Part shown: positions 1 to 64,000 of the stretch, piece by piece
How positions within the stretch are numbered: position 1 is the stretch's first letter
Layout of the letters: each line of letters opens with the position of its first letter
NCBI GenBank assembly: GCA_012729015.1
Contig: JAAYDY010000105.1
Span: 35,296-99,295 of the forward strand
DNA: 64,000 nt
Source of the DNA: Phycisphaerae bacterium
GTDB lineage: Bacteria; Planctomycetota; Phycisphaerae; FEN-1346; JAACEH01
Reading direction: 5' to 3'
Notes under the pieces: model-generated
What the model was told of the DNA's origin: nothing
Seen by the model: the letters and a program-made list of their open reading frames with translations, nothing else
The model's database searches: none
Program-made: the position numbers and the translations under genes

Positions 1-148
1 GGATCGGTGAGGCTCGGCGTATCGTGAAGGCCGGTGTTGCGGCGGCCCGGGTCGGGCGGATGGAAAATGACGGCAGCAGGCTCTTGGCGAAGAAGGGCCT
101 GCTGCCGCTGAGCAAGAATGAGGCGGTGACGGCTGCTCGTGCCGTCAG

Positions 149-466
149 TTACTTGGCCATGTCCTTCAGAGCCTTCAGGGGCCGGACCTTAATGACGTTG
201 CGGGCCGGCTTGGCGGCGAAGACCTGCTCCTGCTTGGTGAACGGATTGATGCCCTTGCGCTTCGGCACGGCCGGCTTGTGCACGACCGTCACCTTCATCA
301 GGCCCGGAACGGTGAAGATGCCAGGGCCCTTCTTGCCGACTGCACTCTTGATCTCTGCGGCCAACGCGTCGAACACCGACGCGACCTGCTTCCGCGTCAG
401 CTCGGTGGCCTCCGCGATGTTGGCCAGAATCTCACTCTTCGTTGCAGCTTTGGCACTCTTTGCCAT
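149..466 (-). CDS. hup: HU/IHF-family histone-like DNA-binding protein
   Basis: 105-aa translation has the HU signature (…GFGTF…R.ARNP.TG… arm region, K/A-rich). ATG at 466 preceded by AGGAG. Confidence 0.8.
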   Translation of the reverse strand: MAKSAKAATKSEILANIAEATELTRKQVASVFDALAAEIKSAVGKKGPGIFTVPGLMKVTVVHKPAVPKRKGINPFTKQEQVFAAKPARNVIKVRPLKALKDMAK

Positions 467-659
467 TCTCTTGCTCCTTCGTCAACAGGGTTAAAGGGAC
501 GGGTGACCACAACTCCTTGGGTCGTCATTCTACGAGAACGTCTTGGCCATGGCAATAGGTGGTGCGAGTTTCTCCGCAGATTTCCGGCCTCTGGAAAGGT
601 GTCCCCGGGCCCCCTCTCCGCCCTGCCGTTGACCGTCCGGGAGCCGGTCCCGTGGCCGT

Positions 660-1433
660 TTACCGGTCGGCAAGCACGCCGACCAGGCGCAGCAGGCCGT
701 CGAGGATGGTCAGGGGATGCGGCGGGCATCCCGGCACAAACAGGTCCACCGGAAGCAGCGCCGCGATGCCATTGTGGACTTCGGGATGGTCGACGAAGGG
801 GCCGCCCGCGACGGCGCAACTGCCCACGGCAATCACGATCTTCGGCGCGGGAACGGCTTCGTAGGTCTTCAGCAGAGCCGTCCGCATGTTCTCGGTCACC
901 GGGCCAGTCACGAGGATGCCGTCGGCATGGCGCGGCGAAGCGACGAAATCGATGCCGAAGCGTTGGAGATCCCAGCCCACGGTGGTCAGAACGTTGCTGT
1001 CGGCCTCGCAGGCGTTGCAACCGCCGGCGCTGACCTGTCGCAGGCGAAGCGACCGTCCAAGGAAGCTGCGCAGACGATTACCCATGGCCGTGGCGAGCTG
1101 CAACTGCGCACCGGCCGCCAGCAGCAGATCCTCGCGCCGACTGACCGCCAGGCGATGATCGGTGGTGAACGCGATGGCCTGCTGCGGGCACGCCTCGGCA
1201 CAGCGTCCGCAGAACAGGCAGCGGCCCAGGTCCATGACCAGGCGGCCGTCGGGGCCGGCCGCGGCGGCGCCGGTCGGGCAGACGTCACGGCAGACGGAGC
1301 ACCCGGGCAGGCAGCGCGCGGGGTCGAGGGTCGGCCGTCCGCGCAGCCGATCGGAGACCTTCGGCGCAGGACCGTCGGGGTAGCGGAACGTGCGGTGTTT
1401 CTGGTGAAGTCGGGCCAGAAGAATGCTGATCAT
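660..1433 (-). CDS. Group-4 hydrogenase-like small subunit (NuoB-like) fused to an N-terminal 2x[4Fe-4S] ferredoxin (NuoI/HyfH-like)
   Basis: Two CxxCxxCxxxCP motifs at the N-terminus. The C-terminal NuoB/HycG-like domain carries GGCNACE, GSCAVAGG and PGCPP cysteines for a proximal Fe-S cluster. Confidence 0.8.
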   Translation of the reverse strand: MISILLARLHQKHRTFRYPDGPAPKVSDRLRGRPTLDPARCLPGCSVCRDVCPTGAAAAGPDGRLVMDLGRCLFCGRCAEACPQQAIAFTTDHRLAVSRREDLLLAAGAQLQLATAMGNRLRSFLGRSLRLRQVSAGGCNACEADSNVLTTVGWDLQRFGIDFVASPRHADGILVTGPVTENMRTALLKTYEAVPAPKIVIAVGSCAVAGGPFVDHPEVHNGIAALLPVDLFVPGCPPHPLTILDGLLRLVGVLADR

Positions 1434-1476
1434 CGTTCACCTTTCGCGGCGGGCCGGCGACCCGGCTCCGCCGGAC

Positions 1477-3003
1477 TCACAAATCGTGTCCGCAATACGA
1501 CAGGTTGAAGCTCTTGTTGCAGAGCGGGAAATCGGATATCTGCTGTCCGCGCAGTGCCAGCGCCAGGCCGAACCAGTTGTGCAGGGACGGATCGATGATC
1601 TTGTAGTGGGCCAGGCGGCCCGCGTCGTCGGTGGCGGCCACATGGCAGACTTCGCCGCGCCATCCCTCGACCAGCGTCACGACGGTGCGGCCAGGGGCCA
1701 GAGGCGGCATCGCGACGGCGATCGGCCCGTCGGGCAGGCCGCGGAGCTGGTCGCGGACAAACTCGACGGAACGCTGCACTTCGAGCCAGCGGACATACGC
1801 GCGGGCGAAGACGTCGCCGGAGTGCCACGTGGCGACGGGAACGTGCGCGAAGCTGAAGATGCCGGCGGGATGGTCGTGTCGCACGTCGAGGCCGATGCCG
1901 CAGGCCCTGGCGGCCGGGCCGACCAGGCCGATCTGGCGAACCGTCTCGGCGCTGAGCGTCCCGGTCTCTTCGAACCGGGCCATGACGGACGGCTTGTTCC
2001 ATAGCAGGTTGATCGCGGAGGCGGCGTCGGCAGCAACGGCATCCAGCCGGCGCAGCAAGTCGTCGGCACGGGCGGCGTCGATGTCGAATCGCACGCCGCC
2101 GGGGGTGAGCAGGCCGCGGCCGAAGCGGCTGCCGCAGAGTTGGGCCGTCATGTTGAGGCCGTCGCCGCGGATGCGTCCGCAGTAGCTGGCGGTGGGCAGG
2201 AAGCCGATGTCCCCGGCCAGGGCTCCCAGGTCGCCGATGTGACACGTCAGACGTTCCAGCTCGAGGGCGATGCCGCGGATGGCCTGGGCGCGGGCCGGGA
2301 CACCGACACCCGCAAGCGACTCCAGGGCCTGGCAGTATGCCGTGGCGTGACCGACGGTCGTGTCGCCGGCGGCGGTCTCGACGAGGTGAAGCGTGCGGGC
2401 ATCGGGGCCGCCGACAAGGCGTCGCTCGATTCCACGGTGCTGATAGCCGAGAGAGATTTCCAGATGCAGCACGGTTTCGCCGTGACACTGGAAGCGGAAG
2501 TGTCCGGGCTCGATCACTCCGGCGTGAACGGGGCCGACGGCGACCTCGTGGATTTCCTCGCCCTCGACGCGGAAGAAGTCGGTGACGCCGCACAGGGGGC
2601 CCTGCCCCGGATGTGCGAACACGCCGGCGCCTCGGGCGTAGGGCTCGTGGAAGCGGACCGGCTTGAGCCACGGGTGGCCCTTCGGGCGGATGTCCCACTG
2701 CTCGGCGATCTCGCGTTCGAACCAATGGGCCTGCGGACAGTCGGGCGTGAGAGCGGGGTAGTCTCGCTCCACACACGTTCGCAGGAGAGACAAGTGCGAC
2801 GTGCTGTCGGATGCCAGGACGGCGACGAGGCGGATTGCGCCGGGGGCGTCGGCGTCCGGTCGGCCGAACAGAGCGGCCAGTCGCATGCCTCCCGCCACGG
2901 CGGCTACAACCCGGTTTCGGAACACGTCGATGCCCACGTCCGGGACGGCGCCGAGGGGCGCCGCCTGCCCGTTGCGAAGGAGAAGGTCCGCGTTGACGGT
3001 CAT
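1477..3003 (-). CDS. NuoC-NuoD fused large subunit of a Group-4-hydrogenase-like complex (HycE/HyfG-like) lacking canonical NiFe cysteines
   Basis: N-terminal 30-kDa NuoC-like domain followed by a large-subunit fold (GPVHAG…YQHRGIE…, GWRGE). Region aligning to the HycE RxCGxCxxxH motif reads AAGDTTVGHATAY. C-terminus reads NLSYCGHDL instead of DPCxxCxxR/H. Confidence 0.8.
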   Translation of the reverse strand: MTVNADLLLRNGQAAPLGAVPDVGIDVFRNRVVAAVAGGMRLAALFGRPDADAPGAIRLVAVLASDSTSHLSLLRTCVERDYPALTPDCPQAHWFEREIAEQWDIRPKGHPWLKPVRFHEPYARGAGVFAHPGQGPLCGVTDFFRVEGEEIHEVAVGPVHAGVIEPGHFRFQCHGETVLHLEISLGYQHRGIERRLVGGPDARTLHLVETAAGDTTVGHATAYCQALESLAGVGVPARAQAIRGIALELERLTCHIGDLGALAGDIGFLPTASYCGRIRGDGLNMTAQLCGSRFGRGLLTPGGVRFDIDAARADDLLRRLDAVAADAASAINLLWNKPSVMARFEETGTLSAETVRQIGLVGPAARACGIGLDVRHDHPAGIFSFAHVPVATWHSGDVFARAYVRWLEVQRSVEFVRDQLRGLPDGPIAVAMPPLAPGRTVVTLVEGWRGEVCHVAATDDAGRLAHYKIIDPSLHNWFGLALALRGQQISDFPLCNKSFNLSYCGHDL

Positions 3004-4481
3004 TGCCGACCTCCCAGGGCCAGGGCTGCCAGTCGCAGCGCATCCTCAACGACAGGAGGCACGTAGACCCCCAGCACGAGCACCAGAACGGCCAGCGCCA
3101 GCGGCGGCAGGAACGTGCACGCTTGCTCGCGTGGGCGCGTCTCGGCCGCAAGCCGCTCCGGCGGAGCCCCGTAGGCCATCCGAAGCATGGCGGCGGCCAT
3201 GCCGATGAAGATGACGGCCAGCAGCGAGAGCACCGCGACGGCGACCCATGTGGCGTTCTGGTCGAAGGCCGCCTTGATGATCGCCAGTTCGCTGACGAAA
3301 GGGCCGAACGGCGGGCTGCCGCAGATGGCGAGAATGCCTGCAATCCACAGGGCGCCGGAGACGGGAAGAACGCGGATGGCGCCGCCCGTCCCGGCGACGC
3401 TCTTAGTGCGGTAGGCCGCCAGGAGGTTGCCGGCGACCAGGAAGAGCATGCCCTTGGTGAGGCTGTGGTTGAGGGCGTGGAGCATGGCGCCGAACGTAGC
3501 CGCGCCGCCGAGGCCGACGCCCAGAGCGAGGAGCCCCATGTGCTCGACGCTGGAGTAGGCGAGCATGCGTTTAAAATCGTCCTGTCGGATGATAAATACG
3601 GCGGCGACGGACATGGAAAGGAGGCCGAAGAGAATCAGCAGCGGCTGCGCGAATCCGGCGAGGCCTGCGGCGCTGCAGACCTGGAGAATGCGCAGGATGG
3701 CGAGGAAAGCGCAGTTGAGCAGGGCGCCGCTGAGCAGGGCCGAGACCATGGACGGAGCCTCGCTGTGGGCGTCGGGCAGCCAGGTGTGCAGGGGCGCCAG
3801 GCCCATCTTGGTGCCGTAGCCGACCAGGAAGAGCAGGAAGGTGGCCTTGAGCCAGGTGGGGTCGAGCTGGTCGGCCGCGGCGAGCAGATCGTTGAGGACC
3901 AAGGGGATGCTGCGGCCATCGGGCTCGGTGACGGCAATGGCGAGGAAGAAGTTGCCGAGCAGCGCGACGGCGATGCCCACGGAACAGACCAGGAGATACT
4001 TCCATGTGGCTTCGAGCGAGCGTTTTTGTCGGTGGAAGTAGATGAGCGGCGCGCTGGCCAGGGTGGTGGCCTCGACGGCGACCCAGAGGAGGCCAAAGTT
4101 GTGGCTGACGGTAACGAGGGTCATGGTGGCCAGGAACATGAGGAGGCAGGCGGTGAAGACGGCCTCGGGCTGGTTGGTGGCCAGGAATCCCTCGTCGGCC
4201 AGGCCGGTGGGGCGGCGGGCCTCGCGGGCGAGGTATCCGATTCCATAGAGCGCAGCGGTCAGGAACAGCAGGCTGAGGATGGCCAGGAAGACGGCCCCGA
4301 GCGGGTCCAGGAGGAGCCAGCCGCCGAGCTGCGGGCCGGCGGGGCGGACGAACGTGGCGGCAGTCAGACCGGCATGCCCCAGAGCAACCAGCACGAGGAG
4401 GGTTCGGCGCGCGGCGGCGGACCGGATGGCCAGAACGGCCGCAGCGGCGAAGGTCGGCAGGAGGATCAGGGCGACTATCAT
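3000..4481 (-). CDS. NuoM/NuoN-like antiporter-type membrane subunit (HyfF/HyfD-like)
   Basis: 493-aa polytopic hydrophobic protein of the complex I L/M/N (Mrp antiporter) family. Overlaps neighbouring genes in operon fashion. Confidence 0.75.
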   Translation of the reverse strand: MIVALILLPTFAAAAVLAIRSAAARRTLLVLVALGHAGLTAATFVRPAGPQLGGWLLLDPLGAVFLAILSLLFLTAALYGIGYLAREARRPTGLADEGFLATNQPEAVFTACLLMFLATMTLVTVSHNFGLLWVAVEATTLASAPLIYFHRQKRSLEATWKYLLVCSVGIAVALLGNFFLAIAVTEPDGRSIPLVLNDLLAAADQLDPTWLKATFLLFLVGYGTKMGLAPLHTWLPDAHSEAPSMVSALLSGALLNCAFLAILRILQVCSAAGLAGFAQPLLILFGLLSMSVAAVFIIRQDDFKRMLAYSSVEHMGLLALGVGLGGAATFGAMLHALNHSLTKGMLFLVAGNLLAAYRTKSVAGTGGAIRVLPVSGALWIAGILAICGSPPFGPFVSELAIIKAAFDQNATWVAVAVLSLLAVIFIGMAAAMLRMAYGAPPERLAAETRPREQACTFLPPLALAVLVLVLGVYVPPVVEDALRLAALALGGRQ

Positions 4482-4486
4482 GACGG

Positions 4487-5143
4487 TCAGTCCTTCAGCG
4501 CGGACAACTCGCCCGCGTCAATGTGATCGAATTCGCGGCTGATGTGGAAGATGATGATGCCCATGACGAAGACGGCCATGAAGGCGTCCAGGAGGATGCC
4601 AAGTTCGACCAGCAGTGCCTCCTTGAGGGCGAATCCGAGGCCGAAAGCCGTGATGCCGTTCTCGATGGACAGATATCCGACGACCTGCGTGAGGGCCTTG
4701 CGTCGGGCAACGATCATGAACAGGCCGACCATGAGCGTGAAGAGCGCCGCGGGGACGAGCAAGGGTGACGCCTGGACGCCGACGGGCAGCGGCAGGCGGC
4801 TGCCGATCCAGAGGCAGATGCCGATCAGGAGAACGCCGAGGAGCATGGAAGCGCCGAATCCGATGGCCGGCTCGACCTCTCGCCGCAAGTGCGTTTCGCG
4901 CAGGGCTCGCATGAGGAGCCACGGGAAGACCAACCCCTTGAGGACGATGTTGACGGCGGCCAGGACGATGCCGTGGGCGGCGAGGCCGCCGCTGGCGCCG
5001 ACGATGGCCAGGACGCCGAGCAGAACGCCCTGGAATGCCACGGTGTGAACGCAGGAGACGACGCGGCTGGAGCCCAGCAGCCGCAGATTCGTCATGGCGA
5101 TCAGCACGACGAGACAGTTGACCCAGAAGTCCAAGGTGCTCAC
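4487..5143 (-). CDS. HyfE-like small membrane subunit of hydrogenase-4-type complex
   Basis: Hydrophobic ~218-aa protein. The ORF extends to 5176, but a GTG at 5143 overlapping the upstream stop (GTGA) fits the operon junction better. Start uncertain. Confidence 0.55.
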   Translation of the reverse strand: MSTLDFWVNCLVVLIAMTNLRLLGSSRVVSCVHTVAFQGVLLGVLAIVGASGGLAAHGIVLAAVNIVLKGLVFPWLLMRALRETHLRREVEPAIGFGASMLLGVLLIGICLWIGSRLPLPVGVQASPLLVPAALFTLMVGLFMIVARRKALTQVVGYLSIENGITAFGLGFALKEALLVELGILLDAFMAVFVMGIIIFHISREFDHIDAGELSALKD

Positions 5144-6048
5144 CTCAGAACGAGAACCACCGCCAGAGCTGCACACGCCACGGCCGCCAGGAGCAACTGG
5201 GGCACGCGTACGAGACGAAGTCGGGCCATGGTGGACTCAACCACACCGATGCCCACCGCCACGGCCGCCATAGCGGCCAGAGCCAGGGCCACGTCGGCCC
5301 ACAGGACGCCGGTTCGCCATGGAACCAGGACCCCCACCAGCAGCGCGGCGAAGGCCCACTGCTTGAGCAGGGCGGCGTAGCCGGCAAACGCCAGGTCTGG
5401 GCCGCTGGTGTCGAGGATCATCACTTCATGAATCATCGTGAGTTCCAGGTGCGTGTTGGGGTCGTCCACGGGGATGCGGGCATTCTCGGCCAGCAGGACA
5501 ATGCCCACGGCGGCGGCCGCAAGCAGCAACACCGGGATACTGACCGCCGGGTTGGCAACGGCACCGGCCAGGAGTCCGCTGAGAGAGGGCGAACCGGCCA
5601 TGCGGGCCAGAGCGGCCAGGGCCAGCAGCAGGGCCGGCTCGGCCAGGGCGGAGAACGTGACTTCGCGGCTGGCGCCCATGCCTTCGAAACTGGACCCCGT
5701 GTCCAGGGCGGCCGCCACCATTAGAAACCGGACCAGGCCGAAGAGGTAAGCGAATACGATCAGGTCCCCGGCAAAGGACAATGGCGCGGCGGTCCCGCCG
5801 AACGGCAGCATCGCCAGGGCGGTCACGACGGCGGCCAGCGAGACGATGGGACCGGCCCTGAGAATCCAACTCGTCGTGCGACTGTAGACGGCTCCCTTGT
5901 GAAGCAACCGCCAGAGGTCGCGATACGGCTGAAGCACGGGCGGCCCGTTGCGTCCGGCGAAAGCGGACTTCGTCTTGTTGACAATGCCGGCCATGAGCGG
6001 CGCCAGGGCCAGTGCCAGCAGAGGATGTATCAGTTGCGTGGCATCCAT
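5140..6048 (-). CDS. NuoH/HycD/HyfC-like membrane subunit
   Basis: The C-terminal 302 aa of the 902-aa ORF (MDATQLIHPLLALALAPLMAG…) is NuoH-like. The upstream part of that ORF is an out-of-context Arg-rich artefact. ATG rev-comp at 6046-6048 lies directly after the stop of the upstream gene at 6051. Confidence 0.75.
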   Translation of the reverse strand: MDATQLIHPLLALALAPLMAGIVNKTKSAFAGRNGPPVLQPYRDLWRLLHKGAVYSRTTSWILRAGPIVSLAAVVTALAMLPFGGTAAPLSFAGDLIVFAYLFGLVRFLMVAAALDTGSSFEGMGASREVTFSALAEPALLLALAALARMAGSPSLSGLLAGAVANPAVSIPVLLLAAAAVGIVLLAENARIPVDDPNTHLELTMIHEVMILDTSGPDLAFAGYAALLKQWAFAALLVGVLVPWRTGVLWADVALALAAMAAVAVGIGVVESTMARLRLVRVPQLLLAAVACAALAVVLVLR

Positions 6049-6050
6049 CG

Positions 6051-8033
6051 TCAGCCGAGCTTCCAGACAAGCAACACCAGAAGGGTCAGAGCGATATAGA
6101 GAACGTACCACTGGACGCGGCCGTGCTGAATCCACCGGAGGCGGCTCAGCACTTCGCGCACACGTCGGAAGGCCGGGGCGATCAGTCGGTCTGTGAAGAG
6201 GTCGCCCACGTGTGTCTGAAGATGGGCCGCCGTCGGAAACAGTTCGACGATGGGGGCGGCGTCGCGCCTGGGGCGAAGCAGCCCGCGGAACAGGTCGACC
6301 AGCGGCTGGGCAAAGGATGACGAGGTATACTGCATGCGAGCAGTCGGGCGCTGGTATCCACAGTCCCAGGTGCCGCTCTGGGTGACGCTGCGCCCGGCGA
6401 GGAGCCGCCGCCGCAAGAGGACGAGAATGAGAGCGATGCCGATGAAGGCCGCCGCGGCAAGGACCACTCCTGTGAGCGGGGAGGAGGCGACGTTCAGGTC
6501 GATGGGCAGGCCGGCTGGTGCGGGACACAGCACGGCCAGTGGCGACGCCAAGCTGCGACCGATGAGCCAGGGCGACGCCACGCCGACGACGACGCATGCG
6601 ACCATCAACAGCGCCATGGTCGCCCACATGGTCCCCCCTGCCTCGTGGGCCTCGTCGGCCTCGGAAGTCCGCGGTTCCCCAAGGAAGATCGTGCCGCATG
6701 CCTTGGTGAAACAGGCCACCGCCAGCCCGCCGATGACGGCCAGTCCGGCGATGACGGCCGCTGTCGTGGCGCCGACCAGGAGATCGCCCGAGAGCATGCC
6801 GTTCAGCGCGGCGATGAAGACCAGGAACTCGCTCGTGAACCCGTTCAGCGGGGGCAGGCCGCACACGGCGACGGCTCCGAACAGAAACGCCATCGCGGTG
6901 CGCGGCATGCGTCGGGCCAGGCCGCCGAGTCGGTCGATGCGGGTCGTTCCGGCGGCGTGCAGAACGGCGCCGGCGCCCAGGAAGAGCAATCCCTTGAAGA
7001 GGGCGTGATTGAGAACATGCCACAGGGCGGCGGCATATCCCAGCGTCGCGACGGTCGGAGCGGCATAGGCGGTGCCGAGGACGCCCAGGCCGAGGCCCAT
7101 CGCAATGATGCCGATATTCTCGACGCTGCTGTAGGCCAGGAGGCGTTTGAGGTCGTGCTGTGCCAGGGCGAACAGGATGCCGAGGATGCCGCTGGAGAGG
7201 CCGATGGCAATGAGCAGCCAGCCCCACCAGGCGGGCGGCGGGCCGATGAGTGAGAGTATTCGCAGGAGTCCGTAGATGCCGGTCTTGATCATGACGCCCG
7301 ACATGACGGCCGAGACGTGGCTCGGCGCCGCAGGGTGCGCCTCGGGAAGCCAGACGTGCAGGGGCATGAAGCCCGCCTTGGTGCCGAACCCGGCGACGGC
7401 AAGCAGGAAACAGAGCGAGGCCAGGGCCGAGGTCATGCCACCGGCGTTCCAGTGGTCGAAATCGAGCGATCCGTGCTGGCGTGCCATAAGCACAAACAGG
7501 GCAATCAGGGCCGCCGTGCCGATGTGTGTGGCGACGAGGTAGGTCCACGCGGCGTGCCGCACGGACTCGCGGCGGTCGTCGTAGGCGACCAGGAAGAACG
7601 AGGCCAGCGACATCGTCTCCCAGGCCAGCAGGAAGAGGACGGCGTCGCGAGCGACGACCACGGCGATCATGCCGCAGGTCAGCAGGCTGTAGAAGAACCA
7701 GGAGACGCCGACGCGCGGGCCGGTGTCGTGGCCGAGATAGCGTGTTCCGTACACGGCGGCAACGGCGGTGAGGACAAGGATCGGCACGAGAAAGAGACCC
7801 GAGAGGGCGTCGAGGGCGACGTGAAACTCCCCAAGCGGCAGACCCCACGGACAGGCAATCGCGTCATGGGTGCCGCCCAGGACGGCGCGCAGCGCAGGAA
7901 CCAGGCCGACGGCGCTGCCTGCGATGGCGCCTACAGCCGCCAGCACGGAGGCGGCGCGGGGCCGACTTGCCACTGCCAGGGCCAGGAGACCCCCAAGAAA
8001 GATGATTGCGGTAGAGGCCAGGATCAGTTGCAT
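6051..8033 (-). CDS. NuoL/HyfB/HycC-like antiporter-type membrane subunit
   Basis: 660-aa polytopic protein of the complex I subunit L / MnhA family. ATG at 8033. Confidence 0.8.
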   Translation of the reverse strand: MQLILASTAIIFLGGLLALAVASRPRAASVLAAVGAIAGSAVGLVPALRAVLGGTHDAIACPWGLPLGEFHVALDALSGLFLVPILVLTAVAAVYGTRYLGHDTGPRVGVSWFFYSLLTCGMIAVVVARDAVLFLLAWETMSLASFFLVAYDDRRESVRHAAWTYLVATHIGTAALIALFVLMARQHGSLDFDHWNAGGMTSALASLCFLLAVAGFGTKAGFMPLHVWLPEAHPAAPSHVSAVMSGVMIKTGIYGLLRILSLIGPPPAWWGWLLIAIGLSSGILGILFALAQHDLKRLLAYSSVENIGIIAMGLGLGVLGTAYAAPTVATLGYAAALWHVLNHALFKGLLFLGAGAVLHAAGTTRIDRLGGLARRMPRTAMAFLFGAVAVCGLPPLNGFTSEFLVFIAALNGMLSGDLLVGATTAAVIAGLAVIGGLAVACFTKACGTIFLGEPRTSEADEAHEAGGTMWATMALLMVACVVVGVASPWLIGRSLASPLAVLCPAPAGLPIDLNVASSPLTGVVLAAAAFIGIALILVLLRRRLLAGRSVTQSGTWDCGYQRPTARMQYTSSSFAQPLVDLFRGLLRPRRDAAPIVELFPTAAHLQTHVGDLFTDRLIAPAFRRVREVLSRLRWIQHGRVQWYVLYIALTLLVLLVWKLG

Positions 8034-8036
8034 CGG

Positions 8037-8738
8037 TCAGTCGCCCTGCTGTCCGTGGCCGACCGATGCGAGGTTGCCCTCAACCTGCTCGACGCAGCGG
8101 AAGATCTCTTCGCGCGAGGCCTGGTTCTGCAGGACATCGCGAATCTTCGGCTCCCGCAGGACGAACGCCAGCCGCGACAGGAGATGCAGATGGGTTCTCA
8201 CGGTGGGACTGATCACGTTGAAGAGGATGCCGACGGGACGGCCGTCCAGTGCGGCAAAGTCGATGGGCTCTTCGAGGAACACCAGCGTGACCATGGGCCG
8301 GGCCACGTGCAGCACGATCGGATTGCGGACGTGCGGAATGGCGATGCCGTCGCCGATGCCGGTGGAGCCGAGCGATTCGCGGGCCAGCATGACATTGAGC
8401 AGAAACTGACGATCCACGTCCTCGGGCAGCGGCATGAGGCCCACAACCGACCGCAGAACGGAGGGCTTGTCCTTGCCTTCCACACGGTAGAAGACGCCGC
8501 CGGCCCTCAGCGCCTCGGTCAGCGTCGGTTGCGGCGCCTCTGCACTGACCGGTTCGGCGAACATGTCGGGCGAGACGTTCAGACGCTGGGCTGTTGCCCA
8601 TTCAAGCAACTCGCTGCGGTTGAAGCGATATTGCTCACCTACCTTGTAGGCAGGCAGTCGGCCCTGGCTGATCCAACGATAAATCGTTTTTTCAGAGACG
8701 CTTAGAATTCCAGCAGCGTCGCGAACAGTTAATCTCAT
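8037..8738 (-). CDS. Transcriptional regulator: excisionase/MerR-type HTH fused to a PTS EIIA(Ntr)-like domain
   Basis: N-terminus MRLTVRDAAGILSVSEKTIYRWI is an HTH. The C-terminal domain has an EIIA type-2 fold with GIAIPH (phosphorylatable His). Ends 3 nt before the hydrogenase-like operon. ORF may instead start at GTG 8750. Confidence 0.6.
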   Translation of the reverse strand: MRLTVRDAAGILSVSEKTIYRWISQGRLPAYKVGEQYRFNRSELLEWATAQRLNVSPDMFAEPVSAEAPQPTLTEALRAGGVFYRVEGKDKPSVLRSVVGLMPLPEDVDRQFLLNVMLARESLGSTGIGDGIAIPHVRNPIVLHVARPMVTLVFLEEPIDFAALDGRPVGILFNVISPTVRTHLHLLSRLAFVLREPKIRDVLQNQASREEIFRCVEQVEGNLASVGHGQQGD

Positions 8739-8986
8739 CGTTCCCACCACATTCTCGTCTGTCTCACCCGGTGGACATTACGGGACAGTCTACATCAGAA
8801 CTCCGCGTTGTCAAGCTGTTTCCCGCTGGGGTTCCCGCGGTGGGCGAGTCGATCCTCAGGATAGAGGCTTGATTCCCTGTGACGGACATCGGTACGATGC
8901 ATGGTGTCGTACTGTCATTTCGATGACCCTGCGTGGAGCCGCAGCGATCACATCTGTAGCCGTCCGGACAAGGGGGGGAGCCTATC

Positions 8987-9703
8987 ATGCGTACCATAGC
9001 AATGCATTGTCTGTTTGTCGTCGTGACTCTGTTGATGATCTGCGGGGGCCCTGCCCTGGCTGCACCGCGCGATCGGGGCGATGATGACGACCTCAACCGC
9101 AACCGGCTGAAGATGGCGGGGCTGCTGGACGAGGCGCGCACCCTGGGACAGGAAGGCGGGCAGTTGACCCGCGAGGCCGTCGAAGGTCGCGTGCCCGATC
9201 GTACCAAGCCTGCCGCCGAGGGCGAGGGCGCACGCGAGGAACGCTGGATCGAGTTGACCGACGAAGAGCGGCTGTCGCGATTCGCCGACGCAAGGAAGAA
9301 GTTCGACGCCTCGTTCCGCAAGGTGACCGAGGTGGAGGAGTTCCTCAAAACGCATCCGGACATCATTCGCGAGAACATTCCCGCCGAGGCCAAGAAGAAA
9401 CTCCAGCAGGCGTGTTCGCGGACGCTGGTGGCCGAGGCCCGATTCCGCATGTCGAAGGACCTCGGCACCGCCAGCCAGTGGCGCAAACTGATCGACCAGG
9501 CGCTGAAACTCGACGCCGACAGCGTCGAGGCCAGGCGGGCGCAGGAAGAACTCCAGAAGAAGATCGACGAGCAGAGGGACAAGCAGAAGAGTGATGACCC
9601 GAAGGACAACCCGAAGAAGGACGACGCCGGCAGCGATGGGAACAAGAAGGACGGGGACCCGAAGGACGACAACCAGAAGAAGTCGGAAGACGGCAAGCAG
9701 TAG
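8987..9703 (+). CDS. Secreted hypothetical protein with signal peptide and K/D/E-rich low-complexity C-terminus
   Basis: ATG at 8987 preceded by GGGGGGAG. Hydrophobic signal sequence then charged coiled-coil-like region. Preferred over the antisense ORF 8764..9720. Confidence 0.45.
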   Translation: MRTIAMHCLFVVVTLLMICGGPALAAPRDRGDDDDLNRNRLKMAGLLDEARTLGQEGGQLTREAVEGRVPDRTKPAAEGEGAREERWIELTDEERLSRFADARKKFDASFRKVTEVEEFLKTHPDIIRENIPAEAKKKLQQACSRTLVAEARFRMSKDLGTASQWRKLIDQALKLDADSVEARRAQEELQKKIDEQRDKQKSDDPKDNPKKDDAGSDGNKKDGDPKDDNQKKSEDGKQ

Positions 9704-10135
9704 CCAGTGGCGCGGCGCATAAAAATCCCGGCAGGCTCGCGCTATGACCTGCCGGGCGTTTGGCGCCGACCATCGGCGCCCAACATTCGTCCGACACTCC
9801 TTCATGCAGAGCGTCGGCTGTTTTGTCTTCGTACCTGAATGATATGCGCCCGCCGTACACGGTCAACCCCTCTGAAAAAACAGGGTTTCGCGACGCGCAC
9901 TTCAGGTTAATAACGGGGCCATTCTGTAAGCCACAGGCTACAGAGTGTTCCAGCCCAATCTGTGGACACCTTGTGAAACCCTTCCGGTGCGACAATGGAC
10001 CGCGCCTATCGCTAGTCTTTCTGCGGTCGTAACGCAGCATTCCGCACGGCCTCGTCCTCGCTCTATCTTGTGGCGCTCCATCCACATGACTATCATAGGC
10101 GGCCTGTCGGTCTCTTTTCGGAGGCAAGGTGGTCC

Positions 10136-10480
10136 ATGGAAGTCGCTCACATCTTCGAAGCCGTGATGCTTTTCTGTTTCGGGTTCAGTTGGCCGGTGGC
10201 CATCCGCAAGACGCTCCGCGTGCGCATGGTCCACGGCAAGAGCGTGGGATTCCTGTACCTGGTGGTCGTCGGCTACCTGGCCGGCATCGTGATGAAGTTC
10301 CTGCGTGCCGATGGCGGCCTGCCCGACTGGGTGACGCTGCTTTACGCCACCAACGCCGTGATGGTCTCGATCGAGATTGTTCTGTATTACCGATTCCGTC
10401 GCGCGCCGACGGAGCCGGGGCTGGACCTGGTCCCCGAGTCGCCAGGGACCGACGTCGAACCGCCCGAGCACTGTCGCTGA
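10136..10480 (+). CDS. Small hypothetical membrane protein (~3 TM)
   Basis: Hydrophobic segments only. Start ambiguous (10070 or internal ATG at 10136). Confidence 0.25.
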   Translation: MEVAHIFEAVMLFCFGFSWPVAIRKTLRVRMVHGKSVGFLYLVVVGYLAGIVMKFLRADGGLPDWVTLLYATNAVMVSIEIVLYYRFRRAPTEPGLDLVPESPGTDVEPPEHCR

Positions 10481-10597
10481 TTGTCGCAGGTCACGGGGCG
10501 GCCTGCTTGGCCCTATTCTCCACGGCGTCGTGGTGCTATAATCCGCCTATTCGAATCGCTCCGGGACTCCAGGCGAGGGCTGCCGCGGCAGACACAC

Positions 10598-11482
10598 GTG
10601 GCCAGGTACGCGACGTTCCATAATCCGATCTCCGGTTCCGGTCGGGCCGCCGAGTTGGTCGGCCTGATCACGGCCGAGCTTCGAGCCCACGGTCACGAGG
10701 TGGCGGCGTTCGCCCCTCGCAGCCGCGAAGAAGCCGTCGAGCAGGCCCGGTCGCTGGACGAATCGCACGACGCCCTGCTGAGCGTCGGCGGCGACGGCAC
10801 GCACAACACGATTGCCAGCGGGCTGCTGGGGCGCCCCGTGCCGATGTTGCCTGTGCCGGCCGGCACCGAGAATGTCCTGTGCCGGGCTATCGACATACCG
10901 CCCGACCCGGTCCTGATACGCCAGATGCTGGAAACCGGCCGGGCGATCCCGGTGGACGTGGCAATGGCCAACGGCCACCCGTTCCTGATCATGAGCGGCG
11001 TGGGGTTCGACGCCGCCGTCACGCGGGAGGTGCACCGCCACCGCCGCGGCCCCATCCGCCGACGCGACTACTACCTGCCGTCGGTGCGGCTCTGGTGGGG
11101 CTACCGGTGGCCGCATCTGGCCATCGAGGTGGACGGCCGCACCGTCGCCGAGAACGCTGCCTTGGCCATCGTGGGCAACATGCGGCTGTACGCCGACAAG
11201 TTGCACATCTGCGCCGACGCGACGCCGACCGACGGTCTGCTGGACATCTGCGTGTTCACCAAACCCGGCCGGTGGCACCTCCTGAAGTACTTCCTGCTGA
11301 CCAAGGCCGGACGCCACACGCGATGCAGCGACGTGGTCTACCGCCAGGGCAAGCGTTTGGTCGTGCGACCGGTTGAGGGCGACGTGCCGTACCAGGTGGA
11401 CGGCGACGCTGTCGCGGCAGCGCCGGTCGAGTACACGATTCAGCCGGGCGGCATTCGATTGTTCACGCGTGTCGCCTTGTAG
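10598..11482 (+). CDS. Diacylglycerol-kinase-catalytic-domain family lipid kinase (YegS/BmrU-like)
   Basis: NPxSG…GGDGT motif and overall DAGK_cat fold. Start uncertain (TTG 10481 or GTG 10598). Confidence 0.6.
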   Translation: MARYATFHNPISGSGRAAELVGLITAELRAHGHEVAAFAPRSREEAVEQARSLDESHDALLSVGGDGTHNTIASGLLGRPVPMLPVPAGTENVLCRAIDIPPDPVLIRQMLETGRAIPVDVAMANGHPFLIMSGVGFDAAVTREVHRHRRGPIRRRDYYLPSVRLWWGYRWPHLAIEVDGRTVAENAALAIVGNMRLYADKLHICADATPTDGLLDICVFTKPGRWHLLKYFLLTKAGRHTRCSDVVYRQGKRLVVRPVEGDVPYQVDGDAVAAAPVEYTIQPGGIRLFTRVAL

Positions 11483-11519
11483 GACGAATTGTCACCCCTC
11501 AGCCAAGGAGTCGCAGACC

Positions 11520-12344
11520 ATGAATGTGTCGTCCGTAAAGGTGGGCAAGCTCAGCCTCGGCAACGGGCCGTTGTTCCTGATCGCCGGTCCTTGCGTGATC
11601 GAGTCGCCGGACCTCCTGCGTCGCGTGGCCGACGTGCTGGTGCCGATGGCCGCGCGTCTGGGCGTGCCCTTCGTGTTCAAGGCCTCGTTCGACAAGGCCA
11701 ACCGCTCGAGCGCCGGCAGCTACCGCGGCGTCGCCATGGACGAGGGGCTGGCGGACCTGGCCGCGATTCGCGACGCCTATGGGTGCCCGATTCTGTCGGA
11801 CATTCACGAGTCGGGCCAGGCCCCCGTGGCCGCCCAGGTGCTCGATTGTCTTCAGATTCCCGCTTTCCTGTGCCGCCAGACCGATCTGTTGCTGGCTGCC
11901 GCCGCCACGGCCAAGCCCGTCAACGTCAAGAAAGGCCAGTTCCTGGCCCCGTGGGACATGAAGAACGTGGTGGAGAAGATCGCCGGCGCCTCGCCGTGCG
12001 GCCAGGCGCGGCTCATGCTGACCGAGCGCGGCACCAGCTTCGGCTACAACCGCCTCGTGAGCGACATGACGGCCATTCCCACGATGCGCCAGTACGGCTA
12101 CCCCGTCATCTTCGACGCCACCCACAGCGTCCAGCAGCCCGGCGGCCTGGGCAACGCCAGCGGCGGCAACAGGGCCATGGTCCCGACGCTGGCCCGCGCA
12201 GCCGTGGCGGCCGGCTGCGACGGCCTCTTCCTGGAGGTCCACCCCGATCCGGACAAGGCCCTCAGCGACGGGCCCAACATGCTCGCGCTGCCCGAGGTGG
12301 AGCCCTTGATGAAGCAACTGCTGGCGATTCGGGCGGCCCTGTGA
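11520..12344 (+). CDS. kdsA: 3-deoxy-8-phosphooctulonate (KDO-8-P) synthase
   Basis: Full-length similarity to KdsA (…LFLIAGPCVIES…FKASFDKANRSS…, DATHSVQ). ATG at 11520 with AAGGAG 8 nt upstream. Confidence 0.85.
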   Translation: MNVSSVKVGKLSLGNGPLFLIAGPCVIESPDLLRRVADVLVPMAARLGVPFVFKASFDKANRSSAGSYRGVAMDEGLADLAAIRDAYGCPILSDIHESGQAPVAAQVLDCLQIPAFLCRQTDLLLAAAATAKPVNVKKGQFLAPWDMKNVVEKIAGASPCGQARLMLTERGTSFGYNRLVSDMTAIPTMRQYGYPVIFDATHSVQQPGGLGNASGGNRAMVPTLARAAVAAGCDGLFLEVHPDPDKALSDGPNMLALPEVEPLMKQLLAIRAAL

Positions 12345-12428
12345 CACACGTGCCAGAAGGCCATCGCGGGCTCTGTGTGTCTGTCATCGCGGCCGGAGAA
12401 GCCCGAGGAACCGAAGGAGGCTCGATCG

Positions 12429-12766
12429 TGACCGAACCCTACCGATCGCTGCTGGGACACCAGGAGGGCGCCCGGCGGCTCCACGTCCACCTGAGCGACC
12501 TCGACACGTCGCAAGCCGGGATGCATTACCAGCATGCGCACGCCGCCGAGGAAGCCGTCTACGTGATCGAAGGTCGGGCGCGCTACACCTTTGCCGGCAG
12601 CACGCACGAATGCGGCCCGGGCGATCTGGTGTTCTTTCCACCAAATGTGATGCACGCCGAGGTCGAGTACCGGAGCCCGAGACTGAAGTACCTGGTGATC
12701 CGGAGCGTGGAACCGGGCGATCCGCCCTGCTGTTGCGGGAAGGATCGCCCGTCGGCGGAGGCTTGA
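12429..12766 (+). CDS. Cupin-domain protein
   Basis: HxH…E…H cupin motifs (MHYQHAH…EGRARY…MHAE). GTG at 12429 with GGAGG 8 nt upstream. Confidence 0.5.
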
Positions 12767-12931
12767 CTCCTGTTGCGTCCCACGCGGACGGCCCAGGGCA
12801 GTTATACAGTACGTCGAGCGGAAGATGCCACGAATAACGCGTATCCTTGCCTCCCATTCGGGTTAAAAATCATGCAGGTCCGGCTCCGTTCGCCGCGACC
12901 GCGGACAACCACACCCTTCAGGAGACGCAGA

Positions 12932-14260
12932 ATGACCATTCCGCTTCGGCACATGATCCGCTTGGCAATGGCGGCCTCGACGGTCCTGGGCTTGTCCTGT
13001 GGCTGCACGCCGCAGGCCGACTCCGCTGCATGCTCGCCGGCCATGTCGCCCTACGCGGCCTGGGAGAACGGGCCGCCCACCGATCCCGGGTTCTTCCCCA
13101 TCGCTGTGTACCTCCAGGCGCCGCAGAATGCCTCGCGGTACAAGCAGATCGGCATCAACACCTACATCGACCTGTGGAAAGGGCCGACTGAGGAGCAGCT
13201 TGCCGAGCTTCGCCGTCACGGGATGAAGCTCATCTGCCAGCAGAATGAGGTCGGCCTGAAGTACCGCGGCGACCCGATGATCATCGGCTGGATGCAGGTG
13301 GACGAGCCCGACAACGCCCAGTCCATGGAGAAGGTCTGGAAGAATAACGTCGAGGCGATTCGCCAGGCGTGGCCCGACGAGAAGCCGTGGCAGGAGCGGA
13401 CGCTTGAGGACTGGGGCCAGTGGGGACCGCCCTACTCGCCCCAGCAGATCGTTGCACGCTACAAGGAGATGGTCGCCAACGATCCGACGCGGCCGGTGTA
13501 CCTGGGGCTCGGCGTGGGCGTGGCCTGGGATGAATGGCAGGGCCGCCGCCGCGCCGACCATCCGCAGGACTACCCGCGTTACATCGACGGGGCCGACATC
13601 GTCGGCTTCGACATCTACCCATTCGCCACGAGCGCTACGGCCGTCCTCGGCCAGGTGCACTATGTGCCCTACGGCGTGCGACGGCTGGGCAACTGGTCCC
13701 AGGGCCGCAAGATTCTCTGGAACTCGCTGGAGTGTACGGCCATGACCAGCCTCGACCGCAAGCCGACGCCCGAGCAGGTCCGCGGCGAAGTCTGGATGTC
13801 GCTGGTCCATGGCTCCATGGGCATCATCTACTTCGCCCACGTCATGGAGAAGGACCGCTTCAGCGAAACCGGGCTGCTTGACGACACGGCCATGGCCGAA
13901 GCGGTGTGCAGGACGAACCGCCAGATCGCGCGGTTGGCCCCGGTGCTGAACAGCCCGACCGTGCCGCTGGCGGCCACCGTCCAGGCCGACCCGCCCGACG
14001 TCAGCCGCGACAATGCCAGGTTCCTCGACGGCCAGCCCGTGGCGACAATGGTCAAGCAACATGACGGCGCCACATACCTTTTCGCCGTCCGCATGGAAGG
14101 CTCGCCCTGCAAGGCAACCTTCACCATCAAGGATTTGCCGGCCCGCGCGACGGCCGAGGTCATCGACGAGGACCGGACCCTGCAGCTGGTGGACGGCCGG
14201 TTGACCGACCAGTTCGACGCCTACGGCGTCCACCTCTACCGGATCACGCCGTTGCAGTGA
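12932..14260 (+). CDS. Secreted lipoprotein, putative TIM-barrel glycoside hydrolase
   Basis: Lipobox LGLSCGC after a signal peptide. QVDEPDN and DIVGFDIYPF motifs are reminiscent of GH5/GH42-type barrels. ATG 12932 preceded by GGAG. Confidence 0.45.
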   Translation: MTIPLRHMIRLAMAASTVLGLSCGCTPQADSAACSPAMSPYAAWENGPPTDPGFFPIAVYLQAPQNASRYKQIGINTYIDLWKGPTEEQLAELRRHGMKLICQQNEVGLKYRGDPMIIGWMQVDEPDNAQSMEKVWKNNVEAIRQAWPDEKPWQERTLEDWGQWGPPYSPQQIVARYKEMVANDPTRPVYLGLGVGVAWDEWQGRRRADHPQDYPRYIDGADIVGFDIYPFATSATAVLGQVHYVPYGVRRLGNWSQGRKILWNSLECTAMTSLDRKPTPEQVRGEVWMSLVHGSMGIIYFAHVMEKDRFSETGLLDDTAMAEAVCRTNRQIARLAPVLNSPTVPLAATVQADPPDVSRDNARFLDGQPVATMVKQHDGATYLFAVRMEGSPCKATFTIKDLPARATAEVIDEDRTLQLVDGRLTDQFDAYGVHLYRITPLQ

Positions 14261-14369
14261 CGCCCCCGCCCCGGCAGCGTGCCGGTCCGCATCGTCCGGA
14301 GCGACAGGGTTGCCTTCTCACGGCGGCCCTGTCGCTCCGGTGATTTCACGGTCGGGGCCTCGGCAGGGG

Positions 14370-15596
14370 CTACTGCCCTGCCGAGGCGCGAAAGAGAACC
14401 TGGAAGAAACTGAAGTAGACAAATGCGACGAGCCCTCCGACCACCAGCAGCAGCGCGGGTTCGAAGAGCGTCGTAAGCCACCGGATGCGTTCGCTCAGGC
14501 GGGTCTCATAGTGTGTGGCGAGTTCACTGAGAACATGGTCGAGTGAGCCGGTCAGTTCGCCGACGCGGACGGCCTCGCAGAAGACGGGATCGAAACGTTC
14601 GGCCTCCAGGGAGCGGGACAGGCTGCGGCCCTCCTGGAGGATCGCGTGGCCGATGCGTCCGAGGCGGCGGCGGAAGAGCTCATTGCCGAGGGAACCGCTG
14701 AGCAGATCGAGCGATTCGAGCAATGGGTGGCCGCTGGCGAGCAGGACCGAGAGCATGCGTGCGACCGAGAGCATCAGCGCCAGGCGGAGGAGCCGGCCGA
14801 CGAGCGGCAGATAGAGGATCGTGGCGTGCAGAACGAGTCGGGGCCTGGGGAGGCGCAAGGCAACAAAGATGGCGATGACGGCGCCGGCAACAGCGAGGCC
14901 CAGGTGGGTGCCGTGGTCGCGCAACCACGTGGACACGTCGATGAGCATGCGTGTCGAGTCGGGCAGCACGAGGTTCCGGTTGCTGAGAAAGGACTCGAAC
15001 TTCGGAATGATGTGCGTGACGAGATAGGCGACGACGCCGGTGGTCAACAGGACCAGAACGATGGGGTAGGTCATACCGGTGAGCAAGGCGGCGCGGAGTT
15101 GGCGGCGTCCGGCCATCACCCGGACAAGCTGGTCGAGAACAAGGGTCAACTGCCCGGTGGCCTCGGCGGCGCGGACCATGCCGACGGCGGAGGGAGAGAG
15201 AAAGCCTCGCTGGCGGGCCAGGGCGGAGGAAAACTTCTCGCCGCGCTCGACGGCTTCGATGAGGCGTGTCAGAATCCGCGCCATCAGGGGTTTGCGGGTC
15301 TGACGTCGGCAGGCGTCAAGGGCATCGACGACCGTCAGCCCGGACTTAAGGAGCAGGGCAAGCTGCTCGAGCAGGAGAATCTTGTCCTGGGTGCGGATGG
15401 GCAGCGGGCGGCGCAGAAACCAGCCGGCCCCGAGGTGTCGCGTGCCGGCATTGGCTTTGCCGCCAGCCTCAAGGGAGAGGACCAAGAGGCTCTGGGCACG
15501 GAGCTGGGTTGCGGCGGCGGACTGGTTGTCGGCCTCGATCCATCCCGACAGCCGCTGCCCGTGCGGGTCCATGGCCTTGTAACCGTAGAGGCTCAC
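14370..15596 (-). CDS. gspF: Type II secretion / type IV pilus platform protein GspF/PilC family
   Basis: 408 aa, two GspF repeats, three TM helices. GTG start overlaps the upstream stop. Confidence 0.85.
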   Translation of the reverse strand: MSLYGYKAMDPHGQRLSGWIEADNQSAAATQLRAQSLLVLSLEAGGKANAGTRHLGAGWFLRRPLPIRTQDKILLLEQLALLLKSGLTVVDALDACRRQTRKPLMARILTRLIEAVERGEKFSSALARQRGFLSPSAVGMVRAAEATGQLTLVLDQLVRVMAGRRQLRAALLTGMTYPIVLVLLTTGVVAYLVTHIIPKFESFLSNRNLVLPDSTRMLIDVSTWLRDHGTHLGLAVAGAVIAIFVALRLPRPRLVLHATILYLPLVGRLLRLALMLSVARMLSVLLASGHPLLESLDLLSGSLGNELFRRRLGRIGHAILQEGRSLSRSLEAERFDPVFCEAVRVGELTGSLDHVLSELATHYETRLSERIRWLTTLFEPALLLVVGGLVAFVYFSFFQVLFRASAGQ

Positions 15597-16777
15597 TCAT
15601 CGACCTCCAGGTGTCCGACGGGGGCGGCTTCGGCCCATGAGGTGATGCCCGATGCGACTTTGGCCAAGACGTCCTCGCGCAACGATCGGATCAGCGGCGT
15701 GGCGACCAGAATCTGCTCCTCGTTGTCGCGACGGTGGATGGCGGCGCGGGCGGCACGGTCGATTACGAAGAGCTCGAAGATGCCCACGCGTCCGTAGTAT
15801 CCCGTGCCTTCGCAATGGGGACAGCCGACCGGTTCGTAGAGCGTGGCGCCGTCGCCGAGCAAGGCCCGCTGCCGGGCGGTCGGTTCGACAGCTCGGCGGC
15901 ACTTCAGGCAGAGTCGCCGGACCAGCCGTTGGGAGAGGCAGGCGGTGAGGGTCGCGGCGACCATGTAGGGCTCGCATCCCATGTCCACCAGCCGCGTGAC
16001 GGCGGCGACAGCGGTGTTGGTGTGCAGGGTCGAGAGAACCAGGTGGCCGGTGGCGGCGGCGCGGAGCGCGATCTCGGCGGTCTCCTGGTCGCGGATTTCG
16101 CCGACCATCAGAATGTCGGGGTCGTGTCGCAGGATGGACCGCAGGGCCTTGGCGAAGGTCACCTTGCCGACGGCGTCCACCTGCATCTGGGAAACGCCCG
16201 GCAGCGAGTATTCGATGGGGTCCTCGACGGTCACGATATTGACCTCGTCGCGATTGAGCACCCCGAGGGCCGTGTAGAGGGTGGTGCTCTTGCCGCTGCC
16301 GGTGGGTCCGGTGACCAGAAGGAATCCCTGCGGACGGGCGATGAGTTCGCGGAATCGCTTCTCGACGATCGGATCCATGCCCAGTTGCTCGACGGCGACG
16401 GCGTCCATGCCGGTGCCGAGCAGGCGAAGGGTCATTCGTTCGCCGTGACTGGTGGCGGCCGTGGCAACGCGGACGTCCACTTCGGCCTGCGGCCGCAGCG
16501 GGTGCGCCAGCTTGAAGCTGCCGTCCTGCGACTGTCGGGACTCGGCGATGTCGAGCGAGGCCAGCACCTTCAGCCGTGAGACCATCGGCTCGCACTGTGC
16601 CGCGGGCAGGTTCTGGCGGTAGGCGCGGAGGCGCCCATCGACTCGGAACCGGATGCGATATCCGGTGCGGCCGGGTTCGATATGAACGTCGGTGGCGTGG
16701 TGAGAGAAGGCGTCGCGGAACATCATATCGATGAACCGCCCTGCCCCGCCGCCCAGGGAATCGGAGAGTCGGGTCAT
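15593..16777 (-). CDS. gspE: GspE/PilB-family secretion ATPase (short form)
   Basis: Walker A GPTGSGKST, Asp/His boxes, C-terminal tetracysteine CxxC…CxxC. The real CDS is the C-terminal 394 aa of the 965-aa ORF. ATG at 16777 overlaps the upstream stop (ATGA). Confidence 0.85.
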   Translation of the reverse strand: MTRLSDSLGGGAGRFIDMMFRDAFSHHATDVHIEPGRTGYRIRFRVDGRLRAYRQNLPAAQCEPMVSRLKVLASLDIAESRQSQDGSFKLAHPLRPQAEVDVRVATAATSHGERMTLRLLGTGMDAVAVEQLGMDPIVEKRFRELIARPQGFLLVTGPTGSGKSTTLYTALGVLNRDEVNIVTVEDPIEYSLPGVSQMQVDAVGKVTFAKALRSILRHDPDILMVGEIRDQETAEIALRAAATGHLVLSTLHTNTAVAAVTRLVDMGCEPYMVAATLTACLSQRLVRRLCLKCRRAVEPTARQRALLGDGATLYEPVGCPHCEGTGYYGRVGIFELFVIDRAARAAIHRRDNEEQILVATPLIRSLREDVLAKVASGITSWAEAAPVGHLEVDE

Positions 16778-17862
16778 GGCGTCCTCGTTCCGCCGTTGCC
16801 GGCGTAGTGCTTCATCCAGCGGTCGAACACGTCGGGCATGGCGCTCTGTCGTCGCGCCTCGTGCGTCTGGACGCGTCCGCCGGCGGCGAGCATGGCCAGG
16901 GACTGTTCCATGGTCTGCATGCCGTCGGCGCGGGCATTCTCCATGGCGCTGTACATCTGTTCGGTCTTTCGCTGACGGACCATGTTGGCCACGGCGGGGG
17001 TGATTCGAAGGACCTCGACGGCGGGCAGGCGACGGTCCCCCTGGCGGGCGACGACGAGCCGCTGGCTGACGACGACGCGCAGGACCATGGACATCTGCTG
17101 AGCGATGAGCGGCTGCTCGGCGGCCGGGAACATGCCGAGGAGTCGCTCCATGGCGCCGACGGCCGAGCCGGTGTGAAGGGTGGAGAAGACGAGGTGCCCC
17201 GTCTCGGCGGCGGTGACGGCGGCCCGCATGGTCTCCAGGTCTCTCATTTCGCCGATAAGGATGACGTCGGGGTCTTCGCGCATCGCGGCGCGGACGGCCG
17301 AGGGAAAGTCCGGCACGTCGCTGTGCAGCTCGCGCTGGTGGACCAGGCTGCCGCCGTTGTGATAGAGATACTCGATGGGGTCCTCGATGGTGACGACGTG
17401 GCAGGCGCGAGTACGGCAGATGGTGTCGAGAATGGTCGCCAGGGTGGTGGTCTTTCCCGAGCCGGTCGGTCCGGTCATGAGCACCAGGCCGTCGTGAAGA
17501 AGGGCCAGGTCGCCGAGCGACTCGGGAAGGCCGAGGTCCTGGAACGAGCGGAATCGGCTTTCGAGGCGGCGGAACGTGGCGGCAAGACTGCCCCGGTGCT
17601 GGTACAGGTGGCCGCGGAACCGCGTGCCGTTGGAGGACGCCAGGGCCAGGTCGAGGACACCCGTTTCGTCGAACAGGGTCCGCCGCGACGGCGGCAACTG
17701 GGCCACCGCGGCCGCGAGGTCGGGCGGCTCCACGTCGAGCGTCTGGAGATTGCCCTGGCAGCGCAGCCACGGCGGCTGACCCTGCGTCAGGTGCAGGTCG
17801 GAGGCATCGCGGGCGATGCACAGGTCGAGCAGGCTCATGAGCGAAGGGGTCAGCGGGATCAT
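16774..17862 (-). CDS. pilT: PilT-like twitching-motility/retraction ATPase
   Basis: GPTGSGKTTTLA Walker A and PilT-type C-terminus (no Zn tetracysteine). Start at MIPLTPS (ATG 17862). Confidence 0.8.
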   Translation of the reverse strand: MIPLTPSLMSLLDLCIARDASDLHLTQGQPPWLRCQGNLQTLDVEPPDLAAAVAQLPPSRRTLFDETGVLDLALASSNGTRFRGHLYQHRGSLAATFRRLESRFRSFQDLGLPESLGDLALLHDGLVLMTGPTGSGKTTTLATILDTICRTRACHVVTIEDPIEYLYHNGGSLVHQRELHSDVPDFPSAVRAAMREDPDVILIGEMRDLETMRAAVTAAETGHLVFSTLHTGSAVGAMERLLGMFPAAEQPLIAQQMSMVLRVVVSQRLVVARQGDRRLPAVEVLRITPAVANMVRQRKTEQMYSAMENARADGMQTMEQSLAMLAAGGRVQTHEARRQSAMPDVFDRWMKHYAGNGGTRTP

Positions 17863-18512
17863 TCTTGCACCTTCCAGCCAAGCAGCAGCGTGACACGAAG
17901 CCCGGGGCCTCCGGGACCATCGGGCCCCCTGGGCGACAGTTTGGAATCGGCGGCAACCTCCCACCTGAGCGGCAACACGTTCGGGTGCTCGCGATGAAGC
18001 TCGCCGAAGAAGGCCCGGATGCCGGGGAACGTGGCGACGGCCGTGGACCGCCAGACGACAAGCGGCTGGCCGGCGGCGTCCATGCGCTGAAGCAAGGTGG
18101 ACTCGATCCGCGTCTGCCTGTCGATCCGGCCGCCGCGCGGCGACGGAAGGTCGTCGGACACATCGGCGACGGCGCGCGCCTTGACGAGTGCGGAGGCCGG
18201 GACCGGCGGTTCGTCGGACACCATGACGAAGCCGCAACGCTGCATGAGGTCGAGCACGGACCGGCGGTCGGGGCGCGGCACCGCTGGGGCCGCGTCGGCC
18301 AGCAGGGTTTGTGCCCGGGCGAGTTGTCCCTGCAACTGCTCGTGGCGGAGAGTCTCGTCGTCAAGCCGCTGCTGGAGTTCGGCGGCCGACGACACGTCGG
18401 GCCTCTGGCAAATCTCGTCCTGGAGGCGGCGGTGTCGATGGACGAAGAGGCCCGCCGCAATGGCCAGCGCGAGGAATGTCGCCGTGGCAAAGTGTCGCGC
18501 GTTGCCGGTCAT
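17859..18512 (-). CDS. Bitopic membrane protein, GspM/PilO-like assembly component (putative)
   Basis: Single N-terminal TM (FATATFLALAIAAGLF) followed by a coiled-coil. Position between GspL-like and ATPase genes. 4-nt overlaps on both sides. Confidence 0.4.
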   Translation of the reverse strand: MTGNARHFATATFLALAIAAGLFVHRHRRLQDEICQRPDVSSAAELQQRLDDETLRHEQLQGQLARAQTLLADAAPAVPRPDRRSVLDLMQRCGFVMVSDEPPVPASALVKARAVADVSDDLPSPRGGRIDRQTRIESTLLQRMDAAGQPLVVWRSTAVATFPGIRAFFGELHREHPNVLPLRWEVAADSKLSPRGPDGPGGPGLRVTLLLGWKVQE

Positions 18513-19666
18513 GGCGCCCCTCCCTCTCCGCGAACGGTGCAGCGGTAGGCGAACGGGTACCGGGCCCGGCCGTCGGGCGTTTCGATGCGGCGAGTATCCT
18601 CCGCCGGATCGGCCCGCAGGCAGGTGCCCCCGGCCACGAGGGCCTGACGAAACGCCTCGTTGGTTTCGATCGACGGACCCCACCCTCGAATGATCACGCG
18701 GCCGTCGGGTTCGTCGCAGCACTCCTGGACCACAAGCCCCTGCGGCGTCCGCTGCGCCAGTGCGTCGAGCACCCTGGCCGGGCGGAGCCGGTAGTCAGGC
18801 ACAAGACGCTGCTGGAGTTGAATGCGGCGACGTGCGGCGGCTATCTCGGCGGCCAGTTTCTCGTTGGCAGTTCGGGCCGCCTCGGCCTGACCGGCCAGGT
18901 CCAGGCGAACCGCCCAGGCCGCACGATCCTGCTCCAGTCGGAGCCAGGCAAAAGCCAGCCACGCGGCACAAGCCACTCCAGCGAGGGCGTAGAGCCACTG
19001 TCTCGTCAGGACGATTCGGCGGGCGGCCCGCGGTCCTGGCGCTACGCACAGCACGGGCGTCCGCTCGTCGGCACACAGATAGTGCCGCGCCGCCTCCAGG
19101 ATCGGTTCGCCAGCATCCGCGGCCGGACCGGCAGCGTCGGTTGCGACGGCGGGCGACTCGAGGGGATAGATGCCTCGCAGACGCAGGCGGTGTGCCGTCA
19201 GTTCACGCGTCCACGCCGGAAGCGCGTCCGCGGGAAGAGCCCCGGCGAGGATTTCCCTGGTCCCGTTGCCGGAGGACGGCAGCACGCGGTGGCAGTAGTG
19301 GACGTCGGCCGAATGGTGAAAGCGTTCGGCGACGCGCGGCTCCAGTTCCCATCGCACCAATTGCTGCAACTCGTCCCCGACGGGAAGCGTCGCGGGCGGG
19401 ACGGGCAGCACGATCCGGTGCAGAAGGAAGTGCGATGTCAGCAGGATGGCGTCCATTGGAGCGCCGTTGCCGGCCGAGCCGTTGACGGCGCTGCGCAGGG
19501 CGTCGGCCAGGGATGCAGCGGGGTCGCCGCGCCGTCGCACCTGGGGCGTTCCGTCGGGCGATGCGGCTACGATCTCGCATCGCCACGAGGCGCCGTCGGA
19601 CGCAATGGCCACGACCTGCGACGGATGGCGGCGACGACCTCGGAGGTTGTTTAGCAGATCGACCAT
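18509..19666 (-). CDS. GspL-like protein (cytoplasmic domain, TM, periplasmic domain)
   Basis: Central TM (LYALAGVACAAWLAFAWL) followed by a coiled-coil. Topology and operon position only. Confidence 0.4.
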   Translation of the reverse strand: MVDLLNNLRGRRRHPSQVVAIASDGASWRCEIVAASPDGTPQVRRRGDPAASLADALRSAVNGSAGNGAPMDAILLTSHFLLHRIVLPVPPATLPVGDELQQLVRWELEPRVAERFHHSADVHYCHRVLPSSGNGTREILAGALPADALPAWTRELTAHRLRLRGIYPLESPAVATDAAGPAADAGEPILEAARHYLCADERTPVLCVAPGPRAARRIVLTRQWLYALAGVACAAWLAFAWLRLEQDRAAWAVRLDLAGQAEAARTANEKLAAEIAAARRRIQLQQRLVPDYRLRPARVLDALAQRTPQGLVVQECCDEPDGRVIIRGWGPSIETNEAFRQALVAGGTCLRADPAEDTRRIETPDGRARYPFAYRCTVRGEGGAP

Positions 19667-19669
19667 AGC

Positions 19670-20761
19670 TCAGTTCGACAGCCCCGCGATATCGAACTCG
19701 ATGGCCGGCGGCGAAATGCCGGGCCAGATCCAGACGGCCTGCCCGAGCGGTCGGACATGACCGTCGGCATCGCTGAGCACGTCGGGGGTCGCGCGCAGCG
19801 GCGAGCCCTCGTCGTCGCCGGTACGCGGCTCGGACTTGACCAGAAACAGCATCCGTCGCCCCACGGCCACGGGATGCGGGCGTGCATCCGCTTCCTGGCT
19901 GCCGAAGTACAGGGCAACCGTCCCTCCGGCCGGCACGACGACGGGCAACGACAGCGCGGCGCCGACATGCCCGAGGGCAGCCTCCTCCTCGGGCGACTCG
20001 GGCCAGTGGTCCAGGTACACTCGCGGGAGGTCGTCGGAACCGGTCCTCCACACGGGAACCACGACCATCCATCGACAGCCCGCCAGATTCAGTGTCACGG
20101 TCTGCTGGCCGCTGTTGGTGAGTGTGATCGCCCAGCCGCCGATGTCCACGGTCCATTCGTCGGCGTCCACAAGGGCCGCACCTTCGGGGGGCACGGGCTC
20201 GGCCTCGTCGCCGGCGGGGCCAAGGCTGCGAATCGTCAGGTCCGGATAGAGCGTATGGGCGTCGCGCGGTTCCGGCAGCGAGGCCAGAAGCGAGGTCCAG
20301 AATCGCGGGGTGGGCGGCCACTGGTCGGGAGTCCATCCTGCCAGCGGGCGTCCCCAGCCGTCGAGCACGGCGCGCGTGCCGTCGGGGGCGGCCGATGGGA
20401 GGGTCAGATACGGGCCCGCCCAGCCGCGATAGCTCTGCCAGGTGGCGTCGTACAACCGCCGCACATTCCGCGGATCGGCGGCGTCGCGGCCGGCGTTTGG
20501 GGGGAACCGCGAGGCGTCCCAGAGATCGGCCCCGTCGACGGGCGGCCAGCCCATGTCGGCGAGGAAACCTCCGGCAGGCATCCCGGCGGCCGGCGCCGAC
20601 CCCAGAATGGCCTGCCGCACGGCGGCGAGGGCCCGCAGCGAGTCCTCGTGACGTCGTCGCCGGTCCAGGGTATCGGTGGCCGAGACCACCATCCCGGCGG
20701 TGACGGCGAGCAACGCCACGACCACCAGCAACTCCAACAGTGTCAGGCCGCGTCGGGTCAT
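19670..20761 (-). CDS. Pseudopilin/pilin with prepilin-type N-terminal cleavage/methylation domain (363 aa)
   Basis: MTRRGLTLLELLVVVALLAVTAG N-terminus. ATG 20761 directly follows the upstream stop. Confidence 0.7.
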   Translation of the reverse strand: MTRRGLTLLELLVVVALLAVTAGMVVSATDTLDRRRRHEDSLRALAAVRQAILGSAPAAGMPAGGFLADMGWPPVDGADLWDASRFPPNAGRDAADPRNVRRLYDATWQSYRGWAGPYLTLPSAAPDGTRAVLDGWGRPLAGWTPDQWPPTPRFWTSLLASLPEPRDAHTLYPDLTIRSLGPAGDEAEPVPPEGAALVDADEWTVDIGGWAITLTNSGQQTVTLNLAGCRWMVVVPVWRTGSDDLPRVYLDHWPESPEEEAALGHVGAALSLPVVVPAGGTVALYFGSQEADARPHPVAVGRRMLFLVKSEPRTGDDEGSPLRATPDVLSDADGHVRPLGQAVWIWPGISPPAIEFDIAGLSN

Positions 20762-20763
20762 GG

Positions 20764-21615
20764 TCACCTCGCCGGCGGCGTAAGGCCGGTCCAGACGATG
20801 GGCGTCCGAGCCCGCCGCATCGCCGCGTCCGCGGTCGCGGCATCGCGAAGCGACTGGGTCACCAGGCGAATGCCAAGATCCTGCCGCTCGTAGTCGTAGA
20901 CGAGTTCGTAGTTCGACACACAGACGTTCCGCGTCGCGTCGGTCGCATCCTGAAGGTAGTCCTGCGGACAACTGGCATACTGACTGGCCAACAGGGTCAG
21001 GTGGTACAGCCGTAGAGCATCGTCGCCGCAGTGCGTTTCGACGGCCTCGTCCCATCGCGATTCAGGAGGATTCGGGTCGTCAGGGTCATGGATGTCGGCA
21101 TCCTGGTGAGGCCGGACGACACATCGCACCTCGCGGAAGTCCAGCACAGTGACGGTCTGTCCGAGCACAGCCGGGCGCTGTGGCCATCGGCTGGAGAGTT
21201 CGGCCTTGATGTAGGGCCCGTTCCACCCGCGGCGCGTGGCGGGGTCGTAGACCCAGAGTCCGCGGGCGGGGTAGGCGGCACAGACGGGATCGCCGTCGGT
21301 GTCCAGGGCGGGATGGTCGCCGCCGTCGCGCCACCACCAGCCGTGATGGGCGTCGTCGGGGTCGGGCGACTGCATCAACTCGCACAGGAACTGCGGCGGC
21401 TCGCCCATGTCGAGGGCGAACTGGCGGACGGCATCGGCCAGTTGGCCGAGTTCGACCTGCCCGAGCCCCTGCTCGGCTTGATCCTGGACGCCGTTGTAGT
21501 GTACGAGGGCCACCCCCGCAATGACCGACAGCAGAGCGACGACAATCAGTAGCTCCGTGAGGGTGAATGCCCTGCGGGGGCCCCTGCTCTGCCGCGCCTG
21601 ATCACGTTGTCCCAT
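20764..21615 (-). CDS. Pseudopilin/pilin with prepilin-type N-terminal domain (284 aa)
   Basis: RRAFTLTELLIVVALLSVIAGVAL N-terminus. ATG 21615 preceded by GGAGG. Confidence 0.7.
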   Translation of the reverse strand: MGQRDQARQSRGPRRAFTLTELLIVVALLSVIAGVALVHYNGVQDQAEQGLGQVELGQLADAVRQFALDMGEPPQFLCELMQSPDPDDAHHGWWWRDGGDHPALDTDGDPVCAAYPARGLWVYDPATRRGWNGPYIKAELSSRWPQRPAVLGQTVTVLDFREVRCVVRPHQDADIHDPDDPNPPESRWDEAVETHCGDDALRLYHLTLLASQYASCPQDYLQDATDATRNVCVSNYELVYDYERQDLGIRLVTQSLRDAATADAAMRRARTPIVWTGLTPPAR

Positions 21616-21740
21616 GGCACACCTCCGACAAAGTGACGGGGCGCCGGTCGAACCGGGCGGTCCGACCGGCCCCGTTGACATCCCGACGGTCAGCGGACGG
21701 CGCGGAAGCGTCCCTGGCGTCGGGGGTTGAGTGTGCCCGC

Positions 21741-22745
21741 TCAGCTTCGCCAGTCGCTCTGATGCCGGGCCTGGCGGGCAGTCTCCATCTTCGGGCTCAA
21801 CACGCCGGCGATCTCGGCGTAGAGAATGCCCGTGCTCGAATGCATTCGAACGGCAACGATGTAGTGGTGGTAGTAGTTCTTGCCGACAGCGTCGTCCTGC
21901 GGCGGCTGGCTCATGCCGCCCTTGCGGGCGCCGACGATGGAGCAGTTGTTGCCGAGGCCGAACAGGAGCAGACGCTCGCCCGAGGGGGTCGTCGCGCTCG
22001 TCTCGATGTCGTCGCTCGTGTCATCCGGCGTGCCGTTGTCGTCGGAGGAGGTGGTGGTGTTGAGGGAGACGCCGAAGTAGTCGTACAGAGTCTTGCCGTT
22101 GCCGGTCTCGGGGTTGACGGTGAGCACGGGCTGACCGGCCGCCAGGGTCCGCGGGAACACCGGCGTGTCTTCGACGCGGAATCCTGGGCCGCTGGTGACG
22201 CCAGCGCCGGCGTACGGGCCGCGGTTGGCGTGGATCAGCAGCGGATTGTGGTCGTAGACGGTGGTCAGCCCCAGTTCCTTCAGTGCCTCCACATCGGAGG
22301 CGTTGAGGTAGTAGATGCCGACGCTGGCATTGGTGCTGGTCGTGCCGATGCCAAGACCGGCGGGATGCAGGCCGTGGTTCTGCGTCTTCTGATCGTCGGT
22401 CAGGGCATCGTCGCCCAGGGCGTTGTAACCCTTCATGCCGCGGTAGACGCCCGGAGCCGTCATGTCATAGAGCATGGAGGCGTCGGTCAGGAAGCTGCCG
22501 GCGGCGCCGTTGGCCGTCTGGTAGTCCAGCAGCGAGTCGAGGCTGTTCAGGGCTCCCTTGTTGAGCAGGACGAAATTCTGGAGCGCTCGCATCGTGGCAG
22601 CCTGGTTGGCGATGGAGACTTTCTGCTGAGCGTCTCTTTCGGCGTTGCCGAACAGCGTGAAGGCAATAGTCCCGAGCGCGGCCAGAATGGCAACGACCAG
22701 CAGCAGTTCGGCCAGCGTGAATGCTGTGTGTGTGCGACGTGTCAT
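21741..22745 (-). CDS. Pseudopilin/pilin with prepilin-type N-terminal domain (334 aa)
   Basis: HTAFTLAELLLVVAILAALG N-terminus. ATG 22745 preceded by GGAGG. Confidence 0.7.
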   Translation of the reverse strand: MTRRTHTAFTLAELLLVVAILAALGTIAFTLFGNAERDAQQKVSIANQAATMRALQNFVLLNKGALNSLDSLLDYQTANGAAGSFLTDASMLYDMTAPGVYRGMKGYNALGDDALTDDQKTQNHGLHPAGLGIGTTSTNASVGIYYLNASDVEALKELGLTTVYDHNPLLIHANRGPYAGAGVTSGPGFRVEDTPVFPRTLAAGQPVLTVNPETGNGKTLYDYFGVSLNTTTSSDDNGTPDDTSDDIETSATTPSGERLLLFGLGNNCSIVGARKGGMSQPPQDDAVGKNYYHHYIVAVRMHSSTGILYAEIAGVLSPKMETARQARHQSDWRS

Positions 22746-22808
22746 GACTTGGTCCTCCAAAGGCGTCTGCTCGTCCTGAGATCGTGGTGCTGCAACTGAA
22801 CCATCCGG

Positions 22809-24338
22809 TTACTGGCCCCCCTCATTGAACATCTCCTTGAGAATCTCGCGGGGCTTGTCACCGCCGTAGCGTTCCGGTTTCTCGGTGAGCGTGTGCTGCC
22901 GTGCGGTTCGAGCCGCCAGGGCTGCTTTCTCAGGCAACTGGGCGTATTGCTCGACGAAGCGCCAATCGCCCTGCTGTTCGGCGGCGGCGAGCAGTTGGCG
23001 TGCCTCGGCGGCGGCCCGGTCGGTCTGGCCGCGGATGCACCGCAGGACCAGATCAAGGGCCTCCCTCCGCAGGAGCCGCGATGCCGCTCCGTGCTGATGC
23101 GGGTCGATGCGGACCTGATCGACGAGGCCGCGGGCCTTGTCGGTGGCGCCGCTGCGAATCAGTTCCGTGGCGGCATTCAGGGCCAGGTCGGCTTGTTCGA
23201 CGGGCGCCAGGGCGTCGCCGCCCCAGTCCAGGCCGTGAAGGAAGACGGCTGCGGCCTGTTCGTGGCGGCCCTGGAGGGCGAGGACGCACCCGAGTTGCCC
23301 GGCCGCGGCGGCGCGGTTCACGGCGGACAAGCCGTCGGTCTGCTCGACGGCGGCCATGGCGTGGTGCAGGGCGATGTCGTTTTGCCCCAGGGCCATGTGG
23401 GCGGCAGACAGAACACGGCGGACCTCGTTCTGCGCCGCCGGATCGGCGGCAGCATCGGCCTGTGCCTGCCACTGGCCGGCGTAGCGTAAGGCCAGTTCGG
23501 GCATCCCCGTTTCGAGACACCCGTGGGCAAGGTAACCGCACCACTGGATTGCCGCGCGGCCGGAGACCACCGCATTGCCGACGGGAAGCAGGGACTCCAG
23601 GTCCGCGGCCAGTCGCACGGCATGGACGTCGCGTGCTTCGGCCACCAGTTGCCCGACCAGTTCGGTGCGTTGAGCGTCGGAGGGAGCCTGCCGATAGGCC
23701 TGGATGAGTCTGAGGGCTTGGCGGCGAGCGGCCGTCAGCCGCGTGGAGGCAGGGGCGGGCGCCTGTTGGGTCACAGCGTCGGTAGCCTCGGCAAGACAAC
23801 GGGCCCGGGCAGCCAGCAGGGCCTCCTCGTCCGCCCAGAGAGGCACAGTGTTTGCCTCAGCTTGGGATAGCATTGCAGCCGCTTCCTGCGGCAGACGGTC
23901 GTAGATCAGCGTCCGGGCAGTGGTGAGGGTGTCAAGAAGCTCCCTGGCGGCATTCGGCCCGCGGCGATAGGCGGCCAGGGCATCGACAAGGGCGGTCTCG
24001 CCGAAGGCTTCCTGCCATGACTGGGCGACGACCTCGGCGGCAGCGGGGCGCGCGGATGCGATCGCTCGCTCGAAGGCTCGCATGGCGGCCTCGGGCGATT
24101 CGGCCACAAGCCGGCGACGGCACGCCGCCTGTTCGTGCGACGACCAGCGTCCCAGCCGCTCCGCCAGGCGATTGGCGGCGGCGTCCAGCGACGCCTCCCA
24201 CGGGTCGGCCGACACGTGGGAAACGGACGGACCCTGGGCGGCATGGCGCAGGCGCGCATCGCGATTCGCGCCGTGGTCGCAGCCGGCGGCCGTCAGTGCC
24301 AGTGCCAGCGTCAGGACGATTCCCTTGGCGACTCTCAC
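22809..24338 (-). CDS. TPR-repeat lipoprotein, candidate secretin pilotin (PilF/PilW-like)
   Basis: Signal peptide with lipobox LTAAGC and Ala-rich helical TPR-like repeats. Immediately downstream of the secretin with a 4-nt overlap. Confidence 0.5.
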   Translation of the reverse strand: MRVAKGIVLTLALALTAAGCDHGANRDARLRHAAQGPSVSHVSADPWEASLDAAANRLAERLGRWSSHEQAACRRRLVAESPEAAMRAFERAIASARPAAAEVVAQSWQEAFGETALVDALAAYRRGPNAARELLDTLTTARTLIYDRLPQEAAAMLSQAEANTVPLWADEEALLAARARCLAEATDAVTQQAPAPASTRLTAARRQALRLIQAYRQAPSDAQRTELVGQLVAEARDVHAVRLAADLESLLPVGNAVVSGRAAIQWCGYLAHGCLETGMPELALRYAGQWQAQADAAADPAAQNEVRRVLSAAHMALGQNDIALHHAMAAVEQTDGLSAVNRAAAAGQLGCVLALQGRHEQAAAVFLHGLDWGGDALAPVEQADLALNAATELIRSGATDKARGLVDQVRIDPHQHGAASRLLRREALDLVLRCIRGQTDRAAAEARQLLAAAEQQGDWRFVEQYAQLPEKAALAARTARQHTLTEKPERYGGDKPREILKEMFNEGGQ

Positions 24339-26302
24339 GGCAGGCCTCCCGGCGTCACGGGGCGGAGCACGTCATCGAAGACATCGATCCGCGTGCGGGT
24401 CTTCTCGCCGACGGAGGTGTAGGGCATGGCCTTGTCGCCGCGCTCGAGGAACGGGTGCGACGACAGTGCCAGCAACCGTTCGCGGCTGGGGCCGGCTGCC
24501 TCGTCCGGGGCCATCATCACGTAGGGCGTGATGAGCAGCACGCGCTCGGTCTTGATCTGCTGCTGGACTTTCTGCCGGAACAGGAGACCGACGCCCGGCA
24601 GGTCGCCGATGACGGGCACCTTGTTCTCGGCCTGGGACTGAGTGGTCTGGATGAGGCCGCCGAGGGCGATGGTCATGCGGTCGCGTGCCACGACAACGGC
24701 GTCGATGTCGGTGTTGAAGGTCGTGTCCACCGTCAGCGGCGCGCCGCCCATGGGATTCGGCAGGGTGGCTCCGTTGGTGGTCAGGCTCGAGATGGACTGG
24801 CCGATGCGGAGCGATACGGTGCGGTCGGCGTTGATCCGCGGGGTGATCTCGAGCGACGAGCCGACGTCCACCATCTCGACCTCGGGGACGAGAATCTGGG
24901 TCGTGATGCCGTTCTCGGCCGTGACGGTGTCGAGGGAATAGGTTCGCAGCATCGGCCGCTTTTCGCCGACGAAGATGTTGGAGACTTCGTTGTTGGCGCA
25001 CATCAGCAGCGGCGCGCCGATGGACTGCACGCGGTTCTGGCTTTCGAGCAGTTGCAGGCGCAACTGGATGTACGAGTTCATGAACTGGTACACGAAGGAG
25101 TTGCCGGCGGCGGAAACGGAGCTGTTGACCGTGCCGATGATATTGCCGGCGACGGTGTCAGGCGTGGCGCCGGGCGTCAGGGGATTGAGGGGCTGGCCGT
25201 TGGCATTGCCGGAGGTGGGCTGGCCGAAGGCGGCGTTGAAGTCGAAGACCGAGTGGAATCCGTCGGCCAGGGTCACTTCGAGAATCTTTACCTCCAGGAG
25301 CACCTGCGACGTGGGGCGGTCCACGTCGGCGATCAGGGCGGCGATTTCGTCAATGGCCTCGCGGTCGGCCGTGCGGACGAGAATCATGTTGTTGGGACGG
25401 TTGACCGAGACGTAGATTCGCTGGGTCCGGTCCTGCCGGACAAGCTCCTGCTGGACCTTCGAGGCGGGCTCGGCGCCGGTGAGGCCCGACTGGGTATCCT
25501 TGCGACGCGCCTCCTCCAGAGCCCGCAACTCATCGGACGACCGGTCGGTCAACTGGGTGCGTCGGCCGCCGTAGAAGCCGGTGCCCTCGGTGCGGTAGAG
25601 CCCGCCGCCGTAGCGGTTGTCGGAGCGGGTCGAATCCCAGTTGTAGTAGGATCCCGAGCCGGACGCGTCGGAGGAGGTGCCGCTTTCGCTGAGCCTCTCG
25701 TCCGTGCCGAGGGACAACTCGACACGGTCCTCAAACAAGTCCTCGATCTGCCGGGCGACCAGCGTGGCGTTGGGGTACAGAAGCGTGAAGGTTCGCGTGA
25801 ACACCTCGGGCCGCACGACGAGATCCTGAAGGTACTCGTCGCGCGTCATCAGGCGGGTGACATGGCGCTGCTCGTCGTAGCGGAACCAGAGGCCGCTGAC
25901 GTGGCAGAGGGTCTCGACCGCAGTGGGCACGGATACGCCCTGAAGGAAGAGCGACACGCTCCGCTTGCCGGCCTCTTCGGTGCAGACGATGTTCTGGCCG
26001 GTCTCGCGTGACAAGGTCCACAGGGCGGACTGGAGGGTGACGTTCTTCAGGTTGAGAGCCCGGAGGGTCGGGCCCCGTGGACTGGTAGCCGGATCGACCT
26101 CGACGATAGCGACATGCTGGCGATCGTCGATGGGCACCTCAAAGGGGTTTCGCCCCGCGTCGCCGTTCTGCGTTGCCGCAACGCCCTGTGCGGCGGCATC
26201 CGGCGCGGCAGCCTCGGGCGTCGGCTGGGCGCGTGCCGGCACCCACGCCGCCAGCAGCGCGGCCACCGACACGATGGAGCAGATCTTGGAGCGGCTGAGC
26301 AT
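24335..26302 (-). CDS. Secretin (GspD/PilQ family)
   Basis: Signal peptide, N-domains, and the conserved secretin C-domain (…VPVIGDLPGVGLLFR…ERVLLITPYV). ATG 26302 preceded by AGGAG. Confidence 0.85.
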   Translation of the reverse strand: MLSRSKICSIVSVAALLAAWVPARAQPTPEAAAPDAAAQGVAATQNGDAGRNPFEVPIDDRQHVAIVEVDPATSPRGPTLRALNLKNVTLQSALWTLSRETGQNIVCTEEAGKRSVSLFLQGVSVPTAVETLCHVSGLWFRYDEQRHVTRLMTRDEYLQDLVVRPEVFTRTFTLLYPNATLVARQIEDLFEDRVELSLGTDERLSESGTSSDASGSGSYYNWDSTRSDNRYGGGLYRTEGTGFYGGRRTQLTDRSSDELRALEEARRKDTQSGLTGAEPASKVQQELVRQDRTQRIYVSVNRPNNMILVRTADREAIDEIAALIADVDRPTSQVLLEVKILEVTLADGFHSVFDFNAAFGQPTSGNANGQPLNPLTPGATPDTVAGNIIGTVNSSVSAAGNSFVYQFMNSYIQLRLQLLESQNRVQSIGAPLLMCANNEVSNIFVGEKRPMLRTYSLDTVTAENGITTQILVPEVEMVDVGSSLEITPRINADRTVSLRIGQSISSLTTNGATLPNPMGGAPLTVDTTFNTDIDAVVVARDRMTIALGGLIQTTQSQAENKVPVIGDLPGVGLLFRQKVQQQIKTERVLLITPYVMMAPDEAAGPSRERLLALSSHPFLERGDKAMPYTSVGEKTRTRIDVFDDVLRPVTPGGLP

Positions 26303-26502
26303 GGAATCTCCTTGCGACCCCGCAGTCTGATCGCAAGAGGGGCAAATCGTGTGCCAGAATGGAGCTACGGTCACGCCGCCGCGGCCGGAAGCATCAGGTG
26401 GCAGTTTCGAAATAAGCTTTCAGTGAATACCGGGGCAATGGCGGCGGAGCGATGCACATTGTTTGTGCAGCCAGGGGCGTGCGGTGTGCAGAAAGCAGGC
26501 CG

Positions 26503-27741
26503 TCAAGGGCGAGGGGCTGCCAGTTGGCGGTAGATGTCGAGGGCGGCCGGGAACGGCGTCAGGGCCCGCTGGAAGATGCCGAGGGACCAGGCGATGGTGA
26601 GGCCGTAGTTGGTGATCGGGACGCCGGCCTCGCGACAGCGGAGGATTCGCGAGAGCATCTCGCGGCGGTTCCAGACGCACGCGGCACAGTGGACCACCAG
26701 TTTGTAGGAAGCCATGTCGGCCGGGAAGTCGTGGCCCTGGGTGTGGTCGATGTGGAGTTTGCCGCCGACGTATTGCGTGAGCCACCGCGGAATCTTGACG
26801 GTGCCGATGTCCTCGCCGATCGGGTGATGCGAGCAGGCCTCGGCGATCAGGACGCGGTCGCCGGGCTTGAGGGATTCGATGGCCATGGCGCCGCGGACGA
26901 ACTCGTTGAGATCGCCCTTGAACCTCGCGAAGAGGATGGAAAAGGAGGTCATGGGAACAGCCTGCGGCGTGTCGCCGGCCACCTTGAGGAAGGCCTGACT
27001 GTCGGTCACGACAAGCGCCGGGGGACGATTGAGCCTGTCCAGGGCATCGCGCAGCTCGCGTTCCTTGACGACCATGCAGTAGGCGTCGTTGTCGAGCAGG
27101 TCGCGGATGGTCTGGACCTGGGGGACAATCAATCGGCCTTTGGGGGCCTCGAGGTCGATGGGAACGACGAGGACGGCCATGTCGCCGGGGGGGACGAGGT
27201 CGCCGATGATTGTGGGGGCGTTGACGAATTCCTCGGGCGCGGCACGGATGATGGCCTCGCGCAGATCGAGAACGCCATCGCCGCGACTGGCGACGGTCTC
27301 GACCATGGGCACCTTGGCCTCCTTGAGGCGTTGGACCACCTCGGGGCGCGGCGGGTGGAGATCGACCTTGTTGAAGACGGCGACGGCGGGCGTCTTGCGT
27401 CGGGTGAGTTCGTCGAGGATGGCGTCCTCGAACTGGCTCCAGTGCCCTGCCTCGGTGACGATGACGCCGAGGTCGGTTCGGTCGAAGACCTGTCGGGTTC
27501 GCTCGACGCGCATCTGGCCGAGGGCGCCGACGTCGTCGATGCCGGCCGTGTCGATGAAGAGGACGGGGCCCACCGGGAGCAGCTCCATGGGCTTCTCCAC
27601 CGGATCGGTGGTGGTCCCGGCGACGTCCGAGACAATGGAGACAGCCTGCCGCGTCATGGCGTTCAGCAGGGAGGACTTGCCGACATTGCGGCGTCCGAAG
27701 AGGCCGATGTGGAGGCGAAATCCCTTGGGGGCGGCTCTCAT
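26503..27741 (-). CDS. hydF: [FeFe]-hydrogenase maturation GTPase HydF
   Basis: N-terminal GTPase (GRRNVGKSSL, DTAG, NKVD) and C-terminal cluster-binding CxHx…HC motifs (EACSHHP, HCAACV). Real CDS is the C-terminal 412 aa of the ORF. Confidence 0.85.
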   Translation of the reverse strand: MRAAPKGFRLHIGLFGRRNVGKSSLLNAMTRQAVSIVSDVAGTTTDPVEKPMELLPVGPVLFIDTAGIDDVGALGQMRVERTRQVFDRTDLGVIVTEAGHWSQFEDAILDELTRRKTPAVAVFNKVDLHPPRPEVVQRLKEAKVPMVETVASRGDGVLDLREAIIRAAPEEFVNAPTIIGDLVPPGDMAVLVVPIDLEAPKGRLIVPQVQTIRDLLDNDAYCMVVKERELRDALDRLNRPPALVVTDSQAFLKVAGDTPQAVPMTSFSILFARFKGDLNEFVRGAMAIESLKPGDRVLIAEACSHHPIGEDIGTVKIPRWLTQYVGGKLHIDHTQGHDFPADMASYKLVVHCAACVWNRREMLSRILRCREAGVPITNYGLTIAWSLGIFQRALTPFPAALDIYRQLAAPRP

Positions 27742-29153
27742 GGGGTCTCCTTGTGCCCGGTCGGGCTCCCGAGACGCATGACGCTCTCGCCGGCGACCAG
27801 GGAATCGAACTGCTCGGCGGTCAGGAGTCCGGCGGCCATGGCGGCGTCGCGGACGGTCTGGCCCGAGCGTCGGGCTTCGGCGGCGATGCGCTGGGCGGCC
27901 TCGTATCCAACGGCGGCCACGAGGGCCGTGGCACTGGCCGTGGCGCCGTGGACCGTTCGCCGGCAGCGGTCTTCGTCGGCCTCGATGCCGGCGACGCACA
28001 GTCGCCGGAGGATGCCGCAGGCGGCCGTCAGCAGGTCGAGGCTTGTCAACAGTGCGTCGGCCACGAGGGGCAGGAAGGCATTGAGTTCCAGGTTGCCCAG
28101 GGAACATGCCATCGTGAGGGCGTGATCGTGAGCCATGACGGCCATGGCGGCCTGGCTGACGGCCTCGGGGATCACGGGGTTGACCTTGCCTGGCATGATG
28201 GAGGAGCCGGCCTGGCGCGGGGGCAGGCGGATTTCGCCAAGCCCGGCATCGGGCCCCGAGGCCAGCAGGCGAAGATCGCTCGACACTTTCAGAAGGTTCG
28301 AGGCGCACGCCTTGAGAATGCCGCTGACCTCGACGAAGACGTCGGCGTTCTGGGTGGCCTCAACGAGGTTCTCCGCGCGTCCGAGGCCGTAGCCGGTGAT
28401 CTCGCGGAGGTGATCGACCACGCGGAAGATGTACTGCCGCGGGGCGGCAAGGCCGGTGCCGATGGCTGTGCCGCCAAGATTAACGGTGCGGAGCCGCTCC
28501 TCGCACTTGTAGATGCGCCAGCGGTCGCGAGCGAAGGCTTCGGCGTAGGCGCCCATCTCGCGGCCGAGGGTGAGCAGAACGGCGTCCTGCAACTGCGTTC
28601 GGCCCACCTTCACGACGTGGGCCATCTGTTTCTCTTTGCGCTGGAACTCTTCGAGCAGGGCGACGACCTCGCGCTCCAGATCGCGCAGACGTCCGACGGC
28701 GGCCACCTTGAGGGCTGTCGGGTAAGTGTCGTTGGTGGACTGGTGCCGGTTGAGGTCTTCGGTGGGACTGACGGCAGCGTAGTCGCCCAGGGGCCGGCCG
28801 AGGAGTTGCAACGCGCGGTTGGCAAGAACCTCGTTGACGTTCATGTTGGTGGAGGTGCCTGCGCCGCCCTGAAGCGCATCGACGACGACGTGGGCATCGA
28901 GCCGGCCTTCGATCATCTCCTCGCAGGCGGCTTCAATGGCCGCGGCCGTGCGGTCGTCCCAGCATCCGAGTTCGCGGTTGGTCCGGGCGCAGGCCAGTTT
29001 GACGGCACCGTAGGCACGGACGAGCGCGGGGTTGACCGCGCGGCGGGCCAGCGGGAAGTTCTCGATGGCCCGCTCGGTGTGGATGCCATGCAGAGCGTGG
29101 GCGGGAACGTCCCGCTCGCCGAGAAGATCGTGTTCTTTGCGATAGGCAGTCAT
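27738..29153 (-). CDS. Aspartate ammonia-lyase / class II fumarase family protein
   Basis: GSSIMPGKVNP signature and full-length AspA/FumC similarity. Embedded between hydG and hydF with operon-type spacing. Confidence 0.8.
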   Translation of the reverse strand: MTAYRKEHDLLGERDVPAHALHGIHTERAIENFPLARRAVNPALVRAYGAVKLACARTNRELGCWDDRTAAAIEAACEEMIEGRLDAHVVVDALQGGAGTSTNMNVNEVLANRALQLLGRPLGDYAAVSPTEDLNRHQSTNDTYPTALKVAAVGRLRDLEREVVALLEEFQRKEKQMAHVVKVGRTQLQDAVLLTLGREMGAYAEAFARDRWRIYKCEERLRTVNLGGTAIGTGLAAPRQYIFRVVDHLREITGYGLGRAENLVEATQNADVFVEVSGILKACASNLLKVSSDLRLLASGPDAGLGEIRLPPRQAGSSIMPGKVNPVIPEAVSQAAMAVMAHDHALTMACSLGNLELNAFLPLVADALLTSLDLLTAACGILRRLCVAGIEADEDRCRRTVHGATASATALVAAVGYEAAQRIAAEARRSGQTVRDAAMAAGLLTAEQFDSLVAGESVMRLGSPTGHKETP

Positions 29154-29169
29154 GGTTGATCACCGGGGT

Positions 29170-30594
29170 CTAGAAGTACAGGTCGCGGTCGTCGCTGGTC
29201 CGAATCCGATTGAGCCTCGAGGCCAGTTCCGTCTTGATCGTTCCCTCGGGCAGCCGGTCGAGTTCGGCAGCAATCAGGCGGCGGCCGGCCTCTCGCGTCT
29301 CGGGCGATGCGTAGTCGGTCAGGTACTCCGTCAGGGTGCTCAGGGCGTTGGGGGTGCAGAAGTCGCGAATGAATCCCGGAATGGCAAACTCCATGAAGTG
29401 CTCGCCCGTGCGACCGAGGCGGTAGCAGGCCGTGCAGAAGCTCGGAACGTAGCCGTCCTGGATCAACTCGCGCATCACCAGGTCCAGCGGTCGGATGTCG
29501 CCGAGCATGAACTGCTCGCGCTGCATGACCTGGGTGTCGCCGGCCTCGGTGTATCCGCCGATCTCGATACGGCTGCCGGCGTCGATCTGCGAGACGCCGA
29601 AGGCCATGACTTCGCGGCGCAGTTCCGGCCGCTCACGGGCGGTCATAATCAGCCCCGTGTACGGCACGGACACACGCAGAATCGCCACCAACCGTTTGAA
29701 CTGGTCATCGGTGACGAGGTGACGCGGGTCGGTCTGGACGCCGGCGGCCGGTTGCAGGCGCGGAAAACTGATCGTGTGGGGGCCGACGCCGTACCGTTGC
29801 TGCAAGTGCAGCGCGTGCTGCACGAGTCCCAGCACTTCGAACCGCCAGTCGCACAGGCCGAACAGGGCGCCGATGCCCATGTCGTCGCAGCCGGCCTCGA
29901 AAGCCCGGCTGAGGGCGTCGAGCCGCCAGAGGTAATCCGCCTTGCGCGTTCCGGCCGGATGCAACCGGGCGTAGGTCTCGTGGTGATAGGTTTCCTGAAA
30001 GACCTGGTAGGTGCCGATGCCGGCCTGCTTGACGATGCGGTAGCCCTCGTGGTCCTGGGGCGCGGCATTGATGTTGACTCGCCGGATGCTGCCGTGGCCC
30101 ACCTTCACGTCGTAGACCGTGCGCACCGTGTCGGCGATGAACGAGGCATCGTATTTCGGATGCTCGCCGTAGACGAGAATCAGCCGCTTGTGACCGACCT
30201 GCTCCAGGGCTTCGACCTGGGCGATCAGTTCGTCGCGTGTGAGAGTGCGACGGACGGCATCGCGATTGGAGCGTTTGAACCCGCAGTAGGCGCAGTCGTT
30301 GACGCAATCGTTGCCGACATAGAGCGGCGCGAAGAGCACGATGCGGTTGCCGTAGACGTCGCGTTTCAACTGCCTGGCGGTGTTCAGAATCCGTTCGACG
30401 AGCGCCGGGTCCTCAGCAGCCAGGAGGACCGCCGTCTCCTCGATCGTCAGCGCCTGCTTGGCCCGGCTCTTGGCCAGGATGTCGTCCACGCGGGCTGCGT
30501 CGGGCCGGGCCGTGTGCAGCAGGTCGGTCAGGTGCGCATCATGAATGAAATCCACAGCTCCTTCGCTGAGGGTCATTGCCGCAAGCTTTCCCAT
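29170..30594 (-). CDS. hydG: [FeFe]-hydrogenase maturase HydG (radical SAM tyrosine lyase)
   Basis: CVNDCAYCGF radical-SAM motif. C-terminal CTACYR…C cluster motif. 474 aa. Confidence 0.9.
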   Translation of the reverse strand: MGKLAAMTLSEGAVDFIHDAHLTDLLHTARPDAARVDDILAKSRAKQALTIEETAVLLAAEDPALVERILNTARQLKRDVYGNRIVLFAPLYVGNDCVNDCAYCGFKRSNRDAVRRTLTRDELIAQVEALEQVGHKRLILVYGEHPKYDASFIADTVRTVYDVKVGHGSIRRVNINAAPQDHEGYRIVKQAGIGTYQVFQETYHHETYARLHPAGTRKADYLWRLDALSRAFEAGCDDMGIGALFGLCDWRFEVLGLVQHALHLQQRYGVGPHTISFPRLQPAAGVQTDPRHLVTDDQFKRLVAILRVSVPYTGLIMTARERPELRREVMAFGVSQIDAGSRIEIGGYTEAGDTQVMQREQFMLGDIRPLDLVMRELIQDGYVPSFCTACYRLGRTGEHFMEFAIPGFIRDFCTPNALSTLTEYLTDYASPETREAGRRLIAAELDRLPEGTIKTELASRLNRIRTSDDRDLYF

Positions 30595-30610
30595 GTCAGA
30601 CCACTCCTCT

Positions 30611-31681
30611 CTACGCCTTCATCGGGCCGGGTGCCTGCCGGAGACGATACGCTCCGGAGTCGCCCCGCCCTCGACCGATGGTTCGCCCCATGGCCACAAT
30701 GCCGGCCTTCACCTGTCGGTCGAATTCGTCCGTTTCCCCGCAAGAGGCCTTGCCGGGATAAATCTCGTACATGGCACGATACGCCGGCGGCGTCAGGTTG
30801 GGCATGACGACGTTGCCGCCGCGAGCCAGCCCGAGTTGTCGCCCGCCCTCGGCATTCAGCGTGGCCAGGGCCGTCGTGCTCGGGATGTTGGCCCTCGGAC
30901 AGACGATTCGCGCCAAGGCCACCGCCTTACAGCCAGTGAGCTCGTCGGCAGGCGCCTGCTCCCCCGGCGGCAGGCACCATGCCTGGCCGTCGCGGCCCAG
31001 GGGCGTGTCCGGGTGTGCGATGAACGGCCCCAGGCCGATCATGTCCAGGTCGAGTTCGCCGAACAGTTCGATGTCCCGAGCCAGATCGTCGAGACTCTGG
31101 CCGGGGATGCCCACCATGACGCCGCTGCCGATCTCGTAGCCCATGGCGCGCAGGTATCGCAGAATCGCCAGCCGGTCGCGAGGCTCCGCCCCCGGTCGCG
31201 CCGGGTGAATCCTCGCGAACAACGCCTTGTTGCTCGTTTCGAACCGAAGCAGGTAGCGGTCGGCCCCGGCGTCGCGCCACAGGGCCAGTTCGTCGTTGGT
31301 CCGCTCGCCCAGACTGAGCGTTATGGCCAAGGGCGTCTCGGCCTTGATGCGGCGGATGACCTCGGCAAGCCAGCGGGCCTCGATGCTCCAGTCTTCGCCC
31401 GATTGCAGGACAACGGTGCCATAGCCGAGAGCAACGGCTTTGTCGGCGGCAGCGAGAATCTCGCCGGCGGTCATGCGATAGCGCGGTAAGCCCGTGCGGT
31501 CGGCCCTCACGCCACAGTAAAGGCATTGACGAGAGCAGTGGTTGGATATCTCGATGAGGCCGCGCAGGTGCACTTCGTCGCCGACACACTCTCGCCGCAC
31601 GTCGTCTGCGTGCTTCCACAACGACTCGAGGCGGCCGGGCTCGGTCTGTCGAAGCCACGAGCGGATGTCGTCATGCGTCAT
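30611..31681 (-). CDS. hydE: [FeFe]-hydrogenase maturase HydE (radical SAM, BioB-like)
   Basis: CSRQCLYCG radical-SAM motif and BioB-like fold. Start at MTHDDIRSWL (ATG 31681). Confidence 0.85.
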   Translation of the reverse strand: MTHDDIRSWLRQTEPGRLESLWKHADDVRRECVGDEVHLRGLIEISNHCSRQCLYCGVRADRTGLPRYRMTAGEILAAADKAVALGYGTVVLQSGEDWSIEARWLAEVIRRIKAETPLAITLSLGERTNDELALWRDAGADRYLLRFETSNKALFARIHPARPGAEPRDRLAILRYLRAMGYEIGSGVMVGIPGQSLDDLARDIELFGELDLDMIGLGPFIAHPDTPLGRDGQAWCLPPGEQAPADELTGCKAVALARIVCPRANIPSTTALATLNAEGGRQLGLARGGNVVMPNLTPPAYRAMYEIYPGKASCGETDEFDRQVKAGIVAMGRTIGRGRGDSGAYRLRQAPGPMKA

Positions 31682-32834
31682 GATCCTGTACCGCCTCGAC
31701 GGCCTGATCGGCCCGGACCTTGCGCGACAGGACGACTGTGAAGGTGCTGCCGACGTCGGGTTCGCTCTCGACGCGAACCTCGCCGCCGTAGAGGGTCGCG
31801 AGCCGGCGGACAATCGACAATCCGAGGCCGCTGCCCAGGATGTTGCGCGTTCGGTCGTTCTTGATCCGGACGAACTCGCCGAACAGTCGCGACGTTTCCT
31901 CTTTGCTCATCCCGATGCCCGTGTCGGTGACGGCGATGGTGATCGTGTCGGCATCGCCGCCGAGCCGCACGTCCACGCGGCCGTTGTCGCGATTGTACTT
32001 CACGGCATTGGAAACAAGGTTGTTCAGGACGATCTCGATCTCGCCTGCGTCGGCCATCATCAGGAGCGGCCCGGACCCGTGAATCTGGAGCGTGATGCTG
32101 CGTGCCCTGGCGTCGGGCATCGCCGTCTCGACAGCGGTATCTGCCAGAGCGCGGACATCGACTTCGGCCAGTTCGCGTTTCTTGCGGCCGGACTCGATGT
32201 GCGTCAGGTCGAGCAGGTCGACGATCAGTTTGCGCATGTGCCGCGTGCGGATCAGGCATCGGTCGAGCATGTGGTCGTAGGTGGCCTGATCGTCGCCGGC
32301 GGTTCGGTCGCGTACAATCTGAAGGTAACCCTCGACGGCGGCCAGGGGCGACTTGAGCTCGTGAGCGACAACGCGGATGAACTCGAACCGGACCTGTCGC
32401 TTCTCCTGGGCGAGGCGGCGGGCCTGTCGGGCCGTGATCAGCGTCTCAGCGGCCCGTCGGATCGTGGTCTTCAGCTCGCTGGGCGTGAAGGGTTTGGCCA
32501 GGAAGTCGTAGGCCCCCTGCTTGATGGCGCTGACGGCCGTCTCGAGCGAGGCGTAGGCGGTGATCATGATCGTGAGCATATGATCGCTGCGTCCGACGTG
32601 GTCCAGGACGTCGAGGCCCGACATGCCGGGGAGCTTGTGATCGAGCAGGAGGATGTCGGGCTCGGAGGCGCGGATCATCTCAAGGGCCTTCTCGCCGGTG
32701 TCGGCGGTCTCGACGGTGAACGCCACGCGCTGGTCGATGTCCGTGAGGTCGAAATGGCAGTCGCCCAGCGCGCGGGCCACCCCCATCCGCATCCCCGGTT
32801 CGTCGTCCACGACCAGCACGCGAAGCGTCTCCAC
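31671..32834 (-). CDS. Hybrid two-component protein: N-terminal receiver domain fused to HisKA-HATPase histidine kinase
   Basis: VLVVDDE…ILLLDHKLPGMSGLD receiver. H-box VAHELKSPLAAV. G1/G2 ATPase boxes (DTGIGM, GSGLGLSIV). Confidence 0.8.
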   Translation of the reverse strand: METLRVLVVDDEPGMRMGVARALGDCHFDLTDIDQRVAFTVETADTGEKALEMIRASEPDILLLDHKLPGMSGLDVLDHVGRSDHMLTIMITAYASLETAVSAIKQGAYDFLAKPFTPSELKTTIRRAAETLITARQARRLAQEKRQVRFEFIRVVAHELKSPLAAVEGYLQIVRDRTAGDDQATYDHMLDRCLIRTRHMRKLIVDLLDLTHIESGRKKRELAEVDVRALADTAVETAMPDARARSITLQIHGSGPLLMMADAGEIEIVLNNLVSNAVKYNRDNGRVDVRLGGDADTITIAVTDTGIGMSKEETSRLFGEFVRIKNDRTRNILGSGLGLSIVRRLATLYGGEVRVESEPDVGSTFTVVLSRKVRADQAVEAVQDHDA

Positions 32835-32838
32835 GAGC

Positions 32839-33228
32839 CTACCCTTTCACCAGTCGGCCGATTTCCCGCTTGAGTTGCTCGAACCGCACGGGCTTGTCCA
32901 GAATCGCGTCGGCCTTCACCCAGGCCCGCTCGCCGTCGGTCGTAGCATCGAACTTGATGCCCGTCTCGGCGGCCACAGCGGTGACCATGACGACCGGCAG
33001 CGCGGCGTCCTTGGCCTTGATCTCGTGGCAAAGGACAAACCCGTCGTCCATGTGCTCCATCATCAGGTCCACCACAACGAGATCCGGCCGGCCCTGCGCC
33101 AGGGCCTTGCGGGCCTCGGCGAGGCCGTCGGCCTCGACCACCGCAAAACCGGCGGCCTCCAGTTGCACGCGCAGCTGGGCGCGGAAATCCATGTCGTCGT
33201 CTACTACCAGAATCGTTCGTGCAGCCAT
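32839..33228 (-). CDS. Single-domain CheY-like response regulator
   Basis: 129 aa, ILVVDDD…DLVVVDLMMEHMDDG receiver domain only. Real CDS is the C-terminal part of the 525-aa ORF. Confidence 0.8.
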   Translation of the reverse strand: MAARTILVVDDDMDFRAQLRVQLEAAGFAVVEADGLAEARKALAQGRPDLVVVDLMMEHMDDGFVLCHEIKAKDAALPVVMVTAVAAETGIKFDATTDGERAWVKADAILDKPVRFEQLKREIGRLVKG

Positions 33229-33293
33229 GCTCTTCGTCCTGCCTTTCACTGTCGCAGCGTCGCCGGAGGGATGCGCCGGGAGCGCCGCAGCCC

Positions 33294-35336
33294 TCAGACC
33301 TTCACCGTCCTGGCCTCGGCCCGACGCGGCAACGTCACCGTGAACGTTGTCCCCGTGGGGCCGGCCTTCGGATCGGCATTGGATCGCACGCGGATGTCTC
33401 CGCGGTGCATCTTCACGATACCGTAACTGACAGCCAATCCCAAGCCTGTTCCTTCGCCGATCTGCTTCGTCGTGAAGAACGGCTCGAAAATCTTCTCCAG
33501 GTTCTCCTTGGCGATGCCGACGCCCGTGTCGGTCACCTCGATCTGGACTCGGTCGCCCTGGGCCCGCGTCGTGACGGTCAGCGTGCCGCCCTCCGGCATG
33601 GCGGCCACGGCGTTGCTGGCCAGGTTGGTCAGCACCTGGACCATCTGGTCGCGGTCCAGGTCCACGACGGGATCCGCTAACTGGTGATCCACAACGACCT
33701 TGACGTTCTCGGGCATCGCAACGCCGCCGAGCATCGCCTCGACCAGTTCCTTCGTGTCGGTCGGCTCGTGGACCACCTTGTTCTGCCGGGCGAAGTGGAG
33801 CAGGCCGGAGACGATCTTCTTGCAGCGATCTGCCTGCTCGGCCACCATGGCCAGGTCGCCGCGAAGCCGCGCGTCTTTCGGACACTCGTCCAGCAACAGG
33901 TGCGCGTACATCAGGACCACGCCGAGCGGGTTGTTCACCTCGTGGGCGATACCGGCGGCAAGCTGTCCCATGCTGGCCAGCTTCTCGGATTGGATCAGGG
34001 CGGCCTGCGCACTGGCCAGTTGGTCGTTGCTGACAGCCAGGTCCTTGACCGCGCGGCGGAGCTGCTCGATCGTGTAGGGCAGGCACATTTCGCTTTCGGC
34101 CAGGCCCTTGAAGATAGCGATGGCGTGCTCGCGGCAGGTGTCGTAGCCGCAGGCGCCGCAGTTCAGCTCGTCCTGCGGGGTGAACTTGCCCATTCGCGCC
34201 AGGATGGTGCGGATGTCGTCGTCGTCCAGGGGCGCCGGCATGCGCTGATCGTTGGAGGCGAACACGCGGCCCAGGTCGAGGTCGGCCATGTCGTCCATCG
34301 CGCGGCGCCAGGCGTCCATGTCGAACTGCTCGCGGCGGCGACGCACGTACTGGCTGACGCGCGAACGGCGGCGGAAGAGGGCATCGGTGCTGCTGGTGCC
34401 GGCGCCCATGATACACCCGTTGCAGCAGAGGACTTCCAGGAGCCGCGCGTCGAGGTCGCCCGACTTGAACTCGGCGATGGCCTCGACGAAATTGGTGCGC
34501 CCGTCGGCCGCGACGACCTGGCCGGTCATCAGATCCTCGCTGATGCCGGCGGCCTGGAGCATGCCGCGACTGATGGGGAAGAGGGCCCCTGCCCCTCCGA
34601 GCGGCGGATCAAAGTCCGACGGCTCGGCCTTGGACGCGGCGAGGCCGGCTTCGCGCAGCATGTCCTGCAACTCGATGAACGTCAGGACGGCATCGACCTC
34701 GTGGGCCACGCGGACGCTGGCGGCCTCGCCTTTTTTGGCGATGCATGGACCGACGAAGACGACCTTCAGATCCGGGCCGTGCAGCCGCCTCAGGACGCGG
34801 GCCGTGGCGATCATCGGCGACACGATGGGCGCCAATGACGCCACGACCTCGGGGTGATAGCGTTCCACGTATCCGAAAATCGCCGGGCAGCTCGTGGCGA
34901 TGTACCGCTTGTCGGGATTCTCCTGGAGCAGCCGGCGGTAGCGGTCGGCCACCAGGTCGGCGCCGAAGGCCACCTCATTGACGAGGTCGAAGCCCAGGGC
35001 GCGGATCATGCCGACGACCCTGAGCGGATCGACGCCGGCGAACTCGGCCGGGAAACTCGGCGCGACGATGGCTGCGACGCGAGAGGGCCCTTTCAGGATC
35101 GCCCTGACGTCGGCCGTGGAATCCAGAACCTGTTTGGCCCGCTGGCTGCAAACGCGGACGCAGTTTCCGCAGCCGATGCAACGCTGTGGAATGACGTCGG
35201 CCTGGCCGTCGGCGATGCGGATGGCCTTGGCCGGGCATTCGCGCACGCACGTATAGCAGACGCGGCAGCGCTCCTTGACCGTCGTGACCAGAGGAAGGTT
35301 CTGTGCATGCTTCAACCGACGTTCCTCACTTGACAA
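33294..35336 (-). CDS. Sensory-type [FeFe]-hydrogenase (HydS-like H-domain) fused to a histidine kinase
   Basis: N-terminal 2x[4Fe-4S] ([24 protein letters not shown]). H-cluster motifs L1 ATSCP, L2 [10 protein letters not shown]3 [14 protein letters not shown] Cx2Cx4Cx16C motif (CGACGYDTC…EMC). Then HisKA ([12 protein letters not shown]) and HATPase_c. TTG start at 35336, overlapping hydA by 11 nt. Confidence 0.85.
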
Positions 35337-37047
35337 CTTCGCGCGGTGCGTAATGCGTGTGCAGCAGGTGATGGCTCTTCTCGCCCAGGGGCTTGCCGAG
35401 GAACTCCTCGTAGAGCCGCTGGACTTCCTTGTTGGCGTGCGACGTCCGGAGGGCGGCGTCGCGGTCGATCTTGTACAGGGCCCTCATTCGGGCACGGACC
35501 TGCTCGGGCTGCGTCTGGTACGGTTGTCCGCCGCCGGCGATGCACCCGCCGGGGCAGGTCATGACCTCGATGAAGTGCAGGTCGTTGCGTCCGGCGCGGA
35601 TCTGTTCGAGCAGCCGGCGGGCGTTGGCCAGGCCACTAACGACGGCGACGCCCACGTCCAGCCCGTCAACATTGAGGCGGGCCTCTTTAACGCCCTTGGC
35701 GCCGCGAACGGCCTGGACCTTCAGTTCGTCCATTTCGCGGCCGGTGATCAGCCAGTACGCCGTGCGGATGGCGGCCTCCATGACGCCGCCGCTGGCACCG
35801 AAGAGCTTGCCGGCGCTGGACCGCTCGCCGAACGGCGTGTCGGCGGAGTCGGGCTCCAGCGAAGCCAGGTCGATGCCTCGCATGTGAATCAGGCGCGCCA
35901 CTTCGCGCGTCGTCAGGACGGCGTCGATGTCGGGATTGCCGCTCTGGGTCATCTCGGGGCGGCCGGCCTCGAACTTCTTGGCTGTGCACGGCATGATCGC
36001 CACGCTGAAGATGCGCGACGGGTCCAGCCCGGCACGCTGGGCGAAATGTGTCTTGATGATTGCGCCGAGCATCTGCTGCGGGCTCTTGCACGTGGACAGG
36101 TTCTCGATGAAGTCCGGGAAGAACTGCTCGACGAATTTGATCCAACCCGGAGAGCAACTGGTCATCATCGGCAGCCGGCCGCCGGTCTTGACGCGTTGGA
36201 CAAACTCGCTGGCTTCTTCCATGATCGTCAGGTCGGCGCTGAACGAGGTGTCGAACACACGGTCGAATCCAAGGGCTCGCAGGGCCGCCGTGAGGGTGCC
36301 GGCCATGTCGATGCCGGGCTTCAGGCCGAACTCCTCGGCCACCGTGACGGACACTGCCGGTGCGTGCTGCACGACCACCGTCATGTCGGGATCGTTCAGC
36401 GCATCGACCACCAGCTTGAGGTGACTCTGTTCTCGCAGCGCCCCGGTCGGGCAGACCATGATGCACTGGCCGCAGTTGATGCAACTGGACACGTTGAGCC
36501 CATCGTTGAAGGCGGTGGTGACCTGGGTGTGACATCCTCGGCCGACGAAATCAATGGCCGAGACGCCCTGGATTTCCTCGCATACGCGGACGCAGCGGCC
36601 GCACAGGATGCACTTGGCCGGATCGCGCACGATGGACGGGCTGGAGAGGTCCATCTTGTCGTCGTTCTTGGCGCCGGTGAATCGTCGCTCGCGAACGCCG
36701 AGCTCCTCGGCGAGCGACTGGAGCTGGCAACTGCCGCTGCGGACGCAGAAGAGGCAGTCGTCCGGATGGTTCGACAGGAGCAGTTCGACGATCGTCTTGC
36801 GGGCCCTGAGGACGCGCGGCGAGTGGGTCTGAACCTTCATGCCCGCAGTCACGGGGAATGCGCAACTGGGGACGAGGCCCCGTTGTCCTTCGACCTCGAC
36901 GACGCACATGCGGCACGCGCCGCTGGGAAACAGCTCGTCCATATGGCAGAGCGTCGGCACCTTGATGCCGGCTCGTTTCAGCGTGTCCAGCAGCATTTCG
37001 CCCGGCTGGGCTTCCACTGTCCGATGATTGACTTCAATGGTAACCAC
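35326..37047 (-). CDS. hydA: [FeFe]-hydrogenase catalytic subunit HydA (M3-type, NuoG-like N-terminus)
   Basis: 2Fe-2S, His-ligated 4Fe-4S and 2x[4Fe-4S] domains at the N-terminus. H-cluster motifs TSCSPGW (L1 variant), MPCTAKKFE (L2), EVMTCPGGCIAGGG (L3). GTG start with GGGAG upstream. Confidence 0.85.
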   Translation of the reverse strand: MVTIEVNHRTVEAQPGEMLLDTLKRAGIKVPTLCHMDELFPSGACRMCVVEVEGQRGLVPSCAFPVTAGMKVQTHSPRVLRARKTIVELLLSNHPDDCLFCVRSGSCQLQSLAEELGVRERRFTGAKNDDKMDLSSPSIVRDPAKCILCGRCVRVCEEIQGVSAIDFVGRGCHTQVTTAFNDGLNVSSCINCGQCIMVCPTGALREQSHLKLVVDALNDPDMTVVVQHAPAVSVTVAEEFGLKPGIDMAGTLTAALRALGFDRVFDTSFSADLTIMEEASEFVQRVKTGGRLPMMTSCSPGWIKFVEQFFPDFIENLSTCKSPQQMLGAIIKTHFAQRAGLDPSRIFSVAIMPCTAKKFEAGRPEMTQSGNPDIDAVLTTREVARLIHMRGIDLASLEPDSADTPFGERSSAGKLFGASGGVMEAAIRTAYWLITGREMDELKVQAVRGAKGVKEARLNVDGLDVGVAVVSGLANARRLLEQIRAGRNDLHFIEVMTCPGGCIAGGGQPYQTQPEQVRARMRALYKIDRDAALRTSHANKEVQRLYEEFLGKPLGEKSHHLLHTHYAPREVVK

Positions 37048-37062
37048 AGTATGACTCCCGAC

Positions 37063-39030
37063 TTATTCCACGGTAATGGCATTGAACCGACAGGCCGCGA
37101 CACACGAGCCGCAAGCGACGCACTTTTCCGGAACGATGTAGTGTGGGCTCTTCGGTGCGCCCATGATGGCGCCGCTGGGACACTGGCGAGCGCAGAGCGT
37201 GCACCCCTTGCACTTGTCCGGATCGATCTTGTACACAAGCAGTTCCGTGCAGACTCCCGCGGGGCAGCGACGCTCGTAGATGTGAGCCTCGTACTCGTCG
37301 CGGAACCATCGGAGCGTGCTCAGCACGGGGTTCGGGGCGGTCTGCCCCAGGCCGCAGAGGCTGGCGTCACGAATGACCTCGGCCAGCCGTTCGAGGTTCA
37401 TCACGCCCTTGAAGCGTTCGAGGGCGGCGGGCCCCTTCTCGGTGCGGTAGCCCTGTGTGATGCGTTGGAGGATTTCGAGCATGCGGCGCGTGCCCTCGCG
37501 ACACGGGATGCACTTGCCGCAGCTTTCGCGCTGGATGAAGTCCATGAAGAACTTGGCCACATCGACCATGCAGGTGTCTTCGTCCATGACGACGAGGCCG
37601 CCGCTGCCCATCATAGCGCCGACGGTCTTGAGGGACTCGTAGTCGATCAGGATGCCCAGGTGCTGGGTCGGGATGCAGCCGCCCGACGGGCCGCCGATCT
37701 GGACGGCCTTGAAGGCCTTGCCGTTGGGAATGCCGCCGCCGATGTCCAGGACGATCTGGCGGATGGGCGTGCCCATGGCCACTTCGACCAGGCCCGTGCG
37801 CGACACCTTGCCGGAGAGGGCGAACACCTTCGTGCCCTTGCTGGTCTGAGTTCCCGTGGCGGCGAACCAGTCGGCGCCCTTGGAGACGAGCATCGGCAGG
37901 TTGGCCAGGGTCTCGACGTTGTTGATGACCGTGGGCTTGCCGAACAGGCCGCTGACGGCCGGATAGGGCGGCCTCGGCCGCGGCATGCCGCGTTTGCCCT
38001 CGACGCTGTTGATCAGGGCAGTTTCCTCGCCGCAGACGAAGGCGCCGGCACCCTGCTTGAGCATGATTTCGAGGTCGAACCCGCTGTCGAGGATATTGCG
38101 GCCGAGCAGGCCGTAGGCCTTGGCCTGGGCGATGGCCTGGTTCAACCGCTCAATGGCCAGGGGATACTCGGCGCGGATGTAGACGTAGGCCTTGTTGGCG
38201 CCGATGGCGTAGGCGGCCAGGGCCATGCCCTCGAGCAGGCGATGCGGATCGCCCTCGATGACGGCCCGGTCCATGAAAGCACCGGGGTCGCCCTCGTCGG
38301 CGTTGCAGATCAGGTACTTCTGGTCGGCGGGCTGCTGGAGAGCGAACCGCCACTTGCGGCCGGTCGGGAACCCGCCGCCGCCGCGGCCTCGCAGGCCGCT
38401 GCGCTCGACCGTCGCGCAGAGGTCGTCGCGCGTCATGCCGCGAAGCGCGTCGGCGAAGGCGCGGTACCCGCCGCGGGCGATGTACTCTTCGATGCTCTTC
38501 GGGTCGATGCGGCCGATGTCCACGAGGACCCAGCGCGTCTGCGGGCCGAAGAACGGGTGCTCGTCCAGGAACGGCACGCCCGACCAACTTTCCAGGGTGG
38601 GGTGGCGGTGCTGGCCGATGAGGCCTTCCTGCGGCACGTTGCCCGCCAGCACGGCGTCCAGCAGGGCCGGCACCTTGTCGGACGTGACCTCGCCGAAGGA
38701 CAACCGCGTGCGGCCGGGCAGTTGCACGTCCACCATGGGTTCCACGGCGCAAAGGCCAATGCACCCGACCTCGACGACGTCGGCATCGACGCCCTTGGCG
38801 GCCAGATGGGCCCGGACGGCTTCGAGGGTCTTGCCGGCGCCGGCACCCAGGCCACACGTGCCGGCCCCGACGAAGACGCACGGACGCTCAATCACGTCCC
38901 GGCGGAGGCAGGCCAGCAGGGCTTCGTCCTGGACGGGATCGCCGGCGATATACGCAAGAAGCTCCGGCGACGGGGCGGAGCCCACGCGCCGGCGTGTTCT
39001 GTCTTGATTTCGTTCACTTACTGTGGACAT
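37063..39030 (-). CDS. hydB: NuoF-like NADH-binding flavoprotein subunit of [FeFe] hydrogenase (HydB/HndC-like)
   Basis: N-terminal thioredoxin-like 2Fe-2S. NuoF core (GRGGGGFPTGRKW, CNADEGDPGAF, ESCGKCIPCR). C-terminal 2x[4Fe-4S]. Confidence 0.85.
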   Translation of the reverse strand: MSTVSERNQDRTRRRVGSAPSPELLAYIAGDPVQDEALLACLRRDVIERPCVFVGAGTCGLGAGAGKTLEAVRAHLAAKGVDADVVEVGCIGLCAVEPMVDVQLPGRTRLSFGEVTSDKVPALLDAVLAGNVPQEGLIGQHRHPTLESWSGVPFLDEHPFFGPQTRWVLVDIGRIDPKSIEEYIARGGYRAFADALRGMTRDDLCATVERSGLRGRGGGGFPTGRKWRFALQQPADQKYLICNADEGDPGAFMDRAVIEGDPHRLLEGMALAAYAIGANKAYVYIRAEYPLAIERLNQAIAQAKAYGLLGRNILDSGFDLEIMLKQGAGAFVCGEETALINSVEGKRGMPRPRPPYPAVSGLFGKPTVINNVETLANLPMLVSKGADWFAATGTQTSKGTKVFALSGKVSRTGLVEVAMGTPIRQIVLDIGGGIPNGKAFKAVQIGGPSGGCIPTQHLGILIDYESLKTVGAMMGSGGLVVMDEDTCMVDVAKFFMDFIQRESCGKCIPCREGTRRMLEILQRITQGYRTEKGPAALERFKGVMNLERLAEVIRDASLCGLGQTAPNPVLSTLRWFRDEYEAHIYERRCPAGVCTELLVYKIDPDKCKGCTLCARQCPSGAIMGAPKSPHYIVPEKCVACGSCVAACRFNAITVE

Positions 39031-39499
39031 CGGCAGAGGCCTTTCCTCGATACGAATCCAGAATCTTCCTGACCGAATCCGGCGTCAGTTTCGCATGAAA
39101 CTCGCCGTTGACGCACATCACCGGAGCCAGGCCGCAAGCCCCGATACAAGCCACGACCTCCAGGCTGAACAGGCCGTCGCGGGTCGTTTCGCCCGGCTTG
39201 AGCTTCAGCTCGCGCTTCACGGCTTCCAGAATGCCGGCCGACCCCTTCACGTGGCAGGCCGTGCCGCGGCAGAGCTGAATGTGGAAGCGTCCCTGCGGCT
39301 GAAACCGGAACTGGTTGTAAAAGGTGGCCACGCCATAGACCTTGCTGGCCGGCAACCCCAGATGCTCGCCTACGCGGGCGACCGATTCTCGCGACAGGTA
39401 GCCCTCGACCTGCTGCACCTTCTGCAGGATCGGAATGAGGGCATCGCGACCGGCGCCGGCATAGTCCTTGAGAATTCCGCCTACGTCGACCTTTGTCAC
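39014..39499 (-). CDS. hydC: NuoE-like 2Fe-2S subunit (HydC/HndA-like)
   Basis: Cx4C…Cx3C thioredoxin-like ferredoxin (LCRGTACHVKG…ACIGACGLAP). GTG 39499 with AGGAAGG upstream. Upstream part of the ORF is artefactual. Confidence 0.75.
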   Translation of the reverse strand: MTKVDVGGILKDYAGAGRDALIPILQKVQQVEGYLSRESVARVGEHLGLPASKVYGVATFYNQFRFQPQGRFHIQLCRGTACHVKGSAGILEAVKRELKLKPGETTRDGLFSLEVVACIGACGLAPVMCVNGEFHAKLTPDSVRKILDSYRGKASADVHSK

Positions 39500-39510
39500 A
39501 GCAGTCCTTC

Positions 39511-40152
39511 CTAACTGACCGACACCTTGTGGGCTCGCTTCTGGCGAGCGAAGAACGCCACCTTCTCCAGAGAGGTGGTCACATCGATATCTTCGACATA
39601 CACATGCTCCGGCACGCGAATCGCCACGGGAGCGAAGTTGAGCAGTCCACGGACGCCGGCCCGCACAAGCACATCGGCCACGTCCTGGGCGGCCTCGGCC
39701 GGAACGGCCACCATGGCCACCCGAATGCCTCTGTCGTCGACGACCGAGGCCATGTCTTCGATCGGATAGCACCGACATCCATGCACCACGCGATTGGTCT
39801 TGGAGCCGTCCTGATCGAACGCAGCCACCATCTTGAGCTTGGGCCGGCGGCCCTCGAAGTAGGCCATCATCGCGCGGCCGATGTTGCCGACACCCACCAG
39901 GGCAACCGCCTCCGGCTCGTCAGCATCCAGGAAGAGCCCGATATGCTCAATGAGCTCGGGCACGTCATATCCCCTGGCCGGACTCCCGGAACAGCCGACC
40001 GTCATCATGTCGCGACGCACCTGGGCAGCGGTAACGCCGGCGGCAGACGCAAGTTCATGTGAGAACACGTGTCTTGTGCCACGGTTGCGCATGGCAACCA
40101 GGAGCCTTCGATAGAGGCTCAGCCGTCCTACGGTTCGCTCGGGAGTCATCAT
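39511..40152 (-). CDS. rex: Redox-sensing transcriptional repressor Rex
   Basis: Winged-helix N-terminus plus Rossmann NADH-binding domain (LVGVGNIGRA). 213 aa. Confidence 0.85.
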   Translation of the reverse strand: MMTPERTVGRLSLYRRLLVAMRNRGTRHVFSHELASAAGVTAAQVRRDMMTVGCSGSPARGYDVPELIEHIGLFLDADEPEAVALVGVGNIGRAMMAYFEGRRPKLKMVAAFDQDGSKTNRVVHGCRCYPIEDMASVVDDRGIRVAMVAVPAEAAQDVADVLVRAGVRGLLNFAPVAIRVPEHVYVEDIDVTTSLEKVAFFARQKRAHKVSVS

Positions 40153-40197
40153 AGGGGCCTCGTTGCCAGGCAGCCAAGCACCGTTACGCGCCTCACG

Positions 40198-40215
40198 CTG
40201 TGAATCATTTCACAA
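40198..40215. promoter_or_regulatory. Putative Rex operator (cTGTGAA-TCAT-TTCACAA) ~45 nt upstream of rex
   Basis: Inverted repeat matching the Rex consensus TTGTGAA-N4-TTCACAA at 17/18 positions, read directly from the sequence. Confidence 0.6.
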
Positions 40216-40960
40216 GCATATTATCGGTTTTCGGCCCGGATTTCAACCCAAAATTCGCCCCATTCTTGACATTTGGTGGAAATCCCAGGGGGCTCTGCCC
40301 TCTCCAAGCGGGGCTCCTGCGGGGCGGACGATTCGCTTCCTGTCACTGCCCAGAACGCACTCGCCCTGGTGGGCCGTCACGTCTGAATCTGAACGTGCCA
40401 TGAATGTGAGAGTGTCGTCTAAAGGTGTGCGACTCGGTGCACGGAGCTCGCTCTGACATCGGCTGTGCGGCCGCTGCAAGGTGAGCCCTCAACGTCCGTT
40501 CGCGTCCCTAACGGCCTGCCAGACATCCTGGCCACGCGAACAGGCACGCGTGCGGCAACTCGCGCCGCAGCGCACTGACACCGCCGTCGTGGACAGCCGG
40601 GAGGGAATCTGGTGAGCCAACCACCCGGTCTTGCTATGGCAGGTGCAGCATGCGGGCACGCGGCGTGGTGCTGCGGACAGACGCCGGCACGGCAGGCGCG
40701 AACGGCCGTTGGATCGGGCAGCGTCGATGTGTTGCGTTATTGCAGCCAGTGGGAATTGTTTGTGATTATGCAATGAAGGGGGTTGCCATGGGCGCGCGAC
40801 CCGGTATAATTCCGAGCAGTACCTGGGGATCGACTTCGCAATTCGCCCGTTGCCGCGGCGACGGGATCTGGAACAGCAGAACGGGAAAACTATCCGAGTT
40901 CGTCCAGAGAGGCGCCTGTTGACAACACAAGGCGCGCAGGATTTCGAAGTAACCCCCTGA

Positions 40961-40978
40961 TTGTGAAATGGTTCACAA
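40961..40978. promoter_or_regulatory. Putative Rex operator (TTGTGAAATGGTTCACAA) ~125 nt upstream of hoxF
   Basis: Perfect match to the Rex consensus palindrome TTGTGAA-N4-TTCACAA. Confidence 0.7.
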
Positions 40979-41104
40979 GGGAATGTTGGTCGCCGTGTCA
41001 ATGAGTATGAGTCGCTGTTGGTGACGAGTACCTCCGGGCGCTGGCAAGATGGTTTGGGGCGTGTTTCAACGGTTCCCTGGTTTCGATGCGATTGAGGGCA
41101 CTGC

Positions 41105-42916
41105 ATGAGCAAGTCACTCGAAGCAGACGTCAAGAAGATCTGCAAAGCCTGCGGCAACGACCGAACGAGGATGATGGACATCGTTCGATCCGTCCAGGAG
41201 CAATGCGGATGCGTTTCGGGCGAGGCGATGGACCTGATCGCCCGGGAGGTGTCGTGCCATCGGGTTGAGGTTGAGAGCGTGGTCTCGTTCTACGCCTTCC
41301 TCTCCACGCGGCCCAAAGGCAAGGTGGTCATCCGCCTGTGCGACGACGTAATCGACGAGATGAAGGGATCGGATCAGGTGGCGGCGGCGCTGAAGACCGA
41401 ACTGGGGATTGATTTCGGCGAGACGACGGCCGACGGCGCCATCACCCTCGAACACACGCCGTGCATCGGCATGTGCGATCAGGCGCCGGCGGCGATGGTG
41501 AATGACGAAGTGGTCACTTACCTGTCCGGGGATGCGGCGCGGAGCATGGTGCGGTCGCTCCGCGAGCACATGGATCCGAAGAAACTGGTCGGGCGTTTCG
41601 GCGACGGCAACAACGGCCACGATCTGGTGCGATCCATGGTGCATAACAACATCCGCCAGTCGGGCGAGGTGGTGCTGGCGCCGCTGGCGGAGGGGGCGGC
41701 ACTGAAGAACGCCCTGGCGATGAGTCCGGCGGAGGTGATTCGCGACGTGAAGACGGCGCGGCTTCGCGGCCGTGGCGGCGCAGGGTTTCCTACGGGAATG
41801 AAATGGGAGTTTACGCGGAACGCCCCCGGCACACAGAGATACGTGCTGTGCAACGCCGACGAGGGCGAGCCGGGCACGTTCAAGGACCGGGTCATTCTGA
41901 CCGAGCGTCCGGACGTGCTGATTGAGGGCATGACCATTGCCGGGTACGCCATTGGATCGGATACGGGCGTGCTCTACCTGAGGGCGGAATACGCCTATCT
42001 TCGTTCGTTCCTGGAGCAGGCGCTGCACGACCGCCGCAACAAGGGCCTGCTGGGCAAAGACATCTGCGGCAAGAAGGGTTTCAATTTCGACATCCGGATC
42101 CAGATGGGGGCCGGAGCGTACATTTGCGGCGAAGAAACGTCGCTGATCAGCAGCGTCGAAGGGTTGCGGGGCGACCCGAAGAATCGCCCCCCCTTCCCCG
42201 CCCAGAAGGGCCTGCATCAGTGCCCGACGACGGTCAACAACGTGGAGACGTTCTGCTGCGTGTCGCGGATCCTGGAGAAAGGCCCCGGCTGGTTCGCGCA
42301 GATGGGGTCGAAGGGGAGCCCCGGCACCAAGGTGCTGAGCATCTCCGGCGACTGCCATCGGCCTGGGGTCTACGAGGTGCCGTTCGGCATCAAGCTGAGC
42401 GACGTGCTGAAGCTCTGCGGCGCGGAGGATGCCGCCGCGGTGCAAGTGGGCGGCCCGAGCGGCACGATGGTGTCGCCGGCGGAGTTCGGGCGGACGATCT
42501 GCTACGACGATCTGGCCACGGGCGGCTCGGTCATGGTGTTCGGCCCGAAACGGAACCTGCTGAAGGTCGTGCGGAAATTCCTGGAGTTCTTCATCGAGGA
42601 GAGCTGTGGCTACTGCACCCCGTGTCGCGTCGGGAACGTGTTGCTGCTGGAACGGCTCAACCGGATTCTGGACGGCAGGGGCGAGCCTTCGGATCTGCCC
42701 TACCTGGAGCGTCTTGGCCAGACGATCAAGACGGCCGCCCGGTGTGGGCTCGGCCAGACGTCGCCCAACCCGGTGCTGACAACACTGAAGAGCTTCCGCT
42801 CGGCGTATGAGTCGCTGGTGAAGGAGGCTCCGGACGGCCTTCAGCCATCGTTCGACATAGGTGCGGCCCTGGGGGATGCGAAAACGATCACCGGGCGCGA
42901 GTCGGTCCACTTTTAG
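41105..42916 (+). CDS. hoxF: NAD(H)-linked [NiFe] hydrogenase diaphorase subunit HoxF (NuoE-like N-domain fused to NuoF-like core)
   Basis: GRGGAGFPTGMKWEF, CNADEGEPGTFKD, ESCGYCTPCR motifs. N-terminal thioredoxin-like domain. Confidence 0.85.
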   Translation: MSKSLEADVKKICKACGNDRTRMMDIVRSVQEQCGCVSGEAMDLIAREVSCHRVEVESVVSFYAFLSTRPKGKVVIRLCDDVIDEMKGSDQVAAALKTELGIDFGETTADGAITLEHTPCIGMCDQAPAAMVNDEVVTYLSGDAARSMVRSLREHMDPKKLVGRFGDGNNGHDLVRSMVHNNIRQSGEVVLAPLAEGAALKNALAMSPAEVIRDVKTARLRGRGGAGFPTGMKWEFTRNAPGTQRYVLCNADEGEPGTFKDRVILTERPDVLIEGMTIAGYAIGSDTGVLYLRAEYAYLRSFLEQALHDRRNKGLLGKDICGKKGFNFDIRIQMGAGAYICGEETSLISSVEGLRGDPKNRPPFPAQKGLHQCPTTVNNVETFCCVSRILEKGPGWFAQMGSKGSPGTKVLSISGDCHRPGVYEVPFGIKLSDVLKLCGAEDAAAVQVGGPSGTMVSPAEFGRTICYDDLATGGSVMVFGPKRNLLKVVRKFLEFFIEESCGYCTPCRVGNVLLLERLNRILDGRGEPSDLPYLERLGQTIKTAARCGLGQTSPNPVLTTLKSFRSAYESLVKEAPDGLQPSFDIGAALGDAKTITGRESVHF

Positions 42917-42940
42917 AGTCTGCTAAGGGGCGAACTGGCG

Positions 42941-43654
42941 ATGAGCGAAACGATCACGTTCACAATCGACGGTAAGGAAGTCAGTGCCCAGCCGGGCCAG
43001 ACGATCATGCAGGCCGCCGACGCCGCGGGCATCTACATTCCACGTTTGTGCGCCTTCGAAGGCCTCGTGCCGCACGGCAGTTGCCGCGTCTGCACGGTGA
43101 TGGTCAACGGGCGTGCGCAGGCGGCATGCACGCAGCCGGTGGCCGACGGCATCGTCGTCGAGAACGATACCGAGAAGCTGCTGGCGATTCGACGGGACAT
43201 CATCGAGATGCTCTTCGTCGAGGGCAACCACTACTGCATGTTCTGCGAGAAGAGCGGCAACTGCGAGCTTCAGGCGTTGGCGTACCGGTTCGGCATCGCC
43301 GCTCCGAAGTATCCGTACCTTTTCCCGAAGCGGGAGATCGACGCCACTCACCCGGACATTTTCATTGATCGCAACCGTTGCGTTCTGTGCGGCCGGTGCG
43401 TTCGGGCGTCACGCGACGTGGACGGCAAGGGCGTGTTCGAGTTTGTGGGTCGCGGCCCGCAGAAGCGTGTGGCCGTGAATGCGGAGGCGAACCTGGCCGA
43501 CACGGATCTGAAGACGAGCGACAAGGCCGTCGAGGTGTGCCCGGTCGGGGCCATTCTCAGGAAACGGGTAGGCTATGCCGTTCCGGTGGGCAGACGCCGG
43601 TACGACCACAAGCCGATCGGTTCGGACATTGAACAGGCTGCATCGAAGAAATAG
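42941..43654 (+). CDS. hoxU: HoxU diaphorase Fe-S subunit (NuoG N-terminal-like: 2Fe-2S plus 4Fe-4S)
   Basis: 2Fe-2S CxxC…C motif near the N-terminus. HxxxCxxC and CVLCGRCVRAS clusters. ATG preceded by AAGGGG. Confidence 0.85.
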   Translation: MSETITFTIDGKEVSAQPGQTIMQAADAAGIYIPRLCAFEGLVPHGSCRVCTVMVNGRAQAACTQPVADGIVVENDTEKLLAIRRDIIEMLFVEGNHYCMFCEKSGNCELQALAYRFGIAAPKYPYLFPKREIDATHPDIFIDRNRCVLCGRCVRASRDVDGKGVFEFVGRGPQKRVAVNAEANLADTDLKTSDKAVEVCPVGAILRKRVGYAVPVGRRRYDHKPIGSDIEQAASKK

Positions 43655-43667
43655 GGGCTATTGTCAC

Positions 43668-44213
43668 ATGGCAAAAGCGAAAGTTGCAACGACCTCGCTG
43701 TGCGGCTGTTTCGGTTGCCACATGTCCCTCCTGGACATCGACGACCGGATTCTGAAGCTCGTGGAGTTAGTGGATTTCAACAAGTCGCCGATCAACGACA
43801 TCAAGGAATTCACTGAGCGATGCACGGTGGGCCTGATCGAGGGCGGCTGCTGCAACGAGGAGAACGTCCGGGTGCTTCGCGACTTCCGCAAGCATTGCGA
43901 CATTCTGATCTCGGTGGGCGACTGTGCGACGATGGGCGGCATTCCGGCCATGCGGAACACTATCCCGCTCAAGGAGTGCCTCGACGAAGCGTATCTGAAC
44001 GGCCCGACCGTGCATAACCCGAGCGGACAGATACCGAACGATCCCGAGATCCCGCTGCTGCTGAATCGCGTCTACCCGTGCCATGAGGTGGTGAAGATCG
44101 ACTACCACCTGCCTGGGTGCCCGCCGTCGGCCGACACGCTGTGGGAGGCCCTGGTGGCCCTACTGACCGATAAGCCCGTCGCGCTGCCGTACGAGCTGAT
44201 CAAGTACGACTGA
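43668..44213 (+). CDS. hoxY: [NiFe] hydrogenase small subunit, group 3 (HoxY)
   Basis: CGCFGCH, GDCATMGG, PGCPP motifs of short group-3 small subunits. Start at MAKAKV (ATG 43668). Confidence 0.85.
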   Translation: MAKAKVATTSLCGCFGCHMSLLDIDDRILKLVELVDFNKSPINDIKEFTERCTVGLIEGGCCNEENVRVLRDFRKHCDILISVGDCATMGGIPAMRNTIPLKECLDEAYLNGPTVHNPSGQIPNDPEIPLLLNRVYPCHEVVKIDYHLPGCPPSADTLWEALVALLTDKPVALPYELIKYD

Positions 44214-44237
44214 TCCCATGTTTTTGGAGCCCAACAC

Positions 44238-45677
44238 GTGGCAAGCACAAAACAGAAGCGAGTGATCATCGAGCCCGTGACCCGAGTGGAGGGCCACGGC
44301 AAGGTCAGCATTCTGCTGGACGAGAAGAACACCGTGACGCAGGCTCGGCTGCACATCGTCGAGTTCCGCGGCTTCGAACGGTTCGTCCAGGGGCGGCCGT
44401 TCTGGGAAGTGCCTGTGCTGGTGCAGCGTCTGTGCGGCATCTGCCCGGTCAGCCACCACCTGGCCGCCGCAAAGGCCATGGACTGGATCGTCGGCGGGGA
44501 GAAGCTGACGCCGACGGCGGAGAAGATGCGACGGCTGATGCATTACGGCCAGACGTTCCAGAGCCACGCGCTGCACTTCTTCCACCTGGCCTCGCCCGAT
44601 CTCTTGTTCGGCTTCGACGCCGACGTGGCGATTCGCAATGTGATCGGCGTGGCGGCGAAGTACCCGGACCTGGCCGTCCAGGGCGTGATGATGCGGAAGT
44701 ACGGGCAGGAAATCATCAAGGCCACGGCCGGCAAAAAGATCCACGGCACGGGCGCCATCCCGGGCGGCATCAACAAGAACCTGTCAATCGCCGAGCGTGA
44801 CGTGTTCCTGAAGGACATCGACCAGATGCTCACGTGGTGCCGCGGCGCGCTGAAGGTGGCCGTGGACTACACCACGGCGAACCTGGCGACGGCGGCCCCG
44901 TTCGGATCGTTCGATTCGAATCACCTGTCGATCGTCCGCAAGGACGGCTCGATGGACCTGTACGACGGGAACCTGCGCGCCATCGACGCCCAGGGCAAGA
45001 AGATTCTGGACCAGGTCGCGCCGCAGGACTACTACAAAGTCATCGCCGAGGAAGTGCGACCGTGGTCGTACATGAAGTTCCCGTTCATCAAGAGCATCGG
45101 CCCGAAGGACGGCTGGTACCGGGTGGGCCCGCTGGCCCGCATCAATACATGCGACTTCATCGACACGCCCGAAGCCGAGGCCGCCCGCAAGGAGTTCATG
45201 AAGCTGACCGACGGCAAGCCCAACAACATCACGATGGCTTACCATTGGGCGCGGATGATCGAGCTGCTGCACTCGGGCGAGAAGATTCGCGATCTCCTGA
45301 ACGACAAGGATCTCCAGGGCACCGACCTGGTGACCAAGGGGGATCGTCGGGACGAGGGTATTGCCATTGTCGAGGCGCCGCGCGGGACGCTGTTCCATCA
45401 TTACCGCGTGAACAAGGACGACCAGGTGGTCATGGCGAACCTGATCGTCTCGACGACGAGCAACAACGAGCCGATGAACCGGGCGGTCCAGAAGGTGGCC
45501 CAGGATCACATTTCCGGCAAGCCGGAGATCACCGAAGGGCTGCTGAATCACATTGAGGTGGCCATCCGGGCCTACGACCCGTGCCTGTCGTGTGCGACGC
45601 ACGCCCTGGGGCGGATGCCGCTCGAGGTGATCCTGGTCGACAGCACAGGAACCGTGATCGACCGGAAGCGCAAGTGA
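44238..45677 (+). CDS. hoxH: [NiFe] hydrogenase large subunit, group 3d (HoxH)
   Basis: L1 RLCGICPVSHH. C-terminal DPCLSCATH followed by a protease-cleaved extension. GTG start with GGAG upstream. Confidence 0.9.
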   Translation: MASTKQKRVIIEPVTRVEGHGKVSILLDEKNTVTQARLHIVEFRGFERFVQGRPFWEVPVLVQRLCGICPVSHHLAAAKAMDWIVGGEKLTPTAEKMRRLMHYGQTFQSHALHFFHLASPDLLFGFDADVAIRNVIGVAAKYPDLAVQGVMMRKYGQEIIKATAGKKIHGTGAIPGGINKNLSIAERDVFLKDIDQMLTWCRGALKVAVDYTTANLATAAPFGSFDSNHLSIVRKDGSMDLYDGNLRAIDAQGKKILDQVAPQDYYKVIAEEVRPWSYMKFPFIKSIGPKDGWYRVGPLARINTCDFIDTPEAEAARKEFMKLTDGKPNNITMAYHWARMIELLHSGEKIRDLLNDKDLQGTDLVTKGDRRDEGIAIVEAPRGTLFHHYRVNKDDQVVMANLIVSTTSNNEPMNRAVQKVAQDHISGKPEITEGLLNHIEVAIRAYDPCLSCATHALGRMPLEVILVDSTGTVIDRKRK

Positions 45678-46189
45678 TGGATGCGGCGAAGACGGGCATC
45701 CTGGTGATCGGGTTCGGCAATCCTGGGCGGTTGGACGATGGTCTGGGCCCTGCCCTGGCGTCGCGGATCGAAGGGATGAACCTGCCGAACGTGACGGTAG
45801 ACTCGGACTACCAGTTGACCGTGGAGGACGCGGCGGAGGTGGCGCGGCACGACGTGGTGGTCTTCGCCGACGCGGATGTGGGCGGGCCGGAGCCGTTCTA
45901 TGTGCGGCGACTGAGACCGAGCGGAGGAACGTTGAGTTTCAGCACGCACAGCGTGACGCCGGCCGCGGTACTGACGCTGGCCCGCGAGTTGTTCCGTTCT
46001 GAGCCGCAGGGATTCCTGCTGGGCATCCGCGGCTACGAGTTCAACGAGTTCGGTGAGCGGCTGTCTGAGCGGGCCGTGGAGAATCTTGAGGCCGCAGCGA
46101 CGTACCTTGCGGCCGCACTGAGAACGGGTAGGATCGAAGAGATTCGGGCCGACGGAGACCTGCCGCGAGGCGGCTCGGCCAAGTCCTGA
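45677..46189 (+). CDS. hoxW: Hydrogenase maturation endopeptidase (HoxW/HybD/HycI family)
   Basis: GxGN…D…H protease fold (VIGFGNPGRLDDGLG). ATG overlaps the hoxH stop by 1 nt. Confidence 0.8.
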   Translation: MDAAKTGILVIGFGNPGRLDDGLGPALASRIEGMNLPNVTVDSDYQLTVEDAAEVARHDVVVFADADVGGPEPFYVRRLRPSGGTLSFSTHSVTPAAVLTLARELFRSEPQGFLLGIRGYEFNEFGERLSERAVENLEAAATYLAAALRTGRIEEIRADGDLPRGGSAKS

Positions 46190-46203
46190 ATAGGGGAAAT
46201 GCA

Positions 46204-46581
46204 ATGCGCGACGGCAAGTACGTGATCCTCTGCATCGATGACGACGACGATATCCTGCTGGTGCTGAAGACGGTCCTCGAGGCGAATGGCTATGTGTTCG
46301 CCGGGGCCTCCAGCGCCGAACAGGGACTGAAGAAGCACGAGGAGGTGTCGCCGGACCTGATCATTGTGGACCTGATGATGGAGGAGATCGATGCCGGGAC
46401 GAGCTTCGTGCGTGAGCTGAAGGCACGCGGCTGCAAGGCGCCGATCTACATGCTGAGCAGCGTCGGCGACGACCTGAACCGCTCGATCGACTACTCGGCC
46501 CTGGGACTGTCGGGCGTGTTCCAGAAGCCGATCGAGAACGACAAGCTTCTGGCTTTGCTGAAGACGAAGCTGAAGAAGTAG
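46204..46581 (+). CDS. Single-domain CheY-like response regulator
   Basis: ILCIDDDDD…DLIIVDLMMEEIDAG receiver. Paralogous to the regulator at 32839..33228. Confidence 0.8.
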   Translation: MRDGKYVILCIDDDDDILLVLKTVLEANGYVFAGASSAEQGLKKHEEVSPDLIIVDLMMEEIDAGTSFVRELKARGCKAPIYMLSSVGDDLNRSIDYSALGLSGVFQKPIENDKLLALLKTKLKK

Positions 46582-46686
46582 GAGTTGGTTGCGAAGTCGC
46601 CCTGCGCGACACGTGTCCGTCGGCTTGAGGGAGCCGAGGGGCATTCGACGCCAGGACAGCATCCATCCGTTGATTCACAGAGGATC

Positions 46687-46711
46687 GACCGCGGCACGCG
46701 CTGCCGCGGTC
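46687..46711. terminator. Candidate hairpin (10-bp perfect stem GACCGCGGCA/TGCCGCGGTC, 5-nt loop) between convergent genes
   Basis: Inverted repeat seen directly. Followed by GTTTG. Could terminate the hox-regulator transcript or the convergent membrane gene. Weak U-tract. Confidence 0.3.
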
Positions 46712-46821
46712 GTTTGCTGCGCGGGAGCGCCCCAGGATATCAGGGCCATTCATTGCGACGGATCGACGGGATCGGCGAGGCAGGCAACTGTCGGCGGCGC
46801 ATCGGGGCGTCGTTCGAGCGG

Positions 46822-48384
46822 CTATGGCCGCGGGGATCGCCACAGCAGCGCCACCAGCCCGCTGACCGGCAGCGTGGCGACCATGAGCAATAGGCATGAC
46901 ACGCTTGCGAGGCCGTCGGGGTGCCGCTGCATCAGGCTGAACAGCCACTGTGTGGAGTGCGGCGCGCCGGGCGGTCGCAGAAGCATCGTGGCGGAGAGTT
47001 CGACGACACTGAGCGCGGCCACGAGCAGGAGAACGCTGGCAGAGGCTCGCCACACGACCGGCCACCAGGGCCGGCGCTGGGGGAAGTCGTCCGTGCCGAC
47101 CGGGTCGTCGCACGGCGTGGCAAGCCGCCCACGATCAATCTGCGATCGGGCGACGAGGAAGAGCAGAACGGCGAGCCCGGCGAATCTGACGGCCTGCCCG
47201 AAGGCGACGGCGGGCCAGCGGTCCATAAGCCAGACCATCGACGGGGCGGCGGGCGCGGCCTCCAGGAGTGCGACGCCGACGAGGGCGCCCGGAATGAAAG
47301 CTGCGGCAATCAGCGAGACCTGCATGAGCCGCGACACGATGGCGGCCCAGCGCCCGCTGCGTTCGAGGACCACAGCCGCGGCAGCCATGGACAACGCCAG
47401 CCCCGCTGCCAGGACGGCGGCAGCGAGGGCGTTGACGAGCCCGGCGCGATCGGGACGGCAGGAACTCCCGGGCAAATCGCCCTTGCAGATGCCCATGAGC
47501 AACAACATGACTGGAACCGCCAACGAGAGGATCAGCACCGTCGCGAGGGCTGCCCACTGAATGCGAGAAACCGTGGAATGTGCGTCGGCGGTATGGCATG
47601 TGGCGTCGATGAGCCACGTGCGTCGCCGCAGCACGATCGCCATGGCAACCGCCACGGCCACGAGGGGCCACGACGCGCGGGCGACGGATTCCGTGGAGCC
47701 GGTGGCCTTGTAGATGGCGACGAGTTCGGTTCCGTAGGTGCGGACGCCCGCGATGCTGAAGGCGTCGTACTGGCATAGCGCCAGAACGAAGCAGACGGCG
47801 AAGGCGACTGCGACGGATTGGCCGAGGGGGCGGCAGATCGCGGCAAGCGTGGGCATCCTGCCCTGCTGGCCTGCGGCCTGAATCCCGGGCGTATCACTGC
47901 GGACGCACTGTCTCCCTCGGGCGATGATCAGGGCCGCCAGGGGCCAGCACCAGAGCACCTGGACAAAGCACGCAACGGCGGCGCGGACAACCTGATTCTC
48001 GTCGGCAGATTGGGAAGCCACGAGCCAGCCCAGGGGAGCCGTGGGACCAAGAAGCAGCGACCAGGCATAGCAGGTGACGTACTGCGGCCACAGGATCGGG
48101 ACCAGCATGAGCCACAACAGCCACGTTCGGCCTCGGTCAGCAGTTGCCAGGACTCGGCCAGGAATGTACCCCAGGACAACGGCGCCAAAAGCCACCGCGA
48201 CGGCCAGGCCGATGCTTCGTGCGATCAGGCTGTGGAGCGTCTGCGGCGCATAGACGCGCCCGGCCATGGCCCAGTGATCGGCCGTCACTGCGGCCGTGAT
48301 CGCCAGGGGCGAGGCCACGAGGAACAGCCAGACAGCCAGACCGGCCATTGCGACGAGGCCGTGAGCCAGAGTGGGACGGTTCAT
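46822..48384 (-). CDS. Polytopic membrane protein, possibly an ABC-type permease with duplicated transmembrane domain
   Basis: ~12 predicted TM helices in two repeats. No diagnostic motif recognised. Start uncertain. Confidence 0.3.
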   Translation of the reverse strand: MNRPTLAHGLVAMAGLAVWLFLVASPLAITAAVTADHWAMAGRVYAPQTLHSLIARSIGLAVAVAFGAVVLGYIPGRVLATADRGRTWLLWLMLVPILWPQYVTCYAWSLLLGPTAPLGWLVASQSADENQVVRAAVACFVQVLWCWPLAALIIARGRQCVRSDTPGIQAAGQQGRMPTLAAICRPLGQSVAVAFAVCFVLALCQYDAFSIAGVRTYGTELVAIYKATGSTESVARASWPLVAVAVAMAIVLRRRTWLIDATCHTADAHSTVSRIQWAALATVLILSLAVPVMLLLMGICKGDLPGSSCRPDRAGLVNALAAAVLAAGLALSMAAAAVVLERSGRWAAIVSRLMQVSLIAAAFIPGALVGVALLEAAPAAPSMVWLMDRWPAVAFGQAVRFAGLAVLLFLVARSQIDRGRLATPCDDPVGTDDFPQRRPWWPVVWRASASVLLLVAALSVVELSATMLLRPPGAPHSTQWLFSLMQRHPDGLASVSCLLLMVATLPVSGLVALLWRSPRP

Positions 48385-48773
48385 TGGAAGGCTTCGGCGG
48401 TGATGGCATCGAGAACCGCCTCCGCCACATCTCCATAACATGCATTCAACGGATCGGCCATGGCGTAACGGCGAACGCGCGCGGCCACGGACGGATGCAC
48501 CGGGGAGAACTCACCGCAGATTTGTCCGGCGTGCGGCAGCCTTGGCCGTATACGTTCGACTGGTGCCGCATCACGTGACATGGCGCCCCCTTGCAAGCCG
48601 CAGGATCATTCTCTTGAAGCCCCCTATCCAAAGCAAGACAAAACCATGCCTCGCCTGATGCAGAGTGAGGCAACGAGGGTGCGGCATGTTGTGGGCCGGA
48701 GCGGACAGCAGTACAATCGTCGTCTGCCGAGGGGGCGCGTTGCGGGCGATGGGATCCCGCCCCGGAGAAGACG

Positions 48774-49757
48774 ATGGCGAGGCGGAAGAGCGTATCGGGG
48801 CGGAGAGAGGCGACGGCAGATACGCCTTGCGTCGCCGCGCCATTGGCTGCGGTTCTTGTGTTGGCGTGTCTTGTCGCCGCATCGTGTCAGGACACTCCGC
48901 CTTCTCCGCATACCAAGGACACGCCGCCACCGCCCGCGGCGTTGGCGACTGGGAATGGGGAACGGCCCTGTTCGGCCGACCCGGCGGCGTATCGGTGGCT
49001 GGGCTCATTCCACCAGGCGGACATCCTGGCCAACCGCATCGCTCCCCCCGATGGCTTCATGAGGCAACAGTCACCGCCGGAGAGCTTCGGCTATTGGCTC
49101 CAGCGCCTTCCACTGAAGCCGGGGCTTCCCGCCGTCCGCCTGCACGACGGGCGGGCGGCATCGAACCAGGAGGCCCACGCGGCGGTCATCGACATCGATG
49201 TCGGCACCGGAGACCTGCAACAATGCGCAGACGCGGTGATTCGGCTCCGTGGCGAGTACCTTTATGCCATGGGCATGGGCCAGCAGGTGTCGTTCGACTT
49301 CACAAGCGGGGACGAGGCGAGTTTCCGGCAATGGTCTCGCGGCTTTCGCCCAACGGTGCACGGCAACAGGGTACAGTGGACGCGATCGACGGCGGCCGAC
49401 GACTCCTATGCCGCGTTCAGGCAGTACCTGCGGACCGTGTTCACCTACGCGGGCACAATGTCTCTCCGCAGGCAATTGACACCGGTGGCAGACCCTTCGC
49501 AGGTGCAGATCGGCGACGTCTTCATCCAAGGAGGTTCTCCGGGCCATGCCGTGATCGTGGTTGACGTCGCGATACACCCTGAGACGCAGCACAGGGTGTT
49601 CCTGCTGGCACAAAGCTATATGCCGGCCCAGGATGTGCATGTTCTGAAGAACCCGCACGACGGCTGGCTGAGTCCGTGGTACTCAGCCGACATGGGTTCG
49701 GGGCTTCATACGCCACAGTGGGAGTTCGCAAGGACCGACCTCCGGCGTTTCCCGTGA
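48774..49757 (+). CDS. Hypothetical lipoprotein
   Basis: Signal peptide with lipobox LVAASC. ATG preceded by GGAGAAG. No recognisable catalytic motif. Confidence 0.45.
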   Translation: MARRKSVSGRREATADTPCVAAPLAAVLVLACLVAASCQDTPPSPHTKDTPPPPAALATGNGERPCSADPAAYRWLGSFHQADILANRIAPPDGFMRQQSPPESFGYWLQRLPLKPGLPAVRLHDGRAASNQEAHAAVIDIDVGTGDLQQCADAVIRLRGEYLYAMGMGQQVSFDFTSGDEASFRQWSRGFRPTVHGNRVQWTRSTAADDSYAAFRQYLRTVFTYAGTMSLRRQLTPVADPSQVQIGDVFIQGGSPGHAVIVVDVAIHPETQHRVFLLAQSYMPAQDVHVLKNPHDGWLSPWYSADMGSGLHTPQWEFARTDLRRFP

Positions 49758-50015
49758 GCCAGCGACGGCTTTATGGGAAGGGACCGCTGGACGCACGCCA
49801 CACACCCGGGTCGCAATCGAAGCCCGGTGTGACACGCATCACCCACCTTGGCCTGGCGGCGGTGTATCCTCTGGATTCATTGTCCGGTTGCTGCTGTCGG
49901 TTGATTAGCGGCGCTGGGAGGTCTATAATTCGCACCAGTGACGAGGCGCCACGCACGTGCCCGCTCATGAGGCGGCATCACACGCGGTGCGTATGACGGG
50001 GACTCGGACAACGCG

Positions 50016-52121
50016 ATGGCCGTGTGGGGCCATCCTCTACGAGGTCAGACGGTGGACGAACTGACGTCAGGCGAATTGAAGCGACTCGGTGACAGCCGCA
50101 TGCTGATGCAGCGGGAGTGGTCGCCGTGCAGATACCATTGCCCGGTGCATGCGGACGTGCGGTCGTACATCGAGTTGGCCGCGCGGGGTCGGTGGCGTGA
50201 GGCCATCGACGTGATCCGCGAACGTCTGCCATTTGCGTCCGTGTGCGGGCGCGTGTGCCATCATCCGTGCGAGGCCAACTGCCGTCGCGCGGGCGTGGAC
50301 GAAGCCGTGGCGATCCGCGAGGTGAAGCGGTTCGTGAGCGAGCAACAGGGCGCCTCGGGAGCAACGGTACGCCGCGTGGTACAGGACAAGGCGCCGGTGG
50401 CGATCGTCGGCGCAGGTCCTGCCGGCATGGCCGCGGCGCTCGATCTGGCGCTTCTGGGATATCGGCCGACGGTGTTTGAGAAGTTCGCCGTCGCAGGGGG
50501 CATACCGGCCACGGCCATTCCTCCGTATCGCCTGCCGCGCGACGTTCTTCAGCAGGACATCGACTGGATCTGCGCCCACGGGGTGACTGTGGTCACGGGC
50601 GTTGAGATCGGCAAGGACAAGACGCTCGCGGACCTGAAGAGCGAGGGCTTTGCAGCCATCGTGATTGCCACGGGCCTAGCGCTTTCGCGAACGTTGCCCA
50701 TTCCGGGCGCGAACCACGAGCGAGTCTATCCCGTGCTGGATTTCCTGACGGCGGTGTGCTCAGACAGGGCGCCCCGGATCGGCTCGGACGTCGTGGTGAT
50801 CGGCGGCGGCAACGTGGCGATGGACGCAGCGCGGACAGCGGTGCGGCTGGGTGCGACTCGCGTGCGGGCGATGTGCCTTGAGGCCGAGGACGAGATGCCG
50901 GCGTGGGACTGGGAGCGCAGCGAGGCGGCCGAGGAAGGCGTCGGGTTCATCCATCGCCGCGGACCGACCGATATCGTGATTCGCGACGGGCGGATCGTTG
51001 CGGTTGCGGCGCGGAAGGTCACTCGCGTGTTCGATGCCGACCACCGATTCGATCCGCGTTACGACGACGCCGATGTCGTGAGCGTGGAGTGCGACACGGT
51101 GATCATGGCGATCGGGCAGACGGCGGACATGGGATTTCTCGCCGGGAGCCCTCTGGCCAAGGATACCCGCGGACGCCTGACGTACGATTCGGCCACGCAC
51201 CAGACCAGCGATCCGTCAATCTTTGCGTGCGGCGAAATCGTAACCGCGCCGGGATCGGTTGTTGAGGCCTGCGCGTCGGGTCAGCGTGCGGCGAAGGGCG
51301 TGGACCTGTTCCTGAGCGGCAAGCCGATCCGGCTTGCCGACGCGCTGCCTCCGGTGATTGGCGAGATGGCCCCCGACACCGCGGCCAAGGTATCGAAGTC
51401 GCCGCGAAACGCTGTCCTGCAACGCGCAGCGGACGAACGCCGGCGCGATAGTCTGCCCATTGACGCGAACTTCACGGCGGATGCGGCCATGCACGAGGCA
51501 CAGCGCTGCATGGGGTGCGGCGGAGGCGCCGAGGTTCTGATCGACAAGTGCGCCGCGTGCCTGACGTGCCTCCGCGTGTGCCCGTTCGACATTCCGGTGG
51601 TGACGGACGTGGCGCGGATCGAGTCCTCGCTCTGCCAGGCGTGCGGTATGTGCATCGTTGAGTGCCCGGCCAACGCCATCGTGTCGCGAAGCTGGGACAC
51701 GCGGGAGGAGATCGGAAACACGGCCGCGCGGCTGGCCGGCGCGGGTGCCGGGCCGAAGGTGGTGGCCTACATCAACGGGTACCATGCCCCCGCGGCCGCA
51801 TGGGGCGCGTCGGCAGAGGATGCCTTGCCCGGCGTGCTGGAGGTCTGGCTGCCAAGCGTGAGCCGCCTGGGCGTGGCCGAGATGCTTCGCGCCATCGAGA
51901 ACGGGGCGGACGGGATCGTGGTGGTGGCGGGCTACCTGGGCGGCGACCGTTACCCCACGGTGCGCGAACGCATGGCTCGCCGCGTCGAACAGCTCCGGGC
52001 GATGCTGGGCGAAATCGGCATGAACCCCGAGCGTATTCAGCTGGTCCACTGTGCGGACGAGGGACGCGACGCGATGCGCCGGGCCATCGTCGAAGCAACG
52101 GGGAAGATTGCGGCATGTTGA
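50016..52121 (+). CDS. GltD/NfnB-like NAD(P)H flavin oxidoreductase fused to 2x[4Fe-4S] ferredoxin and a cysteine-less MvhD-like domain
   Basis: N-terminal Cys clusters (CRYHCPVHADV, CGRVCHHPCEANC). Two Rossmann GxGxxG motifs (VAIVGAGPAG, VVVIGGGNVA). CAACLTCLRVCP and CQACGMCIVECP. C-terminal region aligns to MvhD/FlpD but FCCNWC, MCSGR and GCHxGDCHY are replaced by YINGYH, LPSVSR and GYLGGDRY. Confidence 0.75.
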   Translation: MAVWGHPLRGQTVDELTSGELKRLGDSRMLMQREWSPCRYHCPVHADVRSYIELAARGRWREAIDVIRERLPFASVCGRVCHHPCEANCRRAGVDEAVAIREVKRFVSEQQGASGATVRRVVQDKAPVAIVGAGPAGMAAALDLALLGYRPTVFEKFAVAGGIPATAIPPYRLPRDVLQQDIDWICAHGVTVVTGVEIGKDKTLADLKSEGFAAIVIATGLALSRTLPIPGANHERVYPVLDFLTAVCSDRAPRIGSDVVVIGGGNVAMDAARTAVRLGATRVRAMCLEAEDEMPAWDWERSEAAEEGVGFIHRRGPTDIVIRDGRIVAVAARKVTRVFDADHRFDPRYDDADVVSVECDTVIMAIGQTADMGFLAGSPLAKDTRGRLTYDSATHQTSDPSIFACGEIVTAPGSVVEACASGQRAAKGVDLFLSGKPIRLADALPPVIGEMAPDTAAKVSKSPRNAVLQRAADERRRDSLPIDANFTADAAMHEAQRCMGCGGGAEVLIDKCAACLTCLRVCPFDIPVVTDVARIESSLCQACGMCIVECPANAIVSRSWDTREEIGNTAARLAGAGAGPKVVAYINGYHAPAAAWGASAEDALPGVLEVWLPSVSRLGVAEMLRAIENGADGIVVVAGYLGGDRYPTVRERMARRVEQLRAMLGEIGMNPERIQLVHCADEGRDAMRRAIVEATGKIAAC

Positions 52122-52170
52122 GACCGCGGACGTGCGGACGTCGGGCGCGCTGCGGCGGGAGAAGGCGTCA

Positions 52171-52860
52171 ATGATCGTAGCTGAACGCAAACCCATGGAC
52201 GAGATCGTCGCCATGCTGGCGCCGCACCGGAAGGTGCTGGTGCTGGGTTGCGGCGGGTGCGTGACGGTCTGCCTGACCGGCGGGGAGAAGCAGGCCGAGC
52301 TCCTGGCCGGGCAACTGCGACTGGCGGCGCGGCAGGCCGGCCGGACGCTGGAGGCCGCCTTTGACTGCATCACGCGACAGTGCGAGCGAGAGTTCTTCGA
52401 CAATCTCACGGAGGATCCTCGCACCTACGACGCCGTGCTCAGCATCGCCTGCGGCGCCGGCGTGCAGTACATGAGCGAACTGTACCCCGAGGTGCCGATT
52501 CTGCCGGGGATGAACACAACGTTTCTCGCCTCGAACGTGGCCGGCGGCGTCTGGGAGGAGTACTGTCGCGGCTGCGGCGACTGCGTGCTGGCGTGGACGG
52601 GCGGCATCTGCCCGATCACGCAATGCTCCAAGAGCCTGATCAACGGAACGTGCGGCGGCACGAACAACGGCAAGTGCGAGGTCAACCCGGAGATGGAGTG
52701 CGGGTGGCTGAGGATTTACGAACGGCTGAAGGCGCTCGGCCAACTGGACAACTACCGGACGCTTCGGGCGGCTCGCGACCATCGCAAGGACCGCGGCGGC
52801 GGCGTGAGGCGGCTTGTGCTCAAGGACATGGCCGAGAGCCAGGAGAGCGGCAATGAGTGA
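52171..52860 (+). CDS. metV: MetV-like Cys-rich small subunit of methylene-THF reductase (MTHFR C-terminal-like domain)
   Basis: Cys-rich motifs (LGCGGCVTVC, CRGCGDCV, GGICPITQC, CGGTNNGKCE). ATG 52171 preceded by GGGAGAAGG. Stop overlaps metF. Confidence 0.7.
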   Translation: MIVAERKPMDEIVAMLAPHRKVLVLGCGGCVTVCLTGGEKQAELLAGQLRLAARQAGRTLEAAFDCITRQCEREFFDNLTEDPRTYDAVLSIACGAGVQYMSELYPEVPILPGMNTTFLASNVAGGVWEEYCRGCGDCVLAWTGGICPITQCSKSLINGTCGGTNNGKCEVNPEMECGWLRIYERLKALGQLDNYRTLRAARDHRKDRGGGVRRLVLKDMAESQESGNE

Positions 52861-53761
52861 GCCCGTCAGCAAACTGGAGTCGGCCCTTCGTGCGGGCACA
52901 TTCGTTTTCACGGGCGAGATCGGCCCGCCGAAGGGCACGCATATCGAGCCTGTGATTCACGAGGCGGTCGCCAGCCTGAAAGGGCGATGCGCGGCGGTGA
53001 ACGTGACGGACATTCAGACGGCCGTCATGCGTGCCTCGTCCGTGGCCGGATGCAAGCTGCTGCTGGACGCAGGGGTGGAACCGGTGCTCCAGATGGTGTG
53101 CCGCGACCGCAACCGCCTGGCTCTCCAGAGCGACTTGCTCGGAGCACATATCCTGGGGATTCGCAATGTGCTGGCCCTGACCGGCGACCACACGACGCTG
53201 GGCGACCATCCGCAGTCCATGCCCGTGTACGATCTGGATTCGGTCGGCCTGCTTGAAGCCATCGTGCGCCTGGAGTCGGGCACGGACATGGGCCGGGACA
53301 TGAAAGGGAACCCCAATCAACTGGACGGATCGCCGCGGTTCTTCAAGGGGTGCTGCGTTACACCGTGCGCGGAGGTGGTGGACCCGCAGATCATCAAGCT
53401 CGAAAAGAAGGTGGCCGCGGGAGCGCAGTTCGTTCAGACGCAGGCAGTGTACGATCCGGCCGCCTTCGAGGCGTTCATGCGCAATGTGGAGTCGCTGAAG
53501 GTGCCGGTGCTGGTCGGCATTGTCATGTTGAAATCGGCGGCCATGGCGAAGTACATGAACCGGTCGGTGCCGGGCGTGGTGGTTCCCGAGTGGATCATCA
53601 CCCGACTGACCGAGGCGTCGAAGGAGGATCGGCAGAAGGTGTCGATCGAGATCTGCGGGCAACTGATCCGCCAGATGAAAAGCTGCTGCCAGGGGGCGCA
53701 CCTGATGACGCTGGGTTGGGACCACTGCGTTCCGGAGATCATCGCCGCGGCCGAGGCGTAA
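52853..53761 (+). CDS. metF: 5,10-methylenetetrahydrofolate reductase
   Basis: Full-length MetF TIM-barrel similarity (…FVFTGEIGPPKG…, LALTGDH, VGIVMLKS). ATG 52853 preceded by AGGAGA. Confidence 0.85.
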   Translation: MSEPVSKLESALRAGTFVFTGEIGPPKGTHIEPVIHEAVASLKGRCAAVNVTDIQTAVMRASSVAGCKLLLDAGVEPVLQMVCRDRNRLALQSDLLGAHILGIRNVLALTGDHTTLGDHPQSMPVYDLDSVGLLEAIVRLESGTDMGRDMKGNPNQLDGSPRFFKGCCVTPCAEVVDPQIIKLEKKVAAGAQFVQTQAVYDPAAFEAFMRNVESLKVPVLVGIVMLKSAAMAKYMNRSVPGVVVPEWIITRLTEASKEDRQKVSIEICGQLIRQMKSCCQGAHLMTLGWDHCVPEIIAAAEA

Positions 53762-53819
53762 GGAGTACGGCGCGTCCGGTGCGACGCGGGCCAGTGCGGG
53801 AACACACCAAGGAGATGCC

Positions 53820-54188
53820 ATGATCCAGACGGAAGCCGTGATCCGCTACCTCGACGAGACACCTGCGACGGACTGTCCGTATGGCAACGTCCGCCGCGTG
53901 GTGACTGGCGGCCTGGGGGGCGTGGCCAACGTGCATGTGGTCACGGTCACGGCAGGAAACGCGCACGTCCACACGGGGTACGACGAGACATACTACGTTC
54001 TGGCCGGTACAGGCACCATCACCCTGGCCGGGCGCAGCCATGCGCTGCGTCCGGGCGCGGTGGTCGTGATTCCTCGCGGCACCGGGCACGCGATTCAGGC
54101 GGACACGGGAAAGGCGCTCGAGTTTGTGATCTTCGGGACGCCGGCCATGGGCGCCGACGATGAGCGTTTCATGCCCCGCAAGCCGTGA
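53820..54188 (+). CDS. Cupin-domain protein
   Basis: HxH…H cupin motifs (NVHVVT…HVHTGYDETYYVL…GHAIQ). ATG preceded by AAGGAG. Confidence 0.6.
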   Translation: MIQTEAVIRYLDETPATDCPYGNVRRVVTGGLGGVANVHVVTVTAGNAHVHTGYDETYYVLAGTGTITLAGRSHALRPGAVVVIPRGTGHAIQADTGKALEFVIFGTPAMGADDERFMPRKP

Positions 54189-54195
54189 TCGGGAA

Positions 54196-55482
54196 TCACA
54201 CTCCCAGCACATCCGCATAGATCCGCAGAGTCGTCTCGGCCATCGTCCGCGAAGAGAAGTGCGTTTCGACGCCACGCGCCGCCGCGACGGACATATCGGT
54301 GAGACGGCGGCGGTCATCCGCCAGAGACACCAGGGCCGCCGCCAGCGATTCGGCACCGCAGGGGTCCACAAGCATCCCGCCTCCGGTTGATTCGACGATT
54401 TCCGCCAGGATGCCATTGCGAGGGGCAACCAGCACGGCGCCGCAGGCCATTGCCTCCAGCGCCGCCACGGCCCGGCGTTCCGGCTGCCGGCTCGGACGCA
54501 CAAACACGTCGAGGCTCTGAAACAGGTCGAGTTTCCCGCCGAACGTCACCTGTCCGCGGAAGGCGAAACCGTCGCGGTTCTGTTGCAGACCGGTCTCGTC
54601 CAGCACGGATTGCCACCAGCGACGGTCTGCCGGGGCGAGCTGTCCGGCGACGCTCAACCGCACCTGCCCCGGGCGCTCTCGATGGACGATGGCCGCCGCG
54701 CGGCACAGGATGTCCAGCCCCTTGGCCGGCGCAATGCGCGACAGGTATCCCACGTGGACTGGCCCACCTTCGCTGCGCACAGCCGGTCGGAACACGCCGA
54801 CATCGACGCCCGGGTGGACCACGCGAATGCGGTCTCGACCGACACCAAGAAACTCCGCGACTTCGTCGGCATAGCCGGCGGCCGGTGCGATGAACAGATC
54901 AATGTCCTCGGCGGCCAGGCGCACGAGGGCCATGGCTTCATCGCGAAAAGGCGGAGGCAGATCGCGAACGAACGCCTCCTCACCCTGGACCATGCAGACG
55001 ATCCGGCAGCCAAGCCGCTCGCGAATAGCGGGCGCCAGGCCGGCCAGCAGCGAGTTCGTCAGGTTCACGACGTCGGGACTCCCCTGCCCGTGCAGGTAAT
55101 CGAGCAACGCGCGAAGTTCCTTCGCCTGGCGGCCCTGGCTGCCGCGCAGCACGGAGACGGTCATCGCCCCCAGGTCCTCGGGCTGCGTGTCGATGGCCAA
55201 TCGGGAGACTGCCCGCAGGATCCACCGGCTGTCGAACAGCCTGTCGAGAAGTTTGGGCGTGTGTCGGAAGAGGGCGAACTTCTGCTGGAGCACGGCACTG
55301 ATGCCGCCGTAGAACACGCGACGGTCGCTGGGATCGGGCCCGTCAAGCCTCAGGGGCGTGTACAGAGGAAGCATCGTCACCTCGTGGCCGAGCGCGATGA
55401 GGCTGCGGGCCAGTGCGGCATCGCGGGCGCATGCGCCGCAATACTGCCCTGCCGCCCCGGCTGCGAGGTAGACAATCTTCAT
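54196..55482 (-). CDS. Glycosyltransferase family 4 (GT-B fold)
   Basis: Conserved GT4 C-terminal EX7E-type region (…ALEAMACGAVLVAPRNGILAEIVE…) and N-terminal donor-binding domain. Confidence 0.8.
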   Translation of the reverse strand: MKIVYLAAGAAGQYCGACARDAALARSLIALGHEVTMLPLYTPLRLDGPDPSDRRVFYGGISAVLQQKFALFRHTPKLLDRLFDSRWILRAVSRLAIDTQPEDLGAMTVSVLRGSQGRQAKELRALLDYLHGQGSPDVVNLTNSLLAGLAPAIRERLGCRIVCMVQGEEAFVRDLPPPFRDEAMALVRLAAEDIDLFIAPAAGYADEVAEFLGVGRDRIRVVHPGVDVGVFRPAVRSEGGPVHVGYLSRIAPAKGLDILCRAAAIVHRERPGQVRLSVAGQLAPADRRWWQSVLDETGLQQNRDGFAFRGQVTFGGKLDLFQSLDVFVRPSRQPERRAVAALEAMACGAVLVAPRNGILAEIVESTGGGMLVDPCGAESLAAALVSLADDRRRLTDMSVAAARGVETHFSSRTMAETTLRIYADVLGV

Positions 55483-55489
55483 GCCCGAC

Positions 55490-57145
55490 TCAGCCTCCGC
55501 TGTCTCGCAGGGCTCGCTTCAGGCTCAGGGCTCCGGTCGGACAATGCTCGACACATCGTCGCGCCGTGCGACGAAGCGCCTCGCTCAACTCCGACGAGAA
55601 CGGCGCCGCCGTGCGAACGCTGAAGCCGCGACCGATGAACGTGAGGCCGAGCGTTTCTCGATCCTGTTCGGCGATGCGCACGCACCGACCGCATTGGATG
55701 CACTTGCCCGACTCAAACACGATGTCAGGATGGGTGGCGTCGCGCTCGAAGGGCCGGCGAGGACCATGGTACCGCGTCGGCGACGCACCGTACCGAGCGG
55801 CCAATTGACGCAACGCACACGTATCGCGTTTGCCGCAGTCGCAATCGAGGCAGCGTCCGGCCTCAGCACGGACCTCTGTGTCGCTGGCCGTCGCGGCGGC
55901 CGCTGGATTGCCGGAATCGGGCATGCCCCGGGGACTAGGGTCGGCATGGGCACGCAGCACCGCTACCTCGTCGCCGCTGAGATCGCGCATGAGCACGTTG
56001 ACATGCGCGGGGTCTCCGACAACGTCCGCGCCTCGGAGAAACTGGTCCACGGCAACGGCGGCGCGGCGGCCGCTCGCCACGGCGTGAACGCCGTAATTCG
56101 GGCCGGTCACCACATTCCCGGCGGCAAAGACACCGGCGCGGCCCGTAGCCAGCGTCGCACGGTCCGCCTGCACACCTCGGCGTGAGGGCTGGAGGCCCAG
56201 GGCGTTGAGCAGCGAGAAGTCGTACCGCACCTCGCCGCCGGCCAGGCGTCCCTCGGCATAGAAGGCCGCCTGGTCCATCGCGGTCTGGGTGCCGATGGCT
56301 AGGACGACGGCATTGTGGCGAGCGAGAAGGTCGTCCAGGCTGACATCTCGCCCGAGGCGAACGCCGGATCGCAGCTGCACGCCGAGGCCCAGAATCGCAG
56401 CAATTTCGGCGTCAAGCACGTCGCGCGGCAGCCGCCGGGCGTCGATGCCGCAGCGATACAGCCCACCGGCCTGTGGCTGCGCCTCGTACAGCGTGCAGGC
56501 GTGACCCATCTGTCGGAGGTAGTATGCGGCAGAAAGGCCCGCAGGCCCGGCGCCGACCACGGCGACGCTCTTGCCCGACTCGGTCGCACCATCGGGCCTG
56601 TGTGGATCGCTGGAAGCGAGATCCTTGTCGGCCACCCAGCGGTGCAGGTCGCGAATGTTGACGGCTTCGTCCAGTTCCTTGCGCCGACATGCTCGCTCGC
56701 AGAATCGTGGACACACGCGGCCCAGGGATGCCGGCAGGGGAAGCCGCCGCCTGACGATGCCGGCTGCGCGGCGGTTGTCACCGGCCACGATGGCAGCGAC
56801 GAAGTCGGCCACCTTGAGGTGGGCGGGGCACGCCAAAGAGCATGGGGCTACGCAGTCGCCCGGGTGGTCACTGAGAAGAAGTTCCAGAGCGGTACGACGG
56901 GCTCGCATCACGACGTCGGACTGCGTCCGCACCACCATCCCCTCGGCCACAGGCATGGCGCACGACGGTTTCAGACCGGCCTGCCCTTCGATTTCGACAA
57001 CGCACATGAAGCAGGACGTGTGCGGCTGGAGACCGTCGAGGTGACACAACGTGGGAATGTCGATGCCGAGGCGGCGCGCGGCTTCGAGAACGGTCGTCCC
57101 CGGAGGCACATCTATGCTGCGATTGTCGATGGTCAGTCTCGGCAC
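55490..57145 (-). CDS. HydA-N-terminal-like Fe-S domain (2Fe-2S plus His-ligated 4Fe-4S) fused to NfnB/GltD-like NADPH-FAD oxidoreductase (StnC-like)
   Basis: N-terminal plant-type 2Fe-2S (CHLDGLQPHTSCFMCVV), HPGDCVAPCSLACP, CPRFCERAC. GxGxxG (VAVVGAGPAGL). C-terminal CIQCGRCV cluster. No H-cluster motifs. GTG start overlaps the upstream stop. Confidence 0.75.
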   Translation of the reverse strand: MPRLTIDNRSIDVPPGTTVLEAARRLGIDIPTLCHLDGLQPHTSCFMCVVEIEGQAGLKPSCAMPVAEGMVVRTQSDVVMRARRTALELLLSDHPGDCVAPCSLACPAHLKVADFVAAIVAGDNRRAAGIVRRRLPLPASLGRVCPRFCERACRRKELDEAVNIRDLHRWVADKDLASSDPHRPDGATESGKSVAVVGAGPAGLSAAYYLRQMGHACTLYEAQPQAGGLYRCGIDARRLPRDVLDAEIAAILGLGVQLRSGVRLGRDVSLDDLLARHNAVVLAIGTQTAMDQAAFYAEGRLAGGEVRYDFSLLNALGLQPSRRGVQADRATLATGRAGVFAAGNVVTGPNYGVHAVASGRRAAVAVDQFLRGADVVGDPAHVNVLMRDLSGDEVAVLRAHADPSPRGMPDSGNPAAAATASDTEVRAEAGRCLDCDCGKRDTCALRQLAARYGASPTRYHGPRRPFERDATHPDIVFESGKCIQCGRCVRIAEQDRETLGLTFIGRGFSVRTAAPFSSELSEALRRTARRCVEHCPTGALSLKRALRDSGG

Positions 57146-57151
57146 CGCGGT

Positions 57152-58993
57152 TCACTCCACCACAATGGCGTCTGCCGGGCATCCGGCCTTGCACATGCCG
57201 CAACGGATACACTTCTCGGCGTCGATTGTGTGCTGCTCGTAAGGTGTCGGTTGAATGGCCTGGACCGGGCATCGCTGGGCACAGCGCGTGCAGCCGATGC
57301 ACGTGTCCGTGACACGATAGGCAATAAGGGCTTTGCATTTGCGTGCCGGGCAGCGGCCCTGGAGATGGGCCTCGTACTCGTCGCGGAAGTAGCGCAGCGT
57401 CGTCAGCACCGGATTCGGCGCCGTCCGCCCCAGCCCGCAGAGGCTGGTGTGTCGCACCTGGTCGCACAGCATCTCCAGATCGTCCAGATCCTCGGGGTGC
57501 CCCTTGCCATCGCACAGCCGCTCGAGGATGTCAAGCATGCGCCGCGTGCCAACGCGGCAGAACGTACACTTGCCGCAGGACTCCTTCTCGGTGAACTCGA
57601 GGAAGAACCGGGCGATGTCCACCATGCAGTCTGAATCATCGAGCACGACAAGGCCGCCGGACCCCATGATGGCGCCAGTGCGGGTGAGCGCCTCGTAGTC
57701 GATAGGCAGGTCGGCCATGGAGGCCGGAATGCAGCCACCCGAAGGCCCGCCGATCTGGACGGCCTTGAAGCGACGTCCCTCGTGCATGCCGCCGCCGATG
57801 TTCTCGACCACGTCGCGAATCGTCGTGCCCATAGGAACTTCGATGAGGCCGCCCCGCCGGATGCGGCCGGCCAGGGCGAACACCTTGGTTCCTTTGCTGC
57901 GCTCGGTGCCGATGGCCGCAAAGGCGGCGGACCCATGGCGCACGATCCACGGCACACAGGCGAACGTCTCGACGTTGTTGACGCTCGTGGGCTTGCCCCA
58001 CAGGCCGCTCTCGGCGGGATAGGGCGGACGGAATCGCGGCATGCCGCGGCGGCCCATGATGGAGGCCATCAGGGCTGTCTCCTCGCCACAGACAAACGCC
58101 CCGGCCCCTTCCATGACATGGAGCCGCAGCGAGAACCCCGTCCCAAGAATACCCTGTCCAAGGTATCCGGCCCGCTCGGCCTGGGCGATCGCCTCGCGGA
58201 GCACTCGGACGGCCAGCGGGTACTCGGCGCGAATGTAGATGTAACCTTCAGCGGCGCCGATAGCGTAGGCGGCAATGGCCATGCCCTCGATGACCCGTTG
58301 CGGGTCGCTTTCGAGGACGAGCCGGTCCATGAACGCTCCGGGGTCGCCCTCGTCGGCGTTGCAGACGACGTAGCGCGTCGAGTCCTGCTGACTCCGGGCG
58401 GTGGCCCACTTCAGGCCGGTCGGATACCCGCCGCCACCGCGGCCGCGCAAGCCGGACTGGGTGACGGCGTCGATCACCTGCTGCGGCGTCATGTCGGCAA
58501 CGCACCGCCGCAGGGCCGCATACCCTCCGCGGGCCAGGTACTCGTCGATACACAGCGGGTCGATCTGGCCGCAGTTCTCGAGGACGATGAGTTTCTGTTC
58601 GCCGGCTTGTCCGGCTTCCGTCGCGGACTCTGGATGGGCCGCAAATGGCTTGACCGACACCCACGCCTCGTCCGACAGCAGCAGGTCCGCCATGCGGCCC
58701 GCCCAGGCCATGGCTTTGCCCACCATGCCCCTGGGCGTCACGCAGTCGCGCACGATGCGGCGCGCCTCGGCCGGCCTCACGCCGCCGAACACTTGGCGAC
58801 GGCCGTCCGTGGAAACCACTTCGACGATGGGCTCCTGGTGGCACAGGCCGCTGCATCCGACGGCCTTCACCGGAACGTGCAGACCATGGCGACGGGCGGC
58901 CTCATGCACGGCTTCATGCACCGGCCGTCCGCCGCTGGCGATGCCGCAGGTGGCCAGGCCGACACGAATCTCCTTGACGTTGTGATCGCTCAT
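57152..58993 (-). CDS. NuoF-like NADH-binding flavoprotein subunit (second copy)
   Basis: GRGGGGYPTGLKW, CNADEGDPGAF, ESCGKCTFCR. N-terminal thioredoxin-like 2Fe-2S and C-terminal 2x[4Fe-4S]. Confidence 0.85.
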   Translation of the reverse strand: MSDHNVKEIRVGLATCGIASGGRPVHEAVHEAARRHGLHVPVKAVGCSGLCHQEPIVEVVSTDGRRQVFGGVRPAEARRIVRDCVTPRGMVGKAMAWAGRMADLLLSDEAWVSVKPFAAHPESATEAGQAGEQKLIVLENCGQIDPLCIDEYLARGGYAALRRCVADMTPQQVIDAVTQSGLRGRGGGGYPTGLKWATARSQQDSTRYVVCNADEGDPGAFMDRLVLESDPQRVIEGMAIAAYAIGAAEGYIYIRAEYPLAVRVLREAIAQAERAGYLGQGILGTGFSLRLHVMEGAGAFVCGEETALMASIMGRRGMPRFRPPYPAESGLWGKPTSVNNVETFACVPWIVRHGSAAFAAIGTERSKGTKVFALAGRIRRGGLIEVPMGTTIRDVVENIGGGMHEGRRFKAVQIGGPSGGCIPASMADLPIDYEALTRTGAIMGSGGLVVLDDSDCMVDIARFFLEFTEKESCGKCTFCRVGTRRMLDILERLCDGKGHPEDLDDLEMLCDQVRHTSLCGLGRTAPNPVLTTLRYFRDEYEAHLQGRCPARKCKALIAYRVTDTCIGCTRCAQRCPVQAIQPTPYEQHTIDAEKCIRCGMCKAGCPADAIVVE

Positions 58994-59499
58994 CGGCCCG
59001 ACTCCTTCCGCACCTTGTCGATGATCATGGTGGCCTTGTGCGGCGTGAGCTTGCCGTAGGTCACATCGTCAATCGTCATGCACGGCGCCAGCGAGCAGCA
59101 GCCGAGGCAAGGGACCTTCTCGATGGTGAAGAGCCGGTCGGCGTCGGTGTCTTCGTGGTCGTCGTCGATGCCCAGGTGGCGGCGGAGCGCCTCGGTAATC
59201 AGCGGTGCCCCGGCCACGTGACAGGCGGTGCCGTGACAGACGCGAACCATGTGCCGGCCGACAGGCTTGTGACGGAACTGGCTATAAAACGTCGAGACGC
59301 CGGCGATCTGAGCCGCCGTAATCTCCGTCGTACGGCAGACGTGCTCCAGGGCCTCTTGCGGCAGATATCGGAAATGCGACTGAATCGCCTGAAGAATCGG
59401 TATCGCTGCGTCGGCGGTCGTCCCCGTCCGGCGCACAATATTGTCCACCGCCGCCAGGTCGATCGGCTCGTCCACGGGTTGTCGTTTCGCCTTGGTCAT
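58990..59499 (-). CDS. NuoE-like 2Fe-2S subunit (second copy)
   Basis: VCHGTACHVAG…CLGCCSLAP thioredoxin-like ferredoxin. 4-nt overlap with the downstream NuoF-like gene. Confidence 0.85.
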   Translation of the reverse strand: MTKAKRQPVDEPIDLAAVDNIVRRTGTTADAAIPILQAIQSHFRYLPQEALEHVCRTTEITAAQIAGVSTFYSQFRHKPVGRHMVRVCHGTACHVAGAPLITEALRRHLGIDDDHEDTDADRLFTIEKVPCLGCCSLAPCMTIDDVTYGKLTPHKATMIIDKVRKESGR

Positions 59500-59511
59500 G
59501 CAAACGCCTCG

Positions 59512-61707
59512 TCACTTGCCGATGCAGAACAGCCTTTTCTCGCCGCGAATGAGAATCCGGCCCCCGACAAACGCCGGTGACGCGTGTGTCCTCTCTCCCA
59601 CCTTGCACGTGCTTTTGAGCGCAAAGACATCCGCGAAGTCGAAGAGGAACATGTCGCCCTCGAGGCTGGGCAGGTACACCGTGTCTCCGACCAACGACGG
59701 TGACGGAGTCATGGACGTCTGGAAGTCGTGCTGCCAGAGAATCCTGCCGTCGGTGGCCCCATAGCAGACCGCCGCCCCGTAGTTGTGGACGTGAAGATAG
59801 CGATGCTCGTCGGCCAGCGGACTGACGATGTTCGGCAGGTCCGTCTGGTCCTTCCAGAGAACATGGGTTTCCGTCACGTCGCCGGCACCCCCTGCCCTGA
59901 TGGCCGCCACGCGGCTGTACTCGTTGGCTACGAAGACGACGCCGCCTGCGACCACCGGACTCGGACCGACCTCGCCGTCGATGACAGCGGCTCGCCACAG
60001 TTCGGCTCCGGTGGCCGGGGCATACGCGATGACGAGCGGCGCAGCCGCTGTGATCAGTTCGTCCCGGTCGCCGACCCGGGCGATGACGGGCGTGCTCCAT
60101 GCGGAGCGCACCGGCCGCACCGTCTCCCAGATCACGCGTCCCGTGGAGGTGTCCATGGCCAGGATGGACGACTTCTCCTCGGTCGGTTCGATGCCCTGGT
60201 CAAACTGAAGAATGACCGTGTTCCTGTACGGAACCAGCGACGAGGCCAGTCCGTAGGGAGTGTCGGGCTCGCCGAGATTGATGGACCACTTCTGCCTGCC
60301 GTCGTGACCGACGGCGGCGACATCGGCGTTGGCGAACGTCACGTAGACGCCGCGGGCATCCACGGCTGCCGTCGGAGCGGCCAGGCCGGTGTCGGGAAAC
60401 GCCTCCACCTTCTTGCCGGCCATGGGACTGTTGGGCGGAGACTTGACCTGCGTTCTCCACAGCACGCTTCCGTCGAGGAGGCTGAAGCAGTGAAGCCAAT
60501 TGCGGTCGGCGTCGGCACTGGTCAGGTAGACGTGGTCGCCCCAGACCACGGGCGAACTGTTGCCGTCGGCGGGGATGCCCTTGTCGGGGTCGCCGATGGG
60601 AACCGCCCAGAGAATTCCGTTGCCGGTCGCGGCGTCCCATTCCGTGGGCCACTGGCCGTCGGGAACAAGGCCGCAGCCCGTGGGTCCGCGGAATCGCGGC
60701 CACGTGAGCGTGACGGCGGCGGGATCCTCCCCGGCGCCGTCGGCGCTCCCAGCGTCGCTCGACAGCCGGACCGTCGGGACGACGAGAGCCATGGCCACCG
60801 CGGCCGCGGCGAGCACGCCGGCGCCATAGGTCACGGCACGCGAGTTTCTACGGGCCACGACCTCCCAGTCGGGCTCTTCCGCACCGGCGTCCAGCGGCGG
60901 CCCCGCCGGTCCATGGCCAAGCCAGACATACCCGTGGAAACAGACGACCGCAAGCACCACGCCCGCCAGCAGCAACCACCGCCCGACGGCCATCTGCCGG
61001 CCGCGAGCGAAGAAGTCACGCCGAAGGGCGGCATCCTCGTTGCGAATGGCCTCCATGACGAGTTCGTCATCGGGCGACTCGACGAGCTGTCGCTGAAGAT
61101 CGGCCATGCGAGGCGGATTCTGCCAGAGGAGATCGTAGGCCGAGGTGTAGTTGCGCAACATCGTGGCCAGGATGATCGCCGAGAACGTAGCGGCCAGAAT
61201 GCCCAGGGACATAAGCATGGGACGCATCAGCGGCGCGGAAGGACGTCGGCGCACGCCGGCGGCCCATCGGGACAGGCCAGACATCCCGCGAGCCCACCAT
61301 GTGGCCCCTTGCTTCCATGCCAGGTGCTCGCGAGGACAGGCCGCGAAGCATCGTCCGCAACTGACGCACATCCCTCGTTCGATCTGGAACCCCTTGTGCA
61401 GCGGCACACGTGCCATGGCCGCCGCCTTCAGCGCCGCCACCACGCCGCACCAGAATCCGAGCAGGGCGCAGCCGATACGGAACCGCCGGACGATGGCCGT
61501 GGCCTCGTTTCGCAACAGCTCTTCGTCACCTCCCTGCATGCGAAAGGCGCGCACCTCGAACGTGTCGGCGGCTTCGGGCGTCGCCGACGCCGGACCGAGG
61601 ACCAGCTCGGCCAAGGCCACCGTGCGGTGGCTGCGCGCGGGCACGTGGCCGGCCATCCAGCCCGCTGCTGCCAGCACCAGCGGCAACGCCGCCAGAAGAA
61701 TTCGCAT
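59512..61707 (-). CDS. Membrane-anchored protein with a 4Fe-4S ferredoxin motif and a C-terminal PQQ/BamB-type beta-propeller domain
   Basis: TM helices flank CVSCGRCFAACP. The C-terminal ~400 aa has repeated hydrophobic-Y/W-G motifs typical of PQQ-like propellers (…HVYLTSADADRNWLHCFSLLDGSVLWR…). Start uncertain (ORF extends to 61770). Confidence 0.55.
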   Translation of the reverse strand: MRILLAALPLVLAAAGWMAGHVPARSHRTVALAELVLGPASATPEAADTFEVRAFRMQGGDEELLRNEATAIVRRFRIGCALLGFWCGVVAALKAAAMARVPLHKGFQIERGMCVSCGRCFAACPREHLAWKQGATWWARGMSGLSRWAAGVRRRPSAPLMRPMLMSLGILAATFSAIILATMLRNYTSAYDLLWQNPPRMADLQRQLVESPDDELVMEAIRNEDAALRRDFFARGRQMAVGRWLLLAGVVLAVVCFHGYVWLGHGPAGPPLDAGAEEPDWEVVARRNSRAVTYGAGVLAAAAVAMALVVPTVRLSSDAGSADGAGEDPAAVTLTWPRFRGPTGCGLVPDGQWPTEWDAATGNGILWAVPIGDPDKGIPADGNSSPVVWGDHVYLTSADADRNWLHCFSLLDGSVLWRTQVKSPPNSPMAGKKVEAFPDTGLAAPTAAVDARGVYVTFANADVAAVGHDGRQKWSINLGEPDTPYGLASSLVPYRNTVILQFDQGIEPTEEKSSILAMDTSTGRVIWETVRPVRSAWSTPVIARVGDRDELITAAAPLVIAYAPATGAELWRAAVIDGEVGPSPVVAGGVVFVANEYSRVAAIRAGGAGDVTETHVLWKDQTDLPNIVSPLADEHRYLHVHNYGAAVCYGATDGRILWQHDFQTSMTPSPSLVGDTVYLPSLEGDMFLFDFADVFALKSTCKVGERTHASPAFVGGRILIRGEKRLFCIGK

Positions 61708-61721
61708 GACCCTCTTCACGA

Positions 61722-62579
61722 TCACGCGTCCTCCTCGGTCGTAGCCGGGCGGATCGCCCCGAACGGACACGCGTCTTCACAGAGGCGGCAGTTCACGCAC
61801 TCGTCGGGCGTGATGGTCACGTGCTTCCAGGCCACGCGACTGCACAAGCCGAGGAGTGCCCCGTACGGGCACAGGAACCGGCAGTAGGGACGTCCCACGA
61901 ATGTGGAGACGATCAACAGAACGCCGCCGAGGATCATGACCGGGAGATTGCCGTCGAGCCGGAAGAAACCGACGAAGGGGTCCCAGCGACACACGATGAA
62001 GAAACTGTCGGTGGCGGCCATGAGGATGGCCGCGCCGAGGTAGACGAAGGGGACCAGGCCCAGGACCGACTGGAGCCACAGGGGCACGCGCAGCGGCCGG
62101 ATGAGGACCAGATCCTGGATGGCCCCGAGCGGACACACGCCGCTGCAGAACACCCGGCCGAAGAGCAAGGCGAAGACAACGGGCAGCGCGAAGATGAACA
62201 CCACGGAGACCGGCAGCGTGTAATCGGCGTCGGCCAGCGCGAGCGTTACGTTCTGAATCGAGCCGATCGGGCACACGCAACCCCCGAGATAGAAGCCGAA
62301 GTAGACGAGCGACGCCACGGCCAGCCAGCGGATCGCGGTGCGGCTTCGCAGGCGCAGAGAGAACCATGTGCTGAGGGCGAGCCCGGTCGCCAGTGCGGCC
62401 ACGTGGACCCTATCCATCCACGGCGGCAACCGCAACGGCCGCTGGTCGAGCTCGGGCAACTGGTGCCCCGAGTAGAAGTCCGGCGGCGGAAACCGCTCGA
62501 TGGCCCACGCATCGGCGGCGCACACAGCCGCCGCCAGCAGCGCCATCGCCACCAGGACAACGCGTCGGCGAGAGCTCAT
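61722..62579 (-). CDS. NapH/MauN-type membrane polyferredoxin
   Basis: TM-embedded GGCVCPIGS and CSGVCPLGA (Cx3CP) motifs plus a C-terminal 2x[4Fe-4S] (CRFLCPYGA, CVNCRLCEDACP). ATG 62579 preceded by GGAGG. Confidence 0.7.
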   Translation of the reverse strand: MSSRRRVVLVAMALLAAAVCAADAWAIERFPPPDFYSGHQLPELDQRPLRLPPWMDRVHVAALATGLALSTWFSLRLRSRTAIRWLAVASLVYFGFYLGGCVCPIGSIQNVTLALADADYTLPVSVVFIFALPVVFALLFGRVFCSGVCPLGAIQDLVLIRPLRVPLWLQSVLGLVPFVYLGAAILMAATDSFFIVCRWDPFVGFFRLDGNLPVMILGGVLLIVSTFVGRPYCRFLCPYGALLGLCSRVAWKHVTITPDECVNCRLCEDACPFGAIRPATTEEDA

Positions 62580-63163
62580 CCGCCCTCCTTCTGCCGTCCG
62601 AGATGCTTGACGACATACGGGCGGTCGGCCGGTACGCGCATGAAGGCGTCGGACGGGCACTGGGCCGCGATGGCGCACTGGTTGCAGTTCAGACAGCGGT
62701 CCTGGCGCACCTGGAGGTAGAGCGATCCGTTGCCGTAGTCGGTGCAGCCCTTGACGCAGATGCCACAACCGGTACACAGCAACTCGTCGATGTGGTACTC
62801 GAAGTACGGTTCCTCGACGAAGCGGCGGATGATGGCGCCTGCCGGGCATAGTTGGTTCTCGGCCCCGGTCTCCAGCCTGTTGGGCTCTGGATGGAAGAAG
62901 CCGGTACACAGGTCGCAGTAGCCGCACATGGCGAAATCGTGTACGCACTTGACCGCCGAGTCTTCGAGGACACATGCCGTGCGACAGTTCCCGCACTGGA
63001 TGCACTTGAAGGGATCGATCTGCCAGAGGTCGTCCTTGGCGCGGACCCTGCCGGCTGCGGCAACACCGACGCCGGCAACGCCGACGCCGAGCAGGCCGCG
63101 AGCGATACCGCCGAGGAACCCGCGGCGCGTCAGGGCCGGATTGGCTGTGCGATCGTCGCTCAT
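62576..63163 (-). CDS. NapG-like periplasmic ferredoxin with Tat signal (4x[4Fe-4S])
   Basis: Twin-arginine motif TRRGFLGG. Four Cys clusters (CIQCGNCRTAC, CGYCDLC, CTGCGICVKGC, CLNCNQCAIAAQC). ATGA overlap with the downstream gene. Confidence 0.7.
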   Translation of the reverse strand: MSDDRTANPALTRRGFLGGIARGLLGVGVAGVGVAAAGRVRAKDDLWQIDPFKCIQCGNCRTACVLEDSAVKCVHDFAMCGYCDLCTGFFHPEPNRLETGAENQLCPAGAIIRRFVEEPYFEYHIDELLCTGCGICVKGCTDYGNGSLYLQVRQDRCLNCNQCAIAAQCPSDAFMRVPADRPYVVKHLGRQKEGG

Positions 63164-63507
63164 CAGTTGGCCATCCTGCCGTTCGGACCGGCGTCGAAGG
63201 CGCGACGTCCCTGGTCGCACAGGGCGTCCCGTAGCCCGGCCTCGCCGTACCGGGACCTGCGGACCGGAGTCACCAGACCCAGGCCCCTGCTCCGCTGTTG
63301 TTCGGCCTCGGGCAGGCGGCACGACTCGAACGCTCCGCAACGAGTGCACCGTGCCGTCGCCGGTCCGCCGGCCATCGGCCGCCGCAGGCCACGAGCGACC
63401 AGCCGCACCGCCGCAGCCCCGATCAGGGCCAGACCCGTCCAACGGGCCGCGCTGACCAGCACGTCGCGCCGCGTGAGCCTACGGAAGATGCCGCGAGGAG
63501 CCGTCAT
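63163..63507 (-). CDS. Small hypothetical protein with possible Tat-like signal
   Basis: RRLTRRDVLVSAARWTGLALIGAAA N-terminus. Stop overlaps the NapG-like start. Weak support. Confidence 0.2.
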   Translation of the reverse strand: MTAPRGIFRRLTRRDVLVSAARWTGLALIGAAAVRLVARGLRRPMAGGPATARCTRCGAFESCRLPEAEQQRSRGLGLVTPVRRSRYGEAGLRDALCDQGRRAFDAGPNGRMAN

Positions 63508-64000
63508 CCTTCCTCCGCCATACGCTCGAACACAAGCACCGCCCCCTGCGCCGGATCGACCACGAACACTCGGCCTCCTGCGTCAACGGCCAGGTCCATG
63601 CCGGCGCTGGCCGGGGCGAAGAACTCCGTGCCGATGATCCCCAGGGCCTGCCCCTGGCGGTCGCTGACTTTGACGCGCGGCGACCGGCCCTTTTCGGCAG
63701 TGACGACGTAACCGTCGGCCGACAGTGCCAGGTTCGTCGGGTTGCAGCACCCGGGGAACCGGTTCGGCGCCGTCCCTTGCCCGCCCCAGTACCCAAGGCG
63801 CTCGCCGCCGCGGCTGTAGCGCTCGACGCGCCAATAGCCAGGATTTGTGATCATCACCTCGCCGTCCGTGCCTGCGGCCACATCCATGTACGGACTGGGA
63901 CAGAGAATCCGCGGCTGCCCCGTCGTCTCGTCCCGACCGGCAATGCTGTCCACCAGGTCGCCCGTCACGTCGAAATGGTGCAAGGCACGATTCCCAGCGT
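63504..64000 (-). CDS. NHL-repeat / six-bladed beta-propeller protein (partial, start beyond window end)
   Basis: Repeated …DGxVYVxDxxNxRVxxF-like blades. ORF is open to the window edge. Confidence 0.4.
   Translation of the reverse strand, partial: AGNRALHHFDVTGDLVDSIAGRDETTGQPRILCPSPYMDVAAGTDGEVMITNPGYWRVERYSRGGERLGYWGGQGTAPNRFPGCCNPTNLALSADGYVVTAEKGRSPRVKVSDRQGQALGIIGTEFFAPASAGMDLAVDAGGRVFVVDPAQGAVLVFERMAEEG

Follow-up and report, generated by a model that had tools for sequence, protein, structure and literature searches.

Predicted Rex operators in the spacer between the divergent rex–hydCBA and hoxFUYHW hydrogenase operons of a Phycisphaerae bacterium

The 64-kb window analyzed here, that is, the whole stretch of 64,000 nucleotides from a Phycisphaerae genome, carries two sets of hydrogenase genes that diverge from a common spacer. 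On the minus strand, rex leads into hydC, hydB, and hydA, followed by a sensory hydrogenase–kinase gene that is probably part of the hydA transcript since it overlaps the hydA stop; on the plus strand, one operon combines the HoxF–HoxU diaphorase and HoxY–HoxH hydrogenase modules with the HoxW protease. The genes are as follows.

33294–35336, minus strand: histidine kinase with a fused HydS-like sensory [FeFe]-hydrogenase domain
35326–37047, minus strand: hydA, [FeFe] hydrogenase catalytic subunit
37063–39030, minus strand: hydB, NuoF-like flavoprotein with C-terminal 2x[4Fe–4S]
39014–39499, minus strand: hydC, NuoE-like [2Fe–2S] subunit, start 11 nt past the rex stop codon
39511–40152, minus strand: rex, 213 aa, start ATG at 40152
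41105–42916, plus strand: hoxF, NuoE–NuoF fusion, diaphorase subunit, ATG at 41105
42941–43654, plus strand: hoxU
43668–44213, plus strand: hoxY, small subunit, start placed by analogy with a 181-aa gene call in L167
44238–45677, plus strand: hoxH, [NiFe] large subunit
45581–46189, plus strand: hoxW, maturation protease, coordinates are the ORF limits

The hydC gene call was taken also from the identical contig L081. HydA scores 841 bits against NCBIfam NF040763 (cut-off 765) and joins an H-cluster domain to N-terminal Fe–S domains, whereas HydB is NuoF-like with extra [4Fe–4S] and HydC is NuoE-like; by this domain make-up, HydABC is a multimeric NADH-linked [FeFe] hydrogenase of the bifurcating type, with bifurcation itself predicted. 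The best solved relative of HoxH is the NAD-reducing hydrogenase 5XF9_D (E 2e-175; 587 bits), with 7T2R, a bifurcating NiFe enzyme, in second place; HoxF aligns to 5XF9_A. HoxW matches TIGR00072 with 66.3 bits (cut-off 47.45), and because this family match begins at residue 41, the true hoxW start probably lies past 45677. The Hox operon is thus assigned to the NAD-linked soluble [NiFe] hydrogenases of the Hox/SH type (group 3d), with the subgroup taken from the closest structures. The gene names proposed in an earlier sequence-only reading of this DNA (rex–hydCBA and hoxFUYHW) hold.

The Rex protein has the expected two-domain make-up, an N-terminal winged-helix DNA-binding domain (PF06971 at residues 4–49, 52.7 bits, cut-off 27) and a C-terminal Rossmann NAD(H) domain (PF02629 at residues 79–176, 57.6 bits, cut-off 22.3). 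It exceeds the cut-offs of three NCBIfam models, NF003995 (206.6 versus 126), NF003996 (175.9 versus 138), and NF003994 (167.6 versus 130), and aligns over its full length with solved Rex proteins, among them 2VT2 (E 4e-36, residues 3–203), 3KEO, 5ZZ5, and 3IKT. We mapped onto it the DNA-contact and NAD(H)-contact residues listed for Thermotoga maritima Rex (PMC8836258). The DNA contacts R10, S31, Q44, R46, R47, G56, and Y62 are kept, with R46 and R47 corresponding to the base-reading recognition-helix residues R48 and K49 of T. maritima; the Arg–Arg pair also occurs in Bacillus subtilis Rex. Three of the ten DNA-contact positions compared are changed (K43 to T41, R60 to P58, and G61 to A59, T. 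maritima residue first), and the glycine-rich wing has diverged as well. Each of the six NAD(H) contacts on the list is retained, N90, I91, A94, Y98, D113, and K118 (T. maritima N92, I93, A96, Y100, D115, and K120), the first two of them within the nucleotide-binding motif GVGNIG. By these residues the protein is a Rex redox-sensing repressor that keeps its DNA-reading and NAD(H)-binding side chains, and its response to NADH is predicted.

We scored the spacer and the remainder of the window against the Rex consensus TTGTGAA-N4-TTCACAA, an 18-bp inverted repeat with 14 specified bases, and obtained two sites.

40198–40215, no strand: Rex box 1, cTGTGAATCATTTCACAA (in the rex orientation, TTGTGAAATGATTCACAG), 13/14 consensus bases
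40961–40978, no strand: Rex box 2, TTGTGAAATGGTTCACAA, 14/14 consensus bases

No other place in the 64-kb window matches with at most one mismatch, or even with three, and base composition leads one to expect 0.0008 matches in 64 kb; the scan covered this window and thus speaks to the locus rather than to the size of a regulon. Read each in the orientation of its own gene, box 1 and box 2 are the same at 16 of 18 positions. The sequence-only reading had placed two palindromes here, about 45 nt upstream of rex and about 125 nt upstream of hoxF; both the positions and the distances (45 and 126 nt from the respective ATG) are confirmed, as are the mismatch counts of one and zero among the 14 specified bases, but its scores of 17/18 and 18/18 had counted the four N positions as matches. 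Its tally of two boxes, although correct for those two, is too low, as a weak box (box 1') lies at +17 nt from box 1 and a degenerate one (box 3) is found on the hox side.

The divergent hoxF and rex–hydCBA layout is common to four related lineages, whose Rex proteins are 87 to 91% identical and whose spacers are just 55 to 66% identical; contigs encoding an identical Rex protein (L081–L086) have a 100% identical spacer and are hence uninformative. Four islands stand out as conserved in all four lineages: box 1, the TATAAT of the hox promoter, box 2, and the ribosome-binding site. The specified core positions of box 1 are invariant, and box 2 forms a conserved island (40963–40977) amid diverged flanks. 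Among more widely sampled hoxF relatives, 8 of the 70 with upstream sequence carry a Rex box with at most two mismatches within 400 nt upstream, compared with 0.12 in Markov simulations, which is an approximately 65-fold enrichment; of ten such boxes in 567 kb, eight fall in hoxF upstream windows (P 1.4e-9). The divergent neighbor of hoxF is again rex in L117, L146, L154, and L158. The other 62 of the 70 relatives are without a Rex box at this threshold, so the link between Rex and hox is lineage-specific.

On the rex side, three further features surround box 1.

40181–40198, no strand: auxiliary degenerate Rex-like box 1', GCGTGAGGCGCGTAACGG in the rex orientation, 7/14 bases, adjoining box 1 at +17 nt
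40218–40246, minus strand: predicted rex promoter TTGAAA-17-TAATAT, from a promoter scan
40259–40289, no strand: AT-rich block, conserved, on the upstream side of the rex promoter, CCCATTCTTGACATTTGGTGGAAATCCCAG

Box 1 begins 2 nt past the predicted –10 of this sigma-70-type promoter. The arrangement recurs in relatives, with TTGAAA-17-TATTAT (L168 and L173) or TTGCAA-17-TATGAT (L175) always 1 to 2 nt upstream of box 1, and in the rex–hydCBA loci that we examined from Phycisphaerae, other Planctomycetota, and Hydrogenedentales, box 1 starts 0 to 4 nt downstream of a –10 hexamer in 11 of 11 cases. A second box at +17 nt from box 1 is likewise present in all 11. In the window, GTGA (40183–40186) and TAAC (40193–40196), the cores of box 1', stand alone as invariant runs in that part of the rex leader which separates the ribosome-binding site from the flank of box 1 (alignment A1). 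The AT-rich block, which may be an UP element or an activator site, is conserved in the three lineages with long spacers, and its left part also in L175. An inverted repeat around the rex –35 (40238–40251 and 40272–40285), of which just the two arms are partly conserved, was considered and set aside, as it could be chance by a rough hand estimate.

The hox side is organized differently, with a promoter far from the gene and a long leader.

40783–40810, plus strand: sigma-70-type promoter TTGCCA-16-TATAAT towards hoxF, 11/12 consensus bases, predicted start near 40817
40824–40841, no strand: Rex-like box 3 at the predicted hox start site, TGGGGATCGACTTCGCAA, 10/14 bases
40846–40865, plus strand: GC-rich hairpin in the hox leader, CCCGTT-N8-GACGGG
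41056–41104, plus strand: conserved ATG-proximal hoxF leader with Shine–Dalgarno GAGGG

In the four lineages, TATAAT does not vary and the –35 hardly does, and 283 to 294 nt separate the –10 from the hoxF ATG in each; this is most likely the hox promoter, judged from its sequence, and is the only conserved one on that side. A more proximal TTGACA at 40919 was rejected as the hox promoter, being not conserved and without an acceptable –10. Box 2 thus lies ≈150 nt downstream of the conserved hox –10, at about +144 and inside a leader of ≈290 nt, a leader rather than a core promoter position, so that it would act as a roadblock or in combination with other boxes. Box 3 has an orthologous counterpart in L173 (TTGTGAAGAATTTCGCAA, one mismatch), and across the three long-spacer lineages two thirds of its alignment columns do not vary. 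All 24 cells of the 6-bp hairpin at 40846–40865 pair across the four lineages, with two pairs changed on both sides, and since 62 of 500 shuffles match this pairing, its conservation as an RNA structure is only suggestive; the consensus RNA fold of the four hox leaders is weak (–27.8 kcal/mol over 300 nt). Close to the ATG, a CCCU stretch could pair with the hoxF Shine–Dalgarno sequence; the pairing of this block shows no two-sided changes, and the conservation of the block does not extend to more distant hoxF relatives. Upstream of box 2, a conserved GGCrC...TTTCG block has the wrong spacing to be read as a sigma-54 promoter.

The spacer (40153–41104) spans 952 bp and is, by codon-position GC periodicity, non-coding and the longest non-coding-like stretch of the window. 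Its length is due to a single segment.

40281–40774, no strand: filler of ≈490 bp, non-conserved and non-coding

Three lineages compared over the filler agree in only 21% of its columns, no more than noise, and the segment is missing from one lineage (L175 and L176), in which 40259–40280 joins directly to 40775–40798; the spacer of L175 accordingly measures 477 bp. A hidden gene or pseudogene is rejected, as the spacer shows no codon periodicity, its five ORFs have no Pfam match, and blastn and tblastx against 166 retrieved loci returned nothing. An Rfam search at E values up to 1 gave just a meaningless match to a eukaryotic lncRNA, folding z-scores are ordinary (–0.73 for the hox leader, –0.21 and –0.05 for the filler), and no terminator-like site was found in the spacer, all of which argues against an sRNA or riboswitch. 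The spacer contains no match to a sigma-54 promoter that could serve as an input for the response regulators, and across the window such sites are as frequent as chance predicts. Nor does a mobile or repeated origin of the filler find support, as no repeat of it occurs in the window and its similarity to the fillers of relatives is confined to the right-hand 56 nt. The suggestion that the long spacer holds further elements, such as an sRNA or inputs for the CheY-like regulators, is therefore not borne out.

Our main reading of these data is that both palindromes are operators for the neighboring Rex, a prediction from sequence to which we give a probability of roughly 0.75. The thought that they are chance matches in an AT-richer spacer has in its favor that the DNA near both boxes is locally less GC-rich (48–55%) than the genes; it is refuted by the absence of any match with at most one mismatch in 100 dinucleotide shuffles, by the probability of two or more matches in 952 bp (≈7e-11), and by the retention of the boxes in four lineages. 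It is also very improbable that the sites belong to a regulator of the CRP/FNR family. The consensus of that family, TGTGA-N6-TCACA, shares core and spacing with the Rex box, the E. coli CRP consensus being AAATGTGATCTAGATCACATTT, and the 10-base core of both boxes is indeed identical to the classical CRP core. The positions of the 18-mer that discriminate between the two families (1, 7, 12, and 18), however, are of the Rex type in box 2 (4/4) and largely so in box 1 (3/4), and a search for the shared core alone through 1.7 Mb of related loci returned 17 matches, nine of them fully Rex-type and none CRP-type. Such sites moreover track rex, lying 35 to 100 nt upstream of it in Phycisphaerae, Hydrogenedentales, and Gemmatimonadales.

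The remaining alternatives concern box 2. Box 1 might work alone, in local autoregulation of rex–hydCBA, with box 2 weakly bound or without effect on hox; this is the strongest of the competing explanations and still an unlikely one. It draws on the location of box 2 at about +144 from the sole conserved hox promoter, which is not a classic occlusion position, on the lack of conservation of the proximal TTGACA, and on the many hoxF relatives that lack a Rex box. It leaves unaccounted for the perfect consensus of box 2 and its survival as an island between diverged flanks, the enrichment of Rex boxes upstream of hoxF, the repeated pairing of hoxF with a divergent rex, and the Rex-like box at the predicted hox start site, which in L173 has a single mismatch. 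Somewhat less probable again is that box 2 owes its conservation to a hairpin of 7 bp that the RNA of the hox leader would form, in the service of stability or processing rather than of protein binding. Box 2 does lie in the predicted transcribed leader and folds in both the minimum-energy and the consensus structures, but its GTGA and TCAC cores never vary and no pair is changed on both sides, L168 has lost the outer pairs and L173 the innermost one, and the folding of the entire leader does not surpass that of shuffled sequences. The near identity of box 2 to box 1 and its exact match to the consensus of the adjoining regulator likewise point to a protein–DNA site. The operator reading of both boxes is preferred. 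The core of the sequence-only reading, with its two Rex operators, predicted autoregulation of rex and the [FeFe] operon, and predicted co-regulation of the divergent [NiFe] operon, is supported by each of the computational tests applied: the statistics, the integrity of Rex, footprinting across the four related lineages, the recurrence of the box upstream of rex and of hoxF in unrelated contigs, and its non-CRP type. It needs correction in the placement of box 2, which is outside a recognizable core promoter, in the number of boxes, and in the further elements suggested for the spacer.

From the operator reading we infer a switch, which takes in Rex binding and its release by NADH, the start sites, the extents of the operons, and a roadblock mode at box 2. 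When the NADH/NAD+ ratio is low, dimers of Rex would occupy box 1 and probably also the weak box 1' beside it. The predicted rex transcription start, near 40211 on the minus strand, is covered by box 1, and Rex bound there would shut off rex–hydC–hydB–hydA; the shut-off would probably extend to the genes that adjoin them without a gap, for the HydS-type histidine kinase and two response regulators, with hydE and hydG possibly included. In the hoxFUYHW leader, Rex on box 2, perhaps joined by Rex on box 3 where transcription is predicted to start, would stop or lower hox transcription. As NADH accumulates, Rex would leave the DNA, both NADH-linked hydrogenases would be made together, and surplus reducing power would then leave the cell as H2.

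The closest precedent is Caldicellulosiruptor bescii, in which gel-shift assays showed Rex binding upstream of [FeFe] Hyd genes, [NiFe] Ech genes, hydG, and rex, at operators of the TTGTGAA-N4-TTCACAA type situated 39 to 181 nt upstream of start codons (PMC6391272). There, and by prediction here, one NADH-sensing Rex represses its own gene and those of a multimeric NADH/ferredoxin-linked [FeFe] hydrogenase and a [NiFe] hydrogenase. The C. bescii [NiFe] enzyme, however, is a membrane-bound ferredoxin-dependent Ech, and the genes are scattered in the genome of a Firmicute, whereas the present case, based on sequence, involves a soluble NAD-linked Hox/SH enzyme and two operons that diverge beside rex in an uncultured member of the Phycisphaerae. 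With the canonical Rex (ROP) proteins of Streptomyces coelicolor, B. subtilis, Staphylococcus aureus, and T. maritima (PMC2883068, PMC8836258), the window Rex shares the two-domain architecture, the recognition-helix Arg–Arg/Lys pair, the NAD(H) pocket, and the 18-bp inverted repeat; both boxes agree with the S. aureus consensus TTGTGAAW4TTCACAA save for a G in the spacer. Canonical Rex proteins target mainly respiratory and fermentation genes, and the window Rex departs from them in its wing and three contact residues; relative to these systems, the strong and weak tandem boxes at a 17-nt offset are a feature observed here. In Ruminococcus albus and for the Hnd hydrogenase of Solidesulfovibrio fructosivorans, control of electron-bifurcating [FeFe] hydrogenases by Rex and HydS has been proposed (PMC10084766), and that control is likewise predicted. 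Common to all is a predicted Rex site at the promoter of a multimeric NADH-linked [FeFe] hydrogenase and a sensory HydS with a presumed H2 input; particular to this locus are the fusion of the sensory domain to a histidine kinase and the response-regulator genes behind it, all in the rex gene string, and a second hydrogenase (Hox) on the same control region.

The hox operon itself resembles those of the Hydrogenophilus thermoluteolus SH (PDB 5XF9) and Cupriavidus necator hoxFUYHW in its order hoxF-U-Y-H-W and in the NuoE–NuoF fusion of HoxF. NAD-reducing soluble hydrogenases are regulated by HoxA with the HoxBC/HoxJ H2 sensor in Cupriavidus and by LexA or AbrB-type proteins in cyanobacteria; to our knowledge, Rex is not among the known regulators of these enzymes. 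None of the papers in the library searched links Rex to hoxF, to the bidirectional hydrogenase, or to Phycisphaerae. We tentatively propose, at somewhat less than even confidence, that Rex is the dedicated local regulator of a portable two-hydrogenase module for venting NADH, found in Planctomycetota and neighboring uncultured phyla, and that this module has three features not described before. These may be a soluble [NiFe] hydrogenase of the Hox/SH type under the direct control of Rex; a composite rex operator of one strong and one weak box at a fixed 17-nt offset that is conserved across phyla; and a hox leader operator ≈144 nt past the start, which may function as a roadblock or in concert with the start-site box 137 bp away.

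The predicted redox switch is of an ordinary type, new in its lineage and in its target, and the understanding of how Rex itself acts is unchanged. It would extend the Rex switch to the Planctomycetota (Phycisphaerae), which are uncultured and environmentally abundant, and would add the soluble NAD-linked Hox/SH [NiFe] hydrogenases as a target class. One NADH signal would switch on an [FeFe] and a [NiFe] hydrogenase, to which the kinase-fused sensory hydrogenase probably adds an H2 input, and this gives a testable picture of how such fermenters time the venting of reducing power as H2. Finally, the Rex box may be used to predict regulons of H2 metabolism in metagenome-assembled genomes far from the Firmicutes and Actinobacteria.

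The 952-bp spacer separating rex-hydCBA from hoxFUYHW (40153-41104) harbors two palindromes, at precisely the positions where a sequence-only reading had placed them. Box 1, on the rex side, reads cTGTGAATCATTTCACAA (40198-40215) and departs at one of 14 specified positions from TTGTGAA-N4-TTCACAA, the operator consensus of S. aureus and other Rex proteins (PMC2883068); box 2, on the hoxF side, reads TTGTGAAATGGTTCACAA (40961-40978) and departs at none. These are the sole consensus matches in the 64-kb window, even with three mismatches allowed, and 100 dinucleotide-preserving shuffles returned no match at ≤1 mismatch. Base composition predicts 0.0008 sites per 64 kb; for two in the 952-bp spacer, the probability is ~7e-11. 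When each box is read in the orientation of its own gene (TTGTGAAATGaTTCACAg and TTGTGAAATGgTTCACAa), 16 of 18 bases are common to both, including most of the spacer between half-sites.

A Rex box and the CRP core, TGTGA-N6-TCACA, are spaced alike, and the two consensus sequences are opposite at four flanking or inner positions. Of these four, box 2 has the Rex base at every one and box 1 has it at three. With the core alone as query, 1.7 Mb of related loci yielded 17 matches, nine of them fully Rex-type and none CRP-type; many lie 35 to 45 nt upstream of rex genes, those of Gemmatimonadales included. In the latter order (L036, L041, L047, L051-L054, and L056), rex is preceded at 35 to 45 nt by a perfect 18-bp Rex box, commonly TTGTGAAATAATTCACAA, a pattern that places predicted canonical autoregulation by Rex far beyond Firmicutes and Actinobacteria.

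Six further contigs with an identical Rex are uninformative because their spacers are identical too. A protein search yielded Rex relatives at 87 to 91% identity on contigs that share the divergent hoxF/rex-hydCBA layout, giving a footprint set of four lineages: the window (spacer, 952 bp) and the L168 (931 bp), L173 (881 bp), and L175 (477 bp) groups. Pairwise spacer identity is only 55 to 66%, and the islands conserved in all four are 40191-40215 (box 1), 40796-40810 (TATAAT), 40963-40977 (box 2), and the hoxF ribosome-binding site. At the level of sequence, this conservation is the strongest evidence for function of both boxes.

The Rex protein passes the curated thresholds of three NCBIfam Rex models and aligns over its full length with the solved Rex proteins of B. 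subtilis, S. agalactiae, T. maritima, and Thermus. With the T. maritima Rex-DNA-NAD+ structure as guide (PMC8836258), the base-reading pair of the recognition helix is kept as R46 and R47 (T. maritima R48 and K49), as are R10, S31, Q44, G56, and Y62 and every one of the six listed NAD(H) contacts; three residues, T41, P58, and A59, depart from the T. maritima contacts. Downstream of rex, hydC, hydB, and hydA follow with gaps of ≤11 nt or overlaps, and HydA scores 841 bits on NF040763, the NADH-dependent [FeFe] hydrogenase model (cut-off 765). Past hydA come two-component genes and the [FeFe] maturases. Across the spacer lie hoxF, hoxU, hoxY, hoxH, and hoxW; the nearest relative of HoxH is the NAD-reducing hydrogenase 5XF9_D (E 2e-175), and HoxW passes TIGR00072. 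The source is a metagenome-assembled Phycisphaerae genome.

Genes flanking the spacer, in window coordinates.
39511-40152, minus strand: rex, 213 aa, PF06971 and PF02629
33294-35336, minus strand: sensory-type [FeFe] hydrogenase domain fused to a HisKA/HATPase histidine kinase, directly after hydA
32839-33300, minus strand: receiver-only response regulator, after the kinase fusion
31671-32834, minus strand: hybrid receiver-kinase, after the receiver-only regulator
30611-31813, minus strand: hydE, [FeFe] maturase, after the two-component genes
29170-30594, minus strand: hydG, [FeFe] maturase, after hydE
27738-29153, minus strand: Lyase_1/aspartase-like gene, continuing the hydE-hydG strand
46204-46581, plus strand: receiver-only (CheY-like) response regulator, just 3' of hoxW
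50016-52121, plus strand; 52814-53761, plus strand; 55490-57145, minus strand: nearby redox genes

The sensory hydrogenase-kinase and its regulators are probably an H2-sensing two-component input; the fusion also follows hydA in L001, L066, and L071. The hydE, hydG, and Lyase_1/aspartase-like genes (27738-31813) may be part of the Rex-controlled transcript. The nearby redox genes include an HdrA/GltD-like flavoprotein with a C-terminal MvhD/FlpD domain beside methylenetetrahydrofolate reductase, and an iron-sulfur protein with Fer2_4, GltD-like, and NuoG-like parts, another redox enzyme; none of the three intervals has a Rex box at ≤3 mismatches.

On the rex side, a predicted sigma-70-type promoter, TTGAAA-17-TAATAT (40246-40218, minus strand), is kept in the four lineages as TTGAAA-17-TATTAT or TTGCAA-17-TATGAT. 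Box 1 begins 1 to 2 nt past the -10 hexamer and therefore covers the predicted rex start site. From its ribosome-binding site to the flank of box 1, the short rex leader is invariant only in the runs GTTA (40183-40186) and TCAC (40193-40196), the half-site cores of a degenerate Rex-like box (box 1', 40181-40198) that adjoins box 1 at an offset of exactly +17 nt; across loci these cores read GTGA...T[A/C]AC. This strong-plus-weak tandem follows a -10 hexamer in 11 of 11 rex-hydCBA loci examined from several phyla (the four lineages; the more distant Phycisphaerae L177, L179, and L180, with Rex 64-66% identical; Planctomycetota L003; Hydrogenedentales L001 and L002; and L117), which suggests a composite operator at rex. 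At a distant Phycisphaerae rex-hydCBA locus (L180/L181, 5111-8392), HydB is a 1093-aa fusion with a GltD/NfnB-like pyridine-nucleotide oxidoreductase domain.

On the hox side, the distance of ~125 nt first given from box 2 to hoxF stands, but the promoter context assumed with it does not. TTGACA at 40919 lacks an acceptable -10 and is not conserved, and the conserved promoter, TTGCCA-16-TATAAT (40783-40810; 11 of 12 consensus bases, TATAAT invariant), lies ~150 nt upstream of box 2, so that box 2 most likely falls at about +144 of a long transcribed leader. In all four lineages, 283 to 294 nt separate this -10 from the hoxF ATG. A further Rex-like box (box 3, 40824-40841) at the predicted hox start site matches 10 of 14 bases in the window, and its orthologous counterpart in L173 is close to perfect (TTGTGAAGAATTTCGCAA, one mismatch). 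A GC-rich 6-bp hairpin in the predicted leader (40846-40865) pairs in all four lineages, and both partners of two of its pairs have changed, support that is not significant with four sequences (equaled by 62 of 500 shuffles); it is not an intrinsic terminator, since no U-tract follows. Two other leader blocks are conserved: GGCrC...TTTCG (40930-40947), just upstream of box 2, whose spacing does not fit a sigma-54 site, and the ATG-proximal 45 nt (41056-41104), whose CCCU could base-pair with the Shine-Dalgarno sequence.

Independently of rex neighborhood, the 400 nt upstream contain a Rex box at ≤2 mismatches in 8 of 70 hoxF relatives (65-74% identical), against 0.12 in Markov simulations, and 8 of the 10 boxes in 567 kb fall in hoxF upstream windows (P 1.4e-9). 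At several of these loci, e.g., L090, the box lies a few nt past a -10-like hexamer. The remaining 62 of 70 show no such box, and the predicted Rex-hox link is thus lineage-specific. In L117, L146, L154, and L158, rex (Rex 30-48% identical to that of the window) is the divergent neighbor of hoxF; in the last three, Rex is only 30 to 33% identical and the rex-hoxF spacers measure 195 to 560 bp, with a 1-mismatch Rex box between the genes in L158.

The spacer is non-coding: the strong third-position GC periodicity seen in its flanking genes is absent, no other such stretch in the window is longer, and its ORFs have no Pfam match. In L175 and L176, the counterpart of 40259-40280 runs straight into that of 40775-40798, and therefore ~490 bp (40281-40774) were inserted in the window or deleted in that lineage. 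This non-coding filler accounts for the unusual spacer length, and the conserved elements lie at the two ends of the spacer. Among the other three lineages, 21% of filler columns are invariant, which is the noise level; only its right-hand 56 nt are shared with L168 and none of it with L173, and no repeat copy occurs elsewhere in the window. A 15-nt inverted repeat lies within it (40490-40504/40697-40711). The suggestion that the long spacer holds an sRNA or response-regulator inputs finds no support, given a filler that is unconserved, has no Rfam match or sigma-54-like site, and folds no better than shuffles.

Footprint, box statistics, and hoxF enrichment together support the original proposal of two Rex operators, with rex and the [FeFe] genes and the divergent hox genes predicted to be under Rex, once its promoter context and its conjecture on the spacer are corrected. 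Among experimentally tested systems, the nearest is that of C. bescii, in which gel shifts show Rex binding ahead of the [FeFe] Hyd, [NiFe] Ech, hydG, and rex genes (PMC6391272); control of bifurcating hydrogenases by Rex and HydS has been proposed in R. albus and S. fructosivorans (PMC10084766). New here are the phylum, the leader position predicted for box 2, the conserved, putative +17 tandem box, and the predicted Hox/SH-type target, for which the literature searched gave no Rex-hoxF link. By analogy with established Rex biology, Rex dimers would, when NADH/NAD+ is low, occupy the rex start-site tandem operator as well as the hox leader and start-site boxes. Once NADH released Rex, both NADH-linked hydrogenases, [FeFe] and [NiFe], would be produced in concert to dispose of reductant as H2, with the kinase-fused sensory hydrogenase of the same gene string probably adding an H2 signal.

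Follow-up and report, generated by a model that had tools for sequence, protein, structure and literature searches.

The electron donor of the MetVF-type methylene-THF reductases (MTHFR) and energy conservation at that step are still debated (PMC8760232, PMC9430772). In the type III enzyme of Acetobacterium woodii (RnfC2-MetVF, three subunits), a dedicated NADH-oxidising flavo-iron-sulfur subunit feeds MetVF within a soluble, non-bifurcating enzyme (PMC8760232). In the type IV enzyme of Moorella thermoacetica and Sporomusa ovata (HdrCBA-MvhD-MetVF), electron input involves Hdr proteins. The HdrA of M. thermoacetica, which includes a GltD domain equipped with binding sites for FAD and NAD(P)H, oxidises NADH, and in S. 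ovata pull-downs MvhD bound MetF while MetV bound HdrA (PMC9430772). This Hdr-type complex has resisted purification intact.

The present analysis concerns a 64-kb stretch of the Phycisphaerae bacterium contig JAAYDY010000105.1 (GCA_012729015.1), hereafter called the window, in which metV and metF are preceded by the gene of a flavoprotein designated X. The MetV-MetF core is common to X-MetVF and type IV, and the latter also displays a GltD-type NADH/FAD/[4Fe-4S] module with a CLE motif and, directly upstream of metV, the HdrA ferredoxin domain followed by the MvhD fold, in the same order as in X. Type IV differs by its HdrB and HdrC subunits and the thioredoxin-reductase (TrxR)-like cores of its HdrA, all missing in X (701 versus 1488 aa), and by a separate MvhD, whose counterpart in X is part of the flavoprotein chain and has none of the [2Fe-2S] cysteines. 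The best functional analogy is provided by type III, whose input subunit is RnfC/NuoF-like with FMN whereas X is GltD-like with FAD, ferredoxin and MvhD-like domains.

Individual parts of X are found in other systems. NfnB, GltD and SudA proteins (T. maritima NfnB 4ylf_B, P. furiosus NfnI 5jca_L, GltD 2vdc_G) combine Fer4_20 and Pyr_redox_2 domains with two [4Fe-4S] clusters beside the FAD, as X does; X differs by its first Cys pair, permuted to a position C-terminal of the flavin domain, by CLE in place of YRR and by the additional ferredoxin and MvhD-like domains. A fusion of the latter two is known in HdrA2 of Methanosarcina acetivorans (NF040770), which holds a [2Fe-2S] centre (cofactor table of PMC5861303). 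HdrA2, however, is built on the HdrA flavin core and has HdrB2C2 as its partner, whereas X has a GltD module and none of the MvhD cluster cysteines. The MvhD/FlpD chains 5odc_D, 7bkb_F and 8rvu_F share the fold of the C-terminal domain of X, which keeps none of the six Cys conserved in this family.

Gene organization of the locus

The features of the locus are collected in Table 1. The open reading frame of 701 codons first assigned to X is present, but translation probably starts at GTG 50052, yielding 689 aa, since a GAGG motif lies 7 nt upstream of this codon and an identical metagenome protein (P0001) is 689 aa long. The X gene has a DUF4846 gene as its upstream neighbour and metV as its downstream neighbour. 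The 49-nt distance to metV given in the first-pass annotation is exact, and no terminator-like hairpin was detected in this spacer or elsewhere within the three-gene unit. The translational overlap claimed for metV and metF is real and amounts to 8 nt (ATGAGTGA), the metF start being ATG 52853 rather than 52850. The promoter candidate is the sole promoter-like site in 49500-54300 and is a consensus match only.

Table 1. Features of the X-metV-metF locus (window coordinates)
Feature	Position	Strand	Remarks
Promoter candidate	49901..49929	+	sigma-70-like, TTGATT-17-TATAAT, 10/12; upstream of X gene
Flavoprotein X	50016..52121	+	701 aa from ATG 50016; predicted NADH-oxidising electron-input subunit
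GltD/NfnB-type Fe-S region (Fer4_20)	50121..50351	+	invariant C38, C42, C77, C81, C85, C89
FAD and NAD(H) Rossmann domains (Pyr_redox_2)	50397..51281	+	second strand ends C-L-E, aa 287-289
Permuted Cys pair, then 2x[4Fe-4S] ferredoxin domain	51495..51683	+	pair in EAQRC498MGC501G; homology to HdrA C-terminal ferredoxin domain
MvhD/FlpD-like domain	51741..52118	+	0/6 canonical Cys; invariant [DE]-R-Y-P motif
Spacer X-metV	52122..52170	+	49 nt; purine-rich (GGGAGAAGG) ribosome-binding site before metV
metV	52171..52860	+	Cys-rich small subunit, 229 aa, DUF5981/MTHFR_C
metF	52853..53761	+	methylene-THF reductase catalytic subunit, 302 aa, predicted

The metV product matches PF12225 (DUF5981/MTHFR_C; E 3.5e-35) and the metF product PF02219 (MTHFR; E 1.6e-38). 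The latter scores 227 bits against the MTHFR half of PRK08645, only 74 bits against TIGR00676 (cutoff 293.7) and only about 33 bits against Thermus MetF. Judged by these scores, metF is an acetogen-type MTHFR remote from the E. coli and Thermus MetF. The sequence hallmarks of the MetVF-type core (types II-IV) are all present, and reduction of methylene-THF is predicted.

Flavin and iron-sulfur modules of X

The Pfam matches of X comprise Fer4_20 (aa 36-112), Pyr_redox_2 (128-422), two Fer4 (510-555) and FlpD/MvhD (596-699), which confirms the N-terminal Cys clusters, the GltD/NfnB-type flavin module and the 2x[4Fe-4S] ferredoxin domain initially recognized by eye. Eight invariant Cys are available for the GltD-type clusters: the six N-terminal ones and C498/C501, the permuted pair completing these clusters as in StnA (8oh5_C) and 9bov_A. 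Eight more, also invariant, belong to the ferredoxin domain (C512/515/518/522 and C540/543/546/550). Residues 505-691 match positions 572-761 of the 777 in the NF040770 (HdrA2) model (E 2.5e-22), and the NfnB-like chains 4ylf_B and 5jca_L are matched with E values of 3.5e-60 and 4.4e-57. Relatives of X, grouped at 90% identity, form more than 120 protein clusters of about 690 aa, 57-100% identical and all containing PF02662. The AF2 model of the full-length protein (pLDDT 64.9) is too poor to show domain packing.

The modules of X have counterparts in the Moorella-type proteins. Residues 26-522 of X align to residues 152-643 of Neomoorella stamsii HdrA (39% identity over 504 aa, 343 bits), residues 503-570 to HdrA 1411-1482 and residues 580-676 to MvhD 6-104. 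By alignment, X is therefore colinear with the GltD domain of HdrA, its C-terminal ferredoxin domain and MvhD, and the acetogen precedent invoked at first sight holds for the parts, which are homologous to, and ordered as in, the HdrA and MvhD that serve MetVF in Moorella-type enzymes (PMC9430772). A neighbor-joining tree places X and the Moorella-type GltD domain in one subfamily, far from T. maritima NfnB (TmNfnB).

X-MetVF was rejected as a type IV enzyme proper, the GltD domain being present but HdrB, HdrC and the TrxR-like cores of HdrA missing. With N. stamsii queries, tblastn found no match to HdrB or HdrC in the 64-kb window, and HdrA residues 650-1410 found nothing there either; X has a single Pyr_redox_2, of the GltD type. 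HdrB, HdrC and the HdrA core are likewise absent from the gene lists of the related loci L001-L003, whereas the control locus of N. stamsii does contain HdrB and HdrC. A type III assignment was discarded as well, since neither an RnfC nor a Complex1_51K domain is detected in X by Pfam and the Complex1_51K proteins of the window belong to other gene clusters. X is NfnB-like in architecture, but it was not retained as an NfnAB transhydrogenase because YRR is absent and no NfnA/PyrK-like subunit adjoins it. No GltB partner gene adjoins X either, and the gene lists of L001-L003 likewise contain no adjoining NfnA/PyrK-like small subunit. A literature search returned no description of the X-MetVF layout and only MTHFR types I-IV (PMC8760232); the layout appears to be undescribed, as first proposed.

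The dinucleotide-binding module, originally annotated as NAD(P)H-dependent, is present and its specificity can be narrowed. CLE (occasionally MLE) is found in every X-like and HdrL-type sequence with a readable motif, whereas the solved GltD/NfnB-type chains TmNfnB, StnA, 9bov_A and 9n5u_A have at this position the NADPH-type YRR, which binds the 2'-phosphate. NADH rather than NADPH is predicted as the nucleotide of X, on the basis of this one motif and of the homology to the Moorella enzyme.

The cysteine-less MvhD-like domain

Assignment of the C-terminal domain to the MvhD family, made by eye in the first-pass annotation, is borne out by several lines of evidence: a PF02662 match of 48.3 bits (cutoff 22.3, E 1.3e-12), sequence matches to the solved chains 5odc_D, 9sfi_K, 8rvu_F and 7bkb_F, and a confident AF2 model of the domain (pLDDT 86.9) which Foldseek superimposes over its whole length on 5odc_D (TM 0.78, E 4.5e-8), all strong matches being MvhD chains. 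Comparison with 5odc_D, 9sfi_K and N. stamsii MvhD confirms the loss of every cluster-binding Cys motif. FCCxxC is changed to YINGYH (C to I, C to N, C to H), MPCSG to LPSVS (C to S) and GCxxGDCHY to AGYLGGDRY (C to G, C to D, H to R), the register of the third motif being shifted by one residue relative to the initial reading. None of the six canonical Cys is retained in the window protein or in its closest relatives. The domain contains just two Cys, C679 and C701; in an alignment of the window protein with 120 relatives (121 sequences), these positions hold Cys in 3% and 11% of cases, respectively.

Most X-like relatives outside a Planctomycetota-centred clade keep 4-6 Cys, as canonical MvhD does; the depleted state, judged from this distribution, is therefore derived and confined to that clade. 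The domain had been termed vestigial. The cluster Cys are indeed lost, but decay is overstated: the domain is well conserved, and an invariant [DE]-R-Y-P stands where canonical MvhD has D-C-H-Y.

Conservation of the trio and proposed electron path

The X, metV and metF genes are adjacent and on the same strand in 16/16 Planctomycetota loci whose flanks otherwise differ, with X-to-metV gaps of about 0 to 281 nt. Adjacency is also seen in 8 loci of other lineages (36-44% identity). Outside Planctomycetota the trio was encountered in Syntrophobacterales and related deltaproteobacterial MAGs, Actinomycetota, Armatimonadota, Ca. Aquicultor, Ca. Hebobacterum and other MAGs. This adjacency supports the functional link suggested between X and MetVF and, together with the module homology, the role of X as electron-input module, the evidence being comparative. 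The architecture announced as distinct is a real trio layout, but a widespread one in which only the Cys depletion is particular to the Planctomycetota-centred clade.

We infer, with somewhat better than even confidence, that X, MetV and MetF form one soluble NADH:methylene-THF oxidoreductase, most likely non-bifurcating, with the MvhD-like domain used for docking. X would oxidise NADH at its GltD-type FAD; electrons would pass through the pair of GltD-type [4Fe-4S] clusters and the pair in the ferredoxin domain to those of MetV, and then to the MetF flavin for methylene-THF reduction. The MvhD-like domain, its [2Fe-2S] relay gone, may hold the ferredoxin domain against MetV/MetF as a structural element. 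In Cys-retaining relatives electrons presumably travel by way of the [2Fe-2S] cluster; for the depleted clade to dispense with it, neighbouring clusters would have to lie near enough to bridge the gap. In origin, X corresponds to the NADH-input parts of type IV joined in one chain, without TrxR cores or HdrBC.

A bifurcating MTHFR, long postulated for acetogens (PMC8760232), is considered unlikely here. The FAD of X would split the NADH electron pair, one electron going downhill through MetV/MetF to methylene-THF (about -200 mV) and the other uphill to ferredoxin through one [4Fe-4S] pair, with MetVF taking the place of NfnA in NfnAB. X does belong to the superfamily of NfnB, which holds the bifurcating FAD of NfnAB (PMC5861303), its two separate [4Fe-4S] pairs would suffice for two exit routes, and ferredoxin-linked enzymes are numerous in the window (a HydABC-type [FeFe] hydrogenase, a NuoEF/NfnB-like complex and a group-4 hydrogenase). 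However, the GltD domain of Moorella HdrA, the closest functional homolog, is described as an NADH entry site, and the bifurcating flavins proposed for that enzyme reside in TrxR-like domains absent from X (PMC9430772). GltD has an identical set of clusters and is not a bifurcating enzyme, and no second flavin or [2Fe-2S] accompanies the X FAD, in contrast to NfnA. The specific form in which a single NfnB-type FAD, using NADH, links the exergonic reduction of methylene-THF to that of ferredoxin and makes X-MetVF a minimal bifurcating MTHFR devoid of any Hdr module is judged more doubtful still. If true, it would be the long-postulated enzyme in its simplest form, spread across several anaerobic phyla, and the Cys-less MvhD domain would be the sign of a branch point that has been rewired.

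It is quite improbable that X is an independent NAD(P)H oxidoreductase (NADH:ferredoxin- or sulfide-dehydrogenase-like) beside a ferredoxin-dependent, type II MetVF. X-like genes devoid of nearby metVF occur in a Desulfobia MAG and in Bacillota and Nitrospirota, where their neighbours are unrelated (PPDK, primase, radical SAM), so that the association of the module with MetVF is not universal. For purified MetVF enzymes, reduced ferredoxin by itself suffices (PMC8760232), and the 49-nt spacer, which reaches 281 nt in relatives, does not amount to translational coupling. Against this stand the adjacency maintained across the Planctomycetota loci with differing neighbours and at about 40% identity elsewhere, the called metV start directly following the X stop codon in L001, the absence of a terminator-like site before metV and the counterparts of each X module in MetVF-associated Moorella-type proteins. 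Just as little probability is given to a metal centre retained in the MvhD-like domain through non-Cys ligands (Asp644, His590 or Arg645) and still acting as redox relay. Ligation of Fe-S clusters by Asp, Glu or His is known in other proteins, about 70% of the X family keep two of the six Cys (587 and 639), the last Cys position is acidic in all and His is frequent at 589/590. Nevertheless, no canonical Cys is left in the window protein or its nearest relatives, and at the two residual positions Cys is freely exchanged for S, G, A or N within the clade, as one would not expect for ligands.

The X-MetVF layout reduces the Hdr-type enzyme to three genes, namely the fused NADH-input parts, MetV and MetF. 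Its two natural forms, which differ in whether the MvhD [2Fe-2S] ligands are present, offer a small expressible test system bearing on the role of the MvhD module in MTHFR complexes, on the GltD-type flavin as entry or bifurcation site and on the nucleotide used. Hundreds of proteins from Planctomycetota and other MAGs, now only labeled 'FAD-dependent oxidoreductase', would gain an annotation, and metabolic reconstructions of anaerobic Phycisphaerae could gain an NADH-linked MTHFR step. FolD and FTHFS adjoin the trio in two Planctomycetota loci.

Layout and domains of the X-metV-metF unit

The unit comprises the flavoprotein gene X followed by metV and metF, which encode a MetVF-type methylene-THF reductase (MTHFR). 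The G+C content of the window is approximately 67%, and the segment 50016-53761 contains three ORFs on one strand, with a strong third-position G+C bias. X and metV are separated by exactly 49 nt, and metV overlaps metF by 8 nt (ATGAGTGA). The coordinates of the first-pass annotation hold apart from two details: the start of metF is corrected to ATG 52853, and X probably begins at GTG 50052, a codon preceded at 7 nt by GAGG and consistent with the 689 aa of P0001, an identical metagenome protein. A promoter-like site precedes X and no terminator-like site was found in 49500-54300, which together lend weak support to a single transcription unit.

Features of the X-metV-metF unit and of the surrounding redox genes (window positions, or residues of X)
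Feature	Position	Strand	Remarks
Group-4 membrane-bound [NiFe] hydrogenase or Mrp-like genes	660-8033	-	
Two radical-SAM genes	29170-31813	-	One with BATS domain; HydG/HydE [FeFe]-hydrogenase maturase-like
[FeFe]-hydrogenase H-cluster domain fused to HisKA/HATPase histidine kinase	within 33294-39030	-	680 aa
Hox-like soluble [NiFe] hydrogenase cluster	41105-45677	+	
Promoter-like site	49901-49929		
X	50016-52121	+	701 aa from first start
Fer4_20	X aa 36-112		Pfam
Pyr_redox_2	X aa 128-422		Pfam
Two 4Fe-4S motifs	X aa 510-555		Pfam
FlpD/MvhD	X aa 596-699		Pfam, 48.3 bits (cutoff 22.3), E 1.3e-12
metV	52171-52860	+	DUF5981, E 3.5e-35
metF	start ATG 52853	+	PF02219, E 1.6e-38
NuoE-like (169 aa), NuoF-like (613 aa) and 551-aa NfnB-like proteins	55490-59499	-	

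No NCBIfam model was passed by X, the best being PRK12771 ('NAD(P)-binding protein', 408 bits for a cutoff of 516); in the same collection, the last 190 aa align with the C-terminal part of HdrA2 (NF040770, E 2.5e-22). The X family displays 16 invariant cysteines, a number fitting four [4Fe-4S] clusters. Eight are supplied by the ferredoxin domain, and the GltD-type clusters involve C38, 42, 77, 81, 85 and 89 together with the pair C498/C501 in 'EAQRCMGCG'. Such a pair is N-terminal in NfnB, whereas it follows the flavin domain in X, StnA (8oh5_C) and 9bov_A. A full-length AF2 model of X was poor (pLDDT 64.9, with values below 50 at residues 440-560 and in the Fe-S regions) and was left out of fold searches and packing analysis.

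The first Rossmann motif of X is compatible with FAD. At the end of the second stands C-L-E, in place of the Y-R-R of TmNfnB, StnA, 9bov_A and 9n5u_A, and 'CLE' (occasionally 'MLE') is common to all X-like and HdrL-type sequences with a readable motif. The acidic residue at this position of the nucleotide site, together with the homology to the NADH-oxidising HdrA of Moorella, argues for NADH over NADPH, so that the NAD(P)H flavoprotein of the first-pass annotation can be refined to one predicted to use NADH. Classical NfnAB or GltBD enzymes are ruled out by the absence of an NfnA or GltB partner gene, the lack of YRR and the permuted first cysteine pair.

Cysteine loss in the MvhD-like domain

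When the last 140 aa of X were searched with phmmer, meaningful scores were obtained only for the MvhD chains 5odc_D, 9sfi_K, 8rvu_F and 7bkb_F. From an alignment of 28 sequences, AF2 gave a confident domain model (pLDDT 86.9, pTM 0.83). Its only strong Foldseek matches in the PDB were MvhD chains (5odc_D, E 4.5e-8, TM 0.78, then 8rvu_F and 7bkb_F), the next-ranked being lumazine synthases with E > 1e-3. Pfam, phmmer and the structural comparison thus all agree with the earlier MvhD-like assignment.

X was aligned with MvhD chains of solved structure and with the Neomoorella stamsii MvhD from a type IV (Moorella-type) cluster. The six conserved cysteine positions are all substituted (I586, N587, H590, S616, G639 and D644), as had been claimed from the sequence, and the histidine following the last MvhD cysteine is replaced by Arg645. 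Cluster binding through other cysteines of the domain is ruled out, since the sole ones left, C679 and C701, are not conserved.

Relatives of X form more than 120 protein clusters at 90% identity, 57-100% identical and of approximately 690 aa, all with PF02662 and annotated at source as Phycisphaerae or Planctomycetota 'FAD-dependent oxidoreductase'. Within this family the cysteine of MPCSG is almost always substituted, mostly by serine, and the final MvhD cysteine is always Asp or Glu inside an invariant [DE]-R-Y-P; cysteines 587 and 639 are kept in about 70% of members and are absent from the window protein. The domain is well conserved (mean column identity 55%) and is thus under selection and not in decay.

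When 1.84 billion representatives of 50%-identity clusters were searched with a profile, 1363 MvhD-family matches were returned, only 11 of them with E < 1e-30. The acidic replacement occurs in about 24 of the top 150 representatives, and the others retain the three cysteines located in the second half of the domain. A loss peculiar to the source genome is ruled out by its clade-wide occurrence, in these representatives, all Planctomycetota loci and one Desulfobia MAG. A neighbor-joining tree of the GltD modules, which lacks bootstrap values and includes one reconstructed outgroup, serves as a rough guide. All X-like proteins except that of L072, a MAG locus, group together in it, and the cysteine-depleted proteins of Planctomycetota and Desulfobia form a clade sister to the cysteine-retaining ones. 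The comparison supports a derived, clade-specific loss. The cysteine-less domain is correct for the window protein; most metVF-linked relatives outside Planctomycetota keep most of the cysteines.

Synteny with metVF and relation to type IV reductases

Related loci were retrieved with the full-length X alignment. The trio is present in the three metagenome or MAG contigs examined, where other neighbours vary and FolD and FTHFS adjoin it in two, and in 13/13 Planctomycetota species-representative loci. All 16 trios lie on a single strand, with X-to-metV gaps of approximately 0 to 281 nt. The same architecture of approximately 690 aa precedes metV-metF at eight loci outside Planctomycetota, with 36-44% identity: in a Syntrophobacterales MAG (L019), a Syntrophobacter MAG (L022), a MAG labelled Deltaproteobacteria (L020), Ca. 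Aquicultor (Actinomycetota, L023), Ca. Hebobacterum (Armatimonadota, L026) and three further MAGs (L027, L032 and L072). All but L072 have four or five cysteines in the MvhD-like domain. The fusion is consequently not Planctomycetota-specific, and the adjacency across lineages gives comparative support to the proposed functional link between X and MetVF.

Other X-like genes, from Bacillota, Nitrospirota and one Desulfobia MAG, lie among unrelated genes. Thirteen loci from Nitrospirota and Bacillota (Syntrophomonadaceae, Dethiobacteria) MAGs (L017, L018, L021, L024, L025, L028-L030, L033, L034, L036, L038 and L040) encode full-length GltD-ferredoxin-MvhD fusions with intact MvhD cysteines; metVF is absent within 5 kb, and the adjacent genes have housekeeping functions (PPDK, primase, sigma factor). 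For L019, L020, L022, L065, L069 and L072, the alignment of MetV with that of the window begins only at about residue 65, the N-terminal cysteine-containing part of MetV in these loci being missing or highly divergent.

Known MTHFRs comprise MetF alone (type I), MetVF (II), RnfC2-MetVF (III) and HdrCBA-MvhD-MetVF (IV) (PMC8760232). Among the loci retrieved, those of Moorellaceae and many from Desulfobacterales encode an HdrA of 1400-1500 aa and a distinct cysteine-rich MvhD ahead of metVF, with hdrC and hdrB also upstream in the N. stamsii locus. The alignment of X to the N. stamsii proteins is colinear: residues 26-522 match HdrA 152-643 (39% identity, 343 bits), 503-570 the C-terminal ferredoxin domain of HdrA (1411-1482) and 580-676 MvhD 6-104. 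X thus joins counterparts of the NADH-input and MvhD-side parts of type IV in one chain, without the TrxR-like HdrA cores. A standard type IV arrangement, with Hdr genes close by, is ruled out, as tblastn detected no homolog of HdrB, HdrC or the HdrA core in the 64-kb window. These comparisons support a trimmed type IV design, and the single fused flavoprotein first proposed as MetVF input is retained in this refined form, spread across phyla. No description of a GltD-ferredoxin-MvhD fusion beside metVF was found in the openly accessible literature searched in full text, in keeping with the earlier view that the architecture is apparently undescribed.

The evidence best supports a model in which the trio acts as an NADH:methylene-THF oxidoreductase. 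Electrons would pass from NADH to the FAD of X, then through the two GltD-type and the two ferredoxin-domain clusters to the MetV clusters and the MetF flavin. The MvhD of canonical Hdr complexes has its [2Fe-2S] cluster within electron-transfer distance of an HdrA [4Fe-4S] cluster (PMC5861303), and MetF was bound by MvhD in S. ovata pull-downs (PMC9430772). Retention of the domain after loss of its relay cluster in the Planctomycetota clade suggests that it serves for docking or as a scaffold, the ferredoxin domain presumably transferring directly to MetV. Given the absence of the HdrBC subunits and TrxR-like HdrA domains, the default reading, at slightly better than even confidence, is a simple non-bifurcating reaction resembling that of type III. 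Electron bifurcation at the NfnB-type FAD of X is judged improbable on the same grounds, the TrxR-like domains being those that bear the signature residues of bifurcating flavins in Moorella HdrA (PMC9430772).

In several Desulfobacterales loci (L039, L042, L044, L049 and others), the mvhD ORF in the hdrA-metV interval starts at an internal Met ('MRLSYPS...') and lacks the N-terminal CCxxC segment. An in-frame TGA selenocysteine codon may account for this truncated start; the solved chain 9sfi_K shows an unknown residue, written 'X', at the corresponding site.

Redox neighbourhood

The window forms an island of genes for hydrogen and redox metabolism. It contains no CODH/ACS, FTHFS or FolD genes, and this MTHFR may serve either a Wood-Ljungdahl-type pathway or methionine and C1 anabolism alone. 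The 55490-59499 cluster resembles Stn/NfnABC (Bfu-type) transhydrogenases, minus the formate-dehydrogenase-like domain. Its 551-aa protein combines an N-terminal [2Fe-2S]/NuoG-like part with an NfnB-like Fer4_20 plus FAD Rossmann insert and, having no GGGNxAxD motif, apparently does without a second (NAD(P)H) Rossmann subdomain. The group-4 or Mrp-like genes include an Oxidored_q6 protein with a 2x[4Fe-4S] extension, one Complex1_49kDa protein and two Proton_antipo_M proteins. A fumarase/aspartase-family lyase (27738-29153) adjoins the HydG/HydE-like genes, and a hybrid kinase/receiver gene is located at 31671-32834. The H-cluster/histidine kinase fusion, a putative sensory hydrogenase, directly adjoins HydA-like (573 aa) and HydB/NuoF-like (655 aa) genes. 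The Hox-like cluster encodes a NuoE-NuoF fusion (603 aa), a HoxU-like protein (237 aa) and small (212 aa) and large (479 aa) subunits, and is followed by a lone response regulator (46204-46581).

Follow-up and report, generated by a model that had tools for sequence, protein, structure and literature searches.

A conserved gene cluster of uncultured bacteria combining NapGH-related Fe-S proteins, periplasmic propellers and an Nfn/Bfu-like flavin module

In E. coli, the Tat-exported four-cluster ferredoxin NapG and the polytopic Fer4_5 protein NapH, which carries two CX3CP motifs and cytoplasmic ferredoxin motifs, are encoded by adjacent, coupled genes. In the Nos system, another Fer4_5 membrane Fe-S protein, NosR, serves a periplasmic beta-propeller protein, NosZ; we know of no established electron donor to the cytoplasmic Fe-S domain of NosR. 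A different route from cytoplasmic reductant to periplasmic thiol chemistry is the thiol-disulfide cascade that DsbD runs from thioredoxin. NapH-like proteins (core family PF12801) are already regarded as modular transmembrane electron conduits for extracytosolic oxidoreductases, some of them PQQ-type propellers, e.g., the PQQ alcohol dehydrogenase ExaA, in systems whose hallmark is an FMN-binding domain flavinylated by ApbE (Meheust et al. 2021, PMC8238504). Among the electron-bifurcating transhydrogenases (Bfu), NfnABC takes electrons from NADPH and delivers them to NAD+ and ferredoxin (PMC11829005, PMC12018979, PMC9304861); Bfu enzymes are described as reversible (PMC9304861).

The locus described here lies on the minus strand of a 64,000-nt window (the whole stretch of DNA that was analysed). 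Nine genes of the same direction are tightly coupled there, each overlapping its neighbour or separated from it by no more than 14 nt. In the cluster to which they belong, the order is that of genes for a propeller, an NHL propeller, a small RR/Cys protein, a ferredoxin, a NapH-like protein, an anchored propeller, and NuoE-like, NuoF-like and GltD-fusion proteins. The original prediction singled out the ferredoxin (62576..63163), NapH-like (61722..62579) and 731-aa propeller (59512..61707) genes; these are present and translationally coupled as described, and form the middle of a conserved, previously undescribed cluster of 9-14 genes. The cluster occurs in hundreds of uncultured bacteria, all relatives found being from uncultured organisms, and the gene order is kept in every one of the 80 species-level MAGs that were inspected, which represent at least eight phyla (Planctomycetota, Verrucomicrobiota, Chloroflexota, Hydrogenedentota, Poribacteria, Omnitrophota, Armatimonadota and Aegiribacteria). 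At informative loci, the NapH-like gene is adjacent in 59/60 cases, and the ferredoxin gene is found upstream in 58/60, the NHL gene upstream in 49/53 and the GltD-fusion gene in 51/57. The co-directional run ends with a GT4 glycosyltransferase gene (54196..55482, minus strand), an accessory cluster member that is found in the cluster of many relatives, though at another position.

The ferredoxin (195 aa, minus strand) contains a twin-arginine motif, TRRGFLG, at 63110-63130 and four CxxCxxC...C(P) motifs, as in a periplasmic 4x[4Fe-4S] protein. No other protein of the cluster is as conserved: 5,911 clusters at 90% identity were retrieved at E<=1e-10; in 69 orthologues, the twin arginine is 96% conserved and 16-17 cysteines are 90-100% conserved. 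The overall layout is that of NapG, but the score against the NCBIfam NapG model is 15.5 bits versus a cutoff of 269, and that in the comparison with E. coli NapG is 26 bits, so that the sequence comparison points to a distant relative only. Immediately upstream, an ORF for a 114-aa protein (63163..63507, minus strand; GC3 0.81) overlaps both adjoining genes with its start and stop. The product has no match in Pfam or NCBIfam and contains a twin-arginine-like RRDVL motif, a hydrophobic stretch, the motif C-x2-C-x5-C-x-LP and a fourth cysteine 33 residues on. Of 38 loci with an ORF in the equivalent place, all 38 retain the RR motif and 34 the Cys motif, and in one locus (L077) this module is fused to the NHL protein. 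These observations bear out the suggestion that the small Tat-signal ORF belongs to the same system, as does, given its position upstream in most loci, the NHL gene.

The start codon of the NapH-like gene (285 aa, minus strand) overlaps the ferredoxin stop codon (ATGA). The protein matches Pfam Fer4_5 with 57.5 bits (cutoff 22), and its CX3CP pair (C145/C149 and C233/C237) aligns with the respective motifs of E. coli NapH and Ruegeria NosR. These motifs had been placed inside the TM helices; they are instead predicted at the membrane/cytoplasm boundary, just after the helices. Its best named relatives are NosR/NirI, with about 29-31% identity over 79-87% of the length; the match to E. coli NapH is 28% over 165 aa. 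Both family assignments fail: the NosR equivalog score is 45.6 versus a cutoff of 1000, and the NapH score is 40 bits versus 213-234. Judging by these scores, the protein is a distant relative only of NapH; of the originally proposed NapG/NapH-like pair, a coupled Tat ferredoxin and Fer4_5 protein thus stand, whereas membership of either NCBIfam family does not. Unlike NosR, the protein lacks a periplasmic FMN-binding domain and is encoded without ApbE, nosZ or nosDFYL; in the position of the flavinylated domain of the systems of Meheust et al., the cluster has the Tat polyferredoxin (PMC8238504). It differs from NapH in an additional N-terminal signal/TM segment and in a family-specific cysteine triad (C101, C103 and C197), predicted on the periplasmic side, at least 95% conserved in orthologues and missing from E. 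coli NapH and Ruegeria NosR. The triad provides three ligands only; the obvious fourth, C73 of the ferredoxin, is replaced by alanine in 6 of 69 loci, which counts against the electron path proposed below.

A further difference from NapH concerns the cytoplasmic ferredoxin domain. The C-terminus of the NapH-like protein contains a single CxxCxxCxxxCP motif (C261-C271), and the second has been displaced past a TM hairpin to the protein encoded next. This 731-aa protein is encoded on the minus strand from an ATG that follows the NapH-like stop by 14 nt, as originally noted; a GTG at 61725 overlaps that stop, and gene callers use the equivalent start in homologues that are 98% and 86% identical (737 and 735 aa). 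By hydropathy, it contains five TM helices in the arrangement TM1-loop-TM2, a cytoplasmic loop with the ferredoxin motif CVSCGRCFAACP (residues 114-125, 61333-61368), TM3, a helical hairpin in the periplasm, TM4 and TM5; a BamB-like propeller with eight blades (about 59515-60702) follows. The TM2-TM3 loop is strongly basic (12 K+R, 2 D+E) and, by the positive-inside rule, cytoplasmic, with the propeller periplasmic; together with a PQQ_2 match of 84 bits, this agrees with the original description of TM helices flanking a ferredoxin motif next to a large periplasmic propeller. The model of the propeller in a homologue has a pLDDT of 85-95, and the closest solved folds are those of BamB (TMt 0.70-0.78). 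The membrane part of the AF2 model is poor (pLDDT 33-70) and lends no support to a particular cluster geometry or trans-membrane relay.

The assignment of the 731-aa protein to BamB fails (18-20% identity; equivalog score 53.7 versus a cutoff of 285), and it is anchored not by a lipid but by five TM helices that come with an Fe-S motif. Its gene context consists of redox genes, not BAM genes. The propellers also fail the ExaA model (28 bits versus 480), and in their alignments no conserved cofactor-binding signature and, unlike in NosZ, no His-rich copper site is found.

Several fusions tie these proteins together. The NapH-like protein, the Fe-S hairpin and the propeller form a single chain in P0010/L003; the NapH-like protein is fused to the hairpin in L005 and P0023-25; and the hairpin is free-standing in L004. 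In E. coli NapH, the second ferredoxin motif lines up with the motif that follows the hairpin, and the latter motif with C114-C124 of the 731-aa protein. Together with the coupling and the synteny, the NapH-like-propeller fusion indicates that the three genes first noted belong to one system. A reduced variant of the cluster retains the NHL protein and a single propeller next to the ferredoxin, the NapH-like and the NuoE/F/GltD proteins, but has lost the anchored propeller; the latter is therefore accessory and, as an essential catalytic partner, unlikely. In this variant, the Nuo/GltD module is membrane-tethered by an N-terminal extension of NuoE that is homologous to the TM3-helix-TM4 hairpin of the 731-aa protein (hhalign probability 94%, E 1e-7).

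The three downstream genes of this module, all on the minus strand, were missed in the original prediction. The NuoE-like gene, for a thioredoxin-like [2Fe-2S] subunit (BfuC-like; 58990..59499), starts 12 nt past the propeller gene, and its product matches Pfam 2Fe-2S_thioredx with 157.7 bits. The NuoF-like FMN/NAD(H) subunit (BfuB-like; 57152..58993), which is extended at the N-terminus and has a 2x[4Fe-4S] domain at the C-terminus, matches NfnB (PDB 9n5u_B) over the full length with 757 bits, and also 9bov_B and 8oh5_B. The third protein (short BfuA/NfnA-like subunit; 55490..57145) combines the NuoG-type N-terminal [2Fe-2S]/[4Fe-4S] region with a GltD-like FAD/NAD(P)H domain and Fer4_Nqo3; its N-terminal ~300 residues match 9bov_A, NfnA (9n5u_A) and 8oh5_C with 371, 353 and 332 bits. 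By these matches and the shared gene order C-B-A, the three genes together resemble solved NfnABC/StnABC enzymes. The A-like subunit differs in its length of 551 aa, versus 963-1178 aa in the solved enzymes, whose C-terminal part it lacks, and the genes here belong to an operon for membrane and periplasmic proteins. In 61 of 68 loci, which span at least eight phyla, the NuoF gene lies no more than 2.5 kb downstream; start and stop codons often overlap, or NuoE and NuoF are fused in one gene right after the propeller gene; about 10% of loci (L013, L031, L037, L069, L075 and L082) lack NuoE/F directly downstream.

At the other end of the locus, the window cuts the NHL-type six-bladed propeller gene (63504..64000, minus strand; C-terminal part), for which reading from 63998 gives AGNRALHHFDV, a match to the full-length 319-aa orthologue in L001. 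The model of a homologue has a pLDDT of 92, and its best Foldseek matches are NHL domains (TM about 0.83). The protein contains the invariant motif F-P-G-C-C-N-P (Cys-Cys codons 63744-63749), in which CC-N-P is 100% conserved in 59 orthologues, and the motif T-x-E-K-G-x3-R-x-K. The NHL protein, with its vicinal cysteines on the face that usually holds propeller active sites, is proposed as the most likely redox-active end point, although an adjacent cysteine pair falls short of proof of redox catalysis. Orthologues bear TM anchors, lipoboxes or RR signals; in that of the reduced variant, a signal peptide is not recognisable, so that a periplasmic location there would need Tat hitch-hiking.

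As originally stated, a catalytic subunit such as NapA or NosZ is missing from the window, and no Nap, Nos or Mau catalytic gene is present anywhere in the 64,000 nt. Just outside the window, no conventional catalytic subunit is encoded either, judging by relatives extending 10 kb to either side, in which propellers, an ABC/FtsX pair, a GT4 and the NuoE/F/GltD genes are all that is present, and the cluster in the inspected MAGs contains no Nap (napA, napB and napC included), Nos, Mau, heme or molybdopterin gene. Clustering of all ORFs of the loci gave no further conserved family, and hence no heme, molybdopterin or copper enzyme.

These findings are tentatively best explained, at somewhat less than an even chance, by export of NAD(P)H-derived electrons over Fe-S centres to a thiol-based reductase in the periplasm rather than by a quinol dehydrogenase. 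We infer the direction of electron flow, which is not readable from sequence. The cytoplasmic Nfn/Bfu-type flavin/Fe-S module would oxidise NAD(P)H and dock on the cytoplasmic 2x[4Fe-4S] ferredoxin domain, here split between the NapH-like C-terminus and, in the 731-aa protein, the TM2-TM3 loop; this domain would replace soluble ferredoxin as the partner. Electrons would cross the membrane through the NapH-like protein, via a CX3CP-bound inner-side cluster and then the Cys triad near the outer side, to enter the Tat-exported ferredoxin and possibly the small Tat-motif Cys protein, and would end on the membrane-anchored periplasmic propellers. The NHL protein would be a thiol/disulfide-based reductase of a substrate that is probably anionic, or sulfur- or metal-containing, with the BamB-like propellers, including the 731-aa protein, as scaffolds without a cofactor or as modules that capture the substrate. 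Should the NHL Cys-Cys pair be the end point, NAD(P)H-derived reductant would reach periplasmic thiols as with DsbD, in functional analogy only: there is no homology, and an Fe-S chain would be used here.

The original prediction implied that the ferredoxin and the NapH-like protein form a NapGH-type quinol dehydrogenase feeding the propellers, which would leave NuoE/F/GltD as a separate soluble transhydrogenase. This appears unlikely, even though the CX3CP pair and membrane core have homologous counterparts in E. coli NapH, the ferredoxin shares the Tat signal and four-cluster layout of NapG, adjacent NuoE/F are missing at some loci, the NapH-like protein may contain a quinone site, and quinol is probably the donor of some NapH-like systems (PMC8238504). 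Apart from the low family scores, a pure quinol dehydrogenase would give the cytoplasmic ferredoxin domain of the membrane protein no obvious role. Supply from the NAD(P)H module of the same operon appears likelier than quinol feeding because this module is so regularly encoded downstream, often overlapping or fused, and is membrane-tethered in the reduced variant.

The opposite direction appears comparably improbable: a periplasmic NHL or PQQ-like propeller would oxidise an external low-potential donor, and the electrons would run via ferredoxin and NapH-like protein to the Bfu-type module for reduction of NAD(P)+, possibly by confurcation. This is compatible with the reversibility of Bfu enzymes, with the occurrence of NapH-like systems alongside periplasmic oxidases such as ExaA (PMC8238504), and with the origin of the window from an H2-cycling anaerobe, where import of reductant could be useful. 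However, the propellers fail the PQQ-dehydrogenase model and show no conserved cofactor signature, NAD(P)+ reduction needs a donor near or below -320 mV, and the known enzymes for such donors, hydrogenase and formate dehydrogenase, are missing from the cluster.

A still more doubtful reading is an envelope biogenesis or maintenance machine of the BamB/Lol type, comprising the propellers, the LolD/MacB-like ABC/FtsX pair and GT4, with the Fe-S proteins as a redox sensor or regulator. It would account for the BamB-like fold, for the best match of the ABC protein (LolD, 243 bits) and for the recurrence of GT4 and ABC/FtsX, FtsX-type permeases being mechanotransmitters. Against it, the 731-aa protein has a polytopic N-terminus and no lipoprotein signal, only 20 of 36 informative loci contain the ABC/FtsX pair, which is missing from the reduced variant, and at least eight Fe-S clusters and a flavoenzyme far exceed the needs of a sensor. 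Chance adjacency of two or three unrelated operons in this genome, a general possibility for any locus, is effectively refuted by the same order in all 80 distant genomes and by several independent fusions across the supposed operon boundaries.

The ferredoxin, the NapH-like protein and the anchored propeller thus appear to span the membrane at the centre of a conserved electron-transfer machine of several subunits. If NAD(P)H-fed export is correct, this cluster would connect an NAD(P)H-oxidising flavoenzyme in the cytoplasm to periplasmic propellers by way of a membrane Fe-S protein.

The genes in question belong to a run of nine co-directional genes on the minus strand (64000 to 54196), which overlap or are separated by gaps of no more than 14 nt and all show a third-position GC content of 0.76-0.88, as in real genes, in a sequence of 67% GC. 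The run starts with a six-bladed NHL-type propeller protein (64000-63504, the 5' end lying outside the window), followed by a 114-aa protein with a twin-arginine-like motif and a Cys motif (63507-63163; hereafter, the small protein), a 195-aa Tat-signal ferredoxin (63163-62576), a 285-aa Fer4_5 membrane protein (62579-61722), a 731-aa membrane-anchored propeller protein (61707-59512), a NuoE-like protein (59499-58990), a NuoF-like protein (58993-57152), a fusion of the NuoG N-terminus with a GltD-like region (57145-55490; hereafter, GltD-fusion) and a GT4 glycosyltransferase (55482-54196). An alternative GTG start of the 731-aa protein at 61725 overlaps the stop codon of the membrane protein gene, and the same start is called in homologues with 98% and 86% identity. 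The original prediction described genes three to five of this run accurately, apart from the placement of the CX3CP motifs and the genes downstream, where three NADH-dehydrogenase-like genes, the first located 12 nt downstream of the 731-aa gene, had been overlooked. The GT4 protein yields generic matches to low-molecular-weight-thiol glycosyltransferases (MshA, 75 bits with a cutoff of 462; BshA, 49 bits with a cutoff of 274). The distance between the GT4 stop codon and the end of a cupin gene is 7 nt.

The ferredoxin combines a TRRGFLG motif with four [4Fe-4S] motifs, that is, a Tat signal and a cluster layout of the NapG type. The label "NapG-like" is apt in this respect; however, the protein misses the NapG family cutoff (NF007012, 15.5 bits vs 269), and a BLASTP comparison with E. 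coli NapG gives 26 bits. This is the most conserved protein of the system, with a near-invariant RR pair and sixteen Cys residues that are 97-100% conserved in 69 orthologues. The membrane protein passes the Pfam Fer4_5 threshold (PF12801, 57.5 bits, gathering threshold 22) over two stretches. Its C145/C149 and C233/C237 pairs (CX3CP), which are 96-97% conserved in 79 orthologues, align with the motifs of E. coli NapH, so that the label "NapH-like" holds for these two shared motifs but not at the level of family cutoffs (TIGR02163, 40.7 bits vs 213.05; NF007013, 39.9 vs 234). E. coli NapH is 28% identical to this protein over 165 residues, but among named proteins it is closest to NosR/NirI, namely to their membrane/Fe-S halves (tblastn, 28-31% identity over 79-87% of the query), with which it shares a homologous polytopic membrane core and a cytoplasmic ferredoxin motif; the alignment indicates that the CX3CP pair is common to NapH and NosR. 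The NosR profile (NF046105) scores 45.6 bits (cutoff, 1000), with a match confined to the membrane/Fe-S half, and the protein has no match to FMN_bind, the periplasmic FMN-binding domain of NosR/NirI. The CX3CP motifs, previously placed inside TM helices, instead directly follow TM helices, at what is predicted to be the boundary with the cytoplasm. A family-specific Cys triad, contained in the motifs GCxCPxGxxQN and CxxDPF and at least 95% conserved, is absent from NapH and NosR; from hydropathy and the positive-inside rule, it is predicted to be located on the outer side of the membrane. Cys73 of the ferredoxin was considered as an obligatory fourth ligand to this triad and rejected given that it is replaced by Ala in 6 of 69 loci in which the triad is intact. 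At the C-terminus, the membrane protein contains one CxxCxxCxxxCP motif (C261-C271) vs two in NapH, and the homologue of the second ferredoxin motif of NapH is found in the 731-aa protein, as CVSCGRCFAACP in its basic loop between TM2 and TM3.

This loop is followed in the 731-aa protein by TM3, a periplasmic helical hairpin with the invariant residues R222/D225/R229, TM4, TM5 and an eight-bladed propeller. A Foldseek search with the AF2 model of P0010, a homologue that is 37% identical to the window protein, ranks BamB folds on top for the modelled propeller (TMt 0.70-0.78, 18-20% identity), ahead of PQQ alcohol dehydrogenases and tetrathionate hydrolase; the membrane part of the model has a pLDDT of 33-70, and Fe-S geometry is not drawn from it. 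Identification as a true BamB was rejected (TIGR03300, 53.7 bits vs 285.2; NF008351, 33.3 vs 423; polytopic N-terminus and no lipobox), as was identification as a PQQ-dependent dehydrogenase (TIGR03075, 28.4 bits vs 480.05). By curated thresholds, the system is outside the NapG, NapH, NosR, BamB and PQQ-dehydrogenase families.

The three genes downstream resemble the electron-bifurcating flavoenzyme (Bfu) family, in particular its Nfn-Bfu type (NfnABC/StnABC). Residues 5-611 of the NuoF-like protein, which contains the Pfam domains Complex1_51K, NADH_4Fe-4S and Fer4_21, align to residues 3-593 of NfnB (9n5u_B) with 757 bits and E 1.7e-226, and alignments are obtained also with the B subunits of 9bov and 8oh5. 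The alignment to NfnB extends over the two features that set Bfu enzymes apart from complex I (PMC9304861), an N-terminal extension and a 2x[4Fe-4S] domain at the C-terminus. The NuoE-like protein scores 157.7 bits against its Pfam profile; the features of BfuB and BfuC subunits of the Nfn-Bfu type are all present. In the GltD-fusion (551 aa), the first ~300 residues match A subunits of the NfnA/StnA type (353-371 bits), and GltD-type Fe-S and FAD/NAD(P) domains are present, without the C-terminal part of the solved A subunits. The NfnABC reaction is oxidation of NADPH with reduction of NAD+ and ferredoxin (PMC11829005, PMC12018979).

A search of one genome per GTDB species with a profile of the 731-aa protein identifies at least 559 confirmed relatives. 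At least 80 species-level genomes contain the full cluster, and up to 559 are candidates for it. The best 80 relatives are all from MAGs and represent at least 8 phyla, with members from Planctomycetota (Phycisphaerae, Sedimentisphaerales, Pirellulales and Brocadiia), Verrucomicrobiota, Anaerolineales, Hydrogenedentota, Poribacteria, Omnitrophota, Armatimonadota and Aegiribacteria. Nearly all mapped loci conform to the consensus order [PQQ_2 propeller a - GT4 - ABC - FtsX] - propeller b (PQQ_2) - NHL - small protein - ferredoxin - NapH-like - Fe-S hairpin/propeller - NuoE - NuoF - GltD-fusion - [more propellers], where the Fe-S hairpin is the TM-hairpin/ferredoxin-motif region of the 731-aa protein. 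Among informative loci, that is, those with enough flanking sequence, the NapH-like gene is adjacent in 59/60, the ferredoxin is present in 58/60, propeller b in 39/45, NuoF in 61/68, the GltD-fusion in 51/57 and FtsX in 20/36. The NHL gene, which had been suspected to be part of the same system, is found in 49 of 53 such loci and belongs to it. The FtsX-type permease (981-4409 in the related loci L001/L002, 665-4156 in L004 and 782-4273 in L006) is a very large (1142-1163 aa), duplicated protein of the ADOP type with a LolD/MacB-like ATPase partner; the MacB_PCD match is faint or weak in the L004 and L006 permeases. The ferredoxin family comprises 5,911 clusters of 90% identity at E<=1e-10, which are named only "ferredoxin" or "RnfB", and members of the gene cluster, known from metagenomes alone, are annotated just as "ferredoxin", "RnfB" or "BamB". 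No description of the cluster was found in the literature searched, which included a classification of Bfu enzymes, a paper on Hydrogenedentota and a survey of flavinylated systems (PMC8238504). The cluster is widespread and uncharacterised. The locus L007 (86% identity) and the homologous protein P0006 are deposited as Anaerolineaceae, and P0003 as Planctomycetes, despite near-identical clusters, which points to either binning/taxonomy inconsistency or lateral transfer of the cluster.

The window lacks a catalytic subunit such as NapA, as originally noted; napA, napB, napC and mau genes are detected neither in the window nor in any of the 80 loci from relatives. A conventional catalytic gene just beyond the window had been named as an outcome that would speak against the prediction. 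None is encoded in the loci of relatives, given that an all-against-all clustering of ORFs from 86 loci yields no additional conserved family, only the known ones and antisense artefacts; nor are heme, molybdopterin, copper or flavinylation components found among these clustered ORFs. Judging from the 86%-identity relatives L001, L002 and L007, the region beyond coordinate 64000 encodes two membrane-anchored PQQ_2 propellers and the ABC/FtsX pair. In loci without adjacent NuoE/F, no alternative donor genes are found beside the cluster. In high-GC loci (e.g., L005, 6270-7997, minus strand), long ORFs are repeatedly seen antisense to the NHL/propeller and NuoF genes; the apparent "families" into which they cluster are artefacts of the other strand of conserved high-GC coding sequence.

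Gene fusions and splits across the loci reveal how the parts are connected. P0010 (1066 aa) unites the NapH-like protein, the Fe-S hairpin and the propeller in one chain; in L005, L091 and P0023-25, a long NapH-like protein ends C-terminally in the Fe-S hairpin; and in L004, the hairpin is a standalone 141-aa protein. A reduced form of the cluster, which lacks the anchored propeller, is present in L088 (a MAG labelled as Acidobacteria) and L089, and consists of propeller b, NHL, ferredoxin, NapH-like protein, NuoE, NuoF and GltD-fusion. Here, the NapH-like protein contains both ferredoxin motifs contiguously, and NuoE bears an N-terminal TM-helix-TM extension, for which hhalign detects homology with TM3-TM4, the hairpin of the 731-aa protein (probability 94%, E 1e-7, 112 columns). 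A pairwise BLASTP comparison of the TM3-TM4 region with the NuoE extension from L088 detects nothing, so that the homology is apparent from profile comparison alone and, being tempered by the TM-rich composition, is moderately supported. Taken together, these fusions and splits argue for one ferredoxin domain split between the NapH-like and 731-aa proteins and for attachment of the NAD(P)H module to the membrane complex. The rearrangements, including the reduced form without the anchored propeller, also argue that the 731-aa propeller is accessory and does not form the catalytic core.

The model of an NHL homologue is a six-bladed propeller (pLDDT 92) that shows a Foldseek TM score of ~0.83 to NHL domains; the Foldseek matches are just generic NHL domains (TRIM2/3, Brat) that provide no functional lead. 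Two motifs, F-x-G-C-C-N-P and the nearby T-x-E-K-G-x3-R-x-K, are invariant in 59 orthologues and 19 members from the reduced form. The Cys-Cys pair probably lies in a long loop before the innermost strand of blade 5, as read off the secondary-structure string of the model rather than its coordinates, and would be on the face that in propellers typically contains the active site. The NHL orthologues are extracytoplasmic via a TM anchor, a lipobox or their own RR signal; the latter, of the twin-arginine type, is seen in seven genomes (L042, L045, L049, L050, L061, L075 and L082). Use of the Tat route hints that NHL crosses the membrane in a folded state, or together with a partner or cofactor. 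In L077 (about 2710-3716), a small module with RR and four Cys residues forms the N-terminus of the NHL protein, which bears out the earlier suggestion that the small Tat-signal ORF is part of the same system. The motif C-x5-6-C-x2-C-x5-C, which may resemble the single-cluster loop of endonuclease III, is present in 32 of the 38 copies of the small protein; the window protein has C-x2-C-x5-C and a distant fourth Cys. In the reduced form (L088, 10001-10822; L089, 904-1740), the small ORF is missing, and NHL has neither a signal peptide nor a TM anchor or lipobox; its gene abuts that of the Tat ferredoxin, so that both Tat hitch-hiking and a cytoplasmic location are possible.

The reading that we tentatively favour as a whole is NAD(P)H-fed electron export along Fe-S clusters ending at the Cys-Cys site of NHL. 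The Bfu-like module would oxidise NAD(P)H and pass electrons to the split cytoplasmic 2x[4Fe-4S] domain and on to the CX3CP-bound cluster and the outer Cys triad; from the triad, they would pass through the Tat ferredoxin with its four clusters, and perhaps through the small Cys protein. The NHL Cys-Cys site would be reduced last and would act on a periplasmic substrate, and the BamB-like propellers could be a scaffold of the complex or capture the substrate. If the module bifurcates in the manner of NfnABC, oxidation of NADPH with NAD+ as the co-acceptor would deliver electrons of unusually low potential to the periplasm. The basis of this scheme is co-inheritance, fusions and predicted membrane sides, from which we infer all further steps. 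A more specific version, which we consider possible at best, is a new class of periplasmic reductase that is heme-free and flavinylation-free and places a Bfu module on a NapH/NosR-like protein, followed by an Fe-S chain and the NHL Cys-Cys site. In such a reductase, NADPH would be oxidised, NAD+ would serve as the high-potential outlet, low-potential electrons would be pushed across the membrane, and the cofactor-less NHL would reduce an external substrate, for example polysulfide, other sulfur or metalloid species, or a disulfide.

The original prediction saw here a quinol-fed dehydrogenase of the NapGH type. The linkage with NuoE, NuoF and the GltD-fusion and the membrane hairpin of NuoE disfavour this reading, which appears improbable. 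NapGH also uses a Tat polyferredoxin; we know of no established sequence signature for the NapH quinol site. Inward flow, from a periplasmic oxidase to NAD(P)+, would use the same NAD(P)H-type module in the opposite direction; it is thermodynamically demanding, no oxidase signature is present, and we give it the same low standing. A redox-controlled machine for envelope biogenesis is very unlikely, and chance adjacency of unrelated genes is scarcely credible.

Several other modules are encoded elsewhere in the window. The genes at 660-8033 (minus strand), which comprise Oxidored_q6, Complex1_49kDa and a pair of Proton_antipo_M proteins, point to either a membrane hydrogenase of the Mbh/Ech type or a complex-I-like module, and those at 41105-45677 (plus strand; a NuoE-NuoF fusion, a HoxU-like Fe-S protein and the large subunit of a [NiFe]-hydrogenase) suggest a Hox-type bidirectional hydrogenase. 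The minus-strand regions 29170-31813 and 35326-39030 encode two radical-SAM proteins resembling the maturases HydG and HydE as well as HydA-like (35326-37047) and HydB-like (37063-39030) proteins; the latter two suggest a second, hydrogenase-type Bfu system in the window. A putative sensory hydrogenase-histidine kinase is encoded at 33294-35336 (minus strand), in the form of an [FeFe]-hydrogenase-like domain (Fe_hyd_lg_C, Fer4, FeS) joined to HisKA/HATPase_c; it is adjoined by a response-regulator/kinase hybrid (31671-32834). An acetogen-style set of methylene-THF reductase genes (50016-53761, plus strand), namely an HdrA/GltD-like flavoprotein with a C-terminal MvhD/FlpD domain and, after it, MetV (DUF5981) and MetF, is convergent with the cluster; these neighbours are also seen in L001/L002. 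On account of these hydrogenase modules, maturases and the MetF/MetV set, the organism is a hydrogen-cycling anaerobe with several other Bfu-type enzymes; thus, the Nfn-like module of the cluster is not simply the only transhydrogenase of the cell. The window also contains genes of the T2SS/T4P type (14370-26374, minus strand; T2SSF, T2SSE and secretin), among them three ORFs of 305-509 aa without a Pfam match, and a 539-aa ORF (46822-48441, minus strand) of coding-like composition with no Pfam match at E<=1e-5.

Membrane Fe-S proteins of the NapH/NosR type serve reductases that act on nitrate, nitrous oxide and organohalides. Described NapH-like modules for extracytosolic electron transfer include NosR-NosZ, PceC-PceA and clusters with NirS or with ExaA, a PQQ dehydrogenase (Meheust et al., PMC8238504), and the present cluster resembles them in its PF12801 membrane protein and comparable working. 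A flavinylated FMN domain is the defining feature of those systems (PMC8238504), whereas no protein of the cluster contains an FMN_bind or ApbE domain. Unlike in NapH, the second ferredoxin motif is displaced to the next protein, behind a TM hairpin, and the additions over NapH-like modules are the Bfu-type cytoplasmic donor and propeller ends without a recognisable cofactor. The cluster bears on the question of whether NapH/NosR proteins are fed by quinol or by a cytoplasmic donor, and on how electrons cross the membrane: the same operon encodes a candidate cytoplasmic donor, the NfnABC-like NAD(P)H enzyme, providing a concrete, testable model of donor coupling. If a periplasmic reductase is indeed what the cluster encodes, anaerobic sediments, digesters and groundwater would harbour an electron sink that is so far unaccounted for, and the NHL propeller with vicinal Cys residues would represent a terminal redox protein of a new kind. 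Should the heme-free reductase proposal be correct, such a system would be widespread in uncultured PVC bacteria, Chloroflexota and Acidobacteriota, and the cytoplasmic ferredoxin domain would be the electron entry port for the whole NapH/NosR family.
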